Source: Parcubacteria group bacterium M6-OD1-1
GTDB lineage: Bacteria; Patescibacteriota; Minisyncoccia; GWC2-36-17; M10-OD1-4
NCBI GenBank assembly: GCA_003056085.1
Contig: LSNK01000001.1
Span: 152,729 to 216,728 of the forward strand
Length of the DNA: 64,000 bases
Direction of reading: 5' to 3'
A program made the translations under genes and the position numbers. Below, in pieces: positions 1 to 64,000 of the stretch (the stretch's first letter is position 1; each line of letters opens with the position of its first letter). The notes beneath the pieces were generated by a model. It saw nothing but the letters and a program-made list of their open reading frames with translations, searched no databases and was not told the origin of the DNA.

Positions 1-9
1 GTCTAAAAA

Positions 10-348
10 GACAGTTAAATTATTGCTTTTATAATCCTGACCTTTAAGAAAAACCTTAATTTTTCACGGTTATCATATTCAATCTAAGAGTCTCCCGGTA
101 ATACTCATAACCGTGAAAGATTGTGGTAATCCTTGTCGAGCAAAGCGTTAAGCATACAACTTACCAATAATTTCAGTAACTTGCTAAACGCTTATCTCTG
201 TCTCAGCACAACGTCAAGCGCATGCGGGGACAACTTCCATTCTTTGCTTAAAAAATGGTCAGATGTCAGTTCGTAATAAAGAATACATCTTCAACATTTG
301 AAATGATAACTATTTTTATATGAATTGATTTTTAAATAACTAACTGCC
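10..348 (-). ncRNA. Candidate structured non-coding RNA (~340 nt), family unknown
   Basis: Nested inverted repeats 10-24/335-348, 37-52/243-262, 62-73/107-118 and 143-154/182-193. The outer stem mismatches become G-U wobbles only on the - strand. A sigma70-like promoter lies just upstream and there is no ORF. Confidence 0.45.
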
Positions 349-357
349 TTATTTATA

Positions 358-386
358 AGTATATACGAAAAGTATAAGTTTGGCAA
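358..386 (-). promoter_or_regulatory. Sigma70-like promoter TTGCCA-N17-TATACT
   Basis: Read directly on the - strand; it points into the structured region 10-348. Confidence 0.5.
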
Positions 387-480
387 TGAGACTTTATCCA
401 CAGAAGATTATAAACATATTAGAATAAACTTATGAATTATTTAATTCTGGTTGTTATTGGAGGATTGAGTAAAAGGTGTA

Positions 481-500
481 AAAGGTGTCAGGTACCTTTT
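481..500 (+). repeat. REP-like palindrome AAAGGTGTCAGGTACCTTTT (copy 1, preceded by a partial copy at 471-480)
   Basis: Identical 20-mer recurs at 6197, 6242, 10049 and, inverted, at 6510. Confidence 0.85.
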
Positions 501-825
501 ACTTTATTAAATAATAATACAGTTGCACTCAACTGTAACTTTATATGCTCATCCTGTGTCACTTTTTTGCTAAAATAAGGGTGTTCCCGATTTGTTTAAA
601 TTCTTTGATTTGATTACAAATCGCAATCCTCTGGAGGGCTCTAAGTGAGTCGAATATTTAATATAAAATGGCTTGAAAAAGCCTTACCCAAACCTACCCC
701 ACCACGGTTCTAGCACGAGGTGAGCTACCAATTCGAGCGTAGTATTTGCGCTCTAAGTGGGTTGAAAAAAATTCTTATTATGTTATAAAGATACCATAGC
801 TTTTCAAAAACATAGGAGACTACTA

Positions 826-1614
826 ATGAATCAACTGATTGAATTTAAAAATAAGTTTGGCAACACTCTAAGAGGAATTTTGTCAGTAGCCGATAATAAT
901 GAAATTATTTTCTGTATTCATGGTTTTGAAAGAACTTCCACAACGGAAAAAAAATTTAAAGTTGTGGCAGATGCACTTTTAAAAAGTAATACTTCTTCTT
1001 TTAGATTTGATTTTACAGGGACAGGATTATCTGATGGTAACTTTAGCCATACAACAGTTTCAAGTATGACAAATGATTTAAAGCAGGCCTTAAATACAAT
1101 AAATGTAAAAGGAAAGAAAATAAGCGTTATTACTCATAGTCTTGGGGCATGCATAATAGCAAAATTCATTCAAGATAATCCCGACTTTAAATTTAAATCT
1201 ATTGTGTTAATATCTCCTGCTTTAAACCAAAAAGAATTGTTACGTTTATGGTTTGTTGCTTCAAAAATGAAAAAAGAAAATCCAGATCTTAAAATAACTT
1301 GGGAAAACTATAAAGATTATCTTAATGAAGATGATTTTCTTTCTGACTGTGAACGACAAGATAAAATGACTAAATCAAACTATATATCAGCAGGTTATTT
1401 TCTAGAAAATAAAGATATAGACTACTCTGATACTTTATCTAACATGCCAAATATTCTGCATGTGCATGGAGATTCGGATGATAAAGTGCCCTTAGAAAGC
1501 CTGTCCGCTCAATTTCAAAGTCAAATAATAATTCAAGATGGAGATCATAATCTTGAACGACCTGATATAAGAGAACAGTGGTTAGAAAAAGTTATTAACT
1601 TTATAGTAAGTTAA
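826..1614 (+). CDS. Alpha/beta-fold hydrolase
   Basis: HGF oxyanion motif, RFDFTGTGLSDG, nucleophile THSLG, HGDSDDKVP acid and DHN histidine. Confidence 0.9.
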   Translation: MNQLIEFKNKFGNTLRGILSVADNNEIIFCIHGFERTSTTEKKFKVVADALLKSNTSSFRFDFTGTGLSDGNFSHTTVSSMTNDLKQALNTINVKGKKISVITHSLGACIIAKFIQDNPDFKFKSIVLISPALNQKELLRLWFVASKMKKENPDLKITWENYKDYLNEDDFLSDCERQDKMTKSNYISAGYFLENKDIDYSDTLSNMPNILHVHGDSDDKVPLESLSAQFQSQIIIQDGDHNLERPDIREQWLEKVINFIVS

Positions 1615-1805
1615 TCATAAGCCGTATGGTTCGTCCAACGGCTTTTTCTTTCGCCTATATACGGGGTTATTTGAAATAATAGGGTATTTTGCTAAAATTA
1701 AGAGTGCTCTATGTGGGTCGAATGTTTAATACAAAATAGCTTGAAAAAACCCGACTCGCTACGCTCCCTGAGCTGCTGTTTATTAGCCAATCACTACACC
1801 TAAAG

Positions 1806-1852
1806 GTACTGCGTTTTAAAACCAATCGCTCTGCTCTTGGATAAAACGGGAG
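1806..1852 (+). repeat. 47-bp dispersed repeat identical to 43336-43382
   Basis: GTACTGCGTTTTAAAACCAATCGCTCTGCTCTTGGATAAAACGGGAG is present at both positions. Confidence 0.85.
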
Positions 1853-2023
1853 TATTCTTGGACAAACAGGGAGCATTTACCACCCTACCTTACCAATTTT
1901 GTCCAAATTTTAATTTAACAACAAAACGTTCCCGATTTATTCAAATTTTTAATTTGATAATAAATCGCAATACCCTTGTGGCGCAGTCCTCTTGAGGGTT
2001 TGGGCTCTAAGCGGGTCACTCTT

Positions 2024-2061
2024 AACCAAAACCCACAGATTTAAATCTGTGGGTTTTGGTT
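2024..2061. terminator. Perfect hairpin, probable terminator downstream of the GH18 gene
   Basis: AACCAAAACCCACAGATT-TA-AATCTGTGGGTTTTGGTT. Confidence 0.7.
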
Positions 2062-2066
2062 TTCCT

Positions 2067-2086
2067 AAAAGGGTTCCTGACCCCTT
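2067..2086 (-). repeat. Variant REP-like palindrome (AAGGGGTCAGGAACCCTTTT on -)
   Basis: Same GTCAGG core and stem layout as the AAAGGTGTCAGGTACCTTTT family, with compensating stem changes. Confidence 0.6.
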
Positions 2087-2094
2087 ATTTTCTT

Positions 2095-3678
2095 CTATAA
2101 TCTACCATGTGTCTCGAGTATTTTCTCAACCTGTTCTTGTGTAAGCGACAGCCAAGGAGAGTTATCAGGATTGGAAGCTGCGGCAGCTGGACTTTCTCCT
2201 TGATTCCACCATTTTGCTTGAAAAGGCACACCATCAAAAAGTACACGATTGCCAGCATTGTATATTACTGTTCCAGACCAATTCTGGTATGTGCCCACTG
2301 GTAATGTTGGTGGCTGAATTGGTTTTTCGCCTGGCAAAACAGGTCCAATCAATTTCCATGATGTTTCCCATAATTGTAAGACCGGATTATCTGGCAGGTC
2401 ACCTCTTGTCCACCACTTTGCCTCATAGACATTACCGCGCCATACTATTTTTGTTCCTCTCGGATATGCTCCGGTTTCTTTCCAGACTTGATATGGACTT
2501 TTTTTAGGATTATCAACTACTTGATAGTTGATCTCAGAATCTTCTACTGTTAATAATTTAGCATTTTGCATAAGGTCTCCATCAAAACCAGCGCTTAGAC
2601 TCTTTGTAAAAGCAAATTGAGGATATGATACTCCGCTACATGCATCAGAAACAACCTTTACATTAACATAGTTTTCTCCGCACGGAATATCTCTATTAGC
2701 TGACCACATTGACATTCGACCAGCGCCTTGATTATATGCAAATAGATTAAGCATCTTAGCATCCTCCAATGTAAAGATCTCTTCCAAAAAATCATTTTGA
2801 CCAATCATTGGAGTTGCACCAATTTTTTGCCATAATGAATTACTACTCAAGCTTATTCCTGCTTGTTTATATAAAACTCCCAATTGACGATGGCTCTCAA
2901 TCAATGCTATTTTTGATGCCTCAAACATTGAATCTTCTTGGTCGCGGCTGGCACCATAATCCATAGTCATTACATTAACTCCGGATAAGTCAACTCCACT
3001 CGATAACATCTGAGTTATAACATCCGTACCTTCCTTCGTCATACCTTGCGGAGACACTGGTAACGTCAGCCAGATAGATAGATCTTCTTCGTTATCTCGA
3101 TAGTACTTTTGTAGCTGTGCAATGACATCCGCACGGCGCTTAGACGCATCAATGTCTACTAATCCCTGATTTTCAAGATCTAAATCTATCGTATTGATAT
3201 TATAATGTTCTATAACAGACTTGTAAGCATCAAATAATTCTTTTTCATCGGTACATTTAAGAGCAAGTTCAGAATTTAGCGCACCACCAAAAGAAATTGC
3301 TATTCTACCTCCCTGTTGTTGAAGTCTAGCAATTCTACGATCAAGATCGAGAGATACTGCCGCCTCACTCATTGTATAATATCCTCCCCAAGTAGGAATA
3401 CAGGGATCCATTGCATCAGAGACAATGAAAGAAAGAATAACATCAGATTTTGTATTTAATCCTAATTTTTCAAATGCGTAAGTAGGTGTGGATGTTACGT
3501 CTACGTATGCAGCAAACCATGGACCATATTCAGCCCTAGATTTATTCTCCTGCCACCCCTCAAAACTAAGAGACACACCATAAATAAGGCCAATAAAAAT
3601 AACAATAACATACACTAATCTTAGGAGAGAGAGTCGTCTTTTTGGTTCGCTATTTATTTGTGTGCCAGAATTTTTCAT
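2095..3678 (-). CDS. Membrane-anchored GH18 chitinase-like hydrolase with two C-terminal CBM5/12 chitin-binding domains
   Basis: N-terminal TM helix, SFGG, catalytic IDLDLE (DxDxE), VNVMTMDYG, and two AKWW(T/N)xG CBM motifs. Confidence 0.9.
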   Translation of the reverse strand: MKNSGTQINSEPKRRLSLLRLVYVIVIFIGLIYGVSLSFEGWQENKSRAEYGPWFAAYVDVTSTPTYAFEKLGLNTKSDVILSFIVSDAMDPCIPTWGGYYTMSEAAVSLDLDRRIARLQQQGGRIAISFGGALNSELALKCTDEKELFDAYKSVIEHYNINTIDLDLENQGLVDIDASKRRADVIAQLQKYYRDNEEDLSIWLTLPVSPQGMTKEGTDVITQMLSSGVDLSGVNVMTMDYGASRDQEDSMFEASKIALIESHRQLGVLYKQAGISLSSNSLWQKIGATPMIGQNDFLEEIFTLEDAKMLNLFAYNQGAGRMSMWSANRDIPCGENYVNVKVVSDACSGVSYPQFAFTKSLSAGFDGDLMQNAKLLTVEDSEINYQVVDNPKKSPYQVWKETGAYPRGTKIVWRGNVYEAKWWTRGDLPDNPVLQLWETSWKLIGPVLPGEKPIQPPTLPVGTYQNWSGTVIYNAGNRVLFDGVPFQAKWWNQGESPAAAASNPDNSPWLSLTQEQVEKILETHGRL

Positions 3679-3684
3679 ATTGTA

Positions 3685-5913
3685 TTAGCTATTTCTATTT
3701 ACTAATATTTTTCTCCATTTTAATTTTGGTATAATTTTGATTAATTTATGTAATAACTCTTCCTGAGGAATCTCTACATAAAGCATATCCTTAAAAGCAA
3801 GCCAAATATCAACGATTAAATTTTTAAATCCAATATATGCAACAATTGCCCATAAAGCAGCAAAAGCATTAAATCCAGCAAATGCTGCATTACCCCAATT
3901 TTCACCTTCAATGTTCCGCCACAATGTGAAAATTGAAAAGCTAACAATAAGTATTGGTGCTATTAAATACGGCCATGCCGTAGCTGTTCTATTTTTAATC
4001 TTAGGGGTTCTGGCAAATGGTATTTTTTTGGTTGTTATTGCTTGCTGTAAAGACTTAAGCGTTCCTGCAATATTTACTGGAAGCAATATCAGATTAAAAC
4101 CATAAATACGCATGATGTCACTATATTTATAACGACAGTATTTTAAATCCATAGACATGGCTAAAAAATAAGGTGCCGCAGCAAGTAGTACAAGCGGACT
4201 TAATAATCGTCCATCGTATGGATATGCTAAAAGAAATATCAAACCAATATTTGACCATGCTATTGATGACATATAATTGGCTCTAATCAAAAATTCAAGC
4301 TTCGACAATGGTCTGCCTTCGTGTTTTAGTTTATTAAATAATTTCAATAATTTTGGAAAAATTAGCAATCCCCCATTTGCCCAGCGCTGACGCTGCACAA
4401 CTAAAGATCCGAAATCAGATGGTGTTGCACTATAACTCAAACGCTCTGGATAGTTAACTAATCTCCAGTCATGAAGTGCTAAATCAATGCTTGATTCGGT
4501 GTCTTCTATAACCGTATGATCTTGCACATATCTTTTTATTTCAAACCCACCAATCCATTCTTTTTCAACAATATCCTCAAGAGCATTTTTTCGTATGACA
4601 GCATTAGCTCCAACCCAAAAAGCCGCATTGTAATAACTCATTCCCTGATGAATAATGTGTTGGATATCAGTCGTGGCACCAGACAATCTCTCAAGGCGAG
4701 ATGGAGCCCCTCTAAATGAAGAATACGGTGTTTGTACAACAGCAACATCAGCATTGTTAGGCTGTTGTAAAAAATAGACCAAACGCAAGCAATATTCTCG
4801 TAGTAATATAGAATCAGCATCTAATGTAAGTATAAAATCACTATCCCTAACGATTAGGTCAGTACTCTTTTTATCTTTAGTCGGCATTAAAATAGTCCCT
4901 TCAAGCGACTGTTCTTTTCTATATGTACCTCCCATGAGTCCGATATATGAATTGAGATTCATTGCCTTGTTTAATTCATGAGACAAAGAAATATACCTTT
5001 TTCGTTCAAATAGTTCTATCTTTACACCAAATATCCATACAAGCCTATTATATAGTTGTTCTATACGAGTCTTAGAAAATTGAGTACCTTGCTTTTGCGA
5101 GACTATCAGTTCTTCCCCTGTTTTTTGTAGGTCTTTGGCTAGTTCACGTAAAATTTGATCTGCAAAAAACACATCAACGTGATCATCAATGACCTCTTTC
5201 TCTGCTAAGCTTTCCAGCCACTGGGCTGCCCACATATACTGCTCAGATACTTTTAAAACAGCATTTCCTACAGATTTTCTATCTTTAAAATTACTCCCTT
5301 TAAACTGGGTCAGTATTTTATTAAAACGTTTATATGGTTCAGCTAAAAGAGCTTCTATCTCACTGCTTAATGCATGCGTCTCTTCGATTCTATCTCTATC
5401 TTCTGGACGAACCTTAAAAGGATCGTCATCGAGCAACAGGACTACACGAATATCCGGATATTCTTGAAGCGCTGCGGATAGTAATGTTTTTCGAATAACC
5501 TGAACTTCTTCACTATATGAGGGAACTAAAACAGTTATTGATGGTTGGTGGGTATAAAAATGTTCATCAAGTAAACGTTGAGGAGTACGAATATGCTTTT
5601 TAAAACGTTGTAAGGCGCCTTGTCGTGCAATCAAATACACTAATGCAGATAGGGTTAAAAAAGATACAATAACAGAATAGCCAAAAACTTCCACCGTAAA
5701 TTGATAATTTTGGGGACCATCAATAAGTTGGCGAATAATCACCGAAGTGATATACATCAACCAAAATAGTATTGTTAGTACAATTGCTATCCTACTAAAA
5801 GCTATTGCAAAATCCGAGGGCTTTTCATGAAGGATAGATAACACAGGCATCTCTTTTTCAGAACCCCATTGTCTTTTATAAAAATCCTGCTTGTTACGAT
5901 ATTTTTTATTCAC
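3685..5913 (-). CDS. Processive GT2 glycosyltransferase (cellulose/chitin synthase-like)
   Basis: DDD, DADS, VQTP, IEDT and QRQRW motifs, with N- and C-terminal TM helices. Confidence 0.9.
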   Translation of the reverse strand: MNKKYRNKQDFYKRQWGSEKEMPVLSILHEKPSDFAIAFSRIAIVLTILFWLMYITSVIIRQLIDGPQNYQFTVEVFGYSVIVSFLTLSALVYLIARQGALQRFKKHIRTPQRLLDEHFYTHQPSITVLVPSYSEEVQVIRKTLLSAALQEYPDIRVVLLLDDDPFKVRPEDRDRIEETHALSSEIEALLAEPYKRFNKILTQFKGSNFKDRKSVGNAVLKVSEQYMWAAQWLESLAEKEVIDDHVDVFFADQILRELAKDLQKTGEELIVSQKQGTQFSKTRIEQLYNRLVWIFGVKIELFERKRYISLSHELNKAMNLNSYIGLMGGTYRKEQSLEGTILMPTKDKKSTDLIVRDSDFILTLDADSILLREYCLRLVYFLQQPNNADVAVVQTPYSSFRGAPSRLERLSGATTDIQHIIHQGMSYYNAAFWVGANAVIRKNALEDIVEKEWIGGFEIKRYVQDHTVIEDTESSIDLALHDWRLVNYPERLSYSATPSDFGSLVVQRQRWANGGLLIFPKLLKLFNKLKHEGRPLSKLEFLIRANYMSSIAWSNIGLIFLLAYPYDGRLLSPLVLLAAAPYFLAMSMDLKYCRYKYSDIMRIYGFNLILLPVNIAGTLKSLQQAITTKKIPFARTPKIKNRTATAWPYLIAPILIVSFSIFTLWRNIEGENWGNAAFAGFNAFAALWAIVAYIGFKNLIVDIWLAFKDMLYVEIPQEELLHKLIKIIPKLKWRKILVNRNS

Positions 5914-6180
5914 AATTTTTTATATTATAGTTGTTATATTCTTTTAATTGAGAAATTTTACTCAACAATCATATATATAACATTATTGCGTTCATAAAAT
6001 AACAAAAAAATGATATTTTGTCAAGGTTTATAGCATTGCAGCGTCAAGTTTACACTTGCCTTCTCTTCTAATTTTTCAATAGGAGTCATGCCATCCATAC
6101 CCAATCCTCTATGCTTCTTTTGGTAGTTGTAGTAATGAAGAAATAAATTAAGTTTGTATTGCATTTCATCTAAAGAAGAA

Positions 6181-6261
6181 AAAGGTGTCAGAAGAAAAAG
6201 GTGTCAGGTACCTTTTATTTTATTAAATAAAATACAAGTAAAAAGGTGTCAGGTACCTTTT
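6181..6261 (+). repeat. REP-like cluster: partial copy plus two full copies (6197-6216, 6242-6261)
   Basis: Direct sequence identity with 481-500; the AT-rich tail after the repeat is also shared. Confidence 0.85.
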
Positions 6262-6264
6262 TTC

Positions 6265-6428
6265 CCTCTTTCTATGCCCCATGCATATTGGGAAAGATTT
6301 TTTCAACGACTTGATAGCTTTTATGACATCTGGACCATCTGAACTCTTCATACTTCGTAGAAAAAATGGTAAAGACACTCTACGTGGTAAGTTTGACACA
6401 AATATAAGGTGTAATGCGGTGCATTCAC
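6265..6428 (+). pseudogene. Internally deleted fragment of a nucleoside-diphosphate kinase gene
   Basis: HIGKDFFNDLIAFMTSGP and TLRGKFDTNIRCNAVHS match NDK motifs; the N-terminus and central segment are missing. Confidence 0.65.
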
Positions 6429-6529
6429 TAAATAGTGAAGAAAATTGGGTAAATAGAATAATTGATAAATTTAAGTTGGATATAACTACAAAGAAAGAGG
6501 AAGACCTAAAAAAGGTACCTGACACCTTT
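6429..6529 (+). mobile_element. 3' remnant of a RAYT/HUH-type transposase ending in an inverted REP-like copy (6510-6529)
   Basis: SEENWVNRIIDKFKLDIT, then a frameshift to RGRPKKGT* (6496-6522), whose stop lies inside the repeat. This resembles my recollection of C-termini of REP-associated tyrosine transposases. Confidence 0.55.
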
Positions 6530-6638
6530 TCTTTACCTCTGGCAATGTTTCAAGTAGAAACACTTGCGAGATGAAACAAGTAGTCGCACCTACACGAGCA
6601 AGTACTAAGATTTTATCATAAAAATACAAAAAGAAAAA

Positions 6639-6670
6639 AGCCCCCGCACCAAAAAATTGGAGCGGAGGCT
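6639..6670 (-). terminator. GC-rich hairpin downstream of the DGR-type target (terminator or DGR stem-loop)
   Basis: AGCCTCCGCTCCA...TGGTGCGGGGGCT followed by a T run on the - strand. Confidence 0.65.
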
Positions 6671-6709
6671 CAAGGTTTCAAGAGGAACAAGTCCTCAAGA
6701 GTTCAAGGT

Positions 6710-7501
6710 TCAGATTTTCCGAGCAGACGAAATGCCGAGCCCACTGCTACGGCCGCCATCCCAGCTGCCGTCGACATCGAGACCACCCCCACCGAAACCA
6801 CCGACGTAGATGTGGAACCCTTCCGCATCAACAGACGAAGTCCTGACATAGAACCCCTGAAGCAAGTAAGTACCACGAATCTTGAAGTAGGCGGTGACAG
6901 CATAGCTGACTTCGGAGGTGTTCGGAACGTGCTCAACCTCGGTGATGAGGTCTTTTTGTTCCTTCCACGTCTTACTGAACGAGTTAGGATAGCCTTCCTT
7001 ACGGATAGCGAGCCACTGTCCAGCTTTGACCATATCGGTCTTGGCGAACTTTTGGCTGTCGTTGGTGTACCACCCTTCGGTCTTCGAGTAGAAGAGTTGG
7101 TTTTCAAGCTCACGAACCTCGAGGAGGTTCATCTCCGTCTGTGGTCCTGCCAAGAGTATATACCCGTGACTATGGAACCACTGAAGGGTTTTCTCATCGG
7201 GAAGAGTTTCAGCGAGATGTTTGAGTTGGTTCTCACTGTAGCTGAAGCCGTAAGCTCCTGCCACTTCCTCGGGTGAGATGAAATCATCACCCAAAATGAG
7301 ATTGGCGAGTTCATATCCTTTCGGAGCATCATCACCACGTGCGATGGAAATCGCACGTACCATTCTTCCCTTGTTTTCAATTAACTCCTGAAGAAAATCA
7401 GGGGTTCCACCTTGTCTGCCGAACTCGGCAACGAACTCGTAGGCTTGACCGAGCGAAAAATCACTCGGCTTGCTGTGAGCTACACGATTTGCTGTTTTCA
7501 T
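6710..7501 (-). CDS. Putative diversity-generating retroelement target protein (CLec-like C-terminal variable region)
   Basis: C-terminus YVRTSSVD...YVGGFGGGGLDVDGSWDGGRSSGLGISSARK*. The variable positions use NNC/NNT codons, CTTGA repeats and a hairpin follow the stop, and GC is much higher than in the flanks. Confidence 0.75.
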   Translation of the reverse strand: MKTANRVAHSKPSDFSLGQAYEFVAEFGRQGGTPDFLQELIENKGRMVRAISIARGDDAPKGYELANLILGDDFISPEEVAGAYGFSYSENQLKHLAETLPDEKTLQWFHSHGYILLAGPQTEMNLLEVRELENQLFYSKTEGWYTNDSQKFAKTDMVKAGQWLAIRKEGYPNSFSKTWKEQKDLITEVEHVPNTSEVSYAVTAYFKIRGTYLLQGFYVRTSSVDAEGFHIYVGGFGGGGLDVDGSWDGGRSSGLGISSARKI

Positions 7502-7912
7502 CGCAGTACTCCTTTTATGCCAAGTTCGCTTTGACTATTGCGGTCTGTCTCGATATGAGATAAACATTATATATACCAGTGATTTGATATACAGAATGCT
7601 TATCTCATACAAGTTTTGAACCTTTTTATTACTGTAAAAGAACTATAAACACAGTATAACACTTTATATTATATATGTCAATAGTTCGCTATTTTCTGTT
7701 CCATATGAGCATTTATGTTGAGATTTGCTTTAATGGGCTAAAACAAGCATTTCTTCAAGGTTTTGAATTGAACTCTTGATATAATCTCTCTGTGAAACAA
7801 GTTCTGAAAGCCAAGCAGAGGGGCTACCAATTTGAGCGTAGTTATTATGCACAAGGTACGTTGTAGACAACTCACTATATAAAAAATCAATCATCTGCGG
7901 TAAGATTAAAAC

Positions 7913-8579
7913 ATGAAACCAATATATCTACAATTTAACTGCAAGGAATCTAATGAGCTGGACATGCGTCAAGCTGATGCAATTTTAAAGTATAAGCCTG
8001 ATATCATAATTCTTGAGTATCCGAACAACAACAAAACTCCTAACCTGCCTCTTAATAAATATTCCGCTTTAAAAAAGCCAAAAAACTTAGTAAAAAAACG
8101 CCTCAAAAAGTTTTCTGATAAAGTTTTAAAAATTCATCCCTGGGCTGAAGCAGACACTATAATGTGGAAGAATGTTGCGAGCCTTTGGGAAAAAGATCAT
8201 CAAGTTTTAATATATTCAGTAGATGCCCCAAACGAGCTGACAGAAGAACTGCGAGAAGTATGGAACTATACATATCCATGTATTAAAAAAAAATTGGATA
8301 TGGTGGGTAAGAATATACTTGCGTGAGAAGATTATGGCAAAAAACATTCAATGGATATTAGACAACTACAAAGAAAAGAAAGAGCCTAAAGTTTTAGTAT
8401 TTTTACAAAGCTTTCATTGGGATCATGTAAAATTTTTACTAAACAATCCATCTAAAAATAAGATATGGAACTACTATTTCGGAAATTTTTCTGAAATAGA
8501 CAAACAAAGCATCGGAAACAAAATAAAAAATATAAACAAGGTATTTTATAAATATTGGAGTAAAATATCTGATTTTTAA
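7913..8579 (+). pseudogene. Hypothetical protein split by a +1 frameshift in an A9 run (8285-8293)
   Basis: Removing one A joins 7913..8326 and 8319..8579 into one frame (CIKKNWIWWVRIYLREKIMAKNI). Confidence 0.7.
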
Positions 8580-8621
8580 TATACAGTAAACTTTTTGGAT
8601 TCAGCTTAAGGATGAATCCTC

Positions 8622-8660
8622 CACCAAACGCTCCAAATACACCATTTGGAGCGTTTGGTG
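8622..8660. terminator. Long perfect hairpin between convergent genes
   Basis: CACCAAACGCTCCAAAT-ACACC-ATTTGGAGCGTTTGGTG. Confidence 0.55.
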
Positions 8661-8673
8661 CATTATAAGAGAG

Positions 8674-8755
8674 AAAGGTGGAGAAATGTGTCAGGTACCT
8701 TTTATTTTATTAGAGTAAGAAAAGATATCATGAAAAAGGTAGCAGGTATCTTTTT
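8674..8755 (+). repeat. Degenerate REP-like cluster (partial + 8684-8703 + 8735-8755)
   Basis: AAATGTGTCAGGTACCTTTT and AAAGGTAGCAGGTATCTTTT; same layout as 6181-6261. Confidence 0.75.
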
Positions 8756-8831
8756 TCCTAAGAATTTAATAAATAGCCAGCTCATTTCGTAGTGAAAATA
8801 ATAGAGCAAAACCAAAGAAATCCTTTCCTTT

Positions 8832-9878
8832 TTAATTAAAATAATTATTTACAGCGTCTTCAAATTGCTCGATAAATATTTTTTTAAAATAAAAAATATT
8901 ATTTATCTCATAGAATAATAAGCTTGCCTTTTTGTATTCCCCAACATCTACAATCCTATAAGAAAATGGTATTGAATTATGTGCTAATAAAATAGCATTT
9001 GAAAGCATACGAGCTGTTCTTTTATTTCCATCCTCAAAAGCCTGAATATATGAAATTAAAATTAACCCAAGAAAAGCTTTTTCAAAAAATAATTCTTTTT
9101 TATTTATTAGGTCAATCATTCTTTCTAAGACTTCCTTAAGTTGAAATAAATTATCCAATGGCTTATATTTTGTAGCAGTAATACCCACCGCATTATTCCT
9201 AATATTTTTTGTAATATTAAGTTTTTTGGTTAAAACAGAATGAATATATTCAATATCAGAATAATTTAATTTTTTAAATCTCTCTTTGTTTAAAATAGAC
9301 TCATTAAAAGCATCTTTATGATTAAGAATCATTTGAGTCTCTTTTTCCGTTTTTCCTTTCCCAACAATATTTTCCTTAATCAAAGCTTCCGTACTTAAAA
9401 GTGAGTAAGTATTTCCCTCTATGACTGAAGATTTCCAAGAAAATTCAATCATTATTCTTTCAAATTCTTTATTTATAAGAGTTTGACTATCATATTCAGA
9501 AAAATTTTTTATAAACTCCCTTTGTAATTTTTCAATTTTTGCCTTTTCTTCTTTAGTGAAAATATCACCTTCCAAAATATTAAAAATTTCAAAATTAAAA
9601 CTTTTTTTTACTTCTCTTTCTGTGTATGGAATAGAAAAATATTTTTTAGCATCAATTTTATTTATAATTTCATAATTTTCAGACAAAGAGTAGATTACGC
9701 CTCTTCCTAATCCTTTTTTAAAAATTAAAAACTTTTCTTCTAGTTCTTTTAAATCTCTTTGTAGTGTTTTTCTATCAATATCCACACTCAAAAAAGACAG
9801 AATATCAGACACCGATACTTCTGTCCTTTTCTTTATAAAAGTAATAATTTTATCTTGTCTTTTTTGCTTTTTATTCAT
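8832..9878 (-). CDS. Fic/Doc family protein with N-terminal DeoR-like wHTH
   Basis: RKTLQRDLKELE HTH, SSVIEGN, and non-canonical Fic motif QAFEDGNKRTAR. Confidence 0.9.
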   Translation of the reverse strand: MNKKQKRQDKIITFIKKRTEVSVSDILSFLSVDIDRKTLQRDLKELEEKFLIFKKGLGRGVIYSLSENYEIINKIDAKKYFSIPYTEREVKKSFNFEIFNILEGDIFTKEEKAKIEKLQREFIKNFSEYDSQTLINKEFERIMIEFSWKSSVIEGNTYSLLSTEALIKENIVGKGKTEKETQMILNHKDAFNESILNKERFKKLNYSDIEYIHSVLTKKLNITKNIRNNAVGITATKYKPLDNLFQLKEVLERMIDLINKKELFFEKAFLGLILISYIQAFEDGNKRTARMLSNAILLAHNSIPFSYRIVDVGEYKKASLLFYEINNIFYFKKIFIEQFEDAVNNYFN

Positions 9879-9897
9879 ATATAAACAATATAATTAA

Positions 9898-10002
9898 TTG
9901 CGACATTTTACAATACTAATTGCGACACCTTTAAAGTATTTATTCATAAAATCGTTATTTATAGCAGTTTTATTGCGACATTTTATAATACTAATTGCGA
10001 CA
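9898..10002. promoter_or_regulatory. Four TTGCGACA boxes in two 30-bp direct repeats, putative operator of the wHTH-Fic gene
   Basis: TTGCGACATTTTA(C/T)AATACTAATTGCGACA at 9898-9927 and 9973-10002. Confidence 0.65.
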
Positions 10003-10036
10003 TATTATAACTCCCCTTGAGAATACCTTTTCCAAA

Positions 10037-10068
10037 AAAGGTGTCAGAAAAGGTGTCAGGTACCTTTT
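10037..10068 (+). repeat. REP-like partial copy plus full copy (10049-10068)
   Basis: AAAGGTGTCAG-A-AAAGGTGTCAGGTACCTTTT. Confidence 0.85.
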
Positions 10069-10107
10069 TTCACTCATTTATAAAAATAATATTTTTTTTC
10101 ATATAGA

Positions 10108-10365
10108 TTATTTAATATTTTTTGAAGAATTATCTGATATTTTTACTTTTAGAAAAACGAGTATTATAAATAGAATAATAAATAATAAGAAAGAAATTGC
10201 ATAATAAGGAACTGCGTGATCTAAAAGATTATATACATAAGGACAACCAGGATTATTATCGCCAGAATTAGGCATTATAACTTTTCGAACTATTAATTGC
10301 ATACCGATTAAAATACCGATATTAACCCAAAATAAAATATATATAATTTTATAAATTTTTATCAT
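10108..10365 (-). CDS. Small membrane protein (2 TM)
   Basis: Two hydrophobic segments; 4-bp ATGA overlap with the upstream gene. Confidence 0.6.
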   Translation of the reverse strand: MIKIYKIIYILFWVNIGILIGMQLIVRKVIMPNSGDNNPGCPYVYNLLDHAVPYYAISFLLFIILFIILVFLKVKISDNSSKNIK

Positions 10366-11402
10366 TTCTTAAAACAACCGATAAACCAAGCTCTTTTTAG
10401 AGTTATCTCCCCTTTTTCTGCACCAATAGAAAGATACTTTCCGTCTCTACCGTTCCCACTCTTAATTGTTACATTATCACAAGAATTTATTTTGTCTAAA
10501 TATTTTTCTTTAAAAGTATTATACGCATAATTTTTCTTTTTTTGAATATCCGTACAAGCATTAGCATATTCTCCACAGTACTCAAAACTCACACCATACA
10601 AAGACTCCTCTTTTCCAGTTTCCAGATTAATCTTTGTAAGCCTCGCTGCAGCAACTCCTGCATCACCCATAGAATAAATAAGTAAAAGTGAATTTTTATC
10701 TGGCATATAATCAACTACTGTTACAATTCCAACAGGTGAGGTTTCTATTTTGTCAACTATAATTTTATTTTGTTTTGATTTATTATTATAAACCCCCAAA
10801 ACACACGACATTCTTTCTGAACAACCATTTCTTAAATAAAATACTAAATTACCTGAAACATAAAAATCATTTATATTGGAATTTTCAGAAAATTCCAATT
10901 GATTAGTATTTTTAGTTTTTATATCAAAATAATTTATCTTTCCCTTCTTATTTATAAAATAAATTTTATCCCCCTCAAGTCTTGGCTTAGCTATCCATGG
11001 CTCTGTTGAAACAAAACCAATTTTTTGTTCTGTCTCAGTTTTTGTATTAAAAATAGAAAAGAAAAAAGCGTTTTCGTAATGATTGTTTTCTGTTGGTGTT
11101 CTTTCTTCTTTTAAAATAAGTAATCCTGAGTTTAAATTCTCAAAAGAAATGATCGGAAAACTTTTTATAAGTTTATCTATTTTAAGTTTAGTGCTTGTTG
11201 CTATGTTAAAAAAAGGCGGTGAAATATTGACAATATTTTTAGGAGGCTCAACTCCAATACCTCTATTATAAACTGAATCTGCACTTGAAGCTTTTTTGAA
11301 AACTGCCAAATTATACTTTTCAATAAAATAAAAAACACTAAAAATAATCAATCCGGAAATAATCAATGCTCCAATTATTAAAATATTACTTTTATTAAAC
11401 AT
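10362..11402 (-). CDS. Hypothetical membrane-anchored extracellular protein, possibly beta-propeller
   Basis: N-terminal TM helix, beta-rich repeats and paired Cys. Confidence 0.75.
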   Translation of the reverse strand: MFNKSNILIIGALIISGLIIFSVFYFIEKYNLAVFKKASSADSVYNRGIGVEPPKNIVNISPPFFNIATSTKLKIDKLIKSFPIISFENLNSGLLILKEERTPTENNHYENAFFFSIFNTKTETEQKIGFVSTEPWIAKPRLEGDKIYFINKKGKINYFDIKTKNTNQLEFSENSNINDFYVSGNLVFYLRNGCSERMSCVLGVYNNKSKQNKIIVDKIETSPVGIVTVVDYMPDKNSLLLIYSMGDAGVAAARLTKINLETGKEESLYGVSFEYCGEYANACTDIQKKKNYAYNTFKEKYLDKINSCDNVTIKSGNGRDGKYLSIGAEKGEITLKRAWFIGCFKK

Positions 11403-11427
11403 AAATTAACTAAGCTTATATATTAGA

Positions 11428-12348
11428 TTAACTTTCTAAAACATTAAATCCATTAAATATGGCATCACACATAAAATCTTCCAATAAACTGGAATCTCCA
11501 CTTTGTTGAGACTTATTTAAATAATTATAATAAAATCTTTTATTTTCTTGCTTAATAACTGCTGGCGGTAAATTTCTTCTCAAAAACATCGCTACCACAA
11601 TAAGACGCCCAATTCTTCCGTTGCCATCAGAAAAAGGATGAATTTTCTCAAAATCACTATGTATTTGAGAAATATGTTTTACTACATCATCTTCTTCTTT
11701 ATTTATATTTTTTATTAGCCTTACTACTAACTCTGGGACTTTCAAATAATTAGCAGTAGGAATATTGGCTCCGACAATTCTCACCCCATGATTTCTATAA
11801 AAACCCGCATCATCTCTAATGCTATTCATTAAAATGCTATGTAATTTTAAAATTAATAATTCTGTAATTTTAAAATTTGGCTTAATCTGTTTAAATAAAA
11901 ACTGTAAAGCTGTTTGATGATTTTTAGCCTCTAATTGTTCAATTAAATTTCTGTTTTTCAAAGATATGTTCCGAAATAAAATATCTGCAGTTTCATTTTC
12001 AGTTAAAGTACTGCCTTCTATGCTGTTTGTATTGTAAGTTAAAGATAAAATAAACTGATCATAAATATCTTTACGACTGATGATTTCTTTTAATATGTTT
12101 GTGTATTTTTTTGATTTATTGTAAATAACATCTTTTTTTGCTTGTAAAATATTATCTGGAATAATTTTTTGCCCTGTGTATTTTTTATACAATTCATCAA
12201 TCAACTCCCGCCTTCTTTTGTGAGGAACTGATTTGTTATTGATCCAGCTATTTAAAGTTGCAAAAGACACCTCCAGCTCATAAGCAATTTTTTCTTGAGT
12301 TAAGCCTGAAATTTGTTTAATTAATTTTAGTTTCTCTGATGTATTCAT
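11428..12348 (-). CDS. XRE-HTH/Fic family protein (AMPylase)
   Basis: N-terminal HTH (LTQEKIAYELEVSFATLNSW), TNSIEGS inhibitory helix and canonical HPFSDGNGRIGR. Confidence 0.92.
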   Translation of the reverse strand: MNTSEKLKLIKQISGLTQEKIAYELEVSFATLNSWINNKSVPHKRRRELIDELYKKYTGQKIIPDNILQAKKDVIYNKSKKYTNILKEIISRKDIYDQFILSLTYNTNSIEGSTLTENETADILFRNISLKNRNLIEQLEAKNHQTALQFLFKQIKPNFKITELLILKLHSILMNSIRDDAGFYRNHGVRIVGANIPTANYLKVPELVVRLIKNINKEEDDVVKHISQIHSDFEKIHPFSDGNGRIGRLIVVAMFLRRNLPPAVIKQENKRFYYNYLNKSQQSGDSSLLEDFMCDAIFNGFNVLES

Positions 12349-12357
12349 AATATCAGT

Positions 12358-12408
12358 ATATTATAGAACTTTATAAAGTTTGTCAAATTTAATAAACTTT
12401 ATAAAGTT
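12358..12408 (-). promoter_or_regulatory. Promoter (TTGACA-N17-TAATAT) with two palindromic operators AACTTTATAAAGTT
   Basis: Palindromes at 12367-12380 (inside the spacer) and 12395-12408. Confidence 0.7.
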
Positions 12409-12421
12409 TTAATTTAATACT

Positions 12422-12566
12422 CTCTAAGCAAAACAAAAAATCTTTCAATTTCTTGAAAGATTTTTTGTTTTATTGTTTTTCTGTCTTAAACAAATGTTAA
12501 AGCATTTCCTTTGCTGTCTCCTCTGCCTGTTCTGCCTATTCTGTGGACATAGTCGTTGTATGACTG
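12422..12566 (-). repeat. 145-bp direct repeat: duplicated 3' end and terminator of the DEAD-box helicase gene
   Basis: Base-for-base identical to 18305-18449. Confidence 0.95.
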
Positions 12567-12614
12567 CGTTTTGAGTTACTTTAAATAGTTGATATTTCAT
12601 GCAAATATTATAAA

Positions 12615-13112
12615 TTACTTTACAACAAACTTCTCAGATGCAATGTTAATAGAATAAGTTTTTTCCTCTTCAATTCTCTTAATTATTTTTGGAATATCTG
12701 GATCCCAAAATAAATCTTCCATGCTTTGTATTTTTTCGAGAGTAAACCAATCATATTCAAGATCTTCTGAATTTTCTATTAATCGTCCCGTTAGCTCCGA
12801 AATAAAGATTATCTTTACGGCATGCAAAACAATATCATTTTTATACTTTATTAATGGAAAAACACCTGCAAGTTCTTTTATTTTTACCTCAAGACCAGTT
12901 TCTTCTTCTGTCTCCCTCTTTGCTCCAATTATAATATCCTCTTCCATCTCAAGCCACCCTGAAGGAATGCTCCATTTTCCATTTTGATGAATTAGTAAGT
13001 ATTTATCATCTTTTACAACAACAGAGCCGACAATAATAAATGGCTGTGTGACACAGCGTTTGTTTCCTTGTTCTGTTTTAGTAACTATTTGTGGTTTATC
13101 TTTAGAATCCAT
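12615..13112 (-). CDS. NUDIX hydrolase
   Basis: Nudix box GWLEMEEDIIIGAKRETEEETGL. Confidence 0.92.
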   Translation of the reverse strand: MDSKDKPQIVTKTEQGNKRCVTQPFIIVGSVVVKDDKYLLIHQNGKWSIPSGWLEMEEDIIIGAKRETEEETGLEVKIKELAGVFPLIKYKNDIVLHAVKIIFISELTGRLIENSEDLEYDWFTLEKIQSMEDLFWDPDIPKIIKRIEEEKTYSINIASEKFVVK

Positions 13113-13114
13113 TT

Positions 13115-14056
13115 TTATTTTTTATTTAATATTATATTATAATATTTTTTTTCGGTATCATTGAATATTGTTTTCATCTCTTCTATGCAAGATTCTCCAT
13201 TTAACGCACTCAGAGGTAATATCAATATATTCTCATCTATAGTATTATAACACGGTTCAAATACACTTAAAAATATATTTAATTCATATAAACGTGTTGT
13301 TATCTTTTTTAAACACTTTTCATCACTTTCATTATTATGACTACCATACCTATCTATCCTTGATTTACATTTTAATAATGTTTGATGTAGTGCATAATAT
13401 GTATTATTAAAATTATCTTCTAAGTAACAGAAATCTTTACCATAGAGAACTATATTTCTATAGTAAGCAACAGAAATCTCATGCTTCGTCGCATCTTCAT
13501 GAACTACACCAGCATAAACGGTATCATTTACAGGAAAGTTTAAACTCATGTTATCTTCTCCATATACAAAATAATTAATATATTTTGCTTCGATATTTAG
13601 ATTACTTCTTAACTCTTCAGACACCAATACATTATCTAATGAATATGAAAATTCACTACCTTTAATAACAATTCCCAGATCTATATCGTCAGGAGCATAA
13701 TCCCTATATCCATAAACATAACTGCCGTATACGTAAATGGATATTATGTCCTCAATATTAAAATTAGGACATTTACTCATAACACTCTCAATAACAGAAT
13801 TTATATTTTCTTTTAATTTTAAAATTCTTCCAATTATCAATTTATTTTGATTGCTATCAAATACCCGATAATACGGATTTCTATTTTTCAAATTATCTAT
13901 AATATCTTTTTCTGAATCAAGACAGATATTTTCATTAGAAAAAATAAATAAGGGGTATTCATATTGATACCCCTTATTTAATTTATTATTATTTTCCTTT
14001 CTTATCTCTTTGATGATCTTCTCTGCGTAATTACGAGAGGACAATAAACTCCACAT
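13115..14056 (-). CDS. Pol-beta-superfamily nucleotidyltransferase-like protein (true start uncertain, probably downstream of 13945)
   Basis: IYVYGSYVYG...PDDIDLGIV (hG[S]-x-DxD) motif followed by a helical C-terminal domain. Confidence 0.7.
   Translation of the reverse strand: MWSLLSSRNYAEKIIKEIRKENNNKLNKGYQYEYPLFIFSNENICLDSEKDIIDNLKNRNPYYRVFDSNQNKLIIGRILKLKENINSVIESVMSKCPNFNIEDIISIYVYGSYVYGYRDYAPDDIDLGIVIKGSEFSYSLDNVLVSEELRSNLNIEAKYINYFVYGEDNMSLNFPVNDTVYAGVVHEDATKHEISVAYYRNIVLYGKDFCYLEDNFNNTYYALHQTLLKCKSRIDRYGSHNNESDEKCLKKITTRLYELNIFLSVFEPCYNTIDENILILPLSALNGESCIEEMKTIFNDTEKKYYNIILNKK
13945..13980 (-). terminator. 14-bp perfect hairpin plus T6 just after the ThiC-like gene
   Basis: TAAATAAGGGGTAT-N8-ATACCCCTTATTTA-TTTTTT on the - strand. 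Confidence 0.5.
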
Positions 14057-15108
14057 TTATCACACCCTCTTGAAAGCGCCTCTGGATCACAACTTTTTAT
14101 CAACGATCTTTTTTGCAGGACATCCCTATCTTCTTCCATCAAATCAGGAATACGAGCCATATCTCCAGAATGAACAGCTATTTTTGCAGACATTATACCC
14201 CTTTCAGAATCATCAAGCGTAGGAAATCCCTTATGCTCATTAGCTGGAATAGTTGTAATTTTGCCAACATTAAATCTAGCCGCCTCTGCCGCACCTATAG
14301 CAGATGCTATATAATCATACGAACCGCATACATCGGTTACAACTGGTCCAAGTAATTGAAACGGCACATAATCCCCATGAGTCTCCCTGATGCTACCAAT
14401 CATTTCGGCTATCATATGAAATGGATAATGACTCATCACCTCAACTATAGATAAAACTCCATTTTCTTTCAGAAAAGAATACATCTCCATCTGTTTTCCA
14501 ACCTCCCACAAATGAGATCTATCGTTAGCTTCAACTATCCCCGCAGCTCTAAAAGTAGAACCTATGTGAATAGTAGTATTATACTCCTTAGCCAAGTCAA
14601 TAATATCATCTAAAATAGGATAATAAGGATTATCTACTTTATGCTTTCTCATCGTTACAGCTAAGAGACCTCCTTGTCTTCCTGTTATAGGGATCAAACG
14701 ACCACTTGAATAGGTCTCGAGTTCTTCTCTAGTTCTTGGAGTAAAATTGATCGTCATATGGTCACCCCCTCCAAGAATAAAGCACTCAATTTCTTCAAGT
14801 AAAACGTCAGGATAAACTTTTGTTTTGTTTTCTATAAAAGGTAAATAGATGGGATTCATACCAACACCAATGTGTGGGTATTTCTCTTTAACATACCTCC
14901 AGAGTGGTTGTTTGAGCCTGATTGTACTAAGGTCGGTTATTGTATGAACTCCAAGCTTAGCAGCAAGATCTATTTTTTTCATCTCTTGATGCACCGAATC
15001 TTCATCTACTTTATTAGTCCCCACAATGAAATTTATCTTTGTAGTAGCTCCCTCTCCTACTTCCAAATTAACATCACCAAGCTTATTGCCAACAATTATC
15101 TTATTCAC
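14002..15108 (-). CDS. Divergent ThiC/Bza-family radical SAM enzyme
   Basis: TITDLS, NPIY, LGPVVTD, YDYIASAIGAA, EHKGFP, KIAVHSGD and C-terminal CDKCGVYC cluster motif. Several substrate-site motifs differ from ThiC. Confidence 0.85.
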   Translation of the reverse strand: MNKIIVGNKLGDVNLEVGEGATTKINFIVGTNKVDEDSVHQEMKKIDLAAKLGVHTITDLSTIRLKQPLWRYVKEKYPHIGVGMNPIYLPFIENKTKVYPDVLLEEIECFILGGGDHMTINFTPRTREELETYSSGRLIPITGRQGGLLAVTMRKHKVDNPYYPILDDIIDLAKEYNTTIHIGSTFRAAGIVEANDRSHLWEVGKQMEMYSFLKENGVLSIVEVMSHYPFHMIAEMIGSIRETHGDYVPFQLLGPVVTDVCGSYDYIASAIGAAEAARFNVGKITTIPANEHKGFPTLDDSERGIMSAKIAVHSGDMARIPDLMEEDRDVLQKRSLIKSCDPEALSRGCDKCGVYCPLVITQRRSSKR

Positions 15109-15123
15109 TATATTGTCTCCTAT

Positions 15124-15813
15124 TTAAAAGATGTTCTTATCAGAAAATACATCTATAATCCTATTGTGTACAGTTTCGATATCATCATTTCCATCTATAC
15201 GCATAAGATCATACTTATTGGTCAAGCGCTCAAATTCATACCTGTATTGCTTCAAAAATGTAATACTAGAAGTATCATACCCACGCATCGCAACTCGCTC
15301 ATCTGCGATTTTAGGATCAGTGTCCAACCAAAAATTTAATTTTGGAGGATCAAGATAGAGAAGGATATTTTTTACATGCTCATAAGTTTCATCGGAGCAT
15401 CCATTAGCCATAGCTCCAGCAAGCCAATCAAAAACGGATCTTGAAGAAACAATCGTAAATCCCGAGTTTACAACGGAATCAATCTTCTCCATTTTATTCC
15501 TTAGCACCTCAAAGCTTATTGCCACCATGTACGCATCTATGCCAAGCAACGCATGCCCAGACTTGATGCCCATGCTCTTACCTATTATGTAACTCATTTC
15601 AGAAACAAAGTATCTTGTCTCCTCATATCTTGCTACAGCAATACCCTTTTCCCTTCTTAGCCACCCACATAATAAATTCATTTGGGTGGTTTTACCAGCG
15701 CCATCAATACCAGAAAAACCTATATGTACACCATTATCACATTTCATGATAAGTCTCCTATATACCTGATTATTAAATTGGAAAAAAGCAATCTTACACA
15801 CAAGGAATACCAT
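15124..15813 (-). CDS. Thymidylate-kinase-like nucleoside monophosphate kinase (likely start 15747)
   Basis: P-loop GIDGAGKTT, IVSSRS (DR-motif variant), PKLNFWLDTDPKIADERV and IDGN. Confidence 0.85.
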   Translation of the reverse strand: MVFLVCKIAFFQFNNQVYRRLIMKCDNGVHIGFSGIDGAGKTTQMNLLCGWLRREKGIAVARYEETRYFVSEMSYIIGKSMGIKSGHALLGIDAYMVAISFEVLRNKMEKIDSVVNSGFTIVSSRSVFDWLAGAMANGCSDETYEHVKNILLYLDPPKLNFWLDTDPKIADERVAMRGYDTSSITFLKQYRYEFERLTNKYDLMRIDGNDDIETVHNRIIDVFSDKNIF

Positions 15814-15840
15814 GTTATAAGCTTCATGTCAATCAAATTT

Positions 15841-16135
15841 CTTAAATTAACACCTGAAATGCACACTATTAAAAACTTGATGCGGTGTTAAATAGTTAAG
15901 ACGTTTACGAGGTCTGTTATTTAACTTTCTAACAGCTCTTTTTACATCTTTATCCGTAATTGTAGCAAAAGAAGATCTTTTAGGAAAATATTGTCTTAAT
16001 AAGCCATTAACATTTTCATTAGCGCCTCTTTGTTGAGGTTTGCCTTTGTCTGCAAAATACACTAAAGCTCCCGTTTCTTGTTCTATAAATTTATGTTCTG
16101 CAAACTCACTTCCATTGTCGTAAGTTATTGTAAGG
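15841..16135 (-). mobile_element. IS30-family transposase 3' remnant with right end
   Basis: TITYDNGSEFA...QRGANENVNGLLRQYFPK...LNNRPRKRLNYLTP; IS30-like end GTGCATTTCAGGTGTTAATTTAAG. Confidence 0.9.
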
Positions 16136-16390
16136 CAACTGCCTTGTGGACAAATTCCAAAAAACCTCTTGTGTATTCTTTCATCAGTCTATTTCTCTTC
16201 TGTTGGTTAAATATTACATAGTGTTAACTCCAAGATAACTATACTTATATTTCACAACAAATCAACAATCTCCGCTGATCCATCCACCCATTTCCTTGTC
16301 TTATAAAGTATTTGATGCTATAAATCATATTGGTTTTAGAGGATGTTCTTTATATAAAAAATAAACAACTTAAACAAGGGGTATATCACT

Positions 16391-17851
16391 ATGTCAACAT
16401 CAGATATTTTTGAAATGGAAGACCTTATTTTTACAAACTCTACAGAACAAATCGTAACTGGAGGAAGAGATAAATTCCCTTTATTGTCTAAAGCATTCAA
16501 AGATATAAAGCAAATAGGCATTATCGGCTGGGGCTCTCAAGGTCCGGCGCAATCTCAAGACTTACGAGACTCACTGAAAAATACTGGGGTCAAAGTAAAG
16601 ATTGGACTTAGGGAAAACAGCTCATCTATGACAAAAGCCAGAAAAGCCGGCTTCACTGAAGAAAACGGCACTCTTGGTGAAATGTATGATGTTGTCGCTG
16701 AGTCAGATATGGTAATCTTGCTTATAGCAGATTCTGGTCAGGTTGCTGAGTACAAAAAGATATTCACAACAATGAAAAAAGGTGCTACTCTCGGTCTGTC
16801 TCATGGTTTTCTATTGGGACACTTGAAGAACGTTGGAGAGTATTTTCCAGACGATATAAACGTTGTAGGTGTTTGCCCTAAAGGTATGGGACCTTCTGTT
16901 CGTAGACTTTACGAGCAAGGTTCAGGTATCAACGATAGCTTTGCAGTGGAGTGTGACATAGATAGTCGCGCTACAGATATTGCTCTTGGCTGGGCAGTTG
17001 CACTGGGTGCTCCATGTATCTTTGAGACAACCCTGGAGATGGAGTATCGCAGTGATATCTTCGGCGAACGTGGTATCTTGCTCGGCGCCGTGCATGGAAT
17101 AGTTGAAGCACTCTATTATATTTTCTGCTTAAAAGGAGCGAGTAAAAAAGCTGCTTACAGACTGTCAGTAAAAAATATAACAGGTCCAATAAGCCATACT
17201 ATTTCTAAAAATGGAATAATTGGTGTTTACAACAGCCTCAATAGTGGCACCGATAAAGTAATCTTCCATGAAATGTACAAAGCTGCTTACACTCCTTCAT
17301 TGGCACTTCTCAGTGAAATATACGATGAAGTAGAAAATGGGAATGAAATAAGAAGTGTCATAATGGCGGGGAGAAGAAATAATGAATTCCCTATGGGCAA
17401 TATCGACAAAAGCGAGATGTGGGATACAGTAGGTAAAACAGTAAGAGAAACAAGAGGCGACAAAGAGATGCCAATATACCCCATGACTGCTGGTTTGTAT
17501 TGCGCTGTTATGATGGCGCAGATAGACTTATTAACAAAGAGAGGTCATTGTGTGAGTGAAATATGCAATGAATCAGTTATTGAAGCTGTTGATTCGCTCA
17601 ATCCTTATATGCATCATGCAGGGATTGCTCACATGATAGACAACTGTTCGACCACGGCGCGCCTTGGTGCGAGAAAATGGGGACCTCGCTTCTTTGCACT
17701 TATAATGCAAGAAATTAAACCTTCTTTTTCTAGTAGATTAATCGCGGATAATGACTTGATCGATGCCTTTGTGAATCATCCAATTCATAACGATCTCAAA
17801 GTATGCAGTGAACGCAGACCACCCATTGATATATCTCTCAACATTGATTAG
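16391..17851 (+). CDS. ilvC: Ketol-acid reductoisomerase, long class II (plant-like) form
   Basis: IKQIGIIGWGSQGPAQ, LSHGFLLGH, CPKGMGPSVRRLY, SDIFGERGILLG, NESVIEAVDSLNP and CSTTARLG. Confidence 0.93.
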   Translation: MSTSDIFEMEDLIFTNSTEQIVTGGRDKFPLLSKAFKDIKQIGIIGWGSQGPAQSQDLRDSLKNTGVKVKIGLRENSSSMTKARKAGFTEENGTLGEMYDVVAESDMVILLIADSGQVAEYKKIFTTMKKGATLGLSHGFLLGHLKNVGEYFPDDINVVGVCPKGMGPSVRRLYEQGSGINDSFAVECDIDSRATDIALGWAVALGAPCIFETTLEMEYRSDIFGERGILLGAVHGIVEALYYIFCLKGASKKAAYRLSVKNITGPISHTISKNGIIGVYNSLNSGTDKVIFHEMYKAAYTPSLALLSEIYDEVENGNEIRSVIMAGRRNNEFPMGNIDKSEMWDTVGKTVRETRGDKEMPIYPMTAGLYCAVMMAQIDLLTKRGHCVSEICNESVIEAVDSLNPYMHHAGIAHMIDNCSTTARLGARKWGPRFFALIMQEIKPSFSSRLIADNDLIDAFVNHPIHNDLKVCSERRPPIDISLNID

Positions 17852-18304
17852 TTGTTTTTTATTGTCTATTTAGTCCACAAGGACCTCTTTACAAAGAGGC
17901 CCTTTTTTATTTCTTTAAAAATTTACAACATCTAATCCTACGATAAGAGACTGACCAATATTATACATCCTATGATAAAATACAGATATGGAAAGAAGAT
18001 GTTTCTATATATAATATTATTGGAATTGTATTAATTATTTTTGACATTTTCTTATTAAAAATAAAGTGAATATAAAACATGCCTATTTGTTTAAAAGTAA
18101 TAAGATTGAATAAAAATATTAAAAAAAAATTTCTGCTATTTATTACATGATACATACCTATTAATATCTATTCTAAGAACTATTCCTATATAAATATAAC
18201 ACAAAAGAGATCAGAAGCTTTTTCGTCATCTTTTTCATTCTTTTCCTTCTTTCTGACAACTTTTCTTCCATTTTTTTCTTTTAAAAAATATCATTTAACA
18301 CCCC

Positions 18305-18449
18305 CTCTAAGCAAAACAAAAAATCTTTCAATTTCTTGAAAGATTTTTTGTTTTATTGTTTTTCTGTCTTAAACAAATGTTAAAGCATTTCCTTTGCTGT
18401 CTCCTCTGCCTGTTCTGCCTATTCTGTGGACATAGTCGTTGTATGACTG
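18305..18449 (-). repeat. 145-bp direct repeat, resident copy (helicase 3' end and terminator)
   Basis: Identical to 12422-12566. Confidence 0.95.
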
Positions 18450-19622
18450 AGGTATTGTGTAGTTTATAACATGAGTGATGTCTTTAATATCAAGACCTCT
18501 TGCCGCTACGTCTGTTGCAACTAAAATATTTATTCTGCTTTGTCTGAAGTGCGTTAAAGACCTCTGTCTTTGATGCTGTCTTTTGTCTCCATGAATAGAA
18601 TCAACCTTAAATCCATTTCCTCTTAAGTTGACTGTCAGTTCTTCTACATCTTTTTTAGTTTCTGAAAAGACGAGAACTTTTTTAAACTCAGGGTCAGAAA
18701 GAATACCTTTTAATGTATCTATTTTTGAAGCGTTTTTAACTCTTACAATATCTTGGTCAACATTGTCTGCTGTTTTGCCGACTTGAACAGACACCGTAAC
18801 GGGATTACGCAAAAATTGGTCTGTTATTCTTTTAATTTGATCCGGCATTGTAGCAGAAAAGAAAAGCGTCTGTCTTTTTGAATCAGTTTTGCTTAAAATT
18901 TCTCTTATGTCATCTATAAATCCCATATCTAACATCCTGTCTATTTCATCCACCACTACATTATTAAAAGATCTCAAATTAAGAGCGCCTCTTTTTTCAA
19001 GGTCTTTTAATCTCCCTGGTGTGCCTATTATGAAATTTGGATTTCTTTTTAAATCTCTTAACTGTTTGTGTATCGGCATACCTCCTATACATGTTGTTGA
19101 GTAAAGATTCATACCGTAAGCAAAAAGCTTGAACTCGGTTTCTATTTGGGAACAAAGCTCGCGCGTTGGAGCGATAATCAAAACTTTTTCCGTGCGGCTG
19201 CCGGCTACTTTATTTATCTGAGGCAATAAAAATGCTCCTGTCTTGCCTGTTCCTGTGTTTGCAAGCCCAACAACATCTTTCCCTTCAAGTATATACGGGA
19301 TGGATTGGTCTTGTATGGGAGTTGGTTTAACAAATTTTCTTCTTTTTATATTTTCCTGTATCTTTTCAGAAAAATTAAAATCAGCAAACAAATTATTTAC
19401 TTTTATTTTCTCGCTTTTTACGCCGGAAGCCTTTTTGACAAACTTAGATATGTCTATGTTGTTTGACCTTCTTTTAAACCCTCTTCCTTTGTATCCTCCG
19501 CTTCTTTTACCGGAACGATGCTTTGAAAAGCTGCCGTACGATTTTGAGTTTGTTGATGACCTGTTTTTATTACCACCAAATCTATTACCAGACCTCTGTC
19601 TGGATTTATTATTATTATTCAT
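18369..19622 (-). CDS. DEAD-box RNA helicase (DEID variant)
   Basis: PTPIQ, TGTGKT, PTREL, TPGR, DEID, SAT, ARGLD and HRIGRTGR. Confidence 0.96.
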   Translation of the reverse strand: MNNNNKSRQRSGNRFGGNKNRSSTNSKSYGSFSKHRSGKRSGGYKGRGFKRRSNNIDISKFVKKASGVKSEKIKVNNLFADFNFSEKIQENIKRRKFVKPTPIQDQSIPYILEGKDVVGLANTGTGKTGAFLLPQINKVAGSRTEKVLIIAPTRELCSQIETEFKLFAYGMNLYSTTCIGGMPIHKQLRDLKRNPNFIIGTPGRLKDLEKRGALNLRSFNNVVVDEIDRMLDMGFIDDIREILSKTDSKRQTLFFSATMPDQIKRITDQFLRNPVTVSVQVGKTADNVDQDIVRVKNASKIDTLKGILSDPEFKKVLVFSETKKDVEELTVNLRGNGFKVDSIHGDKRQHQRQRSLTHFRQSRINILVATDVAARGLDIKDITHVINYTIPQSYNDYVHRIGRTGRGDSKGNALTFV

Positions 19623-19955
19623 AATTTTCCTTTCCCTGTCTGTAAGTTGGTTTCAGACAGTAATTAACACTTCCTAATCCCTAAAATCTTTATTTAGAGA
19701 CTTCAATTGCTGTATAAAAAATGAAATGCTAATTACCGAATGTATCTTAAGATGAGAGGTTTTTAAGATACGCTTTAATAGATTCTCTCTTTATAGAACA
19801 ATTTTAATTAAAATTAGGACTTAAGCACTTAAGTCCTAAAAAATTATTAACTTTCAGTACCATAGCATAAACTTTAAAAAATAGCAAGGAGTTGCGCTGT
19901 GAGCTTAAAAACAATGGATTTTTTATTTTTATATTAAATATGATATACTTTTTGT

Positions 19956-20747
19956 ATGATTGAAGGTTTTATATTTGGAACATTACAGGGAATAGCAGAA
20001 TGGCTTCCGGTTAGTTCGGAGGGGGTTATTTTTTTGGTGCAGACAAACTTTTTTTCAAATTTAACTATTGAACAAACAATAAGATTTGCGCTCTTTTTGC
20101 ATTTGGGGACCGCTCTTGCCGCTTTGCTGTATTTTTGGAAAGATTTTTGGAATCTTTTGAAAACTTTTTTCAACTATAAAAATGAAACCGGTGAAAACAA
20201 GCTTGTTTTGAATTTTCTGATAATCTCCACTTTAATAAGCGGAACCTTAGGGATTTTACTGCTTAAAACCTTAATAAATATTGAGGGGGCTGTTGAACTT
20301 TCAGGGAAAACCTTAACTTTCTTGATAGGTATATTGCTTTTGTTTACCGCATACCTGCAGCTTAAGAAAAAATCTGAAACCTCCAGAAACTTAAACGACT
20401 TAAAACCATCTGACGGTATTTGGCTTGGCATAGCACAAGGTATCGCAGTGCTTCCCGGGCTCTCACGCTCAGGAATGACTGTTTCTGTACTGCTTTTGAG
20501 AAAATTTGACGATGTTTATGCCTTGAAACTGAGTTTTTTAATGAGTGTACCTATAGTGATTGCGGGAAATATAATTTTAAACATTAAAGATTTTTCTTTA
20601 TCATTGGAAAATCTAATCGGCTTTTTCTTTGCATTTTTATTTGGAATTTTAACCATCAAATTTTTGCTTGAGTTTGCAAGAAAAGTAAATTTTGGATACT
20701 TTATATTGATATTTGGAATTTTAATGATGATTTCTATCTTTTTCTAA
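19956..20747 (+). CDS. uppP: Undecaprenyl-diphosphatase
   Basis: QGIAEWLPVSSEG and PGLSRSG motifs; multi-TM. Confidence 0.93.
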   Translation: MIEGFIFGTLQGIAEWLPVSSEGVIFLVQTNFFSNLTIEQTIRFALFLHLGTALAALLYFWKDFWNLLKTFFNYKNETGENKLVLNFLIISTLISGTLGILLLKTLINIEGAVELSGKTLTFLIGILLLFTAYLQLKKKSETSRNLNDLKPSDGIWLGIAQGIAVLPGLSRSGMTVSVLLLRKFDDVYALKLSFLMSVPIVIAGNIILNIKDFSLSLENLIGFFFAFLFGILTIKFLLEFARKVNFGYFILIFGILMMISIFF

Positions 20748-20910
20748 ACATCAACTAAGAGAATATAAAATCATTCTCCTTAAACCTTTCGCGAAAATTA
20801 CTGCTCATTGCGCAACTGTACAATAAGCAGTAATTTGAAATCTGTTGACATCCTTGGATTTTTGTATAGTATAAAATAAGTTCTTTTTACAACAAACTGG
20901 AGGACTTGTA

Positions 20911-21501
20911 ATGATAATGTCAATTGAAGATAAACTCCTTGAGAAATACTTGAGTGAAAACTATATGTTTTCACATGAAATTCTCACTAAAGAAAAATTT
21001 CTTCTTCGTTTATGGGATATTTTCTCGTTGATAATTCAATACAACAGAAAAAACACATTGGTTTTAAAAGCTGTTGGAAAATGTCCTTATATTATTCCAA
21101 AATCATATACTATTATTTCCATTCTTTACGGAGCATTTTCCAGCGAACCTCATTTAAAAATGGTCGTCAAAGAATTTGTCTGCATGCTCAATGAAGATAT
21201 TGATAAAAAAGAGCTTAGTGTACTCACATACGCCTCTCATAAAAGATATTCATTTTTCCCCGAACTTTACGGTATATGGAAAAAAATTGATGAAATATAC
21301 ACCTCGGGCTCTTTTGATACAACTAAAATTCCTGTAACTCCTTATCGCGCATTTTCTTTTTTCACTTTAAATCACGCGGAAATGATTGTCAATTATACAA
21401 GTATTGACGATATATATACAAAATTGAGACATCTTCAAGACAACAGAAATGAGTTGGAAATTTTAATATCTGAGAAAAAAGACAAGTTAGAAATACACTG
21501 A
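20911..21501 (+). CDS. Hypothetical protein
   Basis: 196-aa ORF with its own TTGACA promoter, GGAGG SD and downstream terminator. Confidence 0.65.
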   Translation: MIMSIEDKLLEKYLSENYMFSHEILTKEKFLLRLWDIFSLIIQYNRKNTLVLKAVGKCPYIIPKSYTIISILYGAFSSEPHLKMVVKEFVCMLNEDIDKKELSVLTYASHKRYSFFPELYGIWKKIDEIYTSGSFDTTKIPVTPYRAFSFFTLNHAEMIVNYTSIDDIYTKLRHLQDNRNELEILISEKKDKLEIH

Positions 21502-21613
21502 GCTTTCAGGCTCTTAAGTCGCCGGCAAAAAACCGGCGATTTTTTATTTTCTGAGATTAATCAAAAAGGATGTTTTTCTTGATTCTTTATTTTTTATTCG
21601 TTATTCTTACCTT

Positions 21614-22636
21614 ATGATAATTTTAGCCATTGAAACTTCATGTGATGACACTTCTGTTTCTGTTGTAAAAGTCACCGGCAAAAAAACACCGAAGTTTCAA
21701 ATTTTATCCAACGAAATATCTTCTCAAATAGAAGTCCACTCACCTTACGGAGGAGTGGTGCCGTCTTTGGCGTCTCGCGAACATTTAAAAAACTTGCCTT
21801 TAGTTTTTAAAAAGGCAATAAAAAAAGCAAATATAAAACTAAAAGATATAGACTATATAACTACGGCAACAGGACCTGGGCTTATCATCGCGCTTCTTTT
21901 AGGGGTAAATTTTGCGCGGGCGCTTGCTTACTCTTTGAATAAAAAAATAATTCCAGTGCAGCATATCTCGGGACACATTTATTCAAACTGGCTTTCAAAC
22001 AAAAAAATAGAATTTCCGGTTTTAAATTTAGTGGTTTCGGGAGGACATACTCAGCTTATTTTGATGCGCAAGCACGCAAAATATAAAATCTTGGGATCCA
22101 CGCGAGATGATGCTGCCGGAGAAGCTTTTGACAAAGTTGCAAAACTTTTAAAACTTAGTTACCCGGGTGGCCCTATAATTTCAAAACTTGCAGAAAAGGG
22201 AGACTTTAAAAAATATGATTTCCCCCGTCCTATGATTAATTCAGATAATTTTGACTTTTCATTTTCAGGACTTAAAACATCTGTATTTTATTTTGTAAAG
22301 AAACACCCAAAAGCACTAAAAAAAGGAAAAGTGCAAAACGATGTTTGCGCTTCATTTCAACAAGCGGTTTTGGATGTTTTAATTTCAAAAACAATGAAAG
22401 CGGCAAAAAAATATAAAGTAAAACACATTTTGCTTGCGGGAGGCGTCTCGGCAAATAACGAACTTAGAAAACAATTGGAAAAAACTGCAAAAGAAGAAGG
22501 ATTCAAATTTTTAGTTCCTGAAAAAATATTTTCAACAGACAACGCAGCTATGATAGCTTCCGCCGCTTATTTTAACCAAAAAAAGGCAACTTCATGGAAA
22601 AAGGTGGATGCAAGCGCCAATTTAAAACTGATATAA
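21614..22636 (+). CDS. tsaD: tRNA N6-adenosine threonylcarbamoyltransferase
   Basis: IETSCDDT, HISGH, VSGGHT, DDAAGEAFDKVA, FSFSGLKT and TDNAAMI. Confidence 0.97.
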   Translation: MIILAIETSCDDTSVSVVKVTGKKTPKFQILSNEISSQIEVHSPYGGVVPSLASREHLKNLPLVFKKAIKKANIKLKDIDYITTATGPGLIIALLLGVNFARALAYSLNKKIIPVQHISGHIYSNWLSNKKIEFPVLNLVVSGGHTQLILMRKHAKYKILGSTRDDAAGEAFDKVAKLLKLSYPGGPIISKLAEKGDFKKYDFPRPMINSDNFDFSFSGLKTSVFYFVKKHPKALKKGKVQNDVCASFQQAVLDVLISKTMKAAKKYKVKHILLAGGVSANNELRKQLEKTAKEEGFKFLVPEKIFSTDNAAMIASAAYFNQKKATSWKKVDASANLKLI

Positions 22637-22710
22637 TTTGACATAAAAACTTCTTATGATAGGCTAAATTTAATATTATATTTGTTCCTTCAAAAAAAAA
22701 GGGGTATGCC

Positions 22711-23361
22711 ATGCCTGAAAATACATACAAAAAACTTATCAAAAAAAGTAAGGAAGATTACAAAGCTGCGCTTAATATAAAGTGTGAAGATAAAAAATAT
22801 AAAAAAGTATTGTGCTTAATGTCACATATATCTGAAATATATTTTTCATCTGCACAAAATATATCCAAAAAATCAACTGGGATTAAACCTTATTTTATTT
22901 CCACTTGGTATTTTTTAAATGCTTTTTTTTGGTCTTTTTTACTCAATATTAAATATAGAATTGACTCTTTAAATAGCTCCCAACTGATAAATCATGCTGT
23001 TATTTTAAGTAAATTTGGAATGCATAAAACAGCAAGAAAATACGCAATATTGGCTATTTCATATTCTGATATCTCAGAAAACAACAAAGCCATCGCATGC
23101 TCAAAACTTTTGAAAAATCCAACCTTAAGTGAAAAGGAGAAATTATTTTATTATATGCTGACCCAACGCTTGGTCAATGAAGGCAAGGTTACACTTGCTG
23201 CAAAAATAAAAATATTTCAAACGTTGGCCGTTTTCTCCAAAAAGAGAGGTTGTCACAAAGACTCTGAAAACCATATCAACCAAGCTATAAATATAGCAAG
23301 AAAATATGGCTATAAAGAAAAAATCAGAACTATAAGAGCAACTTTGGAAAATATTTCGTGA
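22711..23361 (+). CDS. Hypothetical helical-repeat (TPR-like) protein
   Basis: 216-aa ORF with promoter, SD and terminator; Ala-rich helical pattern. Confidence 0.6.
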   Translation: MPENTYKKLIKKSKEDYKAALNIKCEDKKYKKVLCLMSHISEIYFSSAQNISKKSTGIKPYFISTWYFLNAFFWSFLLNIKYRIDSLNSSQLINHAVILSKFGMHKTARKYAILAISYSDISENNKAIACSKLLKNPTLSEKEKLFYYMLTQRLVNEGKVTLAAKIKIFQTLAVFSKKRGCHKDSENHINQAINIARKYGYKEKIRTIRATLENIS

Positions 23362-23432
23362 AAATTAAAGCGGTCGTGAAACGACCGCTTTTTTATTTGA
23401 TTGTTTTGAGCTTTTATTTTATACTTCAACTT

Positions 23433-24332
23433 ATGAATGAAGAAAAAAACAAACAAAAAATAATCTTAGTCACAGGCGGAGCCGGGTTCATTGGCTCGCA
23501 TTTGATAGAAGAGTTAGTCAAAGATAAAAATAATAAAGTTATATCTTTAGATAATTATTTCACCGGAAGCACTAACAACCACATTGAAGGCGCTGAATAC
23601 ATTGAAGGTCATACAAAAGATATAAAAAAATACATAAAAGAAACTCCGGACATTATTTATCATCTTGGTGAATATTCTCGTGTTGCAAAAAGCATAGAAG
23701 AACCTGATATTGTTTGGGACCTCAATATAAATGGAACTTTCGGTGTTTTGGAATTTTGGCGAGAAACAAAATGCAAACTTGTTTATTCTGGGTCTTCAAC
23801 AAAATTTTCGGATTCACGCAAAGAAGGAACAGAGGGACGAAATCTTTCTCCTTACACATGGATGAAGTCGGCAAATACAGAATTAGTTAAAAATTATGGA
23901 AATTGGTTTGAGTTGCCCTATGCCATAACCTATTTTTATAATGTTTACGGACCAAGAGAATTGTCCGGAGAATATGGAACATATATAGAAATCCTGAAAC
24001 AAAAATATCTAAATGACGAACCTTTTGAAGTAAGATTACCTGGGACTCAAGAGCGTAATTATACACATATAAAAGACACCATTTCCGGACTTCTACTTGT
24101 GGGGGAACAAGGAAAGGGAGATGAGTACGGCATTGGAGCAGAAGAAAATTATACAACTCTTGATGTCGCCGAGCTTTTTGACCATAAAATAAAAATGCTT
24201 CCTGAAAGAAAAACGAGTAGACCTTCAACAAAAAATATAGACATCAAAAAAGTTAAGAATTTGGGCTGGAAACAAAAATACGCATTGAAGGAATATATAA
24301 AAGACATTATTAAATCCAAAAAAAATGCCTAA
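23433..24332 (+). CDS. NAD-dependent epimerase/dehydratase
   Basis: GGAGFIGSH, SPYTWMK (YxxxK) and NVYGP; start placed at MNEEK. Confidence 0.93.
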   Translation: MNEEKNKQKIILVTGGAGFIGSHLIEELVKDKNNKVISLDNYFTGSTNNHIEGAEYIEGHTKDIKKYIKETPDIIYHLGEYSRVAKSIEEPDIVWDLNINGTFGVLEFWRETKCKLVYSGSSTKFSDSRKEGTEGRNLSPYTWMKSANTELVKNYGNWFELPYAITYFYNVYGPRELSGEYGTYIEILKQKYLNDEPFEVRLPGTQERNYTHIKDTISGLLLVGEQGKGDEYGIGAEENYTTLDVAELFDHKIKMLPERKTSRPSTKNIDIKKVKNLGWKQKYALKEYIKDIIKSKKNA

Positions 24333-25539
24333 AAAAATACTCATCTTTTCTCTTTCCTACTATCCAAATTATGTAGGAGGAGCAGAGGTTGCGATAAAAG
24401 AAATAACCGATAGAATTTCACAAAAAGATATGGAATTTCATTTAGTATGTTTGCGATTTGACAGCAACCTGCCAAAAGTTGAAAAAATAGGAAATGTACT
24501 TGTGCATCGCATTGGTTTTTCAAAAAAAAATCCGGACTTGCCTCAGCTCAAAGAATACCCCTTGCACTTTAATAAGCCTCTTTATCAATTTCTTGCGGCC
24601 TTAAAAGCCATGCAACTTCACAAAAAATATAAATATGACGGTATTTGGGCTATGATGGCGCACTCAACCGGGGTTCCGGCAGCTATTTTTAAATTATTCA
24701 ATCCAAAGGTACATTACGCTTTGACTCTTCAAGAAGGGGATCCGACAGAATATATAGAAAAAACAATGAAACCTCTCTGGCCTTTGTTCACCCGCGCATT
24801 CACCAAAGCAGATGTTATCCAGCCAATATCAAACTTTTTAGGAGAATGGGCAAAAAAAAGAAATTATAAAGGACCTATAGAAATTATCCCAAATGGTTTT
24901 TCTCCTGCGTCTTTTTCTCAAAAATATTCTGAAGAAGAACTCAAAAAACTTAAAAAGAAACTCGGAAAAAAAGAAAATGATATCTACATTGTCACTGTTT
25001 CACGGTTAGTGCATAAAAATGCCGTAGATGATGTTATACGAGCGCTCCCCCTTTTGTCTGAAAATATAAAATTTATAGTAGTTGGAGGCGGTCCGGATGA
25101 AGAAACACTCCGCAGTCTTGCGAAAGAACTGAAAGTTTCAGAGCGTGTAAAATTTATCGGACAAGTTGATAGAACAGAAACGGCAAAATATAGAAGAATT
25201 TCTGATATATTCTGTCGTCCCAGTCGTTCTGAAGGAATGGGAAATTCATTTGTTTCTACCATGGTCACACGTTTGCCAATTATTACAACCCAAGAAGGAG
25301 GTATTGCTGATTTTCTTTTTGATGCCAAAAGAAACCCTGATAAGCCAACCACGGGCTGGGCGGTAGACAAAGACAGTCCGAAGCAAATAGCCGAAGCTGT
25401 AAACGACATAATTGCAAATCCAAAACAAGTTAAAAAAGTAACTGAAAATGCATTTGAGCTTGCTTATGAAAATTACAACTGGGATTTCATTGCAAAAGAT
25501 ATACAAGAAAAAGTCCTAACTCCAAAAAAGAAAGTATAG
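24325..25539 (+). CDS. Glycosyltransferase family 4
   Basis: GGAEV, SRLVHKN and PSRSEGMG. Confidence 0.92.
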   Translation: MPKKILIFSLSYYPNYVGGAEVAIKEITDRISQKDMEFHLVCLRFDSNLPKVEKIGNVLVHRIGFSKKNPDLPQLKEYPLHFNKPLYQFLAALKAMQLHKKYKYDGIWAMMAHSTGVPAAIFKLFNPKVHYALTLQEGDPTEYIEKTMKPLWPLFTRAFTKADVIQPISNFLGEWAKKRNYKGPIEIIPNGFSPASFSQKYSEEELKKLKKKLGKKENDIYIVTVSRLVHKNAVDDVIRALPLLSENIKFIVVGGGPDEETLRSLAKELKVSERVKFIGQVDRTETAKYRRISDIFCRPSRSEGMGNSFVSTMVTRLPIITTQEGGIADFLFDAKRNPDKPTTGWAVDKDSPKQIAEAVNDIIANPKQVKKVTENAFELAYENYNWDFIAKDIQEKVLTPKKKV

Positions 25540-25628
25540 ACAAAAATAGAATTTTATGCTAAAAAATAATCAAGTAAAATTGATTATTTTTTAGCATATT
25601 AAAAACTACATAAATTAGGAGAAACGAA

Positions 25629-25907
25629 ATGAACTTTATGTTTATTTATTGGAATCATAAAAACCGAATAAACCCAATGCAACTGGCCGACCTTTTAACA
25701 AAAGCCTTGCGGGAAATCAACGCTTCAGACACTAAAGAAGTACCAACCGTCACAGCAGTACCATATTATTTAGCGATTGCTATAAGTAGCGAAATTATTG
25801 ACACTACCACAGCAAATAAACTGTGGAACGATTATGCTATAAATGACTGCAACAACAGTTTATTAGAAGATGATATTGTTTTGTCAAAGAAATACGAGGA
25901 GAAATAA
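25629..25907 (+). CDS. Hypothetical protein
   Basis: SD AGGAG; stop is coupled to the next start. Confidence 0.5.
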   Translation: MNFMFIYWNHKNRINPMQLADLLTKALREINASDTKEVPTVTAVPYYLAIAISSEIIDTTTANKLWNDYAINDCNNSLLEDDIVLSKKYEEK

Positions 25908-25908
25908 A

Positions 25909-26649
25909 ATGAATAACGAAGATTACGGATTACTTTTGCGTGTTTATGCAAAAACGCCCGAGGATGTAAATAAGATCGTAGAGCGAGCTATTACAAATGT
26001 AATTTTAGCGGTTAATCTTGATATTTTTTCTAACATTATTGTTTTGGTTCCAAAAGATTATGATTGTGGAATGACGGCAAAAACTTTGTCAAACAAACTG
26101 CAAGAACAAAACATCAAAGGCATTGTTTTTGAAATACCTGGGCACCACAGCTCTGAAGCGCTAAACGAAACTCTAAGTGAGTTTCATTGGACTATTGATA
26201 ATGTTGTTATTATTTCCGGTAAAGCTATGCCTTATTTGACCGCTGCAAATATGAACGCAGCTGACGAGGCATTTTCCGCCGGCGCAATGGTTGTCGGAGT
26301 TGTTGTAAACGAACTTGAGAATATAATTCTTTCCGGTCGTGTGCAAAATACCTTTGCTGTTTGGAAATTAGAAGAACTTTTGTCACTGGGAGGATTTCAA
26401 ACCAACCTTGACGTTGAAGAAATCGACCCTTTGGTAAAATTAATTCAAATAAACGGCAAATGTATCGCTATTTTGGATCCGGAAGAAAAACCGAAATTAA
26501 ACATCCGTAAAAGCAAAGACGGTATCGCTCGTCACAATGAAGTTATGACTACAAAACTTAAAAATCAACAAATAGAAGTTGATAGGCTCAGTGTTGATTT
26601 TGACTTCATTAAAAATGGCATAATGGAAGGTTATCCTAAAAAAATATAA
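25909..26649 (+). CDS. Hypothetical protein, possibly degenerate GT-A fold
   Basis: Long ORF, GAGGAG SD before MNNEDY; SEALN and LLSLGGF motifs loosely recall GT2. Confidence 0.65.
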   Translation: MNNEDYGLLLRVYAKTPEDVNKIVERAITNVILAVNLDIFSNIIVLVPKDYDCGMTAKTLSNKLQEQNIKGIVFEIPGHHSSEALNETLSEFHWTIDNVVIISGKAMPYLTAANMNAADEAFSAGAMVVGVVVNELENIILSGRVQNTFAVWKLEELLSLGGFQTNLDVEEIDPLVKLIQINGKCIAILDPEEKPKLNIRKSKDGIARHNEVMTTKLKNQQIEVDRLSVDFDFIKNGIMEGYPKKI

Positions 26650-26730
26650 ATCTTTCTAAGAAAATAAATCTTACAGGCTCCCCTAATAGGGAGCCTTTTT
26701 TATTTTTTGTAAAATGCTATAATTAGTTTC

Positions 26731-27504
26731 ATGAAAGAATATAACTTTATAAAAAAAACCATAAAAGAAGCGGGCAAGCTTCTCTTACAGAAACGCGAAG
26801 AAGGCTTTTTTATAATGCAAAAAAATGATGACCCGCGCAACATCATAACTAATGTTGACAAAGAGATAAATAAATTTATTATAAATGCAATAAAAAAAGA
26901 ATTTCCCTCCCATGGTATTTATTCGGAAGAAGGGGAAGGAATAAAAAATACAAATGACTACTTGTGGACCATAGACCCGATAGACGGCACAGCAAATTTT
27001 TCTCGAAATATACCCCATTTTGCCGTATGTATCGGTGTTTTAAAAAAGGAAGTGCCTGTCGCCGGAGGAGTTTATAACCCGATAACAGATGAATTATTCA
27101 GTTTTAAAAAAGGAGAAGGGGTATTTTTAAACAATAAAACCATCTGTGTTTCAAAAATAACGGAACTTTCTAAAGCTCACATTTTATTTCACGCCGGAAG
27201 AAAAGAAAATTTAAGAGAGTGGGGCGGAGAATCATATAAAACTCTCTTGGGAAATGCAAAAAAAACCAGTAATCTTGCATCTTCTTCACTTGATGCCTGT
27301 TTTGTGGCGGCTGGAAGAGTAGAAGCAAATGTTTATGGAACACTTTCAACTTTAGACATTTCTTCTGCTATTGGAATACTTAAAGAAGCGGGAGGTATTA
27401 TTGCAAACGAAGATAAAGAAGATATTTCTTTATCTTCGAAGCCACAAAAAGTTTTTATGACAAATAATAAAAAGATTTTAAATTCTCTGATAGAGTTAAT
27501 TTAA
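26731..27504 (+). CDS. suhB: Inositol monophosphatase family protein
   Basis: SEE, WTIDPIDGTANF, VAAGR and EAGG. Confidence 0.9.
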   Translation: MKEYNFIKKTIKEAGKLLLQKREEGFFIMQKNDDPRNIITNVDKEINKFIINAIKKEFPSHGIYSEEGEGIKNTNDYLWTIDPIDGTANFSRNIPHFAVCIGVLKKEVPVAGGVYNPITDELFSFKKGEGVFLNNKTICVSKITELSKAHILFHAGRKENLREWGGESYKTLLGNAKKTSNLASSSLDACFVAAGRVEANVYGTLSTLDISSAIGILKEAGGIIANEDKEDISLSSKPQKVFMTNNKKILNSLIELI

Positions 27505-27507
27505 AAT

Positions 27508-28608
27508 CTATAACTGCCTAAGTTCTTTTTGTCTATTTTTTTCTACATCAGAACGAAGAGAATCCCGTGATTTTTTATACTCCAAAACCAATTTTTCAGA
27601 GATTAGCTCATTATTTAAAATAGATTCTAAAACTGCTGACCAAAAGTCTATTCGTCTCTCACTCAAAATTTTTAAATCTCCGGAAGTTTTTTGAAGAGAC
27701 TTAACATAAAACTCCAAAAGAAAACCAATTTTAAAAACCCTCATAAGACGTAAAGAAAGATACTCTTCTTTGTCCCTGTTTTCTTGTATATACTTTACAA
27801 AATATTGCTCCAACTCTTTATTGTAGATAATCATATAGTTTAAAAATCTTGCCCAGCTTTCATATTTATTTCCAAAAAACAAAGAAGCAAAATCCAAAAG
27901 ATAAATATCTTCTTTAACTACACGAAAATTATGAGGCACAAAATCTGTATGAGTAAGAAATCCCGAATAACGATTCATGGTTTCCTTATTTGAAACCAAA
28001 AATTTTTCGGCTCTTTTAAAAATTTTTATAAGATTTTTATTTTCCGGATAATAATTTTTACAAGTTTCTGAAAATCTTAAAAATTCTTCAATATAGTAAT
28101 TGTCACCTGCAACTCCAAATTTCTTTTTTATAAATTTAGTATGAGAATAAGTTGTTGCATGAACTCCTTCTTGTATCTTAAATGAACGTAAAGATGCAAA
28201 AAATTGATCTTTTAAACTCAATGAAAGAAAGGATACTTCCTCTTCAATGTAAAGATTAATAGATATAAAATATCCTTTTATTTTCTTAAACAAAATCTCC
28301 TCCGGCAAAAAAAATGTATGATAAGAGAAATTTAAATTATTTAAAACTTCTCTTCTTTTATGCTCCTCTTTAATCTCCTTAATTCCGCTTTTTTTACTGC
28401 TGACTTTTATTACAACCTTTCTGTTGTCGCTCAAACGCCTGCCGATAAGAACAAGCTTTTCACCGCTCATTAAGTATCTCTCGCCCCCTATATGAATTTG
28501 ATTCTCATCTACACTAAACCCTAAATTTTTAAGCATAGGCAAAACTCCTGCTATTTCGCTTTTGCAGTATTTGTTCCATTTTTGTTTTTCGTCGCTATTT
28601 TGTTGCAT
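27508..28608 (-). CDS. Protein-kinase-like (APH/choline kinase fold) phosphotransferase
   Basis: VVIK lysine, HTDFVPHN catalytic loop and LLDFA. Confidence 0.75.
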   Translation of the reverse strand: MQQNSDEKQKWNKYCKSEIAGVLPMLKNLGFSVDENQIHIGGERYLMSGEKLVLIGRRLSDNRKVVIKVSSKKSGIKEIKEEHKRREVLNNLNFSYHTFFLPEEILFKKIKGYFISINLYIEEEVSFLSLSLKDQFFASLRSFKIQEGVHATTYSHTKFIKKKFGVAGDNYYIEEFLRFSETCKNYYPENKNLIKIFKRAEKFLVSNKETMNRYSGFLTHTDFVPHNFRVVKEDIYLLDFASLFFGNKYESWARFLNYMIIYNKELEQYFVKYIQENRDKEEYLSLRLMRVFKIGFLLEFYVKSLQKTSGDLKILSERRIDFWSAVLESILNNELISEKLVLEYKKSRDSLRSDVEKNRQKELRQL

Positions 28609-29143
28609 GTTTAAATTTCTCTTTAAGCATTTTTAAATGCATATTCCAAGAATTTTCGTATAATTTAATTTCCTTCTCCGGTTTCTCATCAAATGGCAAA
28701 ATTTCCGGCAACTTTAAAGAAATCTCCTTTATTACAAATTTAGCATGATTAGAAATAAAATTATTTATATATTTTGATATTTTATTTTTCTTTATTTTTT
28801 CATCTGCAACAGGATCTCCAATATGGAAAATAAACGACTTGCGCCTTAAAAGAAAAATCAAGCCAACAGGCAATTCAACAGATGCCCCATTTTCAGAATA
28901 AATAAGATCCGCATCTTTTGAAGCTCGTAAAAGCGAATAGAAAAAACTTAACAAACGCAAAGGCAATAAACGATTTTTGTTTATACAAATAAAAGAAACT
29001 CCTGAAATTTTTTCCGGCAATCGCCCATACATAATGACCGTTAGCTCATGCTCTCCGGCTAATCTTTTTGTCAGCTCTTTTATATAAATTGCCGGACCGC
29101 CTATTTCCGGTGGATATATTGGTGTTGTTATTATTATTCTCAT
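28595..29143 (-). CDS. GT4-like protein, N-terminal domain only
   Basis: PIYPPEIGGPA start typical of GT4; the C-terminal nucleotide-sugar domain is absent. Confidence 0.7.
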   Translation of the reverse strand: MRIIITTPIYPPEIGGPAIYIKELTKRLAGEHELTVIMYGRLPEKISGVSFICINKNRLLPLRLLSFFYSLLRASKDADLIYSENGASVELPVGLIFLLRRKSFIFHIGDPVADEKIKKNKISKYINNFISNHAKFVIKEISLKLPEILPFDEKPEKEIKLYENSWNMHLKMLKEKFKHATK

Positions 29144-29306
29144 ACAGGCAGTTTATCACAAAACAGACAAACAGCTCAATTAAAAAAACAGCAAAAGATA
29201 TGCGAGAAAAAGTGTTTAAAAAACTTCTTTCTTGATTTGACAATCTATTAAAAATATAGTATATTTTGATTAAAGTTTTAATGGTTCAAAAATAAGGAGG
29301 CGTGAC

Positions 29307-29603
29307 ATGAAGCTGTATATTAACAAACTAATTCCATTTTGTTTGAAATATTTTTTAACCTGGAAATACTCCCTCCTTGCTCCGTATATGCAAGGACTTA
29401 TGGTGCAGGCTAAATTTTTGTACAAGCAGTCTGACCTTTTTAAAACCCGGTATCAAATCTTTGGGATTGAATTTGCCGAGCAGACATTTGAACAAAATGT
29501 GTTTTATTTTTTTCAAAAAGCAAAACAAGAGCCGTTTATTATAAGAGCAAAAATATTTTTTGATGCCACATTGGGCAAAGCCCCGAAACCCTACTACATG
29601 TAG
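29307..29603 (+). CDS. Hypothetical protein
   Basis: TTGACA promoter and AAGGAGG SD upstream. Confidence 0.5.
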   Translation: MKLYINKLIPFCLKYFLTWKYSLLAPYMQGLMVQAKFLYKQSDLFKTRYQIFGIEFAEQTFEQNVFYFFQKAKQEPFIIRAKIFFDATLGKAPKPYYM

Positions 29604-29711
29604 GGTTTTTTAAATTTTCACTTAAAACAGGCAGAGATTGCAAAAACTTGAGTTTTTTTGTCAAAAAAGCTATTATTCTAAGGGTATATTGGATATATCC
29701 TTATTAATCAC

Positions 29712-32384
29712 ATGACTACTAAAACAAAAAAAATAAATAGCAAAAAATCTCAGCTTCAAACAACTTACGAACCAAAAAAAGTTGAGGATAAAATATATAA
29801 AACATGGGAAAAATCAGGATATTTTAATCCTGATAAACTTCCTGACAAAAAATCCAGAAAAAAATCGTACTTCATACCGATGCCGCCTCCAAATGCCACA
29901 GGAATATTGCACTTGGGGCACTCTCTTATGCTTGCCATACAAGATGCCCAAGTGAGATTTCACAGAATGCGCGGAGAAAAAACTCTTTGGATTCCGGGCA
30001 CAGACCACGCCTCTATCGCCACTCAAAATGTAGTTGAAAAACTCCTTTTAAAAAAAGGTGTAACCAAAGAGGACTTGGGACGGGTTAATTTTTTAAAAGA
30101 AGTTGATAAATTTGTAAAAGACTCAAAAAACACCATAAAGACTCAAATAAAAAAAATGGGGTCATCTTGCGACTGGTCTCGCGAAAGATACACATTGGAT
30201 GCGGGAATGACGGAAGCCGTACAAACTATTTTTGTAAATATGTACAATGACGGCTTAATCTACAAAGGATGGAGAATGGTCAACTGGTGCCCAAGATGCG
30301 TTTCCACTTTGGCGGATGATGAAGTTGACCATAAAGAAATAGAAGGAAATTTGTATTATATAAAATACCCCATTAAAGATGGCGGATTTTTGATTGTTGC
30401 AACAACCCGCCCGGAAACAATGCTTGGTGACACAGCCTTGGTGGTTAACCCAAAAGACAAAAAGTATCTTGATTTTATAGGCAAAATATCTCAAGTGCCG
30501 CTAACTCAACGTGAAATTCCGGTTCTTTCCGACTCTTATGTTGAAATGGAGTTTGGAACAGGGGTTTTAAAAGTCACACCTGGACACGACCCCAATGATT
30601 TTGCCTTGGGCAAAAAACACAAGCTTGATGTTATAGATATTTTTGATGACATGGGAAAAATTTCTGACAAAGCTTCCGAGTATCATAATTTTGCAAAATA
30701 CAAAGGACTTGATAGATTTGAAGCAAGAAAAAAAATTATAGATGATCTTAAAAAAGAAGGAAGCCTTGTTAAGATAGAGCCTCACAAACATAATGTTGGG
30801 CATTGCTACAGATGCAAAACAATAATTGAGCCTAAAATTTCCGAGCAATGGTTTGTTTCTGTAAATAAAAAAATACGGGGAGGAAAATCTCTAAAACAAA
30901 AAGCTATTTTGGCTGTAAAAGATAAGAAAATAGAGATCATCCCGGAAAAATTCAATAAAACATATTTCAATTGGATGAACAACCTTCATGATTGGTGTAT
31001 TTCAAGACAAATTTGGTTTGGTCACAGGCTTCCTGTCTACTATTGCGGTGACTGTGAAAATACAATGGTTCAAATAAAAAGACCAAAACAATGCGCAAAA
31101 TGCAAGTCTAAAAAAATAAAGCAAGACACAAGCACCTTAGACACATGGTTCTCTTCCGGACTTTGGACTTTTTCAACTTTAGGATGGCCGAAAAAAACAA
31201 AAGATTTAAAAGAATTTCATCCGGCGTCTTTGATGGAAACCGGCTATGACATCATATTTTTTTGGGTCGCAAGAATGATAATTATGTCTGAATACGCGCT
31301 CAAAACCATTCCCTTTAAAAAAGTTTATTTACATGGACTTGTATTGGATAAAAAAGGCATCAAAATGTCAAAGTCAATCGGTAATGTCATTAACCCTTTA
31401 AAAATGTCAGAAAAATATGGAGCTGATGCAACAAGACTTTCTTTAATTATAGGAAACTCGCCAGGAAACAACTTGAAGCTTTCTGAAGAAAAAATAGCAA
31501 GTTTTAGAAATTTTTCAAATAAAATATGGAATATTTCAAGATATATTATTTTAAATAAAAAAGACAAAAAACCAGCTTCCAAAAAATTAACACTTCCCGA
31601 CAAATGGATATTAAAAAAATTAGAAAATCTCACCAAAGATGTAACGCAGCATTATGAAAAAATAGAACTTTCCCTTGCGGGAGAAAAGCTTCGCGAATTT
31701 ATTTGGGGGGATCTTGCAGACTGGTACTTGGAGATATCAAAAACTCAAGAAAAAGATGTTTTAAACCAAGTTTTAAAACAAGTTTTGATTTTATCCCACC
31801 CGCTTCTTCCTTTTTTAACCGAATACATTTGGGAAACGGCAGAATTTAAAAAAGGACCGAAAAAACTTTTAATGGTGGAGCCTTGGCCTGCCATCACTAA
31901 AGCCTCAAAAAATAAACCCGCTCAGGTGGAAAAAGAATTTGAAATGCTAAAAAGCATCATTACTTCCATAAGAAATGTACGAGCGGAATATAAAATTGAA
32001 CCAAAACAAAAAATATCCGCTGTAATTTATTCAAAAGAAGAGAAAATTCTAACCTCCGTGAAACCGGCTATTGAATTTCTTTCCGGACTATCTCATGTTA
32101 CAATAAAAAAAACGGGAGAAAAGCCTGAAAATTCCTCTGAAATAATACTCAAAAAAGCTTCTATTTATATACCTATGGGAGATTTAACCAACAAAGAAAA
32201 AGAAGTTGAAAGAATACAAAAAGAACTCAAAAATGCTAAAGATTATAAATTGGTTATACAAAAAAAACTTGAAAATGAAAACTTTATAAAAAGAGCTCCG
32301 GAAAATATAGTAAAAGAAGAACAAAAAAAACTAAAAGAACAAAATATGTTAATAAAAAAATTAGAAGAAAAATTAAAACTATGA
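29712..32384 (+). CDS. valS: Valine--tRNA ligase
   Basis: PPPNATGILHLGH, DWCISRQIWFGH, KMSKS and C-terminal coiled coil with NENFIKRAP. Confidence 0.98.
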   Translation: MTTKTKKINSKKSQLQTTYEPKKVEDKIYKTWEKSGYFNPDKLPDKKSRKKSYFIPMPPPNATGILHLGHSLMLAIQDAQVRFHRMRGEKTLWIPGTDHASIATQNVVEKLLLKKGVTKEDLGRVNFLKEVDKFVKDSKNTIKTQIKKMGSSCDWSRERYTLDAGMTEAVQTIFVNMYNDGLIYKGWRMVNWCPRCVSTLADDEVDHKEIEGNLYYIKYPIKDGGFLIVATTRPETMLGDTALVVNPKDKKYLDFIGKISQVPLTQREIPVLSDSYVEMEFGTGVLKVTPGHDPNDFALGKKHKLDVIDIFDDMGKISDKASEYHNFAKYKGLDRFEARKKIIDDLKKEGSLVKIEPHKHNVGHCYRCKTIIEPKISEQWFVSVNKKIRGGKSLKQKAILAVKDKKIEIIPEKFNKTYFNWMNNLHDWCISRQIWFGHRLPVYYCGDCENTMVQIKRPKQCAKCKSKKIKQDTSTLDTWFSSGLWTFSTLGWPKKTKDLKEFHPASLMETGYDIIFFWVARMIIMSEYALKTIPFKKVYLHGLVLDKKGIKMSKSIGNVINPLKMSEKYGADATRLSLIIGNSPGNNLKLSEEKIASFRNFSNKIWNISRYIILNKKDKKPASKKLTLPDKWILKKLENLTKDVTQHYEKIELSLAGEKLREFIWGDLADWYLEISKTQEKDVLNQVLKQVLILSHPLLPFLTEYIWETAEFKKGPKKLLMVEPWPAITKASKNKPAQVEKEFEMLKSIITSIRNVRAEYKIEPKQKISAVIYSKEEKILTSVKPAIEFLSGLSHVTIKKTGEKPENSSEIILKKASIYIPMGDLTNKEKEVERIQKELKNAKDYKLVIQKKLENENFIKRAPENIVKEEQKKLKEQNMLIKKLEEKLKL

Positions 32385-32424
32385 AATAATTACAAAATAA
32401 TTTTGTAATTATTTCTATTTTAAA

Positions 32425-33195
32425 ATGCTTGAACAAATACAATATTTTTCTTTTTTAATATTTGTCGGAACTATTCCAAGTTTGATTTGGCTTTTTTATT
32501 ACCTTAAAAAAGACGAACATAAAGAACCGAACAAAACGTTAATTCAAATATTTCTCCTTGGGGCTCTGTCTACAGTTTGGGCGCTGCTTCTTGAAGCTTT
32601 GTTTTTGAAAGGGCTTGAAGCTGTCGGTATTGAATGTTTAGGGTGTGAAGGCTTAATACCCGACTTTCTCGGCGCAGTTAATTTTCAAATATTAAGCGCA
32701 TTGTCTTTTGTGATATTTCTTGGGCTTGCTTTTATAGAAGAAGCTTCTAAGTATCTTATTGTTAAATTCAGGATTTTAAAGGACAAGGCTTTTGACGAGC
32801 CTGTGGATGCAATGATATACTTAGTTGTAGGAGCATTAGGGTTTGCAGCGGCAGAAAACATAGGCTACATCATAGCCGCTAACCCAGAGGATGTTCTTGG
32901 AGTATTATACCTCAGATTTTTTACAGCAACCTTCCTTCATGCTTTAACATCTGCTATTGTCGGATACTTTTTTGCTCTTTCTATTATTCACAAAAGAAAC
33001 CATTTTATTTTTATAACAAGCGGAATACTGCTTGCAACTTTAGCTCATGCTTTATTTAATCTGCTTGTAACCTTAATGGAAAATTCTGACTTTTCGTTTT
33101 TATACTTAGTAGTGCTTATGATATTCCTATTTGAGTCAGTATCGTATCTTTTCAGAAGAATAAAAAAAATACATTACAATATGCAAAATCAATAA
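32425..33195 (+). CDS. prsW: PrsW-family intramembrane protease
   Basis: IEEASK, LGFAAAEN, LHA and HALFN. Confidence 0.9.
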   Translation: MLEQIQYFSFLIFVGTIPSLIWLFYYLKKDEHKEPNKTLIQIFLLGALSTVWALLLEALFLKGLEAVGIECLGCEGLIPDFLGAVNFQILSALSFVIFLGLAFIEEASKYLIVKFRILKDKAFDEPVDAMIYLVVGALGFAAAENIGYIIAANPEDVLGVLYLRFFTATFLHALTSAIVGYFFALSIIHKRNHFIFITSGILLATLAHALFNLLVTLMENSDFSFLYLVVLMIFLFESVSYLFRRIKKIHYNMQNQ

Positions 33196-33216
33196 ATAAT
33201 AATTTAAACTAAAAAT

Positions 33217-33765
33217 ATGAGTATAAAACCATCTTTTTTTGAAAAAATAACAGGAACTAAAAGCGTTCAGAGAGAACCGAGAATCACTCAATCCCAGCTA
33301 AGAAGACCTCAGAGACCTCCTGCACAAGAACCGCCTCAAGAGAAAATAACAAGAGACGTACAAATTCAAGAAGAAACTCCAAAAAAAGAAACTCCTAATT
33401 TAGAAAAAAGAAAAAAAGAATTCCTTTCAGAAGCAGAAGGTCAGTTGGTTTTAGATGTTTATCAAGACGATGGAAATATAATAGTAAAATCAACTCTTGC
33501 AGGAGTAAAGCCTGAAGACATAGACATAACTATCACAAATGACATGCTGTCCATTAAAGGCGCTCGAGAAAAAGAAGAAAATATTGAAGAGGATAACTAT
33601 TACTATCAAGAATGTTACTGGGGAGCATTTTCAAGATCAGTTATTTTGCCAACAGAAGTAGAAGCAGACAGAATACAAGCATCAATCAAAAATGGAGTAT
33701 TAACTATAGTTCTTCCTAAAGCCGAAAAAGTAAAAACTAAGAAAATATCAGTAATAGAACAGTAA
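33217..33765 (+). CDS. Hsp20/alpha-crystallin small heat-shock protein
   Basis: ECYWGAFSRSVILP and ASIKNGVLTIVLPK. Confidence 0.93.
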   Translation: MSIKPSFFEKITGTKSVQREPRITQSQLRRPQRPPAQEPPQEKITRDVQIQEETPKKETPNLEKRKKEFLSEAEGQLVLDVYQDDGNIIVKSTLAGVKPEDIDITITNDMLSIKGAREKEENIEEDNYYYQECYWGAFSRSVILPTEVEADRIQASIKNGVLTIVLPKAEKVKTKKISVIEQ

Positions 33766-33784
33766 ACACCCCAACCTTAACCTT

Positions 33785-33817
33785 AAAAAACACCGCATTT
33801 TGAATACGGTGTTTTTT
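33785..33817. terminator. Bidirectional intrinsic terminator between hsp20 and clpB
   Basis: AAAAAACACCGCATTTTGAATACGGTGTTTTTT. Confidence 0.75.
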
Positions 33818-33851
33818 AATTCTTAAATTTGATATATTTTTTTATTGTCAG

Positions 33852-36440
33852 TTACATCGTTTTAAATGTCATTTTTCCATTTTTTGCGCTGATAAGAACC
33901 TTGTCACCGTCTTTTATTTTTCCATCTATGATATAAAGCGCAAGTTCATCATAAATCAACCGTTGTATCGCCCTTTTAAGAGGCCTCGCTCCGTACGCAG
34001 GATCATAGCCCTCCTCTACTAAAAGTTTTTTTGCGGGATCATCAATTGTAACAGTTATATTTTTCTCTTCTTTAAGCAAAAGTATTACTTCTTCAAGTTG
34101 AATATCAACAATCTTCAATAATTGCTCTTTTGTAATACGGTGAAATACGATTATATCATCAATACGGTTAAGAAATTCCGGACGGAAATGTTTATTTACA
34201 ATCCCCAGGACTTCCTTTTGTAATTTATCTTCATCTTTACCATCCCATTCAGAAATAATATCACCTCCAAGGTTTGAGGTCATTATTATTATGGTATTAC
34301 TAAAATCAACCGTCCTGCCTTGACTGTCAGTCAACCTGCCATCATCAAGAACCTGAAGCAATATATCAAATACATCCGGATGCGCCTTCTCAACTTCATC
34401 AAGCAATACAACAGAATAAGGTCTTCTGCGCACCGGCTCCGTTAGTTGCCCAGCCTCTTCATATCCCACATATCCCGGAGGCGCTCCGATAAGGCGGCTT
34501 GTTGAAAATTTTTCCATATACTCACTCATATCAATCCGAACCATAGCGTTTTTATCATCAAACAAAATATCTGCCAATGCGCGAACAAGTTCGGTTTTCC
34601 CTACACCTGTGGGGCCCAGAAATAAAAATGACCCGATTGGACGATTTCCGGACTTTAAACCGGCTCGAGAACGCCTTATAGCACGAGCGACGCCGGAAAC
34701 AGCCTCTTCTTGTCCAACGACACGCTTTTGCAACTCATCTTCCATATGCGACAATTTATCTACTTCTGTTTGCAGCAATTTTGTAATGGGAACTCCGGTC
34801 CACTTTGCTACAACTCTTGCGATATCTTCTTCCGTTACTTCTTCGCGAATAATTCTTTCTTTCTCCGGTATTTTGTCTAATTCTTTTTTTGCTTTTTTTA
34901 TCTCTTCTTCAATCTTAGGTATTTCACTGTATTGAATTTTTGCAGCCTCTTCATACAAACCTTCTCTTTGAGCAGACTCCTGCTTTGTTTTTAATTTTTC
35001 TATCTCGCTTGCAAGATTTCGCGCTTTTTCAACAAGGGCGCGCTCTTTTTCCCAACGTGTCTTTTTTGCATCAAGTTTTTCTTTCAGTGTTGCTATCTGC
35101 TGTTTTATTTCTTTTATTCTTTTTTTGCTTTTTAGATCTTTCTCTTTTTTTAAAGCTTCTTTTTCTATTTCAAATTGCATGATTTGCCTATGCAAAACAT
35201 CCATATCCGTAGGCATACTTTCTATTTCCATTTTAAGCGACGAAGTCGCCTCATCTATCAAGTCTATCGCTTTATCAGGAGAAAACCTGTCTGTAATATA
35301 TCTATCAGATAAACGCGCCGCCGCAACAATCGCAGAGTCAGTAATACGAACACCATGATGTATCTCATATTTTTCTTTCAGTCCGCGCAGTATTGCAATG
35401 GTAGCATCAAGGTCGGGCTCACCGACAAATACCGGCTGAAAACGCCTTTCTAAAGCTGCATCTTTTTCAATATACTTACGATACTCATTTAAAGTTGTCG
35501 CTCCTATCATATGAAGTTTGCCACGCGCCAAAAGAGGCTTTATCATATTTGCCGCATCCACCGCACCTTCTCCCCCGCCCGCATTAACAATAGTGTGCAA
35601 TTCATCTATAAATAAAATAATCCTTCCTTGCGCATCTTCAACTTCTTTGAGAACGGCTTTTAAGCGCTCTTCAAATTCTCCGCGAAATTTTGCGCCTGCA
35701 AGCAAAGACCCTATCTCAAGATTGATAAGTTTTTTATTTTTTAACGACTCCGGAACATCACCATTTATTATTCTCTGCGCTAATCCCTCTACTATTGCGG
35801 TCTTGCCAACGCCCGGATCACCGATTAACACAGGATTGTTCTTTGTGCGCCGTGACAACACTTGCATAACTCTTCGTATCTCTTCGTCACGACCAATAAC
35901 AGGATCTAACTCACCCTTTTTTGCAAGCGCTGTAAAATCTACTCCATATTTTTCCAAAACCTTGTATTTTGATTCCGGATTTGTATCTGTTACTTTCATA
36001 TTTCCTCTAATATTGGCTAAATTATTAACAATATTCTGTTTATTGATTCCATTTCTATCCAAAATTATCCCAGCCGTACCAGTTGTAGAACATATGGCAA
36101 TAAGCAAATGTTCTGTGCTTACATATTCATCTCCGAGTTCTTTTGTCTGTTTTTGCGAATCCTCCAAGACTTGCGCAAGCTCAGGAGTTATTCTGGGCAT
36201 CTCTTGACTTGCTAATACAGGTAATGCTGCAACTGCTTCTTTAACTTCTTTTTTTATGCTTTCAGCAGAAACGTCCAAACTTTCTATTAACGGCAACACC
36301 GCCGTATCTTCTTGCGATAAAAGCGCAAATAACAAATGTATCACATCCACTGTGCTGTTTTTATTGCTCCTTGAAAACTCAATAGCACTTTCAATTGCCT
36401 CTTTGGATTTATCTGTAAATTTTTCTAAATCAAATGCCAT
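33852..36440 (-). CDS. clpB: ATP-dependent chaperone ClpB
   Basis: Two AAA+ modules ([16 protein letters not shown]), middle coiled coil, GAPPGYVGY and YGARPL. Confidence 0.97.
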
Positions 36441-36571
36441 ATCTAAATTTTATTCCTCTTTTTTATTTTTTGCAATAACCTGAAACACTGTTCGTGTTAT
36501 TTACTTAAAAAAACCAAATTTAAAATGTTCAGCAAAAAAAACAAAGTTATGATATAATTTAAAGCACTATA

Positions 36572-38233
36572 ATGCAAAAAATTATTGAAAAAATAGGGTT
36601 TCTCATACTGATAGTTGCAATACTTTCATTTGCATCTTTTTTAGCTTTGGAAATTACTTCATTGGATAAAGTTATTTATGGAGTAAAAATAAACGACCAA
36701 AATATAGGAGGATTTAAAAAATCTGACTTAGAAGTGTTTGTTAAAGATGCTATTAAAAACTACGGAAAAATAACGATAAAATCAGAAAATTTAAAATTAT
36801 CAGCATCATTAAATGAGCTTGGCATTAAAGCAGATATAGATAAAACTATTGATTCTTTATTTTCCATCGGCAGAGAACGAAATATCTTTATGGGAATGAA
36901 ACATCAAATGGCATCATTGCTTTTTGGACGCACTGCCAGCATAAACTTGGCTGTAAATAATGAAACATTTGATAAATATATTTCAGAAAATACAGCAAAA
37001 TTAAATACACCGACGGAAAATGCAAATTTTTCTTATGAAAAAGACAATGTAACTATAAAACCGGAAAGATTAGGCAGAGTTGTAGATAAAAAAATATTGT
37101 TATCCAGTATAATAACATCAGTTTCATCTCTTAAAAAAACCCCTGTGCAAATATCATTTAAAATAGATAATCCAAAAATTTCAAAGAAACTGCTGGAAGA
37201 ACAAAAAGAAAAAGTTGAAAATATATTAAAAAATGCTCCTTATATAATATCGCAAGATGACTCCCAAAAATGGGAAATAGACAAAAGCCAAATAAAAGAC
37301 TGGCTAATTCCAAAAATATCAAACAATAAAGTGGCTTTGTCCTTTGATAAAACCAAAATAAAAAACTTTTTAATCCAAATATCCCCCTCCATAAACAGAG
37401 AACCGCAAGATGCTGTTTTAACGATGAAAGATGGGCGTGCAACAGAATTTCAGCTTTCAAAAAACGGAATTGAACTTGATGTCACGTCAAGCGCTCTAAA
37501 AATAGAATCTGAAATTTTAAAAGGAAATAAAAAAATAATTTTAAAGGTAAATGAAACACTACCGGAAATAAGAACGGACACTATCGAAAATCTTGGCATA
37601 ACTTCTTTGCTTGGAAAAGGTGAATCTGACTTTTCCGGCTCAATACCTTCAAGAATTCACAATATAAAACTTGGAGCGGAAAAACTCAACGGACTGCTTA
37701 TAAAACCCGGGGAAGAATTTTCTTTTGTAAAAAGCATTGGAGACATAAATGCAAAAGAAGGATACAAACCGGCATATGTTATTAAAAATGGAGCGACAAT
37801 TCCTGAATACGGAGGAGGTTTATGCCAAGTTTCAACAACAACATTTCGCGCCGCTATGTGGGCGGGGCTTAAAATAACAGAAAGATTTCCCCACAGCTAC
37901 CCGGTATCGTATTATGACCCGCAAGGTTTTGACGCTGCAATTTACGGACCGCATCCCGACTTAAGATTTGTAAATGACACGCCAAATTATATGCTTATTC
38001 AGTCAAAAATAGTCGGCAATAAACTCTATTTTGAAATATACGGAACGTCTGACGGAAGAAAAGTAAAGATAATAGGACCTGAAGAATACGACAAAAAACC
38101 GGACGGATCACTCAAAGCTCATCTTACAAGAGAAATATACGATAAAGACGGAAAACTTATCACAAAGAAAACATACTATTCAAACTACAAATCGCAAAAA
38201 CTATACCCTGTTAAGAAAAATCCTCTTGAATAA
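36572..38233 (+). CDS. VanW-family protein with peptidoglycan-binding repeats
   Basis: N-terminal TM helix, RIHNIKLG, GGGLCQVSTT, ERFPHS and DLRFVNDT. Confidence 0.9.
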   Translation: MQKIIEKIGFLILIVAILSFASFLALEITSLDKVIYGVKINDQNIGGFKKSDLEVFVKDAIKNYGKITIKSENLKLSASLNELGIKADIDKTIDSLFSIGRERNIFMGMKHQMASLLFGRTASINLAVNNETFDKYISENTAKLNTPTENANFSYEKDNVTIKPERLGRVVDKKILLSSIITSVSSLKKTPVQISFKIDNPKISKKLLEEQKEKVENILKNAPYIISQDDSQKWEIDKSQIKDWLIPKISNNKVALSFDKTKIKNFLIQISPSINREPQDAVLTMKDGRATEFQLSKNGIELDVTSSALKIESEILKGNKKIILKVNETLPEIRTDTIENLGITSLLGKGESDFSGSIPSRIHNIKLGAEKLNGLLIKPGEEFSFVKSIGDINAKEGYKPAYVIKNGATIPEYGGGLCQVSTTTFRAAMWAGLKITERFPHSYPVSYYDPQGFDAAIYGPHPDLRFVNDTPNYMLIQSKIVGNKLYFEIYGTSDGRKVKIIGPEEYDKKPDGSLKAHLTREIYDKDGKLITKKTYYSNYKSQKLYPVKKNPLE

Positions 38234-38284
38234 TTGCCGATTTAGAAAAACCGCTATGCGAATGCACAGCGGTTTTTTTGACTA

Positions 38285-39016
38285 TTATACTCCTATTTTT
38301 AAAAGTTGATCTTTTACGCCATTGGATTCGGCCAGTTCTTTTGCTTTTTTAAGAAAAAGACTGCCGTCTTCCCTGATTTTGTTCATTAGCTTGCCGCAAT
38401 TTTTGTAAATCCTAATTGCTTGGTTTACATCATATTTTTCAACTCCTCCTGCAAGCAAAGCGGCTTTTCTTATGTATTTTTTTGAAAAATTCCATTCGTT
38501 GAGATCTCTCGTATAATTTTCAGCAAGTCCTATATAAAAAAGAGCACAAGTATGCAAAGATATATCCTTCTTTTTAAGCCCGATTCTGATACAACTTACA
38601 GCTTCTCTAAACTTGCCGCATCTTCTGAGAATACTCTGCCTAATATCGCATTTATCTGCCGAAAAATTATGATAACCTCCGGCATACTTAAGCGATTTGT
38701 TTGATAATAGCAACATTCTCAAATAACACCAGCCGCCAAGCGGAAGCCAAGTTACCAAGAAAAAAGGAAGAGTTACAGGCAAAACGAGCAATGCCCACGA
38801 TGACTTAAAAAGCGATTTAAATTTTGCTGCTGTTGTGTCCGCAATAGAATAATAACTGCTGGAAAGAAATGAATAACCATCTGAGTTTTCCATTGTATTT
38901 TTAGATGACAGTTGGTTTGCGACACAATCATGCGAATCCATAAATAAAAAACTTTTATCCCAAAATGAATCTTTGTACCAACTTGATTGATAAGCTGATT
39001 CATAAACAGAAATCAT
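38285..39016 (-). CDS. Hypothetical helical-repeat protein
   Basis: 243-aa ORF, GAGGAG SD, TPR-like C-terminal half. Confidence 0.65.
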   Translation of the reverse strand: MISVYESAYQSSWYKDSFWDKSFLFMDSHDCVANQLSSKNTMENSDGYSFLSSSYYSIADTTAAKFKSLFKSSWALLVLPVTLPFFLVTWLPLGGWCYLRMLLLSNKSLKYAGGYHNFSADKCDIRQSILRRCGKFREAVSCIRIGLKKKDISLHTCALFYIGLAENYTRDLNEWNFSKKYIRKAALLAGGVEKYDVNQAIRIYKNCGKLMNKIREDGSLFLKKAKELAESNGVKDQLLKIGV

Positions 39017-39131
39017 AATTTTCTCCTCGTTTGTATTTAACTATAAAAGACCTAAAACTTTATGATGCCCACAATAACACACTTTAAAGAAAAATCAAGC
39101 TGTGTATGGTGCATATTAAACCCGCTTGCAT

Positions 39132-39176
39132 CATAAAACAAAAACTGACTAAATATAGTCAATTTTTGTTTTATGT
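39132..39176. repeat. Palindrome nearly identical to the terminator downstream of tRNA-Leu (43411-43456)
   Basis: CATAAAACAAAAACTGACTAAATATAGTCAATTTTTGTTTTATG versus ATAAAACAAAAACTGACTATGTTTAGTCAGTTTTTTGTTTTATG. Confidence 0.7.
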
Positions 39177-39554
39177 ACTGAAATACTAACCTTTGCTCGA
39201 ACCTACTTTGATAAACAATCGCAAAGCGATTGACCTTTTCCACGCGCCCCGCGCGGTGGTAGATTCAAACTTTATTTTTCGCTCCGGTAATGCGGATAAA
39301 GAAAGGGAACGCTCCGCGTACTTTCTCTCTCGCTCTCTAGGACGCGAACAACTAACTCATCCGCGCCACTCGCCTCGCTCCGCTACGGCGAGCCCCAAAA
39401 ACAAAATTTGCCTTTTCCTTTTTCAAAAAAAATTAGGGGACGAAAAAAGGATAAAAACGCAAAGGCAAAATTTTGGTTTTTTGTGGGTTCGCCTTATAGT
39501 ATAATATATCACATTATTTTAATAAAACATAATATAATATAATATATAATATAA

Positions 39555-39788
39555 ATGTTGATAATCAAAAATACATTTATGAATAACAAAGCAGTACAGA
39601 GGTTTGGAAAAAATATGAAGAAAATTCGCGAAGCGAAGAAAATGTCGCAAGGCGATATTTATCGTGCAACAAAGATTGAGCGTGCATACATCAGTAATCT
39701 TGAAGCGGGTAAACAAAACCCCACTCTCGAAACAATGGAGAAAATCGCCAACGCGTTGAGGGTTAAGGTTTCAGATTTAACAAAATAA
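39555..39788 (+). CDS. XRE-family HTH transcriptional regulator
   Basis: MSQGDI...AYISNLEAGKQNPTLETMEKIANAL. Confidence 0.9.
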   Translation: MLIIKNTFMNNKAVQRFGKNMKKIREAKKMSQGDIYRATKIERAYISNLEAGKQNPTLETMEKIANALRVKVSDLTK

Positions 39789-39790
39789 GT

Positions 39791-40386
39791 ATGAATAAAA
39801 CAAAACAAAAAAAATGCAATTTTAATACATGGCACTTGTAGCAGAGAGGAGTATTATTCCGACAAACATCCCACTCTGAGCAATAGCCACTGGTTACCAT
39901 GGTTGTCCAAACAATTGATGACTTCTGACATTCCAACAATCGCGGTAGAAATACCAAATACCAAATGTCTACATGCCAAATTATGCTGTTTGGAAAAGAG
40001 AGTTTGAAAGATTTGACATTGGACCAGAAACAATCTTAGTCGGACACAGTTGCGGCGGCGGATTCTTAGTTAGATGGCTTTCAGAAAATAATGTGCAAGT
40101 TGGGAAAGTTGTACTATTAGCTCCTTGGTTAGATCCAGAGAAAAGCAAGGGTGTCGATAATAATTTTTTTAAATTTGAAATGCGTAAAGACTTAGTAAAT
40201 CAGACAAAAGGAATCACTCTTTTTGTAAGCAAAGATGACGACAGCGATATTCAAGTGAATGTTGAGAAAATATTGAGCAATATCGGTGATATAAAAAAGA
40301 TTAAGTTTGATAACCATGGACACTTTACTTTGCACAATATGGGAACAGAAAAGTTTCCAGAATTATTGAAAGAAATTATCAAATAA
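39791..40386 (+). pseudogene. RBBP9/YdeN-family alpha/beta hydrolase with two frameshifts
   Basis: NAILIHG...SNSHWLPWL is out of frame with GHSCGG...HGHF. Lesions are an extra A in an A8 run near 39807-39814 and a 7-bp duplication ACCAAAT near 39953-39966. Confidence 0.8.
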
Positions 40387-40396
40387 AAAATTCAAT

Positions 40397-41218
40397 ATGG
40401 AAAAACTTAAAACAAAACTCAAAACATACAACAATGTTTATGTTGGTAATATTAACGGACAAAAAGTCATTGTGAAAAACATAACACCCGCTGAAAAAGA
40501 GTTTTTTGCGGTATCTACCGACTCGGTTTCAAGTAAGTACATTTCCACTCCATTAAAAATAACTGGTTCGGAGGCACAATATCTTTTTATTGAAGGTGGC
40601 GACATTGTCGGAAAAGACAAGAATACTTGGCTTAAAGCCGTACGAGTAATTGCATCGATTTGTACCATTGATTTACAATCAAAACAAAAACATCAATCTA
40701 TACCAAATGATGATGTCCAAAAATATCTTGAAAAAATAAATAATGTTGAGTTACTTGCAAATCAACATGGAGGGCACCTGAATGCAGAAAATTTCGTATT
40801 TATGCGAAAGATTTTAGACAAATTAGATCTATCAGAAAGTTTTTCTCATGATGACACGATTGCTTTAAATATTTTGTCATCCAATAACGAAGTAAAAATT
40901 ATAGACTGGGAACATGTAAAAATAAGCTTTGCTGAAAATGACATTGGTCGCTTTTTATCAGACCTTTACTGGGAAAATCCAAAAAGTGACAAATATTATT
41001 ATCCTAGCGAATGGCACGATGATTTACTGGGTGAATATTTGAATGAGAGACTCAAAATGAACCCAAATTTAGATTCAAAACAAGTTTTGGAAAACATAAA
41101 ATTTGCAAAAATGTGGAACTATCTCGGTCCGATATTTAGCATATTAAGTAAAGGCGATAAATTAGAGTCGGATTGGTTTTTGGCGAATATTGAAGCTTTT
41201 AACTTGCTTTCTAACTAA
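40397..41218 (+). CDS. APH/choline-kinase-like phosphotransferase
   Basis: FSHDDTIALNIL and KIIDWE motifs. Confidence 0.8.
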   Translation: MEKLKTKLKTYNNVYVGNINGQKVIVKNITPAEKEFFAVSTDSVSSKYISTPLKITGSEAQYLFIEGGDIVGKDKNTWLKAVRVIASICTIDLQSKQKHQSIPNDDVQKYLEKINNVELLANQHGGHLNAENFVFMRKILDKLDLSESFSHDDTIALNILSSNNEVKIIDWEHVKISFAENDIGRFLSDLYWENPKSDKYYYPSEWHDDLLGEYLNERLKMNPNLDSKQVLENIKFAKMWNYLGPIFSILSKGDKLESDWFLANIEAFNLLSN

Positions 41219-41266
41219 AATAATCTAACTAACTTAAAGACAAATTGTTAAAGTAATAAAACGAAT

Positions 41267-41683
41267 ATGAAATTAATTTTAGCTAGACATGGAGAAACAA
41301 TAGAAAATGCTACAGGCGTTTTACAGGGGCACTTGCAAGGTAAACTGTCCGAGTGAGGTCTTGCGCATGTGAAAGAACTTGCTGAGAAAATCAATGACGA
41401 TTTGCCAGATAAAATATATTCAAGCGACTTGGCACGAGCCAAAGATACAACAAACATAGTTGCTGAGAAACATCCAAATATCCCAGTTGAGTTTACGGAA
41501 CAGTTGCGCGAGCGCGATATTGGCGAGTTTACTGGCAAAACTAAGAAAGAGTCAGGGAAAGAAAATGAGAAGTTTCTGGTCACTTCACTCAACACTCCAA
41601 AACAACTCGATAACAAGCTTGTTGCTTACGCAACACCGCTCGCCGTTTTTCTATGTTTTGTGAACTTAGCACTAACTTTCTAG
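41267..41683 (+). pseudogene. Histidine phosphatase (phosphoglycerate mutase family) with nonsense codon and truncated 3' end
   Basis: MKLILARHGET...QG, in-frame TGA at 41354-41356, then YSSDLARAKDT and LRERDIGEFTG; the second catalytic His region is missing. Confidence 0.85.
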
Positions 41684-41699
41684 AAGAAATATTTTCTAG

Positions 41700-42455
41700 C
41701 TATTTTTTCGATTTCAAAACCTCTCTTATCTGCTCATTTAAATCTATTTTCTTTCCAAAATTTTGGAGTGCCAATATGATTGATTTCATTGATTTTGCAA
41801 AAGAAGAACTTTCTATTTCAACTACGGACTTTTCGTTGAAATTAAAAATATATATAAAATCTTTATAAACAATTATCATATCTTTAAAATTCAAATATTC
41901 ATCTGGGATTGTATACACTATCGTCATTCTACCGAGCATATTCTCTAGAGTTTTTTTGTCGTAATTTTCCAAAAGTTTTATATTTTTGACACTTGATACA
42001 CCAACGGATATGTTCTTTCTTTTTTTGAATAGCTCAGCAATTGCAGAAATAGTATTTTGCTCTATTGAAGAAACAAATTTCTCCATTTGATGATATGGCT
42101 CAATAAAATATATTCTCTCGTTACTTTTGTTTTTTAATATCTTTACAATAATGCTATCTATGTTTTTCAGTGAATAGTAATTTGTAACTTTAAAATTATT
42201 GTCTCCTTTTTCTTCCAAAATAATATTTTTTGCATAATCATTGAGGGTCCATTCAAAATGTCCACCAATCTGTTCTCTTTTAACCAACCCTCTTTCACCC
42301 ATTTTTCTCAGTCGAAAAGATACACTGGTTCTTTGCAAATCAAGCTGTTTAGAAAGGGGGAGTATCTTGCTTCTACCAAGTTCATTTAGAGTGGAAAGTA
42401 TTCGGAAGTCTTTTTCAGATAGTCCTAAGTTTTTGATTCTTTTTGTATATCTCAT
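41700..42455 (-). CDS. TrmB-family transcriptional regulator
   Basis: LGLSEKDFRILSTL...LQRTSVSFRLRKMGERGLV wHTH; C-terminal effector domain (IEIESSSFAKSMK-type motif). Confidence 0.8.
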   Translation of the reverse strand: MRYTKRIKNLGLSEKDFRILSTLNELGRSKILPLSKQLDLQRTSVSFRLRKMGERGLVKREQIGGHFEWTLNDYAKNIILEEKGDNNFKVTNYYSLKNIDSIIVKILKNKSNERIYFIEPYHQMEKFVSSIEQNTISAIAELFKKRKNISVGVSSVKNIKLLENYDKKTLENMLGRMTIVYTIPDEYLNFKDMIIVYKDFIYIFNFNEKSVVEIESSSFAKSMKSIILALQNFGKKIDLNEQIREVLKSKK

Positions 42456-42617
42456 CTCCTCATTATAATACTGACAAGAATATTGTCAATATAATTGATA
42501 AAAAATCCTTGTTTTAAAGCACAAAACAGTAAATCGGCATTTTTTATTACAAATTAGACTCAAATATCAAATAATACTAACAGAGCACGAAGTACTTCGT
42601 TAATCAACAATAGGAGA

Positions 42618-42851
42618 ATGATTATGTTTAAAAAAGCTTCGTTATGTGGTATCGGACTATGTGTGGAAGTAGACACCACACCAAAAGCTGGAGTTGGCGG
42701 TTTTGCCGGACCAGCAAAGATTGGGAAAGAGGGTAAGAAAAATGTTGCGATTCGCAATAGTAAAAATCCTGATCTTGTAATTTTGTTCACATACGATGAA
42801 TGGCGCGTATTTCTCGTCGGAGTGAAAAATGGCGAATTTGACGTCAAATAA
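42618..42851 (+). CDS. DUF397 domain protein
   Basis: FKKASLC...CVEV...VAIRNSKNP...FTYDEWRVFLVGVKNGEFD; SD AGGAG. Confidence 0.85.
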   Translation: MIMFKKASLCGIGLCVEVDTTPKAGVGGFAGPAKIGKEGKKNVAIRNSKNPDLVILFTYDEWRVFLVGVKNGEFDVK

Positions 42852-42916
42852 TGTGGACTTCATCGCGGGCATGTTTACATGCCCGCTCTTTTTTTAATAT
42901 AGCGAAGGAGCATGCG

Positions 42917-43195
42917 ATGACAATTAAAGAAATGTGTCTTTGTGACTATGTAGAATTGTTTATCTGCCGCAATATAAACTGTAACGAGCCGGCACAATAC
43001 TTAATAGTGGCATCGGAGGAAGATATCCTCGTCGATATTTTAATTCCTCGTCCATTATGCAGGTGCCATTTTGAAGAACTCCGAAGTTTATTTGAACAAT
43101 CAAGTATTAATCTAAAATGTGTTGAGTTGTGGAAGTATAAGAAATTAGAGAAGTTACACGATTGTGTAAATTTAACATCTGACACGAAGGGTTGA
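42917..43195 (+). CDS. Small Cys-rich hypothetical protein
   Basis: AAGGAG SD before MTIKE; CRNINC...CRCH putative Zn ligands; terminator follows. Confidence 0.5.
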   Translation: MTIKEMCLCDYVELFICRNINCNEPAQYLIVASEEDILVDILIPRPLCRCHFEELRSLFEQSSINLKCVELWKYKKLEKLHDCVNLTSDTKG

Positions 43196-43304
43196 ATCAA
43201 TACTGGGTGGTGTTATTTCAAGCAGGTGCTTCGCGCCTGCTTTTTTGTGGAATGGGAGTAGAAAAATAACAACTATTTTAAAATGGTTGTTATTTTTATT
43301 TATT

Positions 43305-43326
43305 TGTGCCGGGGAGAGGACTTGAA
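43305..43326 (-). repeat. 22-bp duplicate of the tRNA-Leu 3' end (att-like)
   Basis: TGTGCCGGGGAGAGGACTTGAA is identical to 43456-43477. Confidence 0.85.
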
Positions 43327-43457
43327 TACTCCCGAGTACTGCGTTTTAAAACCAATCGCTCTGCTCTTGGATAAAACGGGAGCCTTCGGTTCAAGTCAAT
43401 CCAGACCGCAATAAAACAAAAAACTGACTATGTTTAGTCAGTTTTTTGTTTTATGTG

Positions 43458-43541
43458 TGCCGGGGAGAGGACTTGAACCTCCACAGGGTTACCCCTAATA
43501 GCTTCTAAGGCTACCGCGTCTACCAATTCCGCCACCCCGGC
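43458..43541 (-). tRNA. tRNA-Leu (TAG)
   Basis: GCCGGGG/CCCCGGC acceptor stem, GTAGC-CTTAGAA-GCTAT anticodon arm, long variable arm and GGTTCAAGTCC T arm; CCA not encoded. Confidence 0.95.
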
Positions 43542-43715
43542 AAAAGTTTTTTATTTAATTTAATGCCATCCACAAAACATAGTAATATTATTTATGGTGG
43601 ACGCGAGTCTGCCAACCTGTCCCGTACAAAGCTTTGCTTTGTACGGGGTTCCGCCACCCCGACTCTTAATAACCTATACTACACTTTTTTCTTTTCTTTT
43701 TCAAGATTAAAAATT

Positions 43716-43758
43716 TAAATTTTACCACTTCCTCACGACCGTGACTATGTGGTAAAAT
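43716..43758 (+). repeat. 43-bp palindromic direct repeat, left of the Cas2/PaaX-like gene
   Basis: TAAATTTTACCACTTCCTCACGACCGTGACTATGTGGTAAAAT; 41/43 identical to 44378-44420. Confidence 0.9.
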
Positions 43759-43825
43759 ATATATTATATGTAATGAGTAGTATATAATGTTAAATATAAT
43801 TAAAGATAAGTTTTAAATTAAACTA

Positions 43826-44377
43826 ATGCAATTAAAAAGTACTACTAAAAAGAAAATTTTATTGCTTCTTGCTGCTGGAATTGAGCTTGGAGTAAATAGA
43901 TCGCCATTAGGTCATATAAGAATATATAAACGCCTCAATAAAGAATGGGGAGAAATTAATAAAGAAATACTAAGAAGATCTATTCATGAATTTTATAGAA
44001 AAAAAATCTTGAAATTCCAAAAAAATAAAAATGGCTCTACTACTGTAATAATAACAGAAAATGGAAAAAATGCTGCTATGAAATATAAAATAGAAAACTT
44101 AGAAATTAAAAAACCTGGCTCTTGGGATAAAAAATGGCGGGTGGTTATATTTGATGTACCGGAAAATAGAAGATGGGCAAGAGATATTTTAAGATCAAAA
44201 ATAAAAAGTCTTGGTTTTATTGAACTTCAAAAAAGTGTTTGGATATATCCTTATAATTGCAAAAATATCATTAAACTTATTACTGATTTTTTTGAAATAG
44301 AAAAATTTGTACAATATATGACCGTGAGTGACATAACCAATGAGAAAGAAATGAAACTAAAATTTAATCTTGAATAA
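43826..44377 (+). CDS. PaaX-like protein: wHTH plus Cas2-like ferredoxin-fold domain
   Basis: VIITENG wHTH wing, then WDKKWRVVIFDVPE...RDILRSKIKSLGFIELQKSVWIYPY. Confidence 0.85.
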   Translation: MQLKSTTKKKILLLLAAGIELGVNRSPLGHIRIYKRLNKEWGEINKEILRRSIHEFYRKKILKFQKNKNGSTTVIITENGKNAAMKYKIENLEIKKPGSWDKKWRVVIFDVPENRRWARDILRSKIKSLGFIELQKSVWIYPYNCKNIIKLITDFFEIEKFVQYMTVSDITNEKEMKLKFNLE

Positions 44378-44420
44378 TAAATTTTACCACTTCCTCACGA
44401 CCGTGATTGTGTGGTAAAAT
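44378..44420 (+). repeat. 43-bp palindromic direct repeat, right of the Cas2/PaaX-like gene
   Basis: Begins immediately after the stop codon. Confidence 0.9.
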
Positions 44421-44512
44421 TTAAACTTATTATTTTTCTGTAATTTATTTTTTTTTAAATTAATCAATTTTTATGCTAAAATATACATTAAATATACTTA
44501 AAATAAAATCTT

Positions 44513-45508
44513 ATGACCCAAGAAGAAGAAAGAGTTATTGATATTGTAAAAAAATCCTCTCCCGCAGTGGTTAATATTATAATATCTGAAAAAAAACGAA
44601 AGATACCTTCTCTTTCCGGTATTTCTAAAAAAAATAAACAAAATATCATTGGTGGAGGATCGGGATTTATTATTTCTGAGAACGGAATTATCTTAACAAA
44701 CAGACATGTAGTCGCAGATAGAAATGATGATTATGTGGTGGAACTGCAAAACGGAGATAAACACGACGCAAAAATTATAGCAAAAGACCAAATAAATGAT
44801 ATTGCCATTTTAAAAATTAAAGCTGAAAATCTTCCTTTTTTAGAGCTTGGAAGCTCTAAAAATTTGAAACTTGGACAAACCATAATAACAATAGGAAATG
44901 CCTTGTCTAAGTTTCATAACTCAATCTCAAAAGGTATTATATCCGGACTTCTTAGAGTTGTGTCTACTGAAGGAAATGAAGATAATACTGCACAAAACTT
45001 GAGAGGCTTAATCCAAACGGACGCCGCAATAAACCTTGGAAACTCGGGCGGACCTATGTTAGACACTGAAGGAAAAGTTATAGGCATCAATTCAGTTGTT
45101 GTTGCCGGAGCTGAAAATATAAGTTTTGCTATTCCGGTTTCCGGAGCGAGAAAAGATATAAAAGACATGGAAAAATTTGATAAAATTATTCAGCCGTCTT
45201 TAGGTGTTCGTTATGTAATTATAAATGAAGAGTTTCAAGAAAAATATAAACTTCCTGTAAGCTATGGAGCATGGATTATAAGAGAGCACTTACCGCACGA
45301 TCATGCTGTTACTCCCGGGTCTTCGGCAGAGAAAGCGGGAATAAAAGAAGATGATATTATACTTGAGTTTAATGGAATAAAAATATCAGATGGCATCGGG
45401 CTTGATGAACTTGTTCAAAAAACAAATATCTCAGACAAAGTAAGAGTAAAAATCTTAAGAAACAAAAAAGAAAAAATTGTAAATGCAATAATACAGGAAA
45501 AACGGTAA
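44513..45508 (+). CDS. htrA: HtrA/DegP-family serine protease with one PDZ domain, no signal peptide
   Basis: GSGFII, TNRHVV, DIAILK, QTDAAINLGNSGGP and C-terminal PDZ. Confidence 0.92.
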   Translation: MTQEEERVIDIVKKSSPAVVNIIISEKKRKIPSLSGISKKNKQNIIGGGSGFIISENGIILTNRHVVADRNDDYVVELQNGDKHDAKIIAKDQINDIAILKIKAENLPFLELGSSKNLKLGQTIITIGNALSKFHNSISKGIISGLLRVVSTEGNEDNTAQNLRGLIQTDAAINLGNSGGPMLDTEGKVIGINSVVVAGAENISFAIPVSGARKDIKDMEKFDKIIQPSLGVRYVIINEEFQEKYKLPVSYGAWIIREHLPHDHAVTPGSSAEKAGIKEDDIILEFNGIKISDGIGLDELVQKTNISDKVRVKILRNKKEKIVNAIIQEKR

Positions 45509-45562
45509 CTCGAATTATTTAAAAACCCCGCACTTCAAAAAGCGCGGGGTTTTTAAATAATT

Positions 45563-47362
45563 TTATTTTTTCAATATTTCATCTAAAGCCTCTGTATACA
45601 AGGCTGCTGACCAACTTTGAGCAAAACAACCGAAAGAAGAAAATTTATCTGCAGAAGACACCTCAGAATGATGCCCTAATGCTCCGGACCACAAAATATC
45701 ATTTATACTTGCGCTCAAAATACTCTCTATATTTTTCTTAAATTTATGAACATCTGTCTTTTTTAATGCAATTACCGCCATATTATTTAAAAAATACCAA
45801 GAATCTCCGCGATGATAACTTTGGTCAGGACTTAAACAACCTCTGTATTCGCCGCAAAACAAAGAACTATTTTTTGATATACTTGAAAGCCCGCCCCAAG
45901 GAAGCCATAACTCATCTAATGCGTTTAAAAAAACTTTTGACCACTCGTGCTTAAACAAAAGCTCCGGATAAATATAAAAAGCAAAGAAAATATTTGGTCT
46001 TATGCTTTTGTCGTCTATCCCATCTTTTAATGACTCTCCAGTAAAAAAATATTCCCTAACTTTTTTTGAAAGATTATGTTCAAGTTCAAAATATTTTCTT
46101 TCTCCTGTAAGTTTTGCCGCTAAATTGTACATTTTTAATCGTAAAGCCTGCATTTCTATTCTTATTCCTTCTCTTGCATCTCCTTGAAATTCTGAATCCA
46201 TCCATGTTTCTTTTGGTCCATTTACTGCAAATCCTTCTCTTGTTTCATGAATTAAAACCCTTTTTATTTCCTCTTCTAAAATATTTTTAATTTCAAAAAT
46301 CTCATCTTGTGCAAGAATATCTTCTGAAATTAATTCTTCTGCTCTTTTAAAAAATAACCCGTGTGCACCAGCGCTCTCAAGACAACCGGTACTACAACTT
46401 GCTATTTTTTTATTATTTTTAAATTCTTCAAAATACTTCAAAAAAAGCTCTAATTTTTGACTATTAGACAAAGAAACTAATGAAATTAAAGAATCTCTCG
46501 CCCAGAATTGAGAAAACCATGGAATACCCGCATACATACCATCTATATTACCGTCTTGGTCATGAACGAGCATATTTGAAAGAGAAAATTTTGCTGAAAG
46601 AAAAGCCATTCCCGCTTCATTATTTGAAATCTCAGGACTATTTTGAGACTCAAATTCATTTATATTTTTTTGATGATCTTTTTTTAGCCCATCAAGATTT
46701 TTAAAAACAATCTCCGCTTCGGACACGGCTCTTTCTTTGTCTTCTGAAACTGAAAAAACAAATTTAAACCCCTCCAACTCCATTGCCGAAAAAACATAAC
46801 GCCCAAAAGGAGGGTCCTTTCTTTTGAAATCATATTTGTAATCACGCAATACCCAATTCTTTTTTATCTTATATGTAAAGCTGTCACTGTAAATTACTAC
46901 AAAAAAACTATATTTTTTTTCTCCATCTTGAGACTTTGTGTATTTTATTATTATCTTTTCATCTTCCTCTGAAAAATCATATACTCTATTCCATTCATCG
47001 TTATCAAACATTTCCTTTGCATCTAAAATGAGATCAAAAGAGACATTTTTATTTGTTTCATACACTAAAGTATTGAAGCCATAAGGTATAAAAAAAGATT
47101 CTTTAGTCTCATCTTTTCTTTCAACTTCAAAATTCCAAAAATTATTTGTGATTTTTTTAATCTCAGAAGCATTATGAAGCTTTATAGACTCAATAGACTT
47201 AAAAAGCTTTTCGTCATATCTGTGGTAGAATCCTCCGTATCTTGATTCCGGATTATCTTGCCATGAAAAAAAACCTCCAATCCTGTTTGTAAGAATCATT
47301 TTAAAATTCCCTTTTAAATCTTTTTCTGCCTCTTTGCCGGAAAATTTATGTAAAACTTTCAT
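45563..47362 (-). CDS. Amylo-alpha-1,6-glucosidase / glycogen debranching enzyme (GH133-like)
   Basis: AGIPWFSQFWARD, ETWMDS, IRPN, YHRGDSW and AQSWSAA. Confidence 0.88.
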   Translation of the reverse strand: MKVLHKFSGKEAEKDLKGNFKMILTNRIGGFFSWQDNPESRYGGFYHRYDEKLFKSIESIKLHNASEIKKITNNFWNFEVERKDETKESFFIPYGFNTLVYETNKNVSFDLILDAKEMFDNDEWNRVYDFSEEDEKIIIKYTKSQDGEKKYSFFVVIYSDSFTYKIKKNWVLRDYKYDFKRKDPPFGRYVFSAMELEGFKFVFSVSEDKERAVSEAEIVFKNLDGLKKDHQKNINEFESQNSPEISNNEAGMAFLSAKFSLSNMLVHDQDGNIDGMYAGIPWFSQFWARDSLISLVSLSNSQKLELFLKYFEEFKNNKKIASCSTGCLESAGAHGLFFKRAEELISEDILAQDEIFEIKNILEEEIKRVLIHETREGFAVNGPKETWMDSEFQGDAREGIRIEMQALRLKMYNLAAKLTGERKYFELEHNLSKKVREYFFTGESLKDGIDDKSIRPNIFFAFYIYPELLFKHEWSKVFLNALDELWLPWGGLSSISKNSSLFCGEYRGCLSPDQSYHRGDSWYFLNNMAVIALKKTDVHKFKKNIESILSASINDILWSGALGHHSEVSSADKFSSFGCFAQSWSAALYTEALDEILKK

Positions 47363-47374
47363 ATTAAAAAAATC

Positions 47375-49162
47375 TTATTTATATTTTTTATCTAACGCCA
47401 TCTGGTGCGCCTTAAAATATTCTTTCGCAAAAATACTCCAGTCAGCCTGAGCTGCCAAGTTGTAAGCGGATATCTTATTTTGAACTCTTTCTCTATGAGA
47501 AAACTTTGAATACTCCAGCATAATTTTAAATAAATCCTCCTCAACATCTTCGTCTTTGCGTTTAAGCCTGTCTATAACATAAACTCCAGGATATTTTTTA
47601 CCTTTAACCTTGTCTTTAAAATATCTTCCAAACCCGGAAAGATCGGTCGTAGCAGAAGCTACGCCAAGACCTGCGCTTTCCAAGGGTGTATAACCCCATG
47701 GTTCATAAAAAGACGGGAATGCCCCAAAATGAGCCCCTTGTATGCTTTCATAATACTCTAAATCCAAAAGTCCGTCAGAACCGCTATTGTAAATCGGATA
47801 AAATACGACTTTAACTTTATCTTCCTCTTTGTTGGTTAAGCCGTTTTCTTTTAAGGCTTTGAGTATAGAATCGTTCGGGTCAATGACATCATGAGTTGCG
47901 AGAAGAGGTGCGTCGTCAACACTGCTTTTTAAACGCTTTATTTGATTTCTCAGCGTTCTTAAAAATGCTTCGTCAAAAAGATCTTCAACCTTAACATCTT
48001 CTTTGGTAAGCAAAGAGTATAAGATTGTTTCGTCTAAGTCATCGTGAACTTCCTCAAAAGAATTCATAATATCATGAAAATACTCTCTTGATTTAACTAA
48101 TTTTTTGTTTATTCCACTAACTCCGGCAGGCACCCATATAAAACTAACTACTGTTTTTTTTGATTTTTCCTCTTTCATTTTTTGATTTAATTTTGCAAGA
48201 GATTTTATAAAAATATCTATACCTTTGTTGTGAAACTCATATCTTGCCCCTAAAAAGTAAAAAAGAGTTTGCTTTAAGTCAAAAGTGTAATAAGGGAAAA
48301 AATAATAAATCAAAAATTCTCTAATTCTGTTTCTTTGAATAGAATGCTGTTTTGTTATCTCTTCAATAGTTGGAAATTTTTCAACATCAATACCGTTTGG
48401 CAATGTCACGTCAGGAGCTCTTCCTAAAAAATGCTCTGCCTCTATCGCTGTGATTTCACTTACCGTAGTAAAAACATCTGCGCTTTGAGCGGCGCTTTTT
48501 TCCACCTTATATTTATGCTGTATAAAGTGAACTCTTGCTTCATTTTCCGGATCTATAGAATCAAAATTAGAATAAAAATCCACATTACTGCTTGCAAGAC
48601 TCCTTCCTAAAGTTGTCGCGTGAGTTGTAAAAACCGTTGCTAAATTTACATTTTTATTTTTAAGATACAAAATAGGCGATCCCGAAAGCCACTCATGAAA
48701 ATGCCCAAGAACTTTTTTATCCGGTACAGAAGCAATAAACTCCTCCAAAAACTTTCCTACACCAAAGCCCCAAACAATCGGATCATTAAAATCGGTGCCG
48801 GCACCGAGAGAATCAACCTGATAAAAATCCCATAATTCTTTTTTTATTGAATCTAAATAAGGCATCAAAGCATCAAATTCTAAAAGTATGACAAGCGGTT
48901 CTCCCTCTATTAACCATTTCCCAAAATGAGCTTTAACACCCTTTTTTTCAATATTCGTAAAAATAGTAGCGAAATATTCCGGAGCCTGAATTTCTTCAAA
49001 CTGACCAATTATTTTATCTTTAAAATAAGGCCCTATTAAAAAATAATTAGAGCCATAGTTTTTAACCATCTCCCTTGCCTTTGAAGCAATCACGGTATTT
49101 ATACCGCCAACTTTGTTAACCGCTTCCCAAGAAACTTCAAAAATAAAATCTGGTTTTTGCAT
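47375..49162 (-). CDS. GT3-family (eukaryote-type) glycogen synthase
   Basis: FEVSWEAVNKVGGI, HFHEWL, FTTHATTLGR, RYEFHNKG and PSFYEPWGYTPLE. Confidence 0.93.
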   Translation of the reverse strand: MQKPDFIFEVSWEAVNKVGGINTVIASKAREMVKNYGSNYFLIGPYFKDKIIGQFEEIQAPEYFATIFTNIEKKGVKAHFGKWLIEGEPLVILLEFDALMPYLDSIKKELWDFYQVDSLGAGTDFNDPIVWGFGVGKFLEEFIASVPDKKVLGHFHEWLSGSPILYLKNKNVNLATVFTTHATTLGRSLASSNVDFYSNFDSIDPENEARVHFIQHKYKVEKSAAQSADVFTTVSEITAIEAEHFLGRAPDVTLPNGIDVEKFPTIEEITKQHSIQRNRIREFLIYYFFPYYTFDLKQTLFYFLGARYEFHNKGIDIFIKSLAKLNQKMKEEKSKKTVVSFIWVPAGVSGINKKLVKSREYFHDIMNSFEEVHDDLDETILYSLLTKEDVKVEDLFDEAFLRTLRNQIKRLKSSVDDAPLLATHDVIDPNDSILKALKENGLTNKEEDKVKVVFYPIYNSGSDGLLDLEYYESIQGAHFGAFPSFYEPWGYTPLESAGLGVASATTDLSGFGRYFKDKVKGKKYPGVYVIDRLKRKDEDVEEDLFKIMLEYSKFSHRERVQNKISAYNLAAQADWSIFAKEYFKAHQMALDKKYK

Positions 49163-49227
49163 ATTTTTTATATTTAATAAAATTTTTAATTTATAATTAG
49201 TAATTTCACTTCATATCTTTGATTTAT

Positions 49228-49350
49228 TAAAACTAAATAAATTGAGTAAAGTTTGAGGAAAAAACGAGGAGCGGAATAAGTCGTACTAATGATACGACAT
49301 TGAGCACAGAAGTTTTTAACGAAGAAATTTGCTCGATTTATTTAGTTTTA
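49228..49350. repeat. MITE-like foldback element (123 bp, 23-bp imperfect terminal inverted repeats)
   Basis: TAAAACTAAATAAATTGAGTAAA ... TTTGCTCGATTTATTTAGTTTTA, with an internal GTCGTA/TACGAC hairpin. Confidence 0.55.
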
Positions 49351-50544
49351 AGCTTCTTCAACTCTTTTTTTAAGATCATTATATACATTCATATACGAAA
49401 TAAAAGCGTCGTAAGGGGTGTCGTATGGGTTAAAATATGTATGAACATCTCCATCTGCAAACCATTTTGTGCACATATAATAGAAGTGATCGGAAGTCTG
49501 CAGCTTTCTCCAGTCAGAAATCAACTTTGGATTATTTTTTTTCAAAACAGCATTTTTAATTGAATATATCTTGCTGAGTGCTGAATACTGCATTGAGTTT
49601 GATCTCCACGCGCTTAAGTCGCGCTCTACATCAGCCCATGAAATATATCTACTTACATCTATTTCATCATGACAATTGTAAGAAGCTATCACTTCAGATG
49701 GAGTTTTAAAACCGTTATCTTTGTTTTTTAAAATCTCTCCCGGCAAGGAACGCAGAAAATTAAATATTCCGGTATCTTCCCACTGATGCTCCCCGAAAGT
49801 TTCATAATCCATAAACAAATTTATAACTTCACCATTTCCATTATGAGAAGACACCCAATGGGCAAACTTGTCGGCAGTCAGCGGCCAGTCGTCCCAGTCA
49901 CGAGAAGAAAATCTGAAAGCTATATCGTCTGATAATTTATAATTTTTAAGAAGCAGTTTAATGCGCTCTGTTCCTTTTGGCTTATAAACAAAGTTAGGGC
50001 TTCTCCAGTCTAAAATATCATCAACGCCTTCTGTTAAAATAGCGTCAAAACCAAGATCCTCCGCTATCTTTGCTATACTATTATTATATATTAATTCTGT
50101 ATTTCTAAAAACCTTTGGTTTTACGCCAAAAAAATTCTTTATGATATTTTGGTGCATTTTAATCTGATCTTTAAACTCATCTTCAGAATATAAAGAAGCT
50201 AAAGAGTGATAGTAAGTCTCTGACAAAAACTCAACTTGCCCAGTTTTAATAAGCTTATAAAAAGACAGCAAAACTTCCGGATAATATTCTTCCGCCTGCT
50301 CCAAGAAAGTTCCGGACAAAGAATAACTAATCTTAAATTCGGGATATCTTTTTAATAAAGAAAGCATATTTTCATTTGCAGGCAGATAGCATTTGTCTGC
50401 CACTTTTCTAAAAACTTTTTTATTGTTTAAATCCGTATCTGAGTCATCGTTAAAATAATTATGATCTTTCCCAATATTAAATATAGGATATTTTTTTATC
50501 CTTCTTGGTTGATGAACTTGAAAATAAAAACAAATATCGGGCAT
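49348..50544 (-). CDS. Glycoside hydrolase family 57 (alpha-amylase-like)
   Basis: FQVHQP, ETYYHSL, FRNTELIY, MDYETFGEHQ and LQTSDHFYYM. Confidence 0.93.
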   Translation of the reverse strand: MPDICFYFQVHQPRRIKKYPIFNIGKDHNYFNDDSDTDLNNKKVFRKVADKCYLPANENMLSLLKRYPEFKISYSLSGTFLEQAEEYYPEVLLSFYKLIKTGQVEFLSETYYHSLASLYSEDEFKDQIKMHQNIIKNFFGVKPKVFRNTELIYNNSIAKIAEDLGFDAILTEGVDDILDWRSPNFVYKPKGTERIKLLLKNYKLSDDIAFRFSSRDWDDWPLTADKFAHWVSSHNGNGEVINLFMDYETFGEHQWEDTGIFNFLRSLPGEILKNKDNGFKTPSEVIASYNCHDEIDVSRYISWADVERDLSAWRSNSMQYSALSKIYSIKNAVLKKNNPKLISDWRKLQTSDHFYYMCTKWFADGDVHTYFNPYDTPYDAFISYMNVYNDLKKRVEEA

Positions 50545-50554
50545 ATAAATAAAC

Positions 50555-51754
50555 TTATCGTCTAATTAATTTATTATAAATATCTAAACATTTTTTTGCG
50601 GACTTAGACCAACTAAATTTCTTTAAATCTTTTTGTCCATTTTCTGAAAGACAATCTTTTAATTCTTTATATTCAACTACCGATAAAATTTTTGCCGCCA
50701 TATCTTCGACGTCCCAAAAATCGGTTTTTAAGCAATGAACTATATTCTCTCCAACTCCGGTTTGTTTTGATATTAAAACCGGGGTGCCGTTTTGGATTGA
50801 CTCAAGCACGGTAAGACCGAAAGGCTCAGAAATTGAAGGCATAACATAAAGATCTGCTGACTGATAAAGATTTTCCAATTCTTCTCCTCTCAAAAAACCT
50901 GCAAATAAAAAACTGTCTGAAATACCCATATTGGATGCGTCTTCTATTATTTTATTTTGCATATCACCGGAACCCGCCATAACAAAAAGTATATCTGGAT
51001 TGTGCTCCAAGCATTTTTTAGCGGCTGCAAGAAAATAATCCGGTCCTTTTTGGATAGTTATTCTTCCTACAAAAGCAACTATCGGTCTGCCTTTTAAATT
51101 AATTTTTAAAGTATCTTTGTGTTTTTTAATCTCTTTTTCTTCAGGAGCATTATACACAACCTCAATTTTTTCTTCAGGTATGCCATAATGCCTCACGATG
51201 GTGTCTTTTGTAAGCTGAGAAACCGCTATTATTTTATCCGCTTTTTCCATTCCTATTTTTTCCACTTCATAAACAAGCGGATTTACTCCTGTTCCTCCGG
51301 TTCTATCAAATTCCGTCGCATGAACGTGAACAATGAGGGGTTTTTGTGAAACTTTTTTTGCTTCAATGCCAGCTAAAAAAGAAAGCCAGTCATGAGCATG
51401 AATAACATCAAAATTTTCTTTCTGGGCTATTTTTCTTGCAAGTTTTCCATATCTTAAAACCTCTTCAAAAAGCGTATTGCCGTAAAAATGCTCTATCTGA
51501 AAATCATAAATAAGTTTTGAATATTTCTCTGAGGATAAATACGCAGACAAAAAAGAATCAACTTTTTTTACCTCTACATTTAAATCCGCAAATATAACAT
51601 CAAAATTATTTTCAGAAATATTTTTTTTCCTCGGCAAAACAAAAACAACTTCTGCGTCCTTCTGACTTAAAGCTTTTGTGAGATTAAAACAGGCAACACC
51701 TAAACCTCCGCTGTTTTCAGGCGGAAGCTCCCACCCGAACATTAAAATCCTCAT
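50555..51754 (-). CDS. GT4 glycosyltransferase (glycogen-synthase-like)
   Basis: GWELPPENSGGLG, HAHDWL, HVHATEFDR and PSISEPFG. Confidence 0.92.
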   Translation of the reverse strand: MRILMFGWELPPENSGGLGVACFNLTKALSQKDAEVVFVLPRKKNISENNFDVIFADLNVEVKKVDSFLSAYLSSEKYSKLIYDFQIEHFYGNTLFEEVLRYGKLARKIAQKENFDVIHAHDWLSFLAGIEAKKVSQKPLIVHVHATEFDRTGGTGVNPLVYEVEKIGMEKADKIIAVSQLTKDTIVRHYGIPEEKIEVVYNAPEEKEIKKHKDTLKINLKGRPIVAFVGRITIQKGPDYFLAAAKKCLEHNPDILFVMAGSGDMQNKIIEDASNMGISDSFLFAGFLRGEELENLYQSADLYVMPSISEPFGLTVLESIQNGTPVLISKQTGVGENIVHCLKTDFWDVEDMAAKILSVVEYKELKDCLSENGQKDLKKFSWSKSAKKCLDIYNKLIRR

Positions 51755-52091
51755 TTTTCAAAGACATGTCGCACAATACTTTCTGCAGAAAAATTTTCTA
51801 ATTTAAAACAAAACAAAGCAAAAAGCATATATAACATACTTCTGTCAGAAATATTTTTACTAAGTAGCGGTTTAAATTAAAAAATCACCGCAAAAAAGGA
51901 CATCGCGTGACAAGCCTGCTAAGTCCCGCATTTATTATTTTTAGTGTCACTAAAAAATAATAACCGGTAGATTTATTTAAAAATAACCAACTGAGTGCAC
52001 CCGGTGCACATTTTAATTATATAACAAACAGCACTAAAAAACAAAAATACCGAATACAAAATTCGGTATTTTTTGTGCATAACTTTTTAAA

Positions 52092-52604
52092 TTATTTATT
52101 TAAAAAATCATTTATCTTTTTTTCATCAAATTCCTCCAAAATTTTTACTTTTCCGGGAGCGGTAAGTATTATTTTGCCGTCATATTTAGAGCTTGGAGCC
52201 AAATATACCGATTTTGGGAATTTCTTTGCTATAGCGGTTAATTTATCAACTAAATCTTCTTCACATTCAAATTTCGTGCAATTGTATTGAATAATCTTTC
52301 CCGGAGCACCCCCTCCGTCTGCATGTTCAAGCATATGTTTTTGGACACTTTCAGGCATTTCTTCATTAAGAATATGAGATTTTGGAACATCTTCAGAATG
52401 TCCTTGAGAAGAAATGGTGGGAAGTACTTTTGCGCTTGAAGCAAAGTACCAAATAACCCAAATAATGCCAAAAATAATCAAAAAAACATAAACTGTATTT
52501 AAAATACCTTTCATTGCCTTTTTTCTTTTTGCTTGAGCTTTATTTTTTATTTTCTCCTCTTTTTTTAATCTTCTTTTTTCTTGTTTTGAATTTTGTTCTT
52601 CCAT
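52092..52604 (-). CDS. DUF3105-like membrane-anchored protein
   Basis: Basic N-terminus, TM helix, HMLEH...IIQYNC motif. Confidence 0.7.
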   Translation of the reverse strand: MEEQNSKQEKRRLKKEEKIKNKAQAKRKKAMKGILNTVYVFLIIFGIIWVIWYFASSAKVLPTISSQGHSEDVPKSHILNEEMPESVQKHMLEHADGGGAPGKIIQYNCTKFECEEDLVDKLTAIAKKFPKSVYLAPSSKYDGKIILTAPGKVKILEEFDEKKINDFLNK

Positions 52605-52614
52605 TTCTAAAAAA

Positions 52615-52944
52615 TTATTTTTTATTATTTCTCTTTTTTGCGGCAGTTTTTGTTTTTAAGCGCGCTTCTAATTTTTTAACTCTTTTTTCCAAAGACAAAA
52701 GGTCTTTTTGTTTCGCTAAGGCAACTTTTTTTGCAAAACAAACAGCTTCTTTTTTAATCTGAGCTTGAAGTTTTGCCTCAGTTTTTTTTGAATTTTCTAT
52801 AAACTTAGACAACATAGCCTCACCTTCCTTTTTTGTTATCTTGTTTTTTTTAATAAGACTTTTTATATTTTTATCAAGTTCTTTTTGAGCTTTAGAATAA
52901 ACGCCTACCCCGAACAAAACACTTTTTTTTATAAAATCTTTCAT
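52615..52944 (-). CDS. Phasin-like / PHA granule-associated family protein
   Basis: KKSVLFGVG...LIKKNKITKKEG...LAKQKDLLSLEKRVKKLE pattern. Confidence 0.7.
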   Translation of the reverse strand: MKDFIKKSVLFGVGVYSKAQKELDKNIKSLIKKNKITKKEGEAMLSKFIENSKKTEAKLQAQIKKEAVCFAKKVALAKQKDLLSLEKRVKKLEARLKTKTAAKKRNNKK

Positions 52945-53013
52945 ATTTTTATTTTTAAAATTTTAATAAATACAATTTTATTATATAATGAAATGGTGTA
53001 ATTATACAACTTT

Positions 53014-53640
53014 ATGAAATCAAAGATTATAGACTTTTTTTATATTTTAAGCTTTTTCTTCAGTTTTGCTGTCGGTGTATTTTATTTTTACCTGACAAAA
53101 AATGAATTGGTTGGTTTTTTTATTTATACCGCAGCAGGACCACTATTACTTTCAATTCCTTTATTCCTGAAAAAAATAAAAGTGATTTATGAAAACTATA
53201 ATGACAACCTAAATAAGTTAGTAAAACTCTCTTTATTTTCAATAGTTTATGCTCATGGTTTTGGTTCTTTGGGTCTATACGATAAATCTTTTGAATACGA
53301 TCAAATAGCTCATTTCATCACCCTTGTATTCACAACAATACTGCTTGCACTGCTTTATAGAATAATAATAGTAGATGTTTTAAAAAGAAAAGAACATAAA
53401 CTTTTTATTGTTTTTTCCGTATTATTTTTATTGGGAATTTTAGGAGGAGCATTAACTGAAATAATCCAATTTTTCTCAGATAAATTTTTTGGAAGCAATA
53501 TGTTTTTTGATACAGATCAAATAATAAATATTGATGTTTTAACGGACATGAGAGCGAATTTACTCGGTTCACTGGCTGGAATTTTATTTTTAAAACTAAA
53601 ATGGTCAAAAATCAAAGAAAAAATAATAAAAAATAGTTAA
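53014..53640 (+). CDS. Membrane protein (DUF2238/VanZ-like)
   Basis: YDQIAHF, EIIQF and DMRANLLG; multi-TM. Confidence 0.7.
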   Translation: MKSKIIDFFYILSFFFSFAVGVFYFYLTKNELVGFFIYTAAGPLLLSIPLFLKKIKVIYENYNDNLNKLVKLSLFSIVYAHGFGSLGLYDKSFEYDQIAHFITLVFTTILLALLYRIIIVDVLKRKEHKLFIVFSVLFLLGILGGALTEIIQFFSDKFFGSNMFFDTDQIINIDVLTDMRANLLGSLAGILFLKLKWSKIKEKIIKNS

Positions 53641-53656
53641 TATCTTTAAATAAATA

Positions 53657-55258
53657 TTATTTTATTATCACAATATCTCCTTCATATAAACCTGATAAAA
53701 TCTCTATTTTATCCTCAGACTCTTCTCCTGTCTCCACCTTCACCTCTCTTTTTGAACTTCCTTCAAGCAATATAACCTTCTTATAATTATCTTTTCTTAT
53801 TAAGGCGCTCTGAGGAATAACCAATACTCCTTTTTTTACAGTAGCTCTTATTTTAAGCTTTACATCCATTCCAAGCTTAAGCTTATCGCTTTCTTTTAAA
53901 AAAGCAATGAACACTTTAGACTTGTCGCTATTTCCTTCTATATTTACGACATTACCTTCAATGCCGCTTTTTTTCTCCGTATTTAAAATTATATCCACCT
54001 TATCTCCTACTTTTATTTTTTCAGCATCTTTTTTGGAAAGCTCAGACTCCACTTGAAAATCAGATATTAAAATTAAAGATACTACCGGTTTTTGAGACTC
54101 TACTAAAGAACCTTTTTTAACATAAATGTTTTTTACTATTCCTGATATCGGAGCTGTGAGATTCATATTTTTTATCTTCTCAACCGTTAATGCCTTAAGC
54201 GCTCCGGCCTCTTTTATCTGCGCCTCATAAACCGCTATTTCAACATCTCTTGGTTTAGCTTTTTTCAGCGCAAGTTCTCCTTCTTTTTCTGCAAGCAACG
54301 CCCTTTTTGAATTTACTAAATTTTCAGCCTCTGAAAGAGAATTTTGATTTGTAATTTTTTGCAAAGATATTGCTTGCTCCTTGTTTAAAAGTTCTGTTTG
54401 AATAGAATTTACCCCTGCTCTTGCTCGGTTAATGTCAGAAATAAACTCTTCTATGCTTTTTTGCCCGGAAATAACGGCAGCTGTTTCCAAAGCTTCGTAA
54501 GTTTTATTTAAAGAAACTCTTAATATTTCTAAATTTACTTTAAATTTTGGAAGTATTTTATCTATATTTTTATTAGAAGAATCTTCTTTTAGTTTTTCAA
54601 AATCATTTTTAATTTCTAAAAATGCGTTTCTTGTAAAGATAATCTGCCATTCTGCATCTGATTTTTTGCTAAAATCTCTTACAAAGAAAAAATTATTAAA
54701 CTTATTGCTTGGTTGATAAATCAAATCCAATATATCCATAGCATTGTTTGCTGTCAGCAAAACCGAATCCGACACATCAACCGCAGACTGATAAGTTTGA
54801 GTTAGCTTATTATCTAATTTTATTTTTAAATTTTCAAAATTTTGCAATGCATTATTCAAATTAATCTTGGCAGTTTCAACTTGAGCTTCAAAAAGATCCA
54901 ACTCCTCATTTCTTGTTCCTGCTAAAAGTTGAGAAAGCTTGGCTTTTGCAAGCTCTATTTGAGCTTCAGATTTTTTGAGCTCTGCTTTTTGAGCATTGGA
55001 ATTTAAAGACATCAAGATATCCCCTTCTTTAACTTTAGTTCCTGAAGAAATATAAATTTTATCAACTCTGCCGGCAACCTCAAAACCCATTTTTACCTCA
55101 TCTGAAGCAATAATTTTACCAAAAGCAGATATATTTTGAATAATATCACCTCTTTTTACTTCAAAAATTTCGGGCTTGCTCAAAAAAAATGAATAATATA
55201 TCCACGCTATAAGGAAAGCCCCTAAAACAACTATTATTATTTGTTTTTTCTTATTCAT
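53657..55258 (-). CDS. Efflux RND/MacA-type periplasmic adaptor subunit
   Basis: GRVDKIYISSGTKVKEGD lipoyl half, long coiled coil, LTAPISGIV and EILSGLYEGD. Confidence 0.9.
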   Translation of the reverse strand: MNKKKQIIIVVLGAFLIAWIYYSFFLSKPEIFEVKRGDIIQNISAFGKIIASDEVKMGFEVAGRVDKIYISSGTKVKEGDILMSLNSNAQKAELKKSEAQIELAKAKLSQLLAGTRNEELDLFEAQVETAKINLNNALQNFENLKIKLDNKLTQTYQSAVDVSDSVLLTANNAMDILDLIYQPSNKFNNFFFVRDFSKKSDAEWQIIFTRNAFLEIKNDFEKLKEDSSNKNIDKILPKFKVNLEILRVSLNKTYEALETAAVISGQKSIEEFISDINRARAGVNSIQTELLNKEQAISLQKITNQNSLSEAENLVNSKRALLAEKEGELALKKAKPRDVEIAVYEAQIKEAGALKALTVEKIKNMNLTAPISGIVKNIYVKKGSLVESQKPVVSLILISDFQVESELSKKDAEKIKVGDKVDIILNTEKKSGIEGNVVNIEGNSDKSKVFIAFLKESDKLKLGMDVKLKIRATVKKGVLVIPQSALIRKDNYKKVILLEGSSKREVKVETGEESEDKIEILSGLYEGDIVIIK

Positions 55259-55534
55259 AATTGCTATTTATAGCATACTTTTTTAAAATTGGACAGTCTT
55301 AAAATAAGTTTGAAAAATTCATCATAAAAAGGAAAAAGGCGGACCAATTGGACCGCCTTTTAAAAAACTAACTTAAATTAACTAATGATTATTTATTCAA
55401 ATGAAATGAACAAATGAGTGTATACGTCGTACAAGACAATATTTTTTTGCATCCTGCACTGTCACGCACTTAACTCTTTAACATTTTCATTATACTATAA
55501 TTTTAAAAAATTATACAATACCGACTGTGGATAA

Positions 55535-56143
55535 CTAATTTATAGGACGTACTCTCATTTGCGACTCACCGTTTACGCATTGCTCAAAATCATATTTTTT
55601 TTCTATCATTTTATCTTCTATAAATCCGAGCAAAGCATTACCGCCCAGATAATCTCTTTGGACACCTATATAAACGCCTTCCGGCACAGTGCATCCAAAA
55701 CGACTCTGAGAAATGTCAAAATAATTGTAATCATATTTACCTGCCCATGGAGTGCTGCTTATCCACCTCATATACGGACCATTCCAATTTGCCGCAATTA
55801 TATTTTGCCAGCCTGCGGGACAATGACTGCAATCTGTACCGGGCACTCCCGCATTTGGATCTCCTGCTTCTGCATCCGGATTCCAAGGCAAAGGACGCTC
55901 AAACCCGGGGTCCCAACCAACATTTGTTTCAGGAGGATAAAACCCCATATCACCCAAATAAAGATCAGCGGCTTTTATAGTTTCTCTTTGAAAAGCGCCC
56001 GTCTCCGCTATCTTTGCGAGATCACGAGCATAACGCACACTCAACAAAACAGTATTTGCCAAAATACCAATAATAGCCAAAGTAATTATTATTTCAATCA
56101 AGGTAAATCCTTTGCTTTTACGCAGATCAGATTTTTTAATCAT
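55535..56143 (-). CDS. Type IV pilin / GspG-like pseudopilin
   Basis: KGFTLIE prepilin cleavage motif; WNGPY...TPW..KYDY. Confidence 0.9.
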   Translation of the reverse strand: MIKKSDLRKSKGFTLIEIIITLAIIGILANTVLLSVRYARDLAKIAETGAFQRETIKAADLYLGDMGFYPPETNVGWDPGFERPLPWNPDAEAGDPNAGVPGTDCSHCPAGWQNIIAANWNGPYMRWISSTPWAGKYDYNYFDISQSRFGCTVPEGVYIGVQRDYLGGNALLGFIEDKMIEKKYDFEQCVNGESQMRVRPIN

Positions 56144-56306
56144 ATTTAGAACATCAATAAAATTTAATTATATTGTACCATAATTGCAAAATAAATAAGA
56201 GTTAGAATTCATTTCGTACGATGATATAACATAAATAAAAATTAAAAAACCGCCTGTTTTATAAATTAAAGACGATTTTTAAATTCTTCTTTGAAAATTT
56301 ATTTTA

Positions 56307-56765
56307 TTATTTTGAAAACATTCCTCTAAGCGTTTTTACACTAAAGTAAAAAGCAAAAAGAAAATTAATAGCAAGGGAGTAATTTACTACAAATAGTAAA
56401 GATTTTAAAAAACTTCCATTATCGGTAAGATAAAATTGTATGCTGTAATATTCAAAAAAAGTAATAGCTAAGAAGGAAATTACAGCATTTGAAAACATAA
56501 CAAACTTTTGTTTTGGACTTGTAAGTCCTGCCAGTAAAATTAACAGTATAGCGCCTCCAAAAATAAGAACTCTATTATAAGTCAGCAAATTATAAAAGAA
56601 TGGAAATGTGACTAAAATAGTAATGCTTCCGGCAAAAAAGAGCTTTCTTATTATATCACCATAATAATGCTCTGAAATAGCAATTTCCTCTTTTAAAGAA
56701 CCTTCAAAAGACTCATCGCTCATACTAATTTTTTTCTCTTCTTTATTCATAGTATTATTACACAT
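56307..56765 (-). CDS. Membrane protein (4 TM)
   Basis: Hydrophobic segments; coupled to the cupin gene. Confidence 0.7.
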   Translation of the reverse strand: MCNNTMNKEEKKISMSDESFEGSLKEEIAISEHYYGDIIRKLFFAGSITILVTFPFFYNLLTYNRVLIFGGAILLILLAGLTSPKQKFVMFSNAVISFLAITFFEYYSIQFYLTDNGSFLKSLLFVVNYSLAINFLFAFYFSVKTLRGMFSK

Positions 56766-57151
56766 TACTCGCCATGCTCTAATCTTTCAGCTTCATCCGC
56801 TTCTTCTTTTGTTTTATGAATAGTTTCTGGAGCGTGTTCTGGCGGAGAATATATTGTGTAAAGCTTTAATTCTTTATCTTCTGATGTGTTTATTACATTA
56901 TGCTCGGTACCCGATGGTATAACAACAGCATAGTCATCTTTTATTTCAGATTCTTCTCCGTCTAACACAACCTTTCCTTCTCCCGACTCAACTCTTATAA
57001 ATTGATCCAAACTATGAACCTCCATTCCTATCTCCTCCTTTGGTTTTAAATTCATAACAACAAGCTGGCTGTTTGGCGCAGTATATAAAACTTTTCTAAA
57101 ATATTCATTTTTTAATGTTTCTTCTTCAATGTTTGCTATATATCCTTTCAT
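56765..57151 (-). CDS. Cupin domain protein
   Basis: EEIGMEVH...DQFIRVE...IPSGTEHNV...YSPPEH. Confidence 0.92.
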   Translation of the reverse strand: MKGYIANIEEETLKNEYFRKVLYTAPNSQLVVMNLKPKEEIGMEVHSLDQFIRVESGEGKVVLDGEESEIKDDYAVVIPSGTEHNVINTSEDKELKLYTIYSPPEHAPETIHKTKEEADEAERLEHGE

Positions 57152-57218
57152 ATTTTTATTTTAATAATTACCTAATTTCAGTTTACTCCTATAAACATAA
57201 AAATCAAATAAAAAGTAA

Positions 57219-57244
57219 AAGGACGGCACGATTGTGCCGTCCTT
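57219..57244 (-). terminator. Intrinsic terminator of the small GC-rich transcript
   Basis: AAGGACGGCAC-AATC-GTGCCGTCCTT followed by Ts on the - strand. Confidence 0.7.
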
Positions 57245-57342
57245 GTTTATTGGAAAATGGATGATTCTTCTTGAAATCTACAAATTAGCTAAGGCCAATT
57301 CATACTTTCTCCTTGCCTTCGCAGGCAATACGCGGGGCAGGT

Positions 57343-57447
57343 TCAGGCGGTGGCCAGATCGTGGCAGGCGCCGGCAGCGGTGGCGATCAGAGTTGTTGTC
57401 TTCTTCAATACGGTAGCATTCTGGTGGTTGGGGTCATTGTTGTGCAT
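57343..57447 (-). CDS. Candidate 34-aa peptide MHNNDPNHQNATVLKKTTTLIATAAGACHDLATA
   Basis: AAGGAG-N5-ATG, upstream TTGACA-N17-TAATGT and a downstream terminator; locally GC-rich. Confidence 0.4.
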   Translation of the reverse strand: MHNNDPNHQNATVLKKTTTLIATAAGACHDLATA

Positions 57448-57626
57448 GTCTGCTCCTTGTAGCTCGGCATCCCGAGCGGTTGTTTTTTAAAGTCACATCC
57501 CAGCTGACAACTTAATCCATCAGCTTCAAAGACACATTAACATCTTTAGAAAAACTTGTCAATAGCCTGTGGATATGTTATATTATTTTAGTGTTCATTT
57601 AAATGTATTTATCCGGAGCAAATATC

Positions 57627-58060
57627 AAGATAAATAGACAATCGCTCTTTTGTTTGCTTGCAAGCGAGAGAGAGGAAAGTCCGGACTCCAACTATTATTT
57701 ATAATAGTTAAAACGCAGCGGCTAACAGCCGTCAAAGGAAACTTAGAGGTGCGAGCAGAGACGCCGATATTGGAAACGATATTCGGGCGATTCATTTATT
57801 TGGATCGTAGCCCCTTACTTGCTTGCAAGTAAGGGGGTGAAACGGCTAAATCCTTGCGGGGTGCAAGACAGTATTCCCCTTCACTTGGTTTTTTGAGTAA
57901 ATTTTTAAGTTGAATTTATACTTAAAATTTTCATTCACAAGCCCAAGTGAGGGGGAGGTAGTCGCATGAGCTTATTAGTAATAATAAGCCAAGATAAATG
58001 ATTGTCACCCTTAACTTGCTTGCAAATTAAGGGATACAGAATCCGGCTTATTTTTATCTT
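57627..58060 (+). ncRNA. rnpB: RNase P RNA
   Basis: GAGGAAAGTCCGGACT and ACAGAATCCGGCTTA (P4), GGGTGAAACGG, GTGCAAG, and terminal P1 pairing that extends outward to about 57606/58079. Confidence 0.95.
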
Positions 58061-58238
58061 TATTTGCTCCGAATAAATATATTTAAAATACAAGTTAAAA
58101 ATTCTCAAAAAATTAATTTTAAACATCAAAAAAACCGCTTTTCTAAGCGGTTTTTTTGGTGTTTTTTGGGGTCGGGGATGTAATAAGGTTAGAACCTGTT
58201 TTGTGGGAAAAGTATCTATACCACAATAGAGACTCACA

Positions 58239-58598
58239 TTATTCACCGATAAATTCTTTTATGCGTTGTTTGCCTAATTTTACTAATTTATTAGTTTTAT
58301 AATTTTGTATATGAGTGCCAAAACATAAAAAAACTATTTGATCATCTTTCTTTGCAAAACATATTCTTGGAGACTGATTTTTTCTGACACCTCCAATTGC
58401 CATATAAACCTTCCATAATTTATTATCCTTATATTCTCCAACTGGAGCTAACACATTAATGCCTAGATTGGTTGTTTTTTTCTCAAAATGACTAATTAAA
58501 AGGTTTTGCAATTTAAAAACCCACCCATCATCTTGGTGGTGTTTTTCTAAAAAATCTCCTATTTCTTTATCAAATTTTGGATGACTGGAATATATCAT
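58239..58598 (-). CDS. Putative toxin (RelE-like fold suspected) paired with a Panacea antitoxin
   Basis: 119 aa, ATGA overlap with the antitoxin; HPKFDKEI start and PRICFAK...LCFGTH end. Confidence 0.6.
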   Translation of the reverse strand: MIYSSHPKFDKEIGDFLEKHHQDDGWVFKLQNLLISHFEKKTTNLGINVLAPVGEYKDNKLWKVYMAIGGVRKNQSPRICFAKKDDQIVFLCFGTHIQNYKTNKLVKLGKQRIKEFIGE

Positions 58599-59116
58599 GC
58601 ACCTATGAGCTCTTCTGAAGTTTTATCTCTATAAAAAGATAACTCATAAGGCATATATTCGCCTTGAGTAACCGCATTATATGGAGCTTCCGAATGAGAA
58701 ATTATTTCTAAATTCTTTCCGCTCATACCACCATAATCTTTGTATACCTTTCGTAATACTTGTTTTTCCTTTTCATTCAAATTGAGTGAGTCCACTTTTT
58801 TTTCAGTAATATTTAAAGAAAATACAACTGTATCATTCGGGAGTCCTGTTCTTTTGTGTTTTATTGTAACAAATGTTTTCCCTAAATCTTTTAAAGCCTT
58901 CTCTAATTCGTCAGGAACAGGACCCATTGGCAAGGCACGATATTTTGCCCCAGTAATCGGCTCCTCGTAAACTTCAAAATAATTAAAATCTGCAAAATAA
59001 AGAAGCTTGGCTAATTTTTTTTTGCCTTCAATAGTCTTGTTGTTATCAAGAGATAATAAAAATAAGATAGCACTTTTGAACTTACTTTCATTAAATTTTA
59101 CTTTTTGAGTATCCAT
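58595..59116 (-). CDS. Panacea (DUF4065/SocA/GepA) domain antitoxin
   Basis: KKLAKLLYFADF, ITGAKYRALPMGPVP and LEIISHSEAPY. Confidence 0.88.
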   Translation of the reverse strand: MDTQKVKFNESKFKSAILFLLSLDNNKTIEGKKKLAKLLYFADFNYFEVYEEPITGAKYRALPMGPVPDELEKALKDLGKTFVTIKHKRTGLPNDTVVFSLNITEKKVDSLNLNEKEKQVLRKVYKDYGGMSGKNLEIISHSEAPYNAVTQGEYMPYELSFYRDKTSEELIGA

Positions 59117-59296
59117 ATATTAATTATTGATTAAATACTTGACTATCAGATACCATAAATATATTTATATGTCAATTAAAATTACCTAACCAATAATGTA
59201 AATCCTACCCATATAATATCATTTATGGTCTCAATTTACCACAAAAGATATGCACTATCAAGATTAATAGGATTATTTAATAGCCAATATTTTTTA

Positions 59297-59458
59297 TTAG
59301 TCTCTACTACAATCTGCATCTACCTCGCTAAAACTAAGGTATAAACCAGCTAGTGAATCTAAATAATCACAGGCGGTTTCTTCTGAGATAATGTGGTTAT
59401 GTTTTTCTTTAAAATAAGTTATAGTTTCTTGTATTAAATTTTTACTAAAGTTATTCAT
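59297..59458 (-). CDS. Small hypothetical protein (53 aa, not in the ORF track)
   Basis: MNNFSKNLIQETITYFKEKHNHIISEETACDYLDSLAGLYLSFSEVDADCSRD*. Confidence 0.45.
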   Translation of the reverse strand: MNNFSKNLIQETITYFKEKHNHIISEETACDYLDSLAGLYLSFSEVDADCSRD

Positions 59459-59633
59459 TTGTAGAAAATTTAATATTTAACTTAATTGTAATTATTTTTT
59501 CTCTTTATAATTCTCTGGATTTATTCTTTTGTCTATTTCAAAAAGTAGACGAAAAAATCCTAATAAATTTTTTTGATGTTATTATAATCATCTTCTTTTA
59601 TACTTAACTAACTTAAGGTTCTTACTAGGGGCA

Positions 59634-60038
59634 TTAAGACCCCAATATAATCCAAGTTATGACAAAGATAGAAAAAATGAGATATATCCAAAAAACAGAT
59701 TCCTTATAAAGGATATTAGACCCTATCTTATTCTTCAAGGAAAACTCCTTTTTATTTTTACTTCCATACCCAATATAAATACCCGTCCATAATAAAAAAT
59801 GAAATAACACCACACTACCAATTATAACTGTAGACACTGCTATGAAGGCGTATAAAAAATCAAATAATTCAGCCCCTTCAAATCCATCCTTATATAATTC
59901 TGAAAATATCCAAATAATAAGACCTACGACAATCAGTCTATAGACAATATTAATCAATCTAGCCCACCAATACCTATCTTTTAAGTCCTTAAAAATTACT
60001 TCACTTAAATTTTTATGCAAAAATGATAATTTAAACAT
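59634..60038 (-). CDS. Membrane protein
   Basis: Three hydrophobic segments. Confidence 0.65.
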   Translation of the reverse strand: MFKLSFLHKNLSEVIFKDLKDRYWWARLINIVYRLIVVGLIIWIFSELYKDGFEGAELFDFLYAFIAVSTVIIGSVVLFHFLLWTGIYIGYGSKNKKEFSLKNKIGSNILYKESVFWIYLIFSIFVITWIILGS

Positions 60039-60058
60039 CTCTTTGTGTGTTAATTTAT

Positions 60059-60511
60059 TTATTGCTCATACTCAGGAGCTGAATATAATCTACAGTCATA
60101 TTTTCCTTTTATTGAAGAATTATAATAAGAACCAAATGATGAAGTGTTCTTAAATGAATCCCATACTCTTTTAGACAAGGAACAATATTGATAATTAGTA
60201 CCACTTAAATTTATTATCATATATTTATTATCTTTATCATACCAAGCCCCTCGAACAAAAGAGCTTTTTTTGGTATCAAAATACTCAAACATAGGATTTG
60301 CGATATCAACACGACCATCCCTATATTTTATAGAAACATATTTTGATGCATAGCTTTCACTTAACTCTTTAACCTCTTTGATGGTTTCTGTATTTATAGA
60401 AACTTCGTTATCTTGTCCTCCAAAATAAATAACTGCACCAACTAATAATCCTCCTATTATGATTAAATAAGCTATACTAAATCCTTTTTGATTTTTTATT
60501 TCTTTATTCAT
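60059..60511 (-). CDS. Membrane-anchored KTSC-domain protein
   Basis: SSFVRGAWYD...YQYC...VWDSFKNTSSFGSYYNSSIKGKY, with an N-terminal QKGF plus TM helix. Confidence 0.8.
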   Translation of the reverse strand: MNKEIKNQKGFSIAYLIIIGGLLVGAVIYFGGQDNEVSINTETIKEVKELSESYASKYVSIKYRDGRVDIANPMFEYFDTKKSSFVRGAWYDKDNKYMIINLSGTNYQYCSLSKRVWDSFKNTSSFGSYYNSSIKGKYDCRLYSAPEYEQ

Positions 60512-60767
60512 ATTACTTAATTTTATTTTTATTCATTTCACACCTATCTACTTGTAAGAGATAGAAATATAAAGAGAAGAATAATTGCTATAATCCACAA
60601 AGGACCAAGAGTGATTATTAGCCAAATTATACCGATAATAACCAGACTAATTACCGAAATTATTCCTATTCCTTTTATAAGACCTTTTGTTGTTTTTACT
60701 GATTCGAGTTGAAAAAATCTGCTCCAGATATTTAATAAGGTGGTATTAAATATTCTAGCACCAGTAG

Positions 60768-61124
60768 CTAAACCAATGAGACCAGAATAATAACCATCAT
60801 TACCGCAAACCAACCATCATCCCCTCCATACGAAGTAAGATCTACAATCCAAGCCATACTTACAAATAGAAAAAATAAACTAATTAAACTTAATACGAGC
60901 TTACGAAATGTAATTTTTGTTTTAACAGCTCTCTCTTCAGAATCAAATAACCATCCTAGTGTGTAAAAAATAAAAAGAAAAGGTAAAAAAAATATAATAA
61001 GTCCAGTAAACTCAGAAATTATGGTGGATGTAGCAGTATTAACACTTAAAACTACAATCCATATTACAAAACCAAAAAACCAAATAGTTAAAAGTTGTTT
61101 TTTTGTTATATTATAAACTTTCAT
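60768..61124 (-). CDS. Membrane protein (4 TM)
   Basis: Hydrophobic ORF in a co-oriented run. Confidence 0.6.
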   Translation of the reverse strand: MKVYNITKKQLLTIWFFGFVIWIVVLSVNTATSTIISEFTGLIIFFLPFLFIFYTLGWLFDSEERAVKTKITFRKLVLSLISLFFLFVSMAWIVDLTSYGGDDGWFAVMMVIILVSLV

Positions 61125-61129
61125 ATTAT

Positions 61130-62389
61130 TTATAAAGTAGAAGCAGCGAAGTTTTGTTTAATTTTTTCTTTATTTGTGAAATCATTCATAATCTCATCTT
61201 TTTGAGACTCCTGCTCTTTAATGAGCCCCGAGTTAATAATGTATTGTTGCTCATCTCTATTATTTATAGCTGTAATTAGCCTCTGATAATATTTTGCTGA
61301 CGTATCTAGCCAAACTAATAAAGTTGCTCCTGAATCTGTATATTCCTTTGAATATTCCAAAAACTGTAACAAATACTCCCTATAACTTGAATTAGTTGTA
61401 TTAACAAGTAACTCATAAATATTTTTTTGAATTTCTTTTTCACCGTTAATTGTTTTTTCTATCGATGTATATCCATCCTTATATGTATTGAGAGTGTCAT
61501 TCATTACTGGAATAATTGAATCTGGGATAGTCCAATCAAATGCTTTTTTTGATTCTTCTTTATTATTATTTTCTGGAATAATCTTATTAGTTACAATTTG
61601 TTTTTCTATGCCTTGTTTTTCAGCCGTATTTATTTCTTCATATGTATCATAAATAATATTATTCTTTATTGCCTCAACTGAAAAAATTATTGAATTATGC
61701 GTATTGGTTGTTTCAAAATTTAATTTATCTTTATTAATGTTATCTAAGAATAATCTATCTATTTCGTTAATTATTTTATTTCTTTCAGATTTTGATATTG
61801 TATATGGAATTTCTCCCGTTGGATTTTCGCTTGAAGCAGGTCTAAATATTAAACTTGTTATCTGTGGGGCGGAAATCGTAATTAATTTAAATCCTTCCTT
61901 TTGGGAAGACAAAAATACAGCTGTGCTATATTCCAAATCCAATAAATCACCTTCTGTGGTAAGTGAGTTGTTCTTTAAATCTTCTAACAGTTTATTATTC
62001 GCCTCCATAACTACAACTGCCCCCACAATCATACCCTTAGTAGTTAAATTAATTATTTCATTATCATGTCCTACATATGACTTTACTCTATCTACCCCTA
62101 GCTGCATTAACTTTGTATCATTTAATAATTCTGTCATCCAAGTAATTTTATCAACATCACCAATCATATTATCAATTGAAGCAAAATAAAAATTATCTAA
62201 AGCTCCCAAAACGTCAAACACAGAATCAACTAATTCCTCTGAAGAAATATCTCCTTTTTGTGATTGTTCAATTTTGCTTTCTGGTATCGTAGCTTGCTCA
62301 ACTTTATTATCTTGAATAGTAACAAATATTAGTATTGTTACAGTGATTAGCACTAAAAAACTTATAATTATTTTTTTCTTTTCATTCAT
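61130..62389 (-). CDS. Hypothetical membrane-anchored helical protein
   Basis: 419 aa, N-terminal TM helix, acidic helical body. Confidence 0.75.
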   Translation of the reverse strand: MNEKKKIIISFLVLITVTILIFVTIQDNKVEQATIPESKIEQSQKGDISSEELVDSVFDVLGALDNFYFASIDNMIGDVDKITWMTELLNDTKLMQLGVDRVKSYVGHDNEIINLTTKGMIVGAVVVMEANNKLLEDLKNNSLTTEGDLLDLEYSTAVFLSSQKEGFKLITISAPQITSLIFRPASSENPTGEIPYTISKSERNKIINEIDRLFLDNINKDKLNFETTNTHNSIIFSVEAIKNNIIYDTYEEINTAEKQGIEKQIVTNKIIPENNNKEESKKAFDWTIPDSIIPVMNDTLNTYKDGYTSIEKTINGEKEIQKNIYELLVNTTNSSYREYLLQFLEYSKEYTDSGATLLVWLDTSAKYYQRLITAINNRDEQQYIINSGLIKEQESQKDEIMNDFTNKEKIKQNFAASTL

Positions 62390-62527
62390 ATTTTATTTTA
62401 AACTGCTGTTGCCTTTCTATAGACCTCTGTTTACCTACTTCACTAGCATAGTAAAACCCACCAAGAATAAAACTCGCTATTAAAATTGTTACAGGTAATA
62501 TTAACTTTTCTTTATTTATCTCCATAA

Positions 62528-63826
62528 TTACTCCCAATCAAAATTATAATTAAATTCTGGGACCTTCAGAGGTTCCCCACTCTCTCCAAGTATAGAGGAA
62601 TTAGAAGTATCTAGTATATGAGTTTCATTTGTAATATCGGATATTTCATTTTGTATTATTTTACTTGGATTTGGATTAAACCTTATTCTTACAAAGTCTA
62701 AGTTTTGAAAATCATTAGGTATAGTAAAAATTACATTCCCATCTACAACAGTTATGTTTTCTGCGATACTCCTTGTAGTATTTAAACTATCAACTAAAGA
62801 ATATTGTAAATTTGCTACTTTATACTCAATATTCTCACATAAACAATAGGTTCTAAAAGCTAGCTTCTTAATCTTAAATGGTCTTTCTGATTCAATATCA
62901 AACTTCCTAGGGTCATTTGTATCAGATCTCTTAATGGTAAGTGTTTGGTTTGATGTTTCTAGAGCTCCTGTTTCTGTCTCCTTATTATTACCATTAATAG
63001 ATTCTATTCCATAAGAATACTCAGACCCTGACACTAATCCGCTTATGTTAGCTATGTGCTTTCCAGAGGTTCCTGAAATTGAGAAAAATACTTGAGTTTT
63101 ACCATAGCCAGTTATAAAAACTTTTCCAGTTGTAGGGATATTTGTAGACCATGAAATAACAGCATCAACTAAACCAGGTTCTATTTTTACATCACTAATA
63201 ATAACATTCTCTTCTTCTGGTGTAGTTGTGGTTTCTTCTGTGTTAGTTGTAGTTTCTGTTGTAATTGAATCCTGAGATTCTGTATCATTACTGACTACTT
63301 CTGGAGTTGTATTTTGTTTTACATCACTGAATCTTAATTCTGTTTTTTCTGGATAAAAACTTGGTAATGCTTCTGTATGATTAACTTGATAGATTGAGTC
63401 CCAATCATAGCCAGCCTGTTCAAATTCTGAAGCTGTTAAATTAAGCCATCTTCTTTCTCCACTATCACTACCTGAAGCAGAAGTAACTATATATACTTTT
63501 GGGTCTGCTACTGAACCATCTGCATTAACTTCTATAACAAGCTCCGACAACATGAATTGGTCTTGGTCAGTTTGAGATACTGTCTTTACATCCTCCCATT
63601 TAAGATGCCCATAGGAATTGAAAATATCTGGATTTAGTATAAGTCTTTTAAATTTCTTACTACCTACCAACTTCACAATGTAAATATCTGGATTCTCAGA
63701 AGTAGTTATTAAATCACCATCTACTAATTCCCCTAACGTATACGTTTGAGCAAAAGCTGAAGAATAGATAAAAAAACTAAATACTAATACTAAAAAGATG
63801 GTTATTTTTTTCATATTTATTTTCAT
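62528..63826 (-). CDS. Secreted protein with Thr/Glu-rich linker and FN3-like domain
   Basis: Signal peptide ending AFA-Q, GDLI...DIYIV...KRLILNPDIFNSYG domain, ISWSTNIPT...HIANISGLVSGSEYSY FN3. Confidence 0.8.
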   Translation of the reverse strand: MKINMKKITIFLVLVFSFFIYSSAFAQTYTLGELVDGDLITTSENPDIYIVKLVGSKKFKRLILNPDIFNSYGHLKWEDVKTVSQTDQDQFMLSELVIEVNADGSVADPKVYIVTSASGSDSGERRWLNLTASEFEQAGYDWDSIYQVNHTEALPSFYPEKTELRFSDVKQNTTPEVVSNDTESQDSITTETTTNTEETTTTPEEENVIISDVKIEPGLVDAVISWSTNIPTTGKVFITGYGKTQVFFSISGTSGKHIANISGLVSGSEYSYGIESINGNNKETETGALETSNQTLTIKRSDTNDPRKFDIESERPFKIKKLAFRTYCLCENIEYKVANLQYSLVDSLNTTRSIAENITVVDGNVIFTIPNDFQNLDFVRIRFNPNPSKIIQNEISDITNETHILDTSNSSILGESGEPLKVPEFNYNFDWE

Positions 63827-63844
63827 ATTAATAATTTTTGTAAC

Positions 63845-63953
63845 AAAAAAGGTCCCCCGAACCAGTGACAACTTCTTTTCGAAGTCATCCTGTTCCTTTC
63901 AGAGACAGACCACGGTAGCAGTACTGGTCAGGAGACCATTATTACTACCGTGG
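63845..63953 (-). promoter_or_regulatory. Structured leader RNA (pseudoknot or attenuator-like)
   Basis: Crossed pairings 63943-63953/63910-63920 and 63923-63937/63851-63866, two inner hairpins and a T6 tail. Confidence 0.55.
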
Positions 63954-64000
63954 ATTTACCGCCATGCCTTTAAAAATAAAGGTTTAGGTGATTAAATTGT

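Follow-up and report, generated by a model that had tools for sequence, protein, structure and literature searches.

A horizontally moving cassette built around a divergent ThiC-fold radical SAM enzyme: a candidate pathway for a modified nucleotide

In the 64,000-nucleotide stretch analysed here (the window), from a Parcubacteria bacterium with a tiny genome, genes for a TMK-fold kinase, a short ThiC-fold radical SAM enzyme, a nucleotidyltransferase (NTase) and a Nudix hydrolase form a horizontally moving cassette, and it is well supported that they encode a pathway for a product other than HMP-P. A non-canonical nucleotide is the likeliest product, as judged from the neighbouring genes. The new modified-nucleotide pathway proposed in the first-pass annotation thus stands as regards a product other than HMP-P and the co-occurrence of the genes; the nucleotide itself is read from adjoining genes, and sugar kinases stand beside a sister subclade whose active site is nearly identical.

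The cassette, its island and its recurrence

The four ORFs are intact, co-oriented and tightly packed, as first described, with 15 nt between the kinase and ThiC-like genes, a 55-nt overlap between the ThiC-like and NTase genes and 2 nt between the NTase and Nudix genes (Table 1). The ATG at 15747 is the more likely kinase start, because it is preceded by an AGGAG site and agrees with the N-termini of homologues, and the NTase start within the overlap has a GAGGG site and is common to the relative P0201. Profile matches were obtained for the kinase (PF02223, E 4e-14), the ThiC-like protein (PF01964, E 3e-57) and the Nudix hydrolase (PF00293, E 1e-14), and the NTase matched the Pol-beta NTase profile below its cut-off (E 0.002). 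A promoter scan returned 22 sites against 21.8 expected by chance and was uninformative.

Table 1. Features of the cassette and its island (positions in the window).
Feature	Position	Strand	Remarks
TMK-fold nucleoside-monophosphate kinase, cassette-specific subfamily	15124..15747	-	ORF open from 15813 (15124-15813)
ThiC-fold radical SAM enzyme, short (368 aa)	14002..15108	-	PF01964
Pol-beta-type nucleotidyltransferase (GS...DxD) with C-terminal four-helix bundle, ANT(4')/AadA-like architecture	13115..14056	-	
Nudix hydrolase, Nudix box intact	12615..13112	-	PF00293
Terminator-like hairpin and T-run within 5' coding part of NTase	13945..13980	-	z -4.1
Left 145-bp direct repeat	12422..12566	.	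orphan copy of DEAD-box helicase 3' end plus terminator-like hairpin
Right 145-bp direct repeat	18305..18449	.	overlaps 3' end of intact helicase gene (18369-19622)
Remnant of IS30-family transposase limited to its C-terminal part, immediately upstream of operon	15850..16188	-	NF033563, E 4e-32
Ketol-acid reductoisomerase, passenger on same island	16391..17851	+	

The cassette lies on a 5,883-bp island whose flanking direct repeats are identical at 145/145 positions. The empty site is present in two sequencing runs and the island is polymorphic, being carried by only part of the population. The hairpin of the left repeat (12430-12471) would end the operon. The ketol-acid reductoisomerase was rejected as a pathway member, being absent beside the cassette at other loci. 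Within the limits of the contigs, the kinase–ThiC-like–NTase order recurs at all seven independent loci of the subclade, with the kinase directly upstream of the ThiC-like gene in 7/7 and the NTase directly downstream in the 6/6 loci with sequence there; the genes thus co-occur in other genomes, and the proposal is not refuted on this point, for which a complete lack of co-occurrence had been named. A Nudix orthologue is present at 4/5 loci and missing from one, and locus L006 carries a nucleotide pyrophosphatase at the position of the Nudix gene in the others. The pairwise identities of the genes co-vary in Mantel permutations, at small n (kinase/ThiC-like 90/5040, ThiC-like/NTase 6/120, kinase/NTase 2/120).

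The cassette is extremely rare: it was found in 0/400 genomes of the same phylum, the kinase subfamily in 0/300, and a search of 5.8 billion proteins, 155-560 aa long, yielded only eight members of the NTase family. Searches for viral copies of the ThiC-like family, of one sister-clade protein and of the NTase returned none, and 64 viral TMK loci were distant (mostly 20-30%) and carried neither a ThiC-like nor an NTase gene. Phage and plasmid records held only distant matches to the ThiC-like protein (about 26-36%), named ThiC or BzaF where annotated, and a plasmid search with the NTase gave none. Other Nanoarchaeota were considered as carriers of the family and rejected, with weak matches in 9/400 genomes, of which the seven checked were canonical ThiC; two genomes marked unpublished enter this count alone. 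Among the publications listed by literature searches, none was on this clade or cassette; the characterised enzymes of the ThiC-fold family found in the literature are ThiC and the Bza enzymes only.

A ThiC-fold enzyme with an altered active site

The ThiC-like protein shares with ThiC (TIGR00190, NF009895; PDB 4S25-4S29, 3EPM-3EPO) the TIM-barrel, the His-His metal site (His227/His292), the SAM-binding residues, the C-terminal CX2CX3C cluster loop (C349/C352/C356), E422 and most of the phosphate clamp, so that the Fe-S cysteines (CDKCGVYC) and metal histidines (EVMSH, ANEH) read as retained in the first-pass annotation are indeed kept. The profile match, ThiC barrel, cysteine loop and two metal histidines place it in the PF01964 family. 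It differs from ThiC in its low identity (about 29%), in the absence of thi context, in a His-to-cluster linker of 57 residues against 76-80 and in an additional invariant fourth cysteine, C340, and it lacks the N-terminal domain, as had been noted: its predicted model aligns with ThiC 4s26 only from residue 195 (Z 41, rmsd 2.3 Å, 363 residues).

Active-site residues were mapped in ThiC numbering (PMC4389238) across 42 aligned family members. G230, L259, R343, R386, E422, H426, E489 and H490 are kept in 42/42, whereas N228, H322, G344, D383, Y449, C483 and M572 are replaced in 42/42 (N228 by I, D383 by S/A, Y449 by Q, C483 by T). In the cassette enzyme, Asn121, Gln145, Gln251, Lys283, Thr285 and Lys351 are new invariant residues. 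The loss of catalytic C483 and of Y449, a new invariant Lys, the fourth invariant Cys and the island between repeats are additions to the first-pass annotation. The motif rewrites listed earlier (NANIG to NFIVG, TIH to TIN, SRGG to GRQGG, GDGLR to GSTFR) are all present and align with Arabidopsis ThiC accordingly, the G of GRQGG being S in 37/42 family members. In ThiC, D383, N228, Y449 and C483 serve AIR binding or handling and catalysis (PMC4389238, PMC11117688). The ThiC mutants D383A, N228D and C474S form no HMP-P, yet consume substrate and release shunt products, which are sugar-derived in D383A and N228D (PMC11117688).

In a FastTree phylogeny the family is a separate clade that includes neither ThiC nor BzaF (support 1.0, stem 0.95). 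Of 193 rows, 11 partial ones were dropped, as were 13 duplicates, and the references included one named BzaF and no named BzaA; the phylogeny set as a refutation check hence gave no nesting within ThiC and no placement beside BzaF. A sister clade adds at least 269 further proteins under the PF01964 label. BzaF, BzaA and BzaB are likewise ThiC paralogues with a product other than that of ThiC, and BzaF also alters N228 and D383, but it keeps H322, Y449 and C483 and branches at another point of the tree; against the BzaB model (TIGR04386) the cassette enzyme scores 136 bits, with a cut-off of 700.

That the enzyme is a divergent but true ThiC, as its PF01964 match, its fold and its naming as 'phosphomethylpyrimidine synthase' or the like in databases would suggest, is almost certainly wrong, since it lies far below every ThiC equivalog cut-off (194/410, 169/460 and 142/650 bits, a canonical ThiC control reaching 647 and 619) and has lost the catalytic residues. 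Profile searches across the host genome (97% complete) gave no PurM and no ThiE match and a single ThiD match below cut-off, extending genome-wide, as regards ThiE and ThiD, the absence of thi genes that had been reported. Genome G423 holds a family member together with a complete canonical thiM-thiE-thiC-thiL operon; this, with the lack of PurM and ThiE matches in the host, indicates that the enzyme is not ThiC. With no PurM match, AIR is probably not made. The host genome also gave no SAM synthetase match, so that SAM must be imported, and no SufBD match; a NifU/IscU scaffold is present, as are two further radical SAM genes.

Partner enzymes and the nature of the substrate

The cassette kinase has an intact P-loop, an SR in place of the DR motif (7/7), and an invariant DW and Gly at positions where TMKs have Ser/Thr and the Tyr of the base/sugar pocket. 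This Tyr probably excludes ribonucleotides in TMKs. The kinase scores 57 bits against TIGR00041 (cut-off 83), short of a dTMP kinase, and is 24% identical to a separate housekeeping TMK of the same genome. By alignment it keeps the Phe, P-loop Asp and Arg whose equivalents bind dTMP in human TMK (PMC1950558).

The GS...DxD motif of the NTase is invariant in 11/11 sequences and, together with Foldseek, places it in the Pol-beta superfamily. At the usual strand position of the third carboxylate, Asp occurs in only 2/11 sequences, and a different invariant Asp is found in a loop modelled with low confidence. The best Foldseek matches are weak (E about 1e-4) and are aminoglycoside adenylyltransferases: ANT(4')-I/KNTase, AAD(9) and AadA share the arrangement of a Pol-beta NTase domain with a helical bundle behind it, but differ in identity (12-15%, TM-scores 0.31-0.40) and in the third acid, which in the cassette NTase is mostly absent from the usual position. 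CdnD ranks below the ANT enzymes (E 0.005). As aminoglycoside adenylyltransferases are nearest to the NTase in fold, neither oligomerisation, suggested initially, nor signalling of the CD-NTase type is favoured. Results of a wide search with the NTase were filled by the helical bundle and were uninformative.

A resemblance to aminosugar-adenylylating enzymes would also suit an unusual-sugar pathway, in which a sugar phosphate is rearranged or deoxygenated and the kinase, NTase and Nudix hydrolase handle the synthesis and recycling of an NDP-sugar destined for a small metabolite or a surface glycan. The sister subclade (17 loci) shares every residue of the invariant active-site set but Tyr286, which is Ile there, and lacks the cassette kinase and NTase. 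A ROK sugar kinase lies just downstream at 5/17 of its loci and a phosphomutase and PfkB-like protein at 3/17; an NTP-transferase, an epimerase and DUF362 are also among its neighbours, and glycosylation genes occur at two loci. This context points to a sugar phosphate, but sugar genes are missing from most of the 17 loci in the available DNA, a glycosyltransferase or epimerase adjoins 0/7 cassette loci, and the cassette kinase retains the base-stacking Phe and Arg of TMKs; we consider the sugar pathway unlikely.

Among solved structures the Nudix hydrolase best matches 2b0v and E. coli NudJ/YmfB, the latter second-best (E 5e-15) and sharing the intact Nudix box. NudJ is a broad clean-up enzyme that dephosphorylates HMP-PP and TPP in vitro (PMC12359138). 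Its activity would fit an HMP-like pyrimidine or thiamine antivitamin pathway in which the kinase replaces ThiD and the NudJ-like enzyme gives resistance, as would the shunt product of CcThiC C474S, which its authors derive from a pyrimidine radical (PMC11117688). We regard such a pathway as highly unlikely, for D383, required for ring expansion, is Ser/Ala in 42/42, the host lacks matches to PurM (AIR supply) and ThiE, and an Rfam search gave no match, a TPP riboswitch being absent at 10000-20500. The breadth of NudJ (PMC12359138) and the nucleotide pyrophosphatase of L006 are also compatible with salvage or detoxification, the cassette degrading or recycling a damaged or modified nucleotide taken up from the host cell, as is a genome without a PurM match that must scavenge nucleotides. 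A dedicated NTase is hard to fit into a catabolic route, however, and the cassette is both absent from 400 same-phylum genomes and polymorphic within one population, which makes salvage quite improbable.

Proposed pathway, possible role in defence, and meaning

The reading we prefer, and judge about equally likely to be right or wrong, is that the ThiC-like enzyme remodels a nucleotide sugar by radical chemistry, followed by phosphorylation, nucleotidyl transfer and Nudix clean-up. In place of AIR, the enzyme would act on the ribose-phosphate part of an ordinary nucleotide. Cleavage of SAM would take place at the C-terminal Fe-S cluster and the His227/His292 metal. The 5'-deoxyadenosyl radical would then abstract a hydrogen, at C5' or close to it, from a 5'-phosphoribosyl substrate bound by Arg187, Tyr88, Arg144 and Glu223. 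With Asp383, Asn228, Tyr449 and Cys483 lost, the cascade would fall short of HMP-P and end with a sugar that is ring-opened, dehydrated or epimerised; recognition of a different base, or of extra phosphates, would fall to the six new invariant residues. The TMK-fold kinase would then give the diphosphate of the altered nucleotide and host kinases the triphosphate, the ANT-like transferase would attach a nucleotide to an acceptor, using or capping the product, and the NudJ-like enzyme would protect the producer by removing surplus di- or triphosphate. For this last step the Nudix enzyme Pur7, which turns an NTP into an NMP during puromycin synthesis, offers a precedent of trimming an analogue NTP within a biosynthetic cluster. 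The recurrence, co-varying identities and rarity of the genes and the kept and lost residues speak for this reading; against it count the sugar-kinase context of the sister subclade, the weak fold match and atypical third carboxylate of the NTase, the absence of an exporter or effector gene and of a match to a known defence system, and a host with no SAM synthetase or SufBD match.

The polymorphism of the island is a trait often met in accessory conflict genes. An accessory antimetabolite or conflict function is the most likely purpose of the cassette and the least supported step of the proposal. Another precedent is the linkage of prokaryotic viperin to a CMPK2-like kinase, which shares with the cassette a radical SAM gene linked to a TMK-superfamily NMP kinase (7/7 loci) and is an analogy of working, not of membership: the cassette enzyme is of the ThiC type (only PF01964, no PF04055), the cassette adds an NTase and a Nudix hydrolase, and no defence context was seen around it. 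The antiviral role raised in the first-pass annotation found no direct support. PADLOC matched no known defence system to the cassette apart from a generic Nudix match, with no CD-NTase and no viperin; the flanking genes, few in number, gave as defence-type matches only Fic, a helicase, a methyltransferase and one PDC-M05A-like gene among 46 proteins; no effector gene was recognised at any cassette locus, the cassette contains no exporter, and, as above, no viral copy was found.

The combination of a modifying enzyme, an NMP kinase and an NTP hydrolase is known immune logic. A Kongming- or toxin-like circuit would have a modified NTP sensed by the NTase or placed on a macromolecule such as tRNA, arresting the cell, with the Nudix hydrolase as brake. 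The atypical third carboxylate and the terminator-like hairpin in the 5' end of the NTase gene (similar at 1/5 other loci, 2/6 overall) are consistent with it, and language-model look-alikes of the NTase in phage-rich clusters are a lead only. With no PADLOC match, no recognised effector and no defence-island context in the available flanks, and with the Nudix gene missing at 1/5 loci, such a circuit appears very unlikely.

A tentative and rather doubtful extension of the nucleotide reading is that the cassette represents an independent, viperin-like immunity on a ThiC scaffold, in which a four-enzyme module on a polymorphic island of ultra-small bacteria makes, activates, deploys and detoxifies a sugar-rebuilt nucleotide analogue, with a cluster site of four cysteines unprecedented in radical SAM chemistry. 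If so, many ThiC-fold enzymes that now carry the ThiC label in error would belong to a large radiation that has gone unannotated. The radical cascade of ThiC is among the most complex known, and the clade is a natural counterpart of the ThiC mutants that divert it; as the partner genes shortlist substrates, four small proteins suffice for a direct test of new radical chemistry. Should the product be a nucleotide analogue, it would offer a new antimetabolite or antiviral scaffold. Whatever the function, the ThiC labels in databases would make ultra-small bacteria and archaea appear, falsely, as thiamine producers.

Gene organisation and recurrence of the cassette

The first-pass annotation had described a tight set of four co-oriented genes, and this was recovered in full as four closely packed minus-strand ORFs, each with a Pfam family match (see table). 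The kinase probably starts at 15747. The NTase start gives a 55-nt overlap with the ThiC-like gene and has a GAGGG resembling a ribosome site, and the N-terminal extension from this start is common to a relative of 79% identity. A strong terminator-like hairpin was seen within the NTase 5' coding part (13945-13980), as was one at about 2660-2690 in L001, another ThiC-like locus, making two of six loci; attenuation is possible.

Coordinates of the cassette, its genes and the flanking repeats in the window
Feature	Position	Strand	Match
Cassette	12615-15813	minus	
TMK-like kinase	15124-15747	minus	Pfam thymidylate kinase, E 4e-14
ThiC-like gene	14002-15108	minus	Pfam ThiC radical SAM, E 3e-57
NTase gene	13115-14056	minus	Pfam Pol-beta NTase, weak, E 0.002
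Nudix gene	12615-13112	minus	Pfam Nudix, E 1e-14
KARI (ketol-acid reductoisomerase) gene	16391-17851	plus	
145-bp repeat, two copies	12422-12566 and 18305-18449		145/145 identical

Protein searching returned 45 relatives at 47-100% identity, including the window's own protein, the next ones lying at about 30%, and scans of genomes and metagenomes yielded 25 ThiC-like loci, eight of them in the window's subclade. These eight were reduced to six independent loci (L006 and L007 are the same; L008 and L021 are 99% identical), or seven with the window. Co-occurrence of the cassette genes in other genomes was borne out, with the kinase directly upstream of the ThiC-like gene in 7/7 independent loci (gaps of 1-42 nt), the NTase directly downstream in all six loci with sequence there (L018 holds only the start of the gene and the L025 contig ends too early) and a Nudix orthologue downstream in four of five, two of these having it in the opposite orientation. 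L006 has no Nudix orthologue and carries a nucleotide pyrophosphatase upstream. Flanking genes vary from locus to locus, and the pairwise identities of kinase, ThiC-like protein and NTase co-vary, a weak test with 5-7 loci. Around the L006 cassette, a 74-bp repeat (3822-3895 and 5328-5401) flanks a HicB-like gene upstream, and a DinB-type polymerase gene with putative LexA and integrase genes lies downstream (11283-14805).

The ThiC-like enzyme and its partners

The structure model of the ThiC-like protein (pLDDT 94) aligned to Arabidopsis ThiC with a Z of 41 and an rmsd of 2.3 Å over 363 residues, and residues were compared, in Arabidopsis numbering, using the active-site contacts in PMC4389238. 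G230, L259, R343, R386, E489, H426 and H490 (SAM/metal), together with E422, are kept in 42/42 aligned members, and Y286 is kept in all 17 members of the window's subclade. Every motif change listed in the first-pass annotation was confirmed by sequence comparison; relative to ThiC, all 42 members carry N228I, H322N, G344Q, D383S/A, Y449Q, C483T and M572K, and Lys283, numbered as in the window's own protein, is a new invariant residue of the family. According to PMC11117688, the ThiC variants D383A, N228D and C474S lose HMP-P, still use up substrate and form shunt products; by our alignment, C474 of that enzyme is Arabidopsis C483.

In a tree of 169 rows (11 partial rows and 13 duplicates removed), the family formed a single clade (support 1.0) outside ThiC and BzaF. 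Its sister (0.97) is a bigger group, at least 269 short proteins with four Cys. That the enzyme is almost certainly not ThiC is shown by the lost residues, the separate clade and one genome (G423) that has a family member besides a canonical thiM-thiE-thiC-thiL operon on another contig. More widely, short proteins of the ThiC fold with D383 and C483 replaced (P0051-P0196 and P0226-P0342) make up a large radiation of several clades; one of them, this sister group, draws its 269 or more proteins from cyanobacteria, Bacteroidota and Proteobacteria, and the named ones are labelled ThiC.

The cassette kinase differs from TMK in that SR replaces DR and Gly replaces the pocket Tyr. This Tyr helps TMK choose deoxyribose, so the cassette kinase may accept a ribo sugar or an altered one. 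Its P-loop is kept, as are the Phe that stacks on the base and the Arg of the DR motif (TMK roles of these two residues: PMC1950558). The NTase belongs to a family of eight proteins; its model (pLDDT 86) best matched ANT(4'), AAD(9) and AadA, all weakly, and the third acid at the usual position is mostly missing. For the Nudix protein, the best matches were 2b0v and NudJ, whose substrates include nucleoside di- and triphosphates, HMP-PP and TPP (PMC12359138).

A polymorphic island in a small host genome

The 145-bp repeat is a second copy of the DEAD-box helicase gene 3' end and terminator, and between the repeats lie the four cassette genes, an IS30 remnant and the KARI gene; no integrase was seen there. 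When four public sequencing runs were compared, contigs of X4 and X6 were found to leave out exactly the 5,883 bases between the repeats; the empty site is present as DNA, which makes the cassette an accessory, polymorphic element. Cover of the ThiC-like and kinase genes was essentially zero in X6, and X1 and X4 covered island and flanks alike, these contig depths being rough and not a measure of cell shares; X1 may be the run from which the window itself derives. A contig linking 16267 to 17959 (27 letters on its short side) occurred in all four runs; this junction suggests a multicopy element without KARI, into which KARI may have been inserted. Left of the island, 7913-12348 is a variable region, a 27% GC stretch with two HTH-Fic genes, and the gene at 10362-11402 has a diverged allele in the runs. 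At 2095-5913, a GH18 protein with chitin-binding modules adjoins a GT2 glycosyltransferase.

In the host genome (766 kb, 97% complete), PurM, ThiE, SufBD and SAM synthetase were without a match, and the one ThiD-type match fell below the cut-off. The genome does encode a NifU/IscU scaffold and a pair of canonical radical SAM proteins, and its housekeeping TMK, a separate gene, shares only 24% identity with the cassette kinase. Matches were found in 0/400 same-phylum genomes for the ThiC-like profile, in 0/300 for the kinase subfamily and in 0/60 relatives for the NTase.

Proposed pathway and role

We put the chances at about even that the cassette encodes a modified-nucleotide pathway. Its chemistry, as we infer it throughout, would begin with the ThiC-like enzyme attacking, by a radical, the ribose-phosphate of some nucleotide other than AIR; a phosphorylation, a nucleotidyl transfer step and clean-up by the Nudix enzyme would follow. 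Precedents for this logic are the viperin-kinase linkage (10.1101/2023.09.13.557418) and Pur7 in puromycin synthesis (PMC11641026). The antiviral role suggested in the first-pass annotation is backed by no direct test: neither a PADLOC system nor an effector, an exporter or a viral copy turned up for the cassette. Literature searches, chiefly of openly available main texts, listed nothing published on the clade or the cassette.

The chief result against the modified-nucleotide reading comes from the other 17 scan loci, which belong to or resemble a second subclade, mostly archaeal where named. The cassette kinase and NTase are absent from all 17, and sugar enzymes occur beside the ThiC-like gene: a ROK kinase lies just downstream in five, four loci carry DUF362 and three a phosphomutase with a PfkB-like protein, many contigs being short and showing none of these. 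These neighbours point to a sugar-directed pathway, which we consider an unlikely alternative for the cassette. ThiC-like genes near such neighbours were seen in DPANN-type archaea and other microbes (L002:3134-14201, L003:5172-13715, L004:7287-14654, L014 and L015), the L002 cluster also holding an aminotransferase, an inositol monophosphatase, a dehydrogenase and a transaldolase; we take these clusters to resemble an aminocyclitol or NDP-sugar pathway.

The cassette is real, recurring and mobile, and its central enzyme is a new ThiC/Bza-family radical SAM variant.
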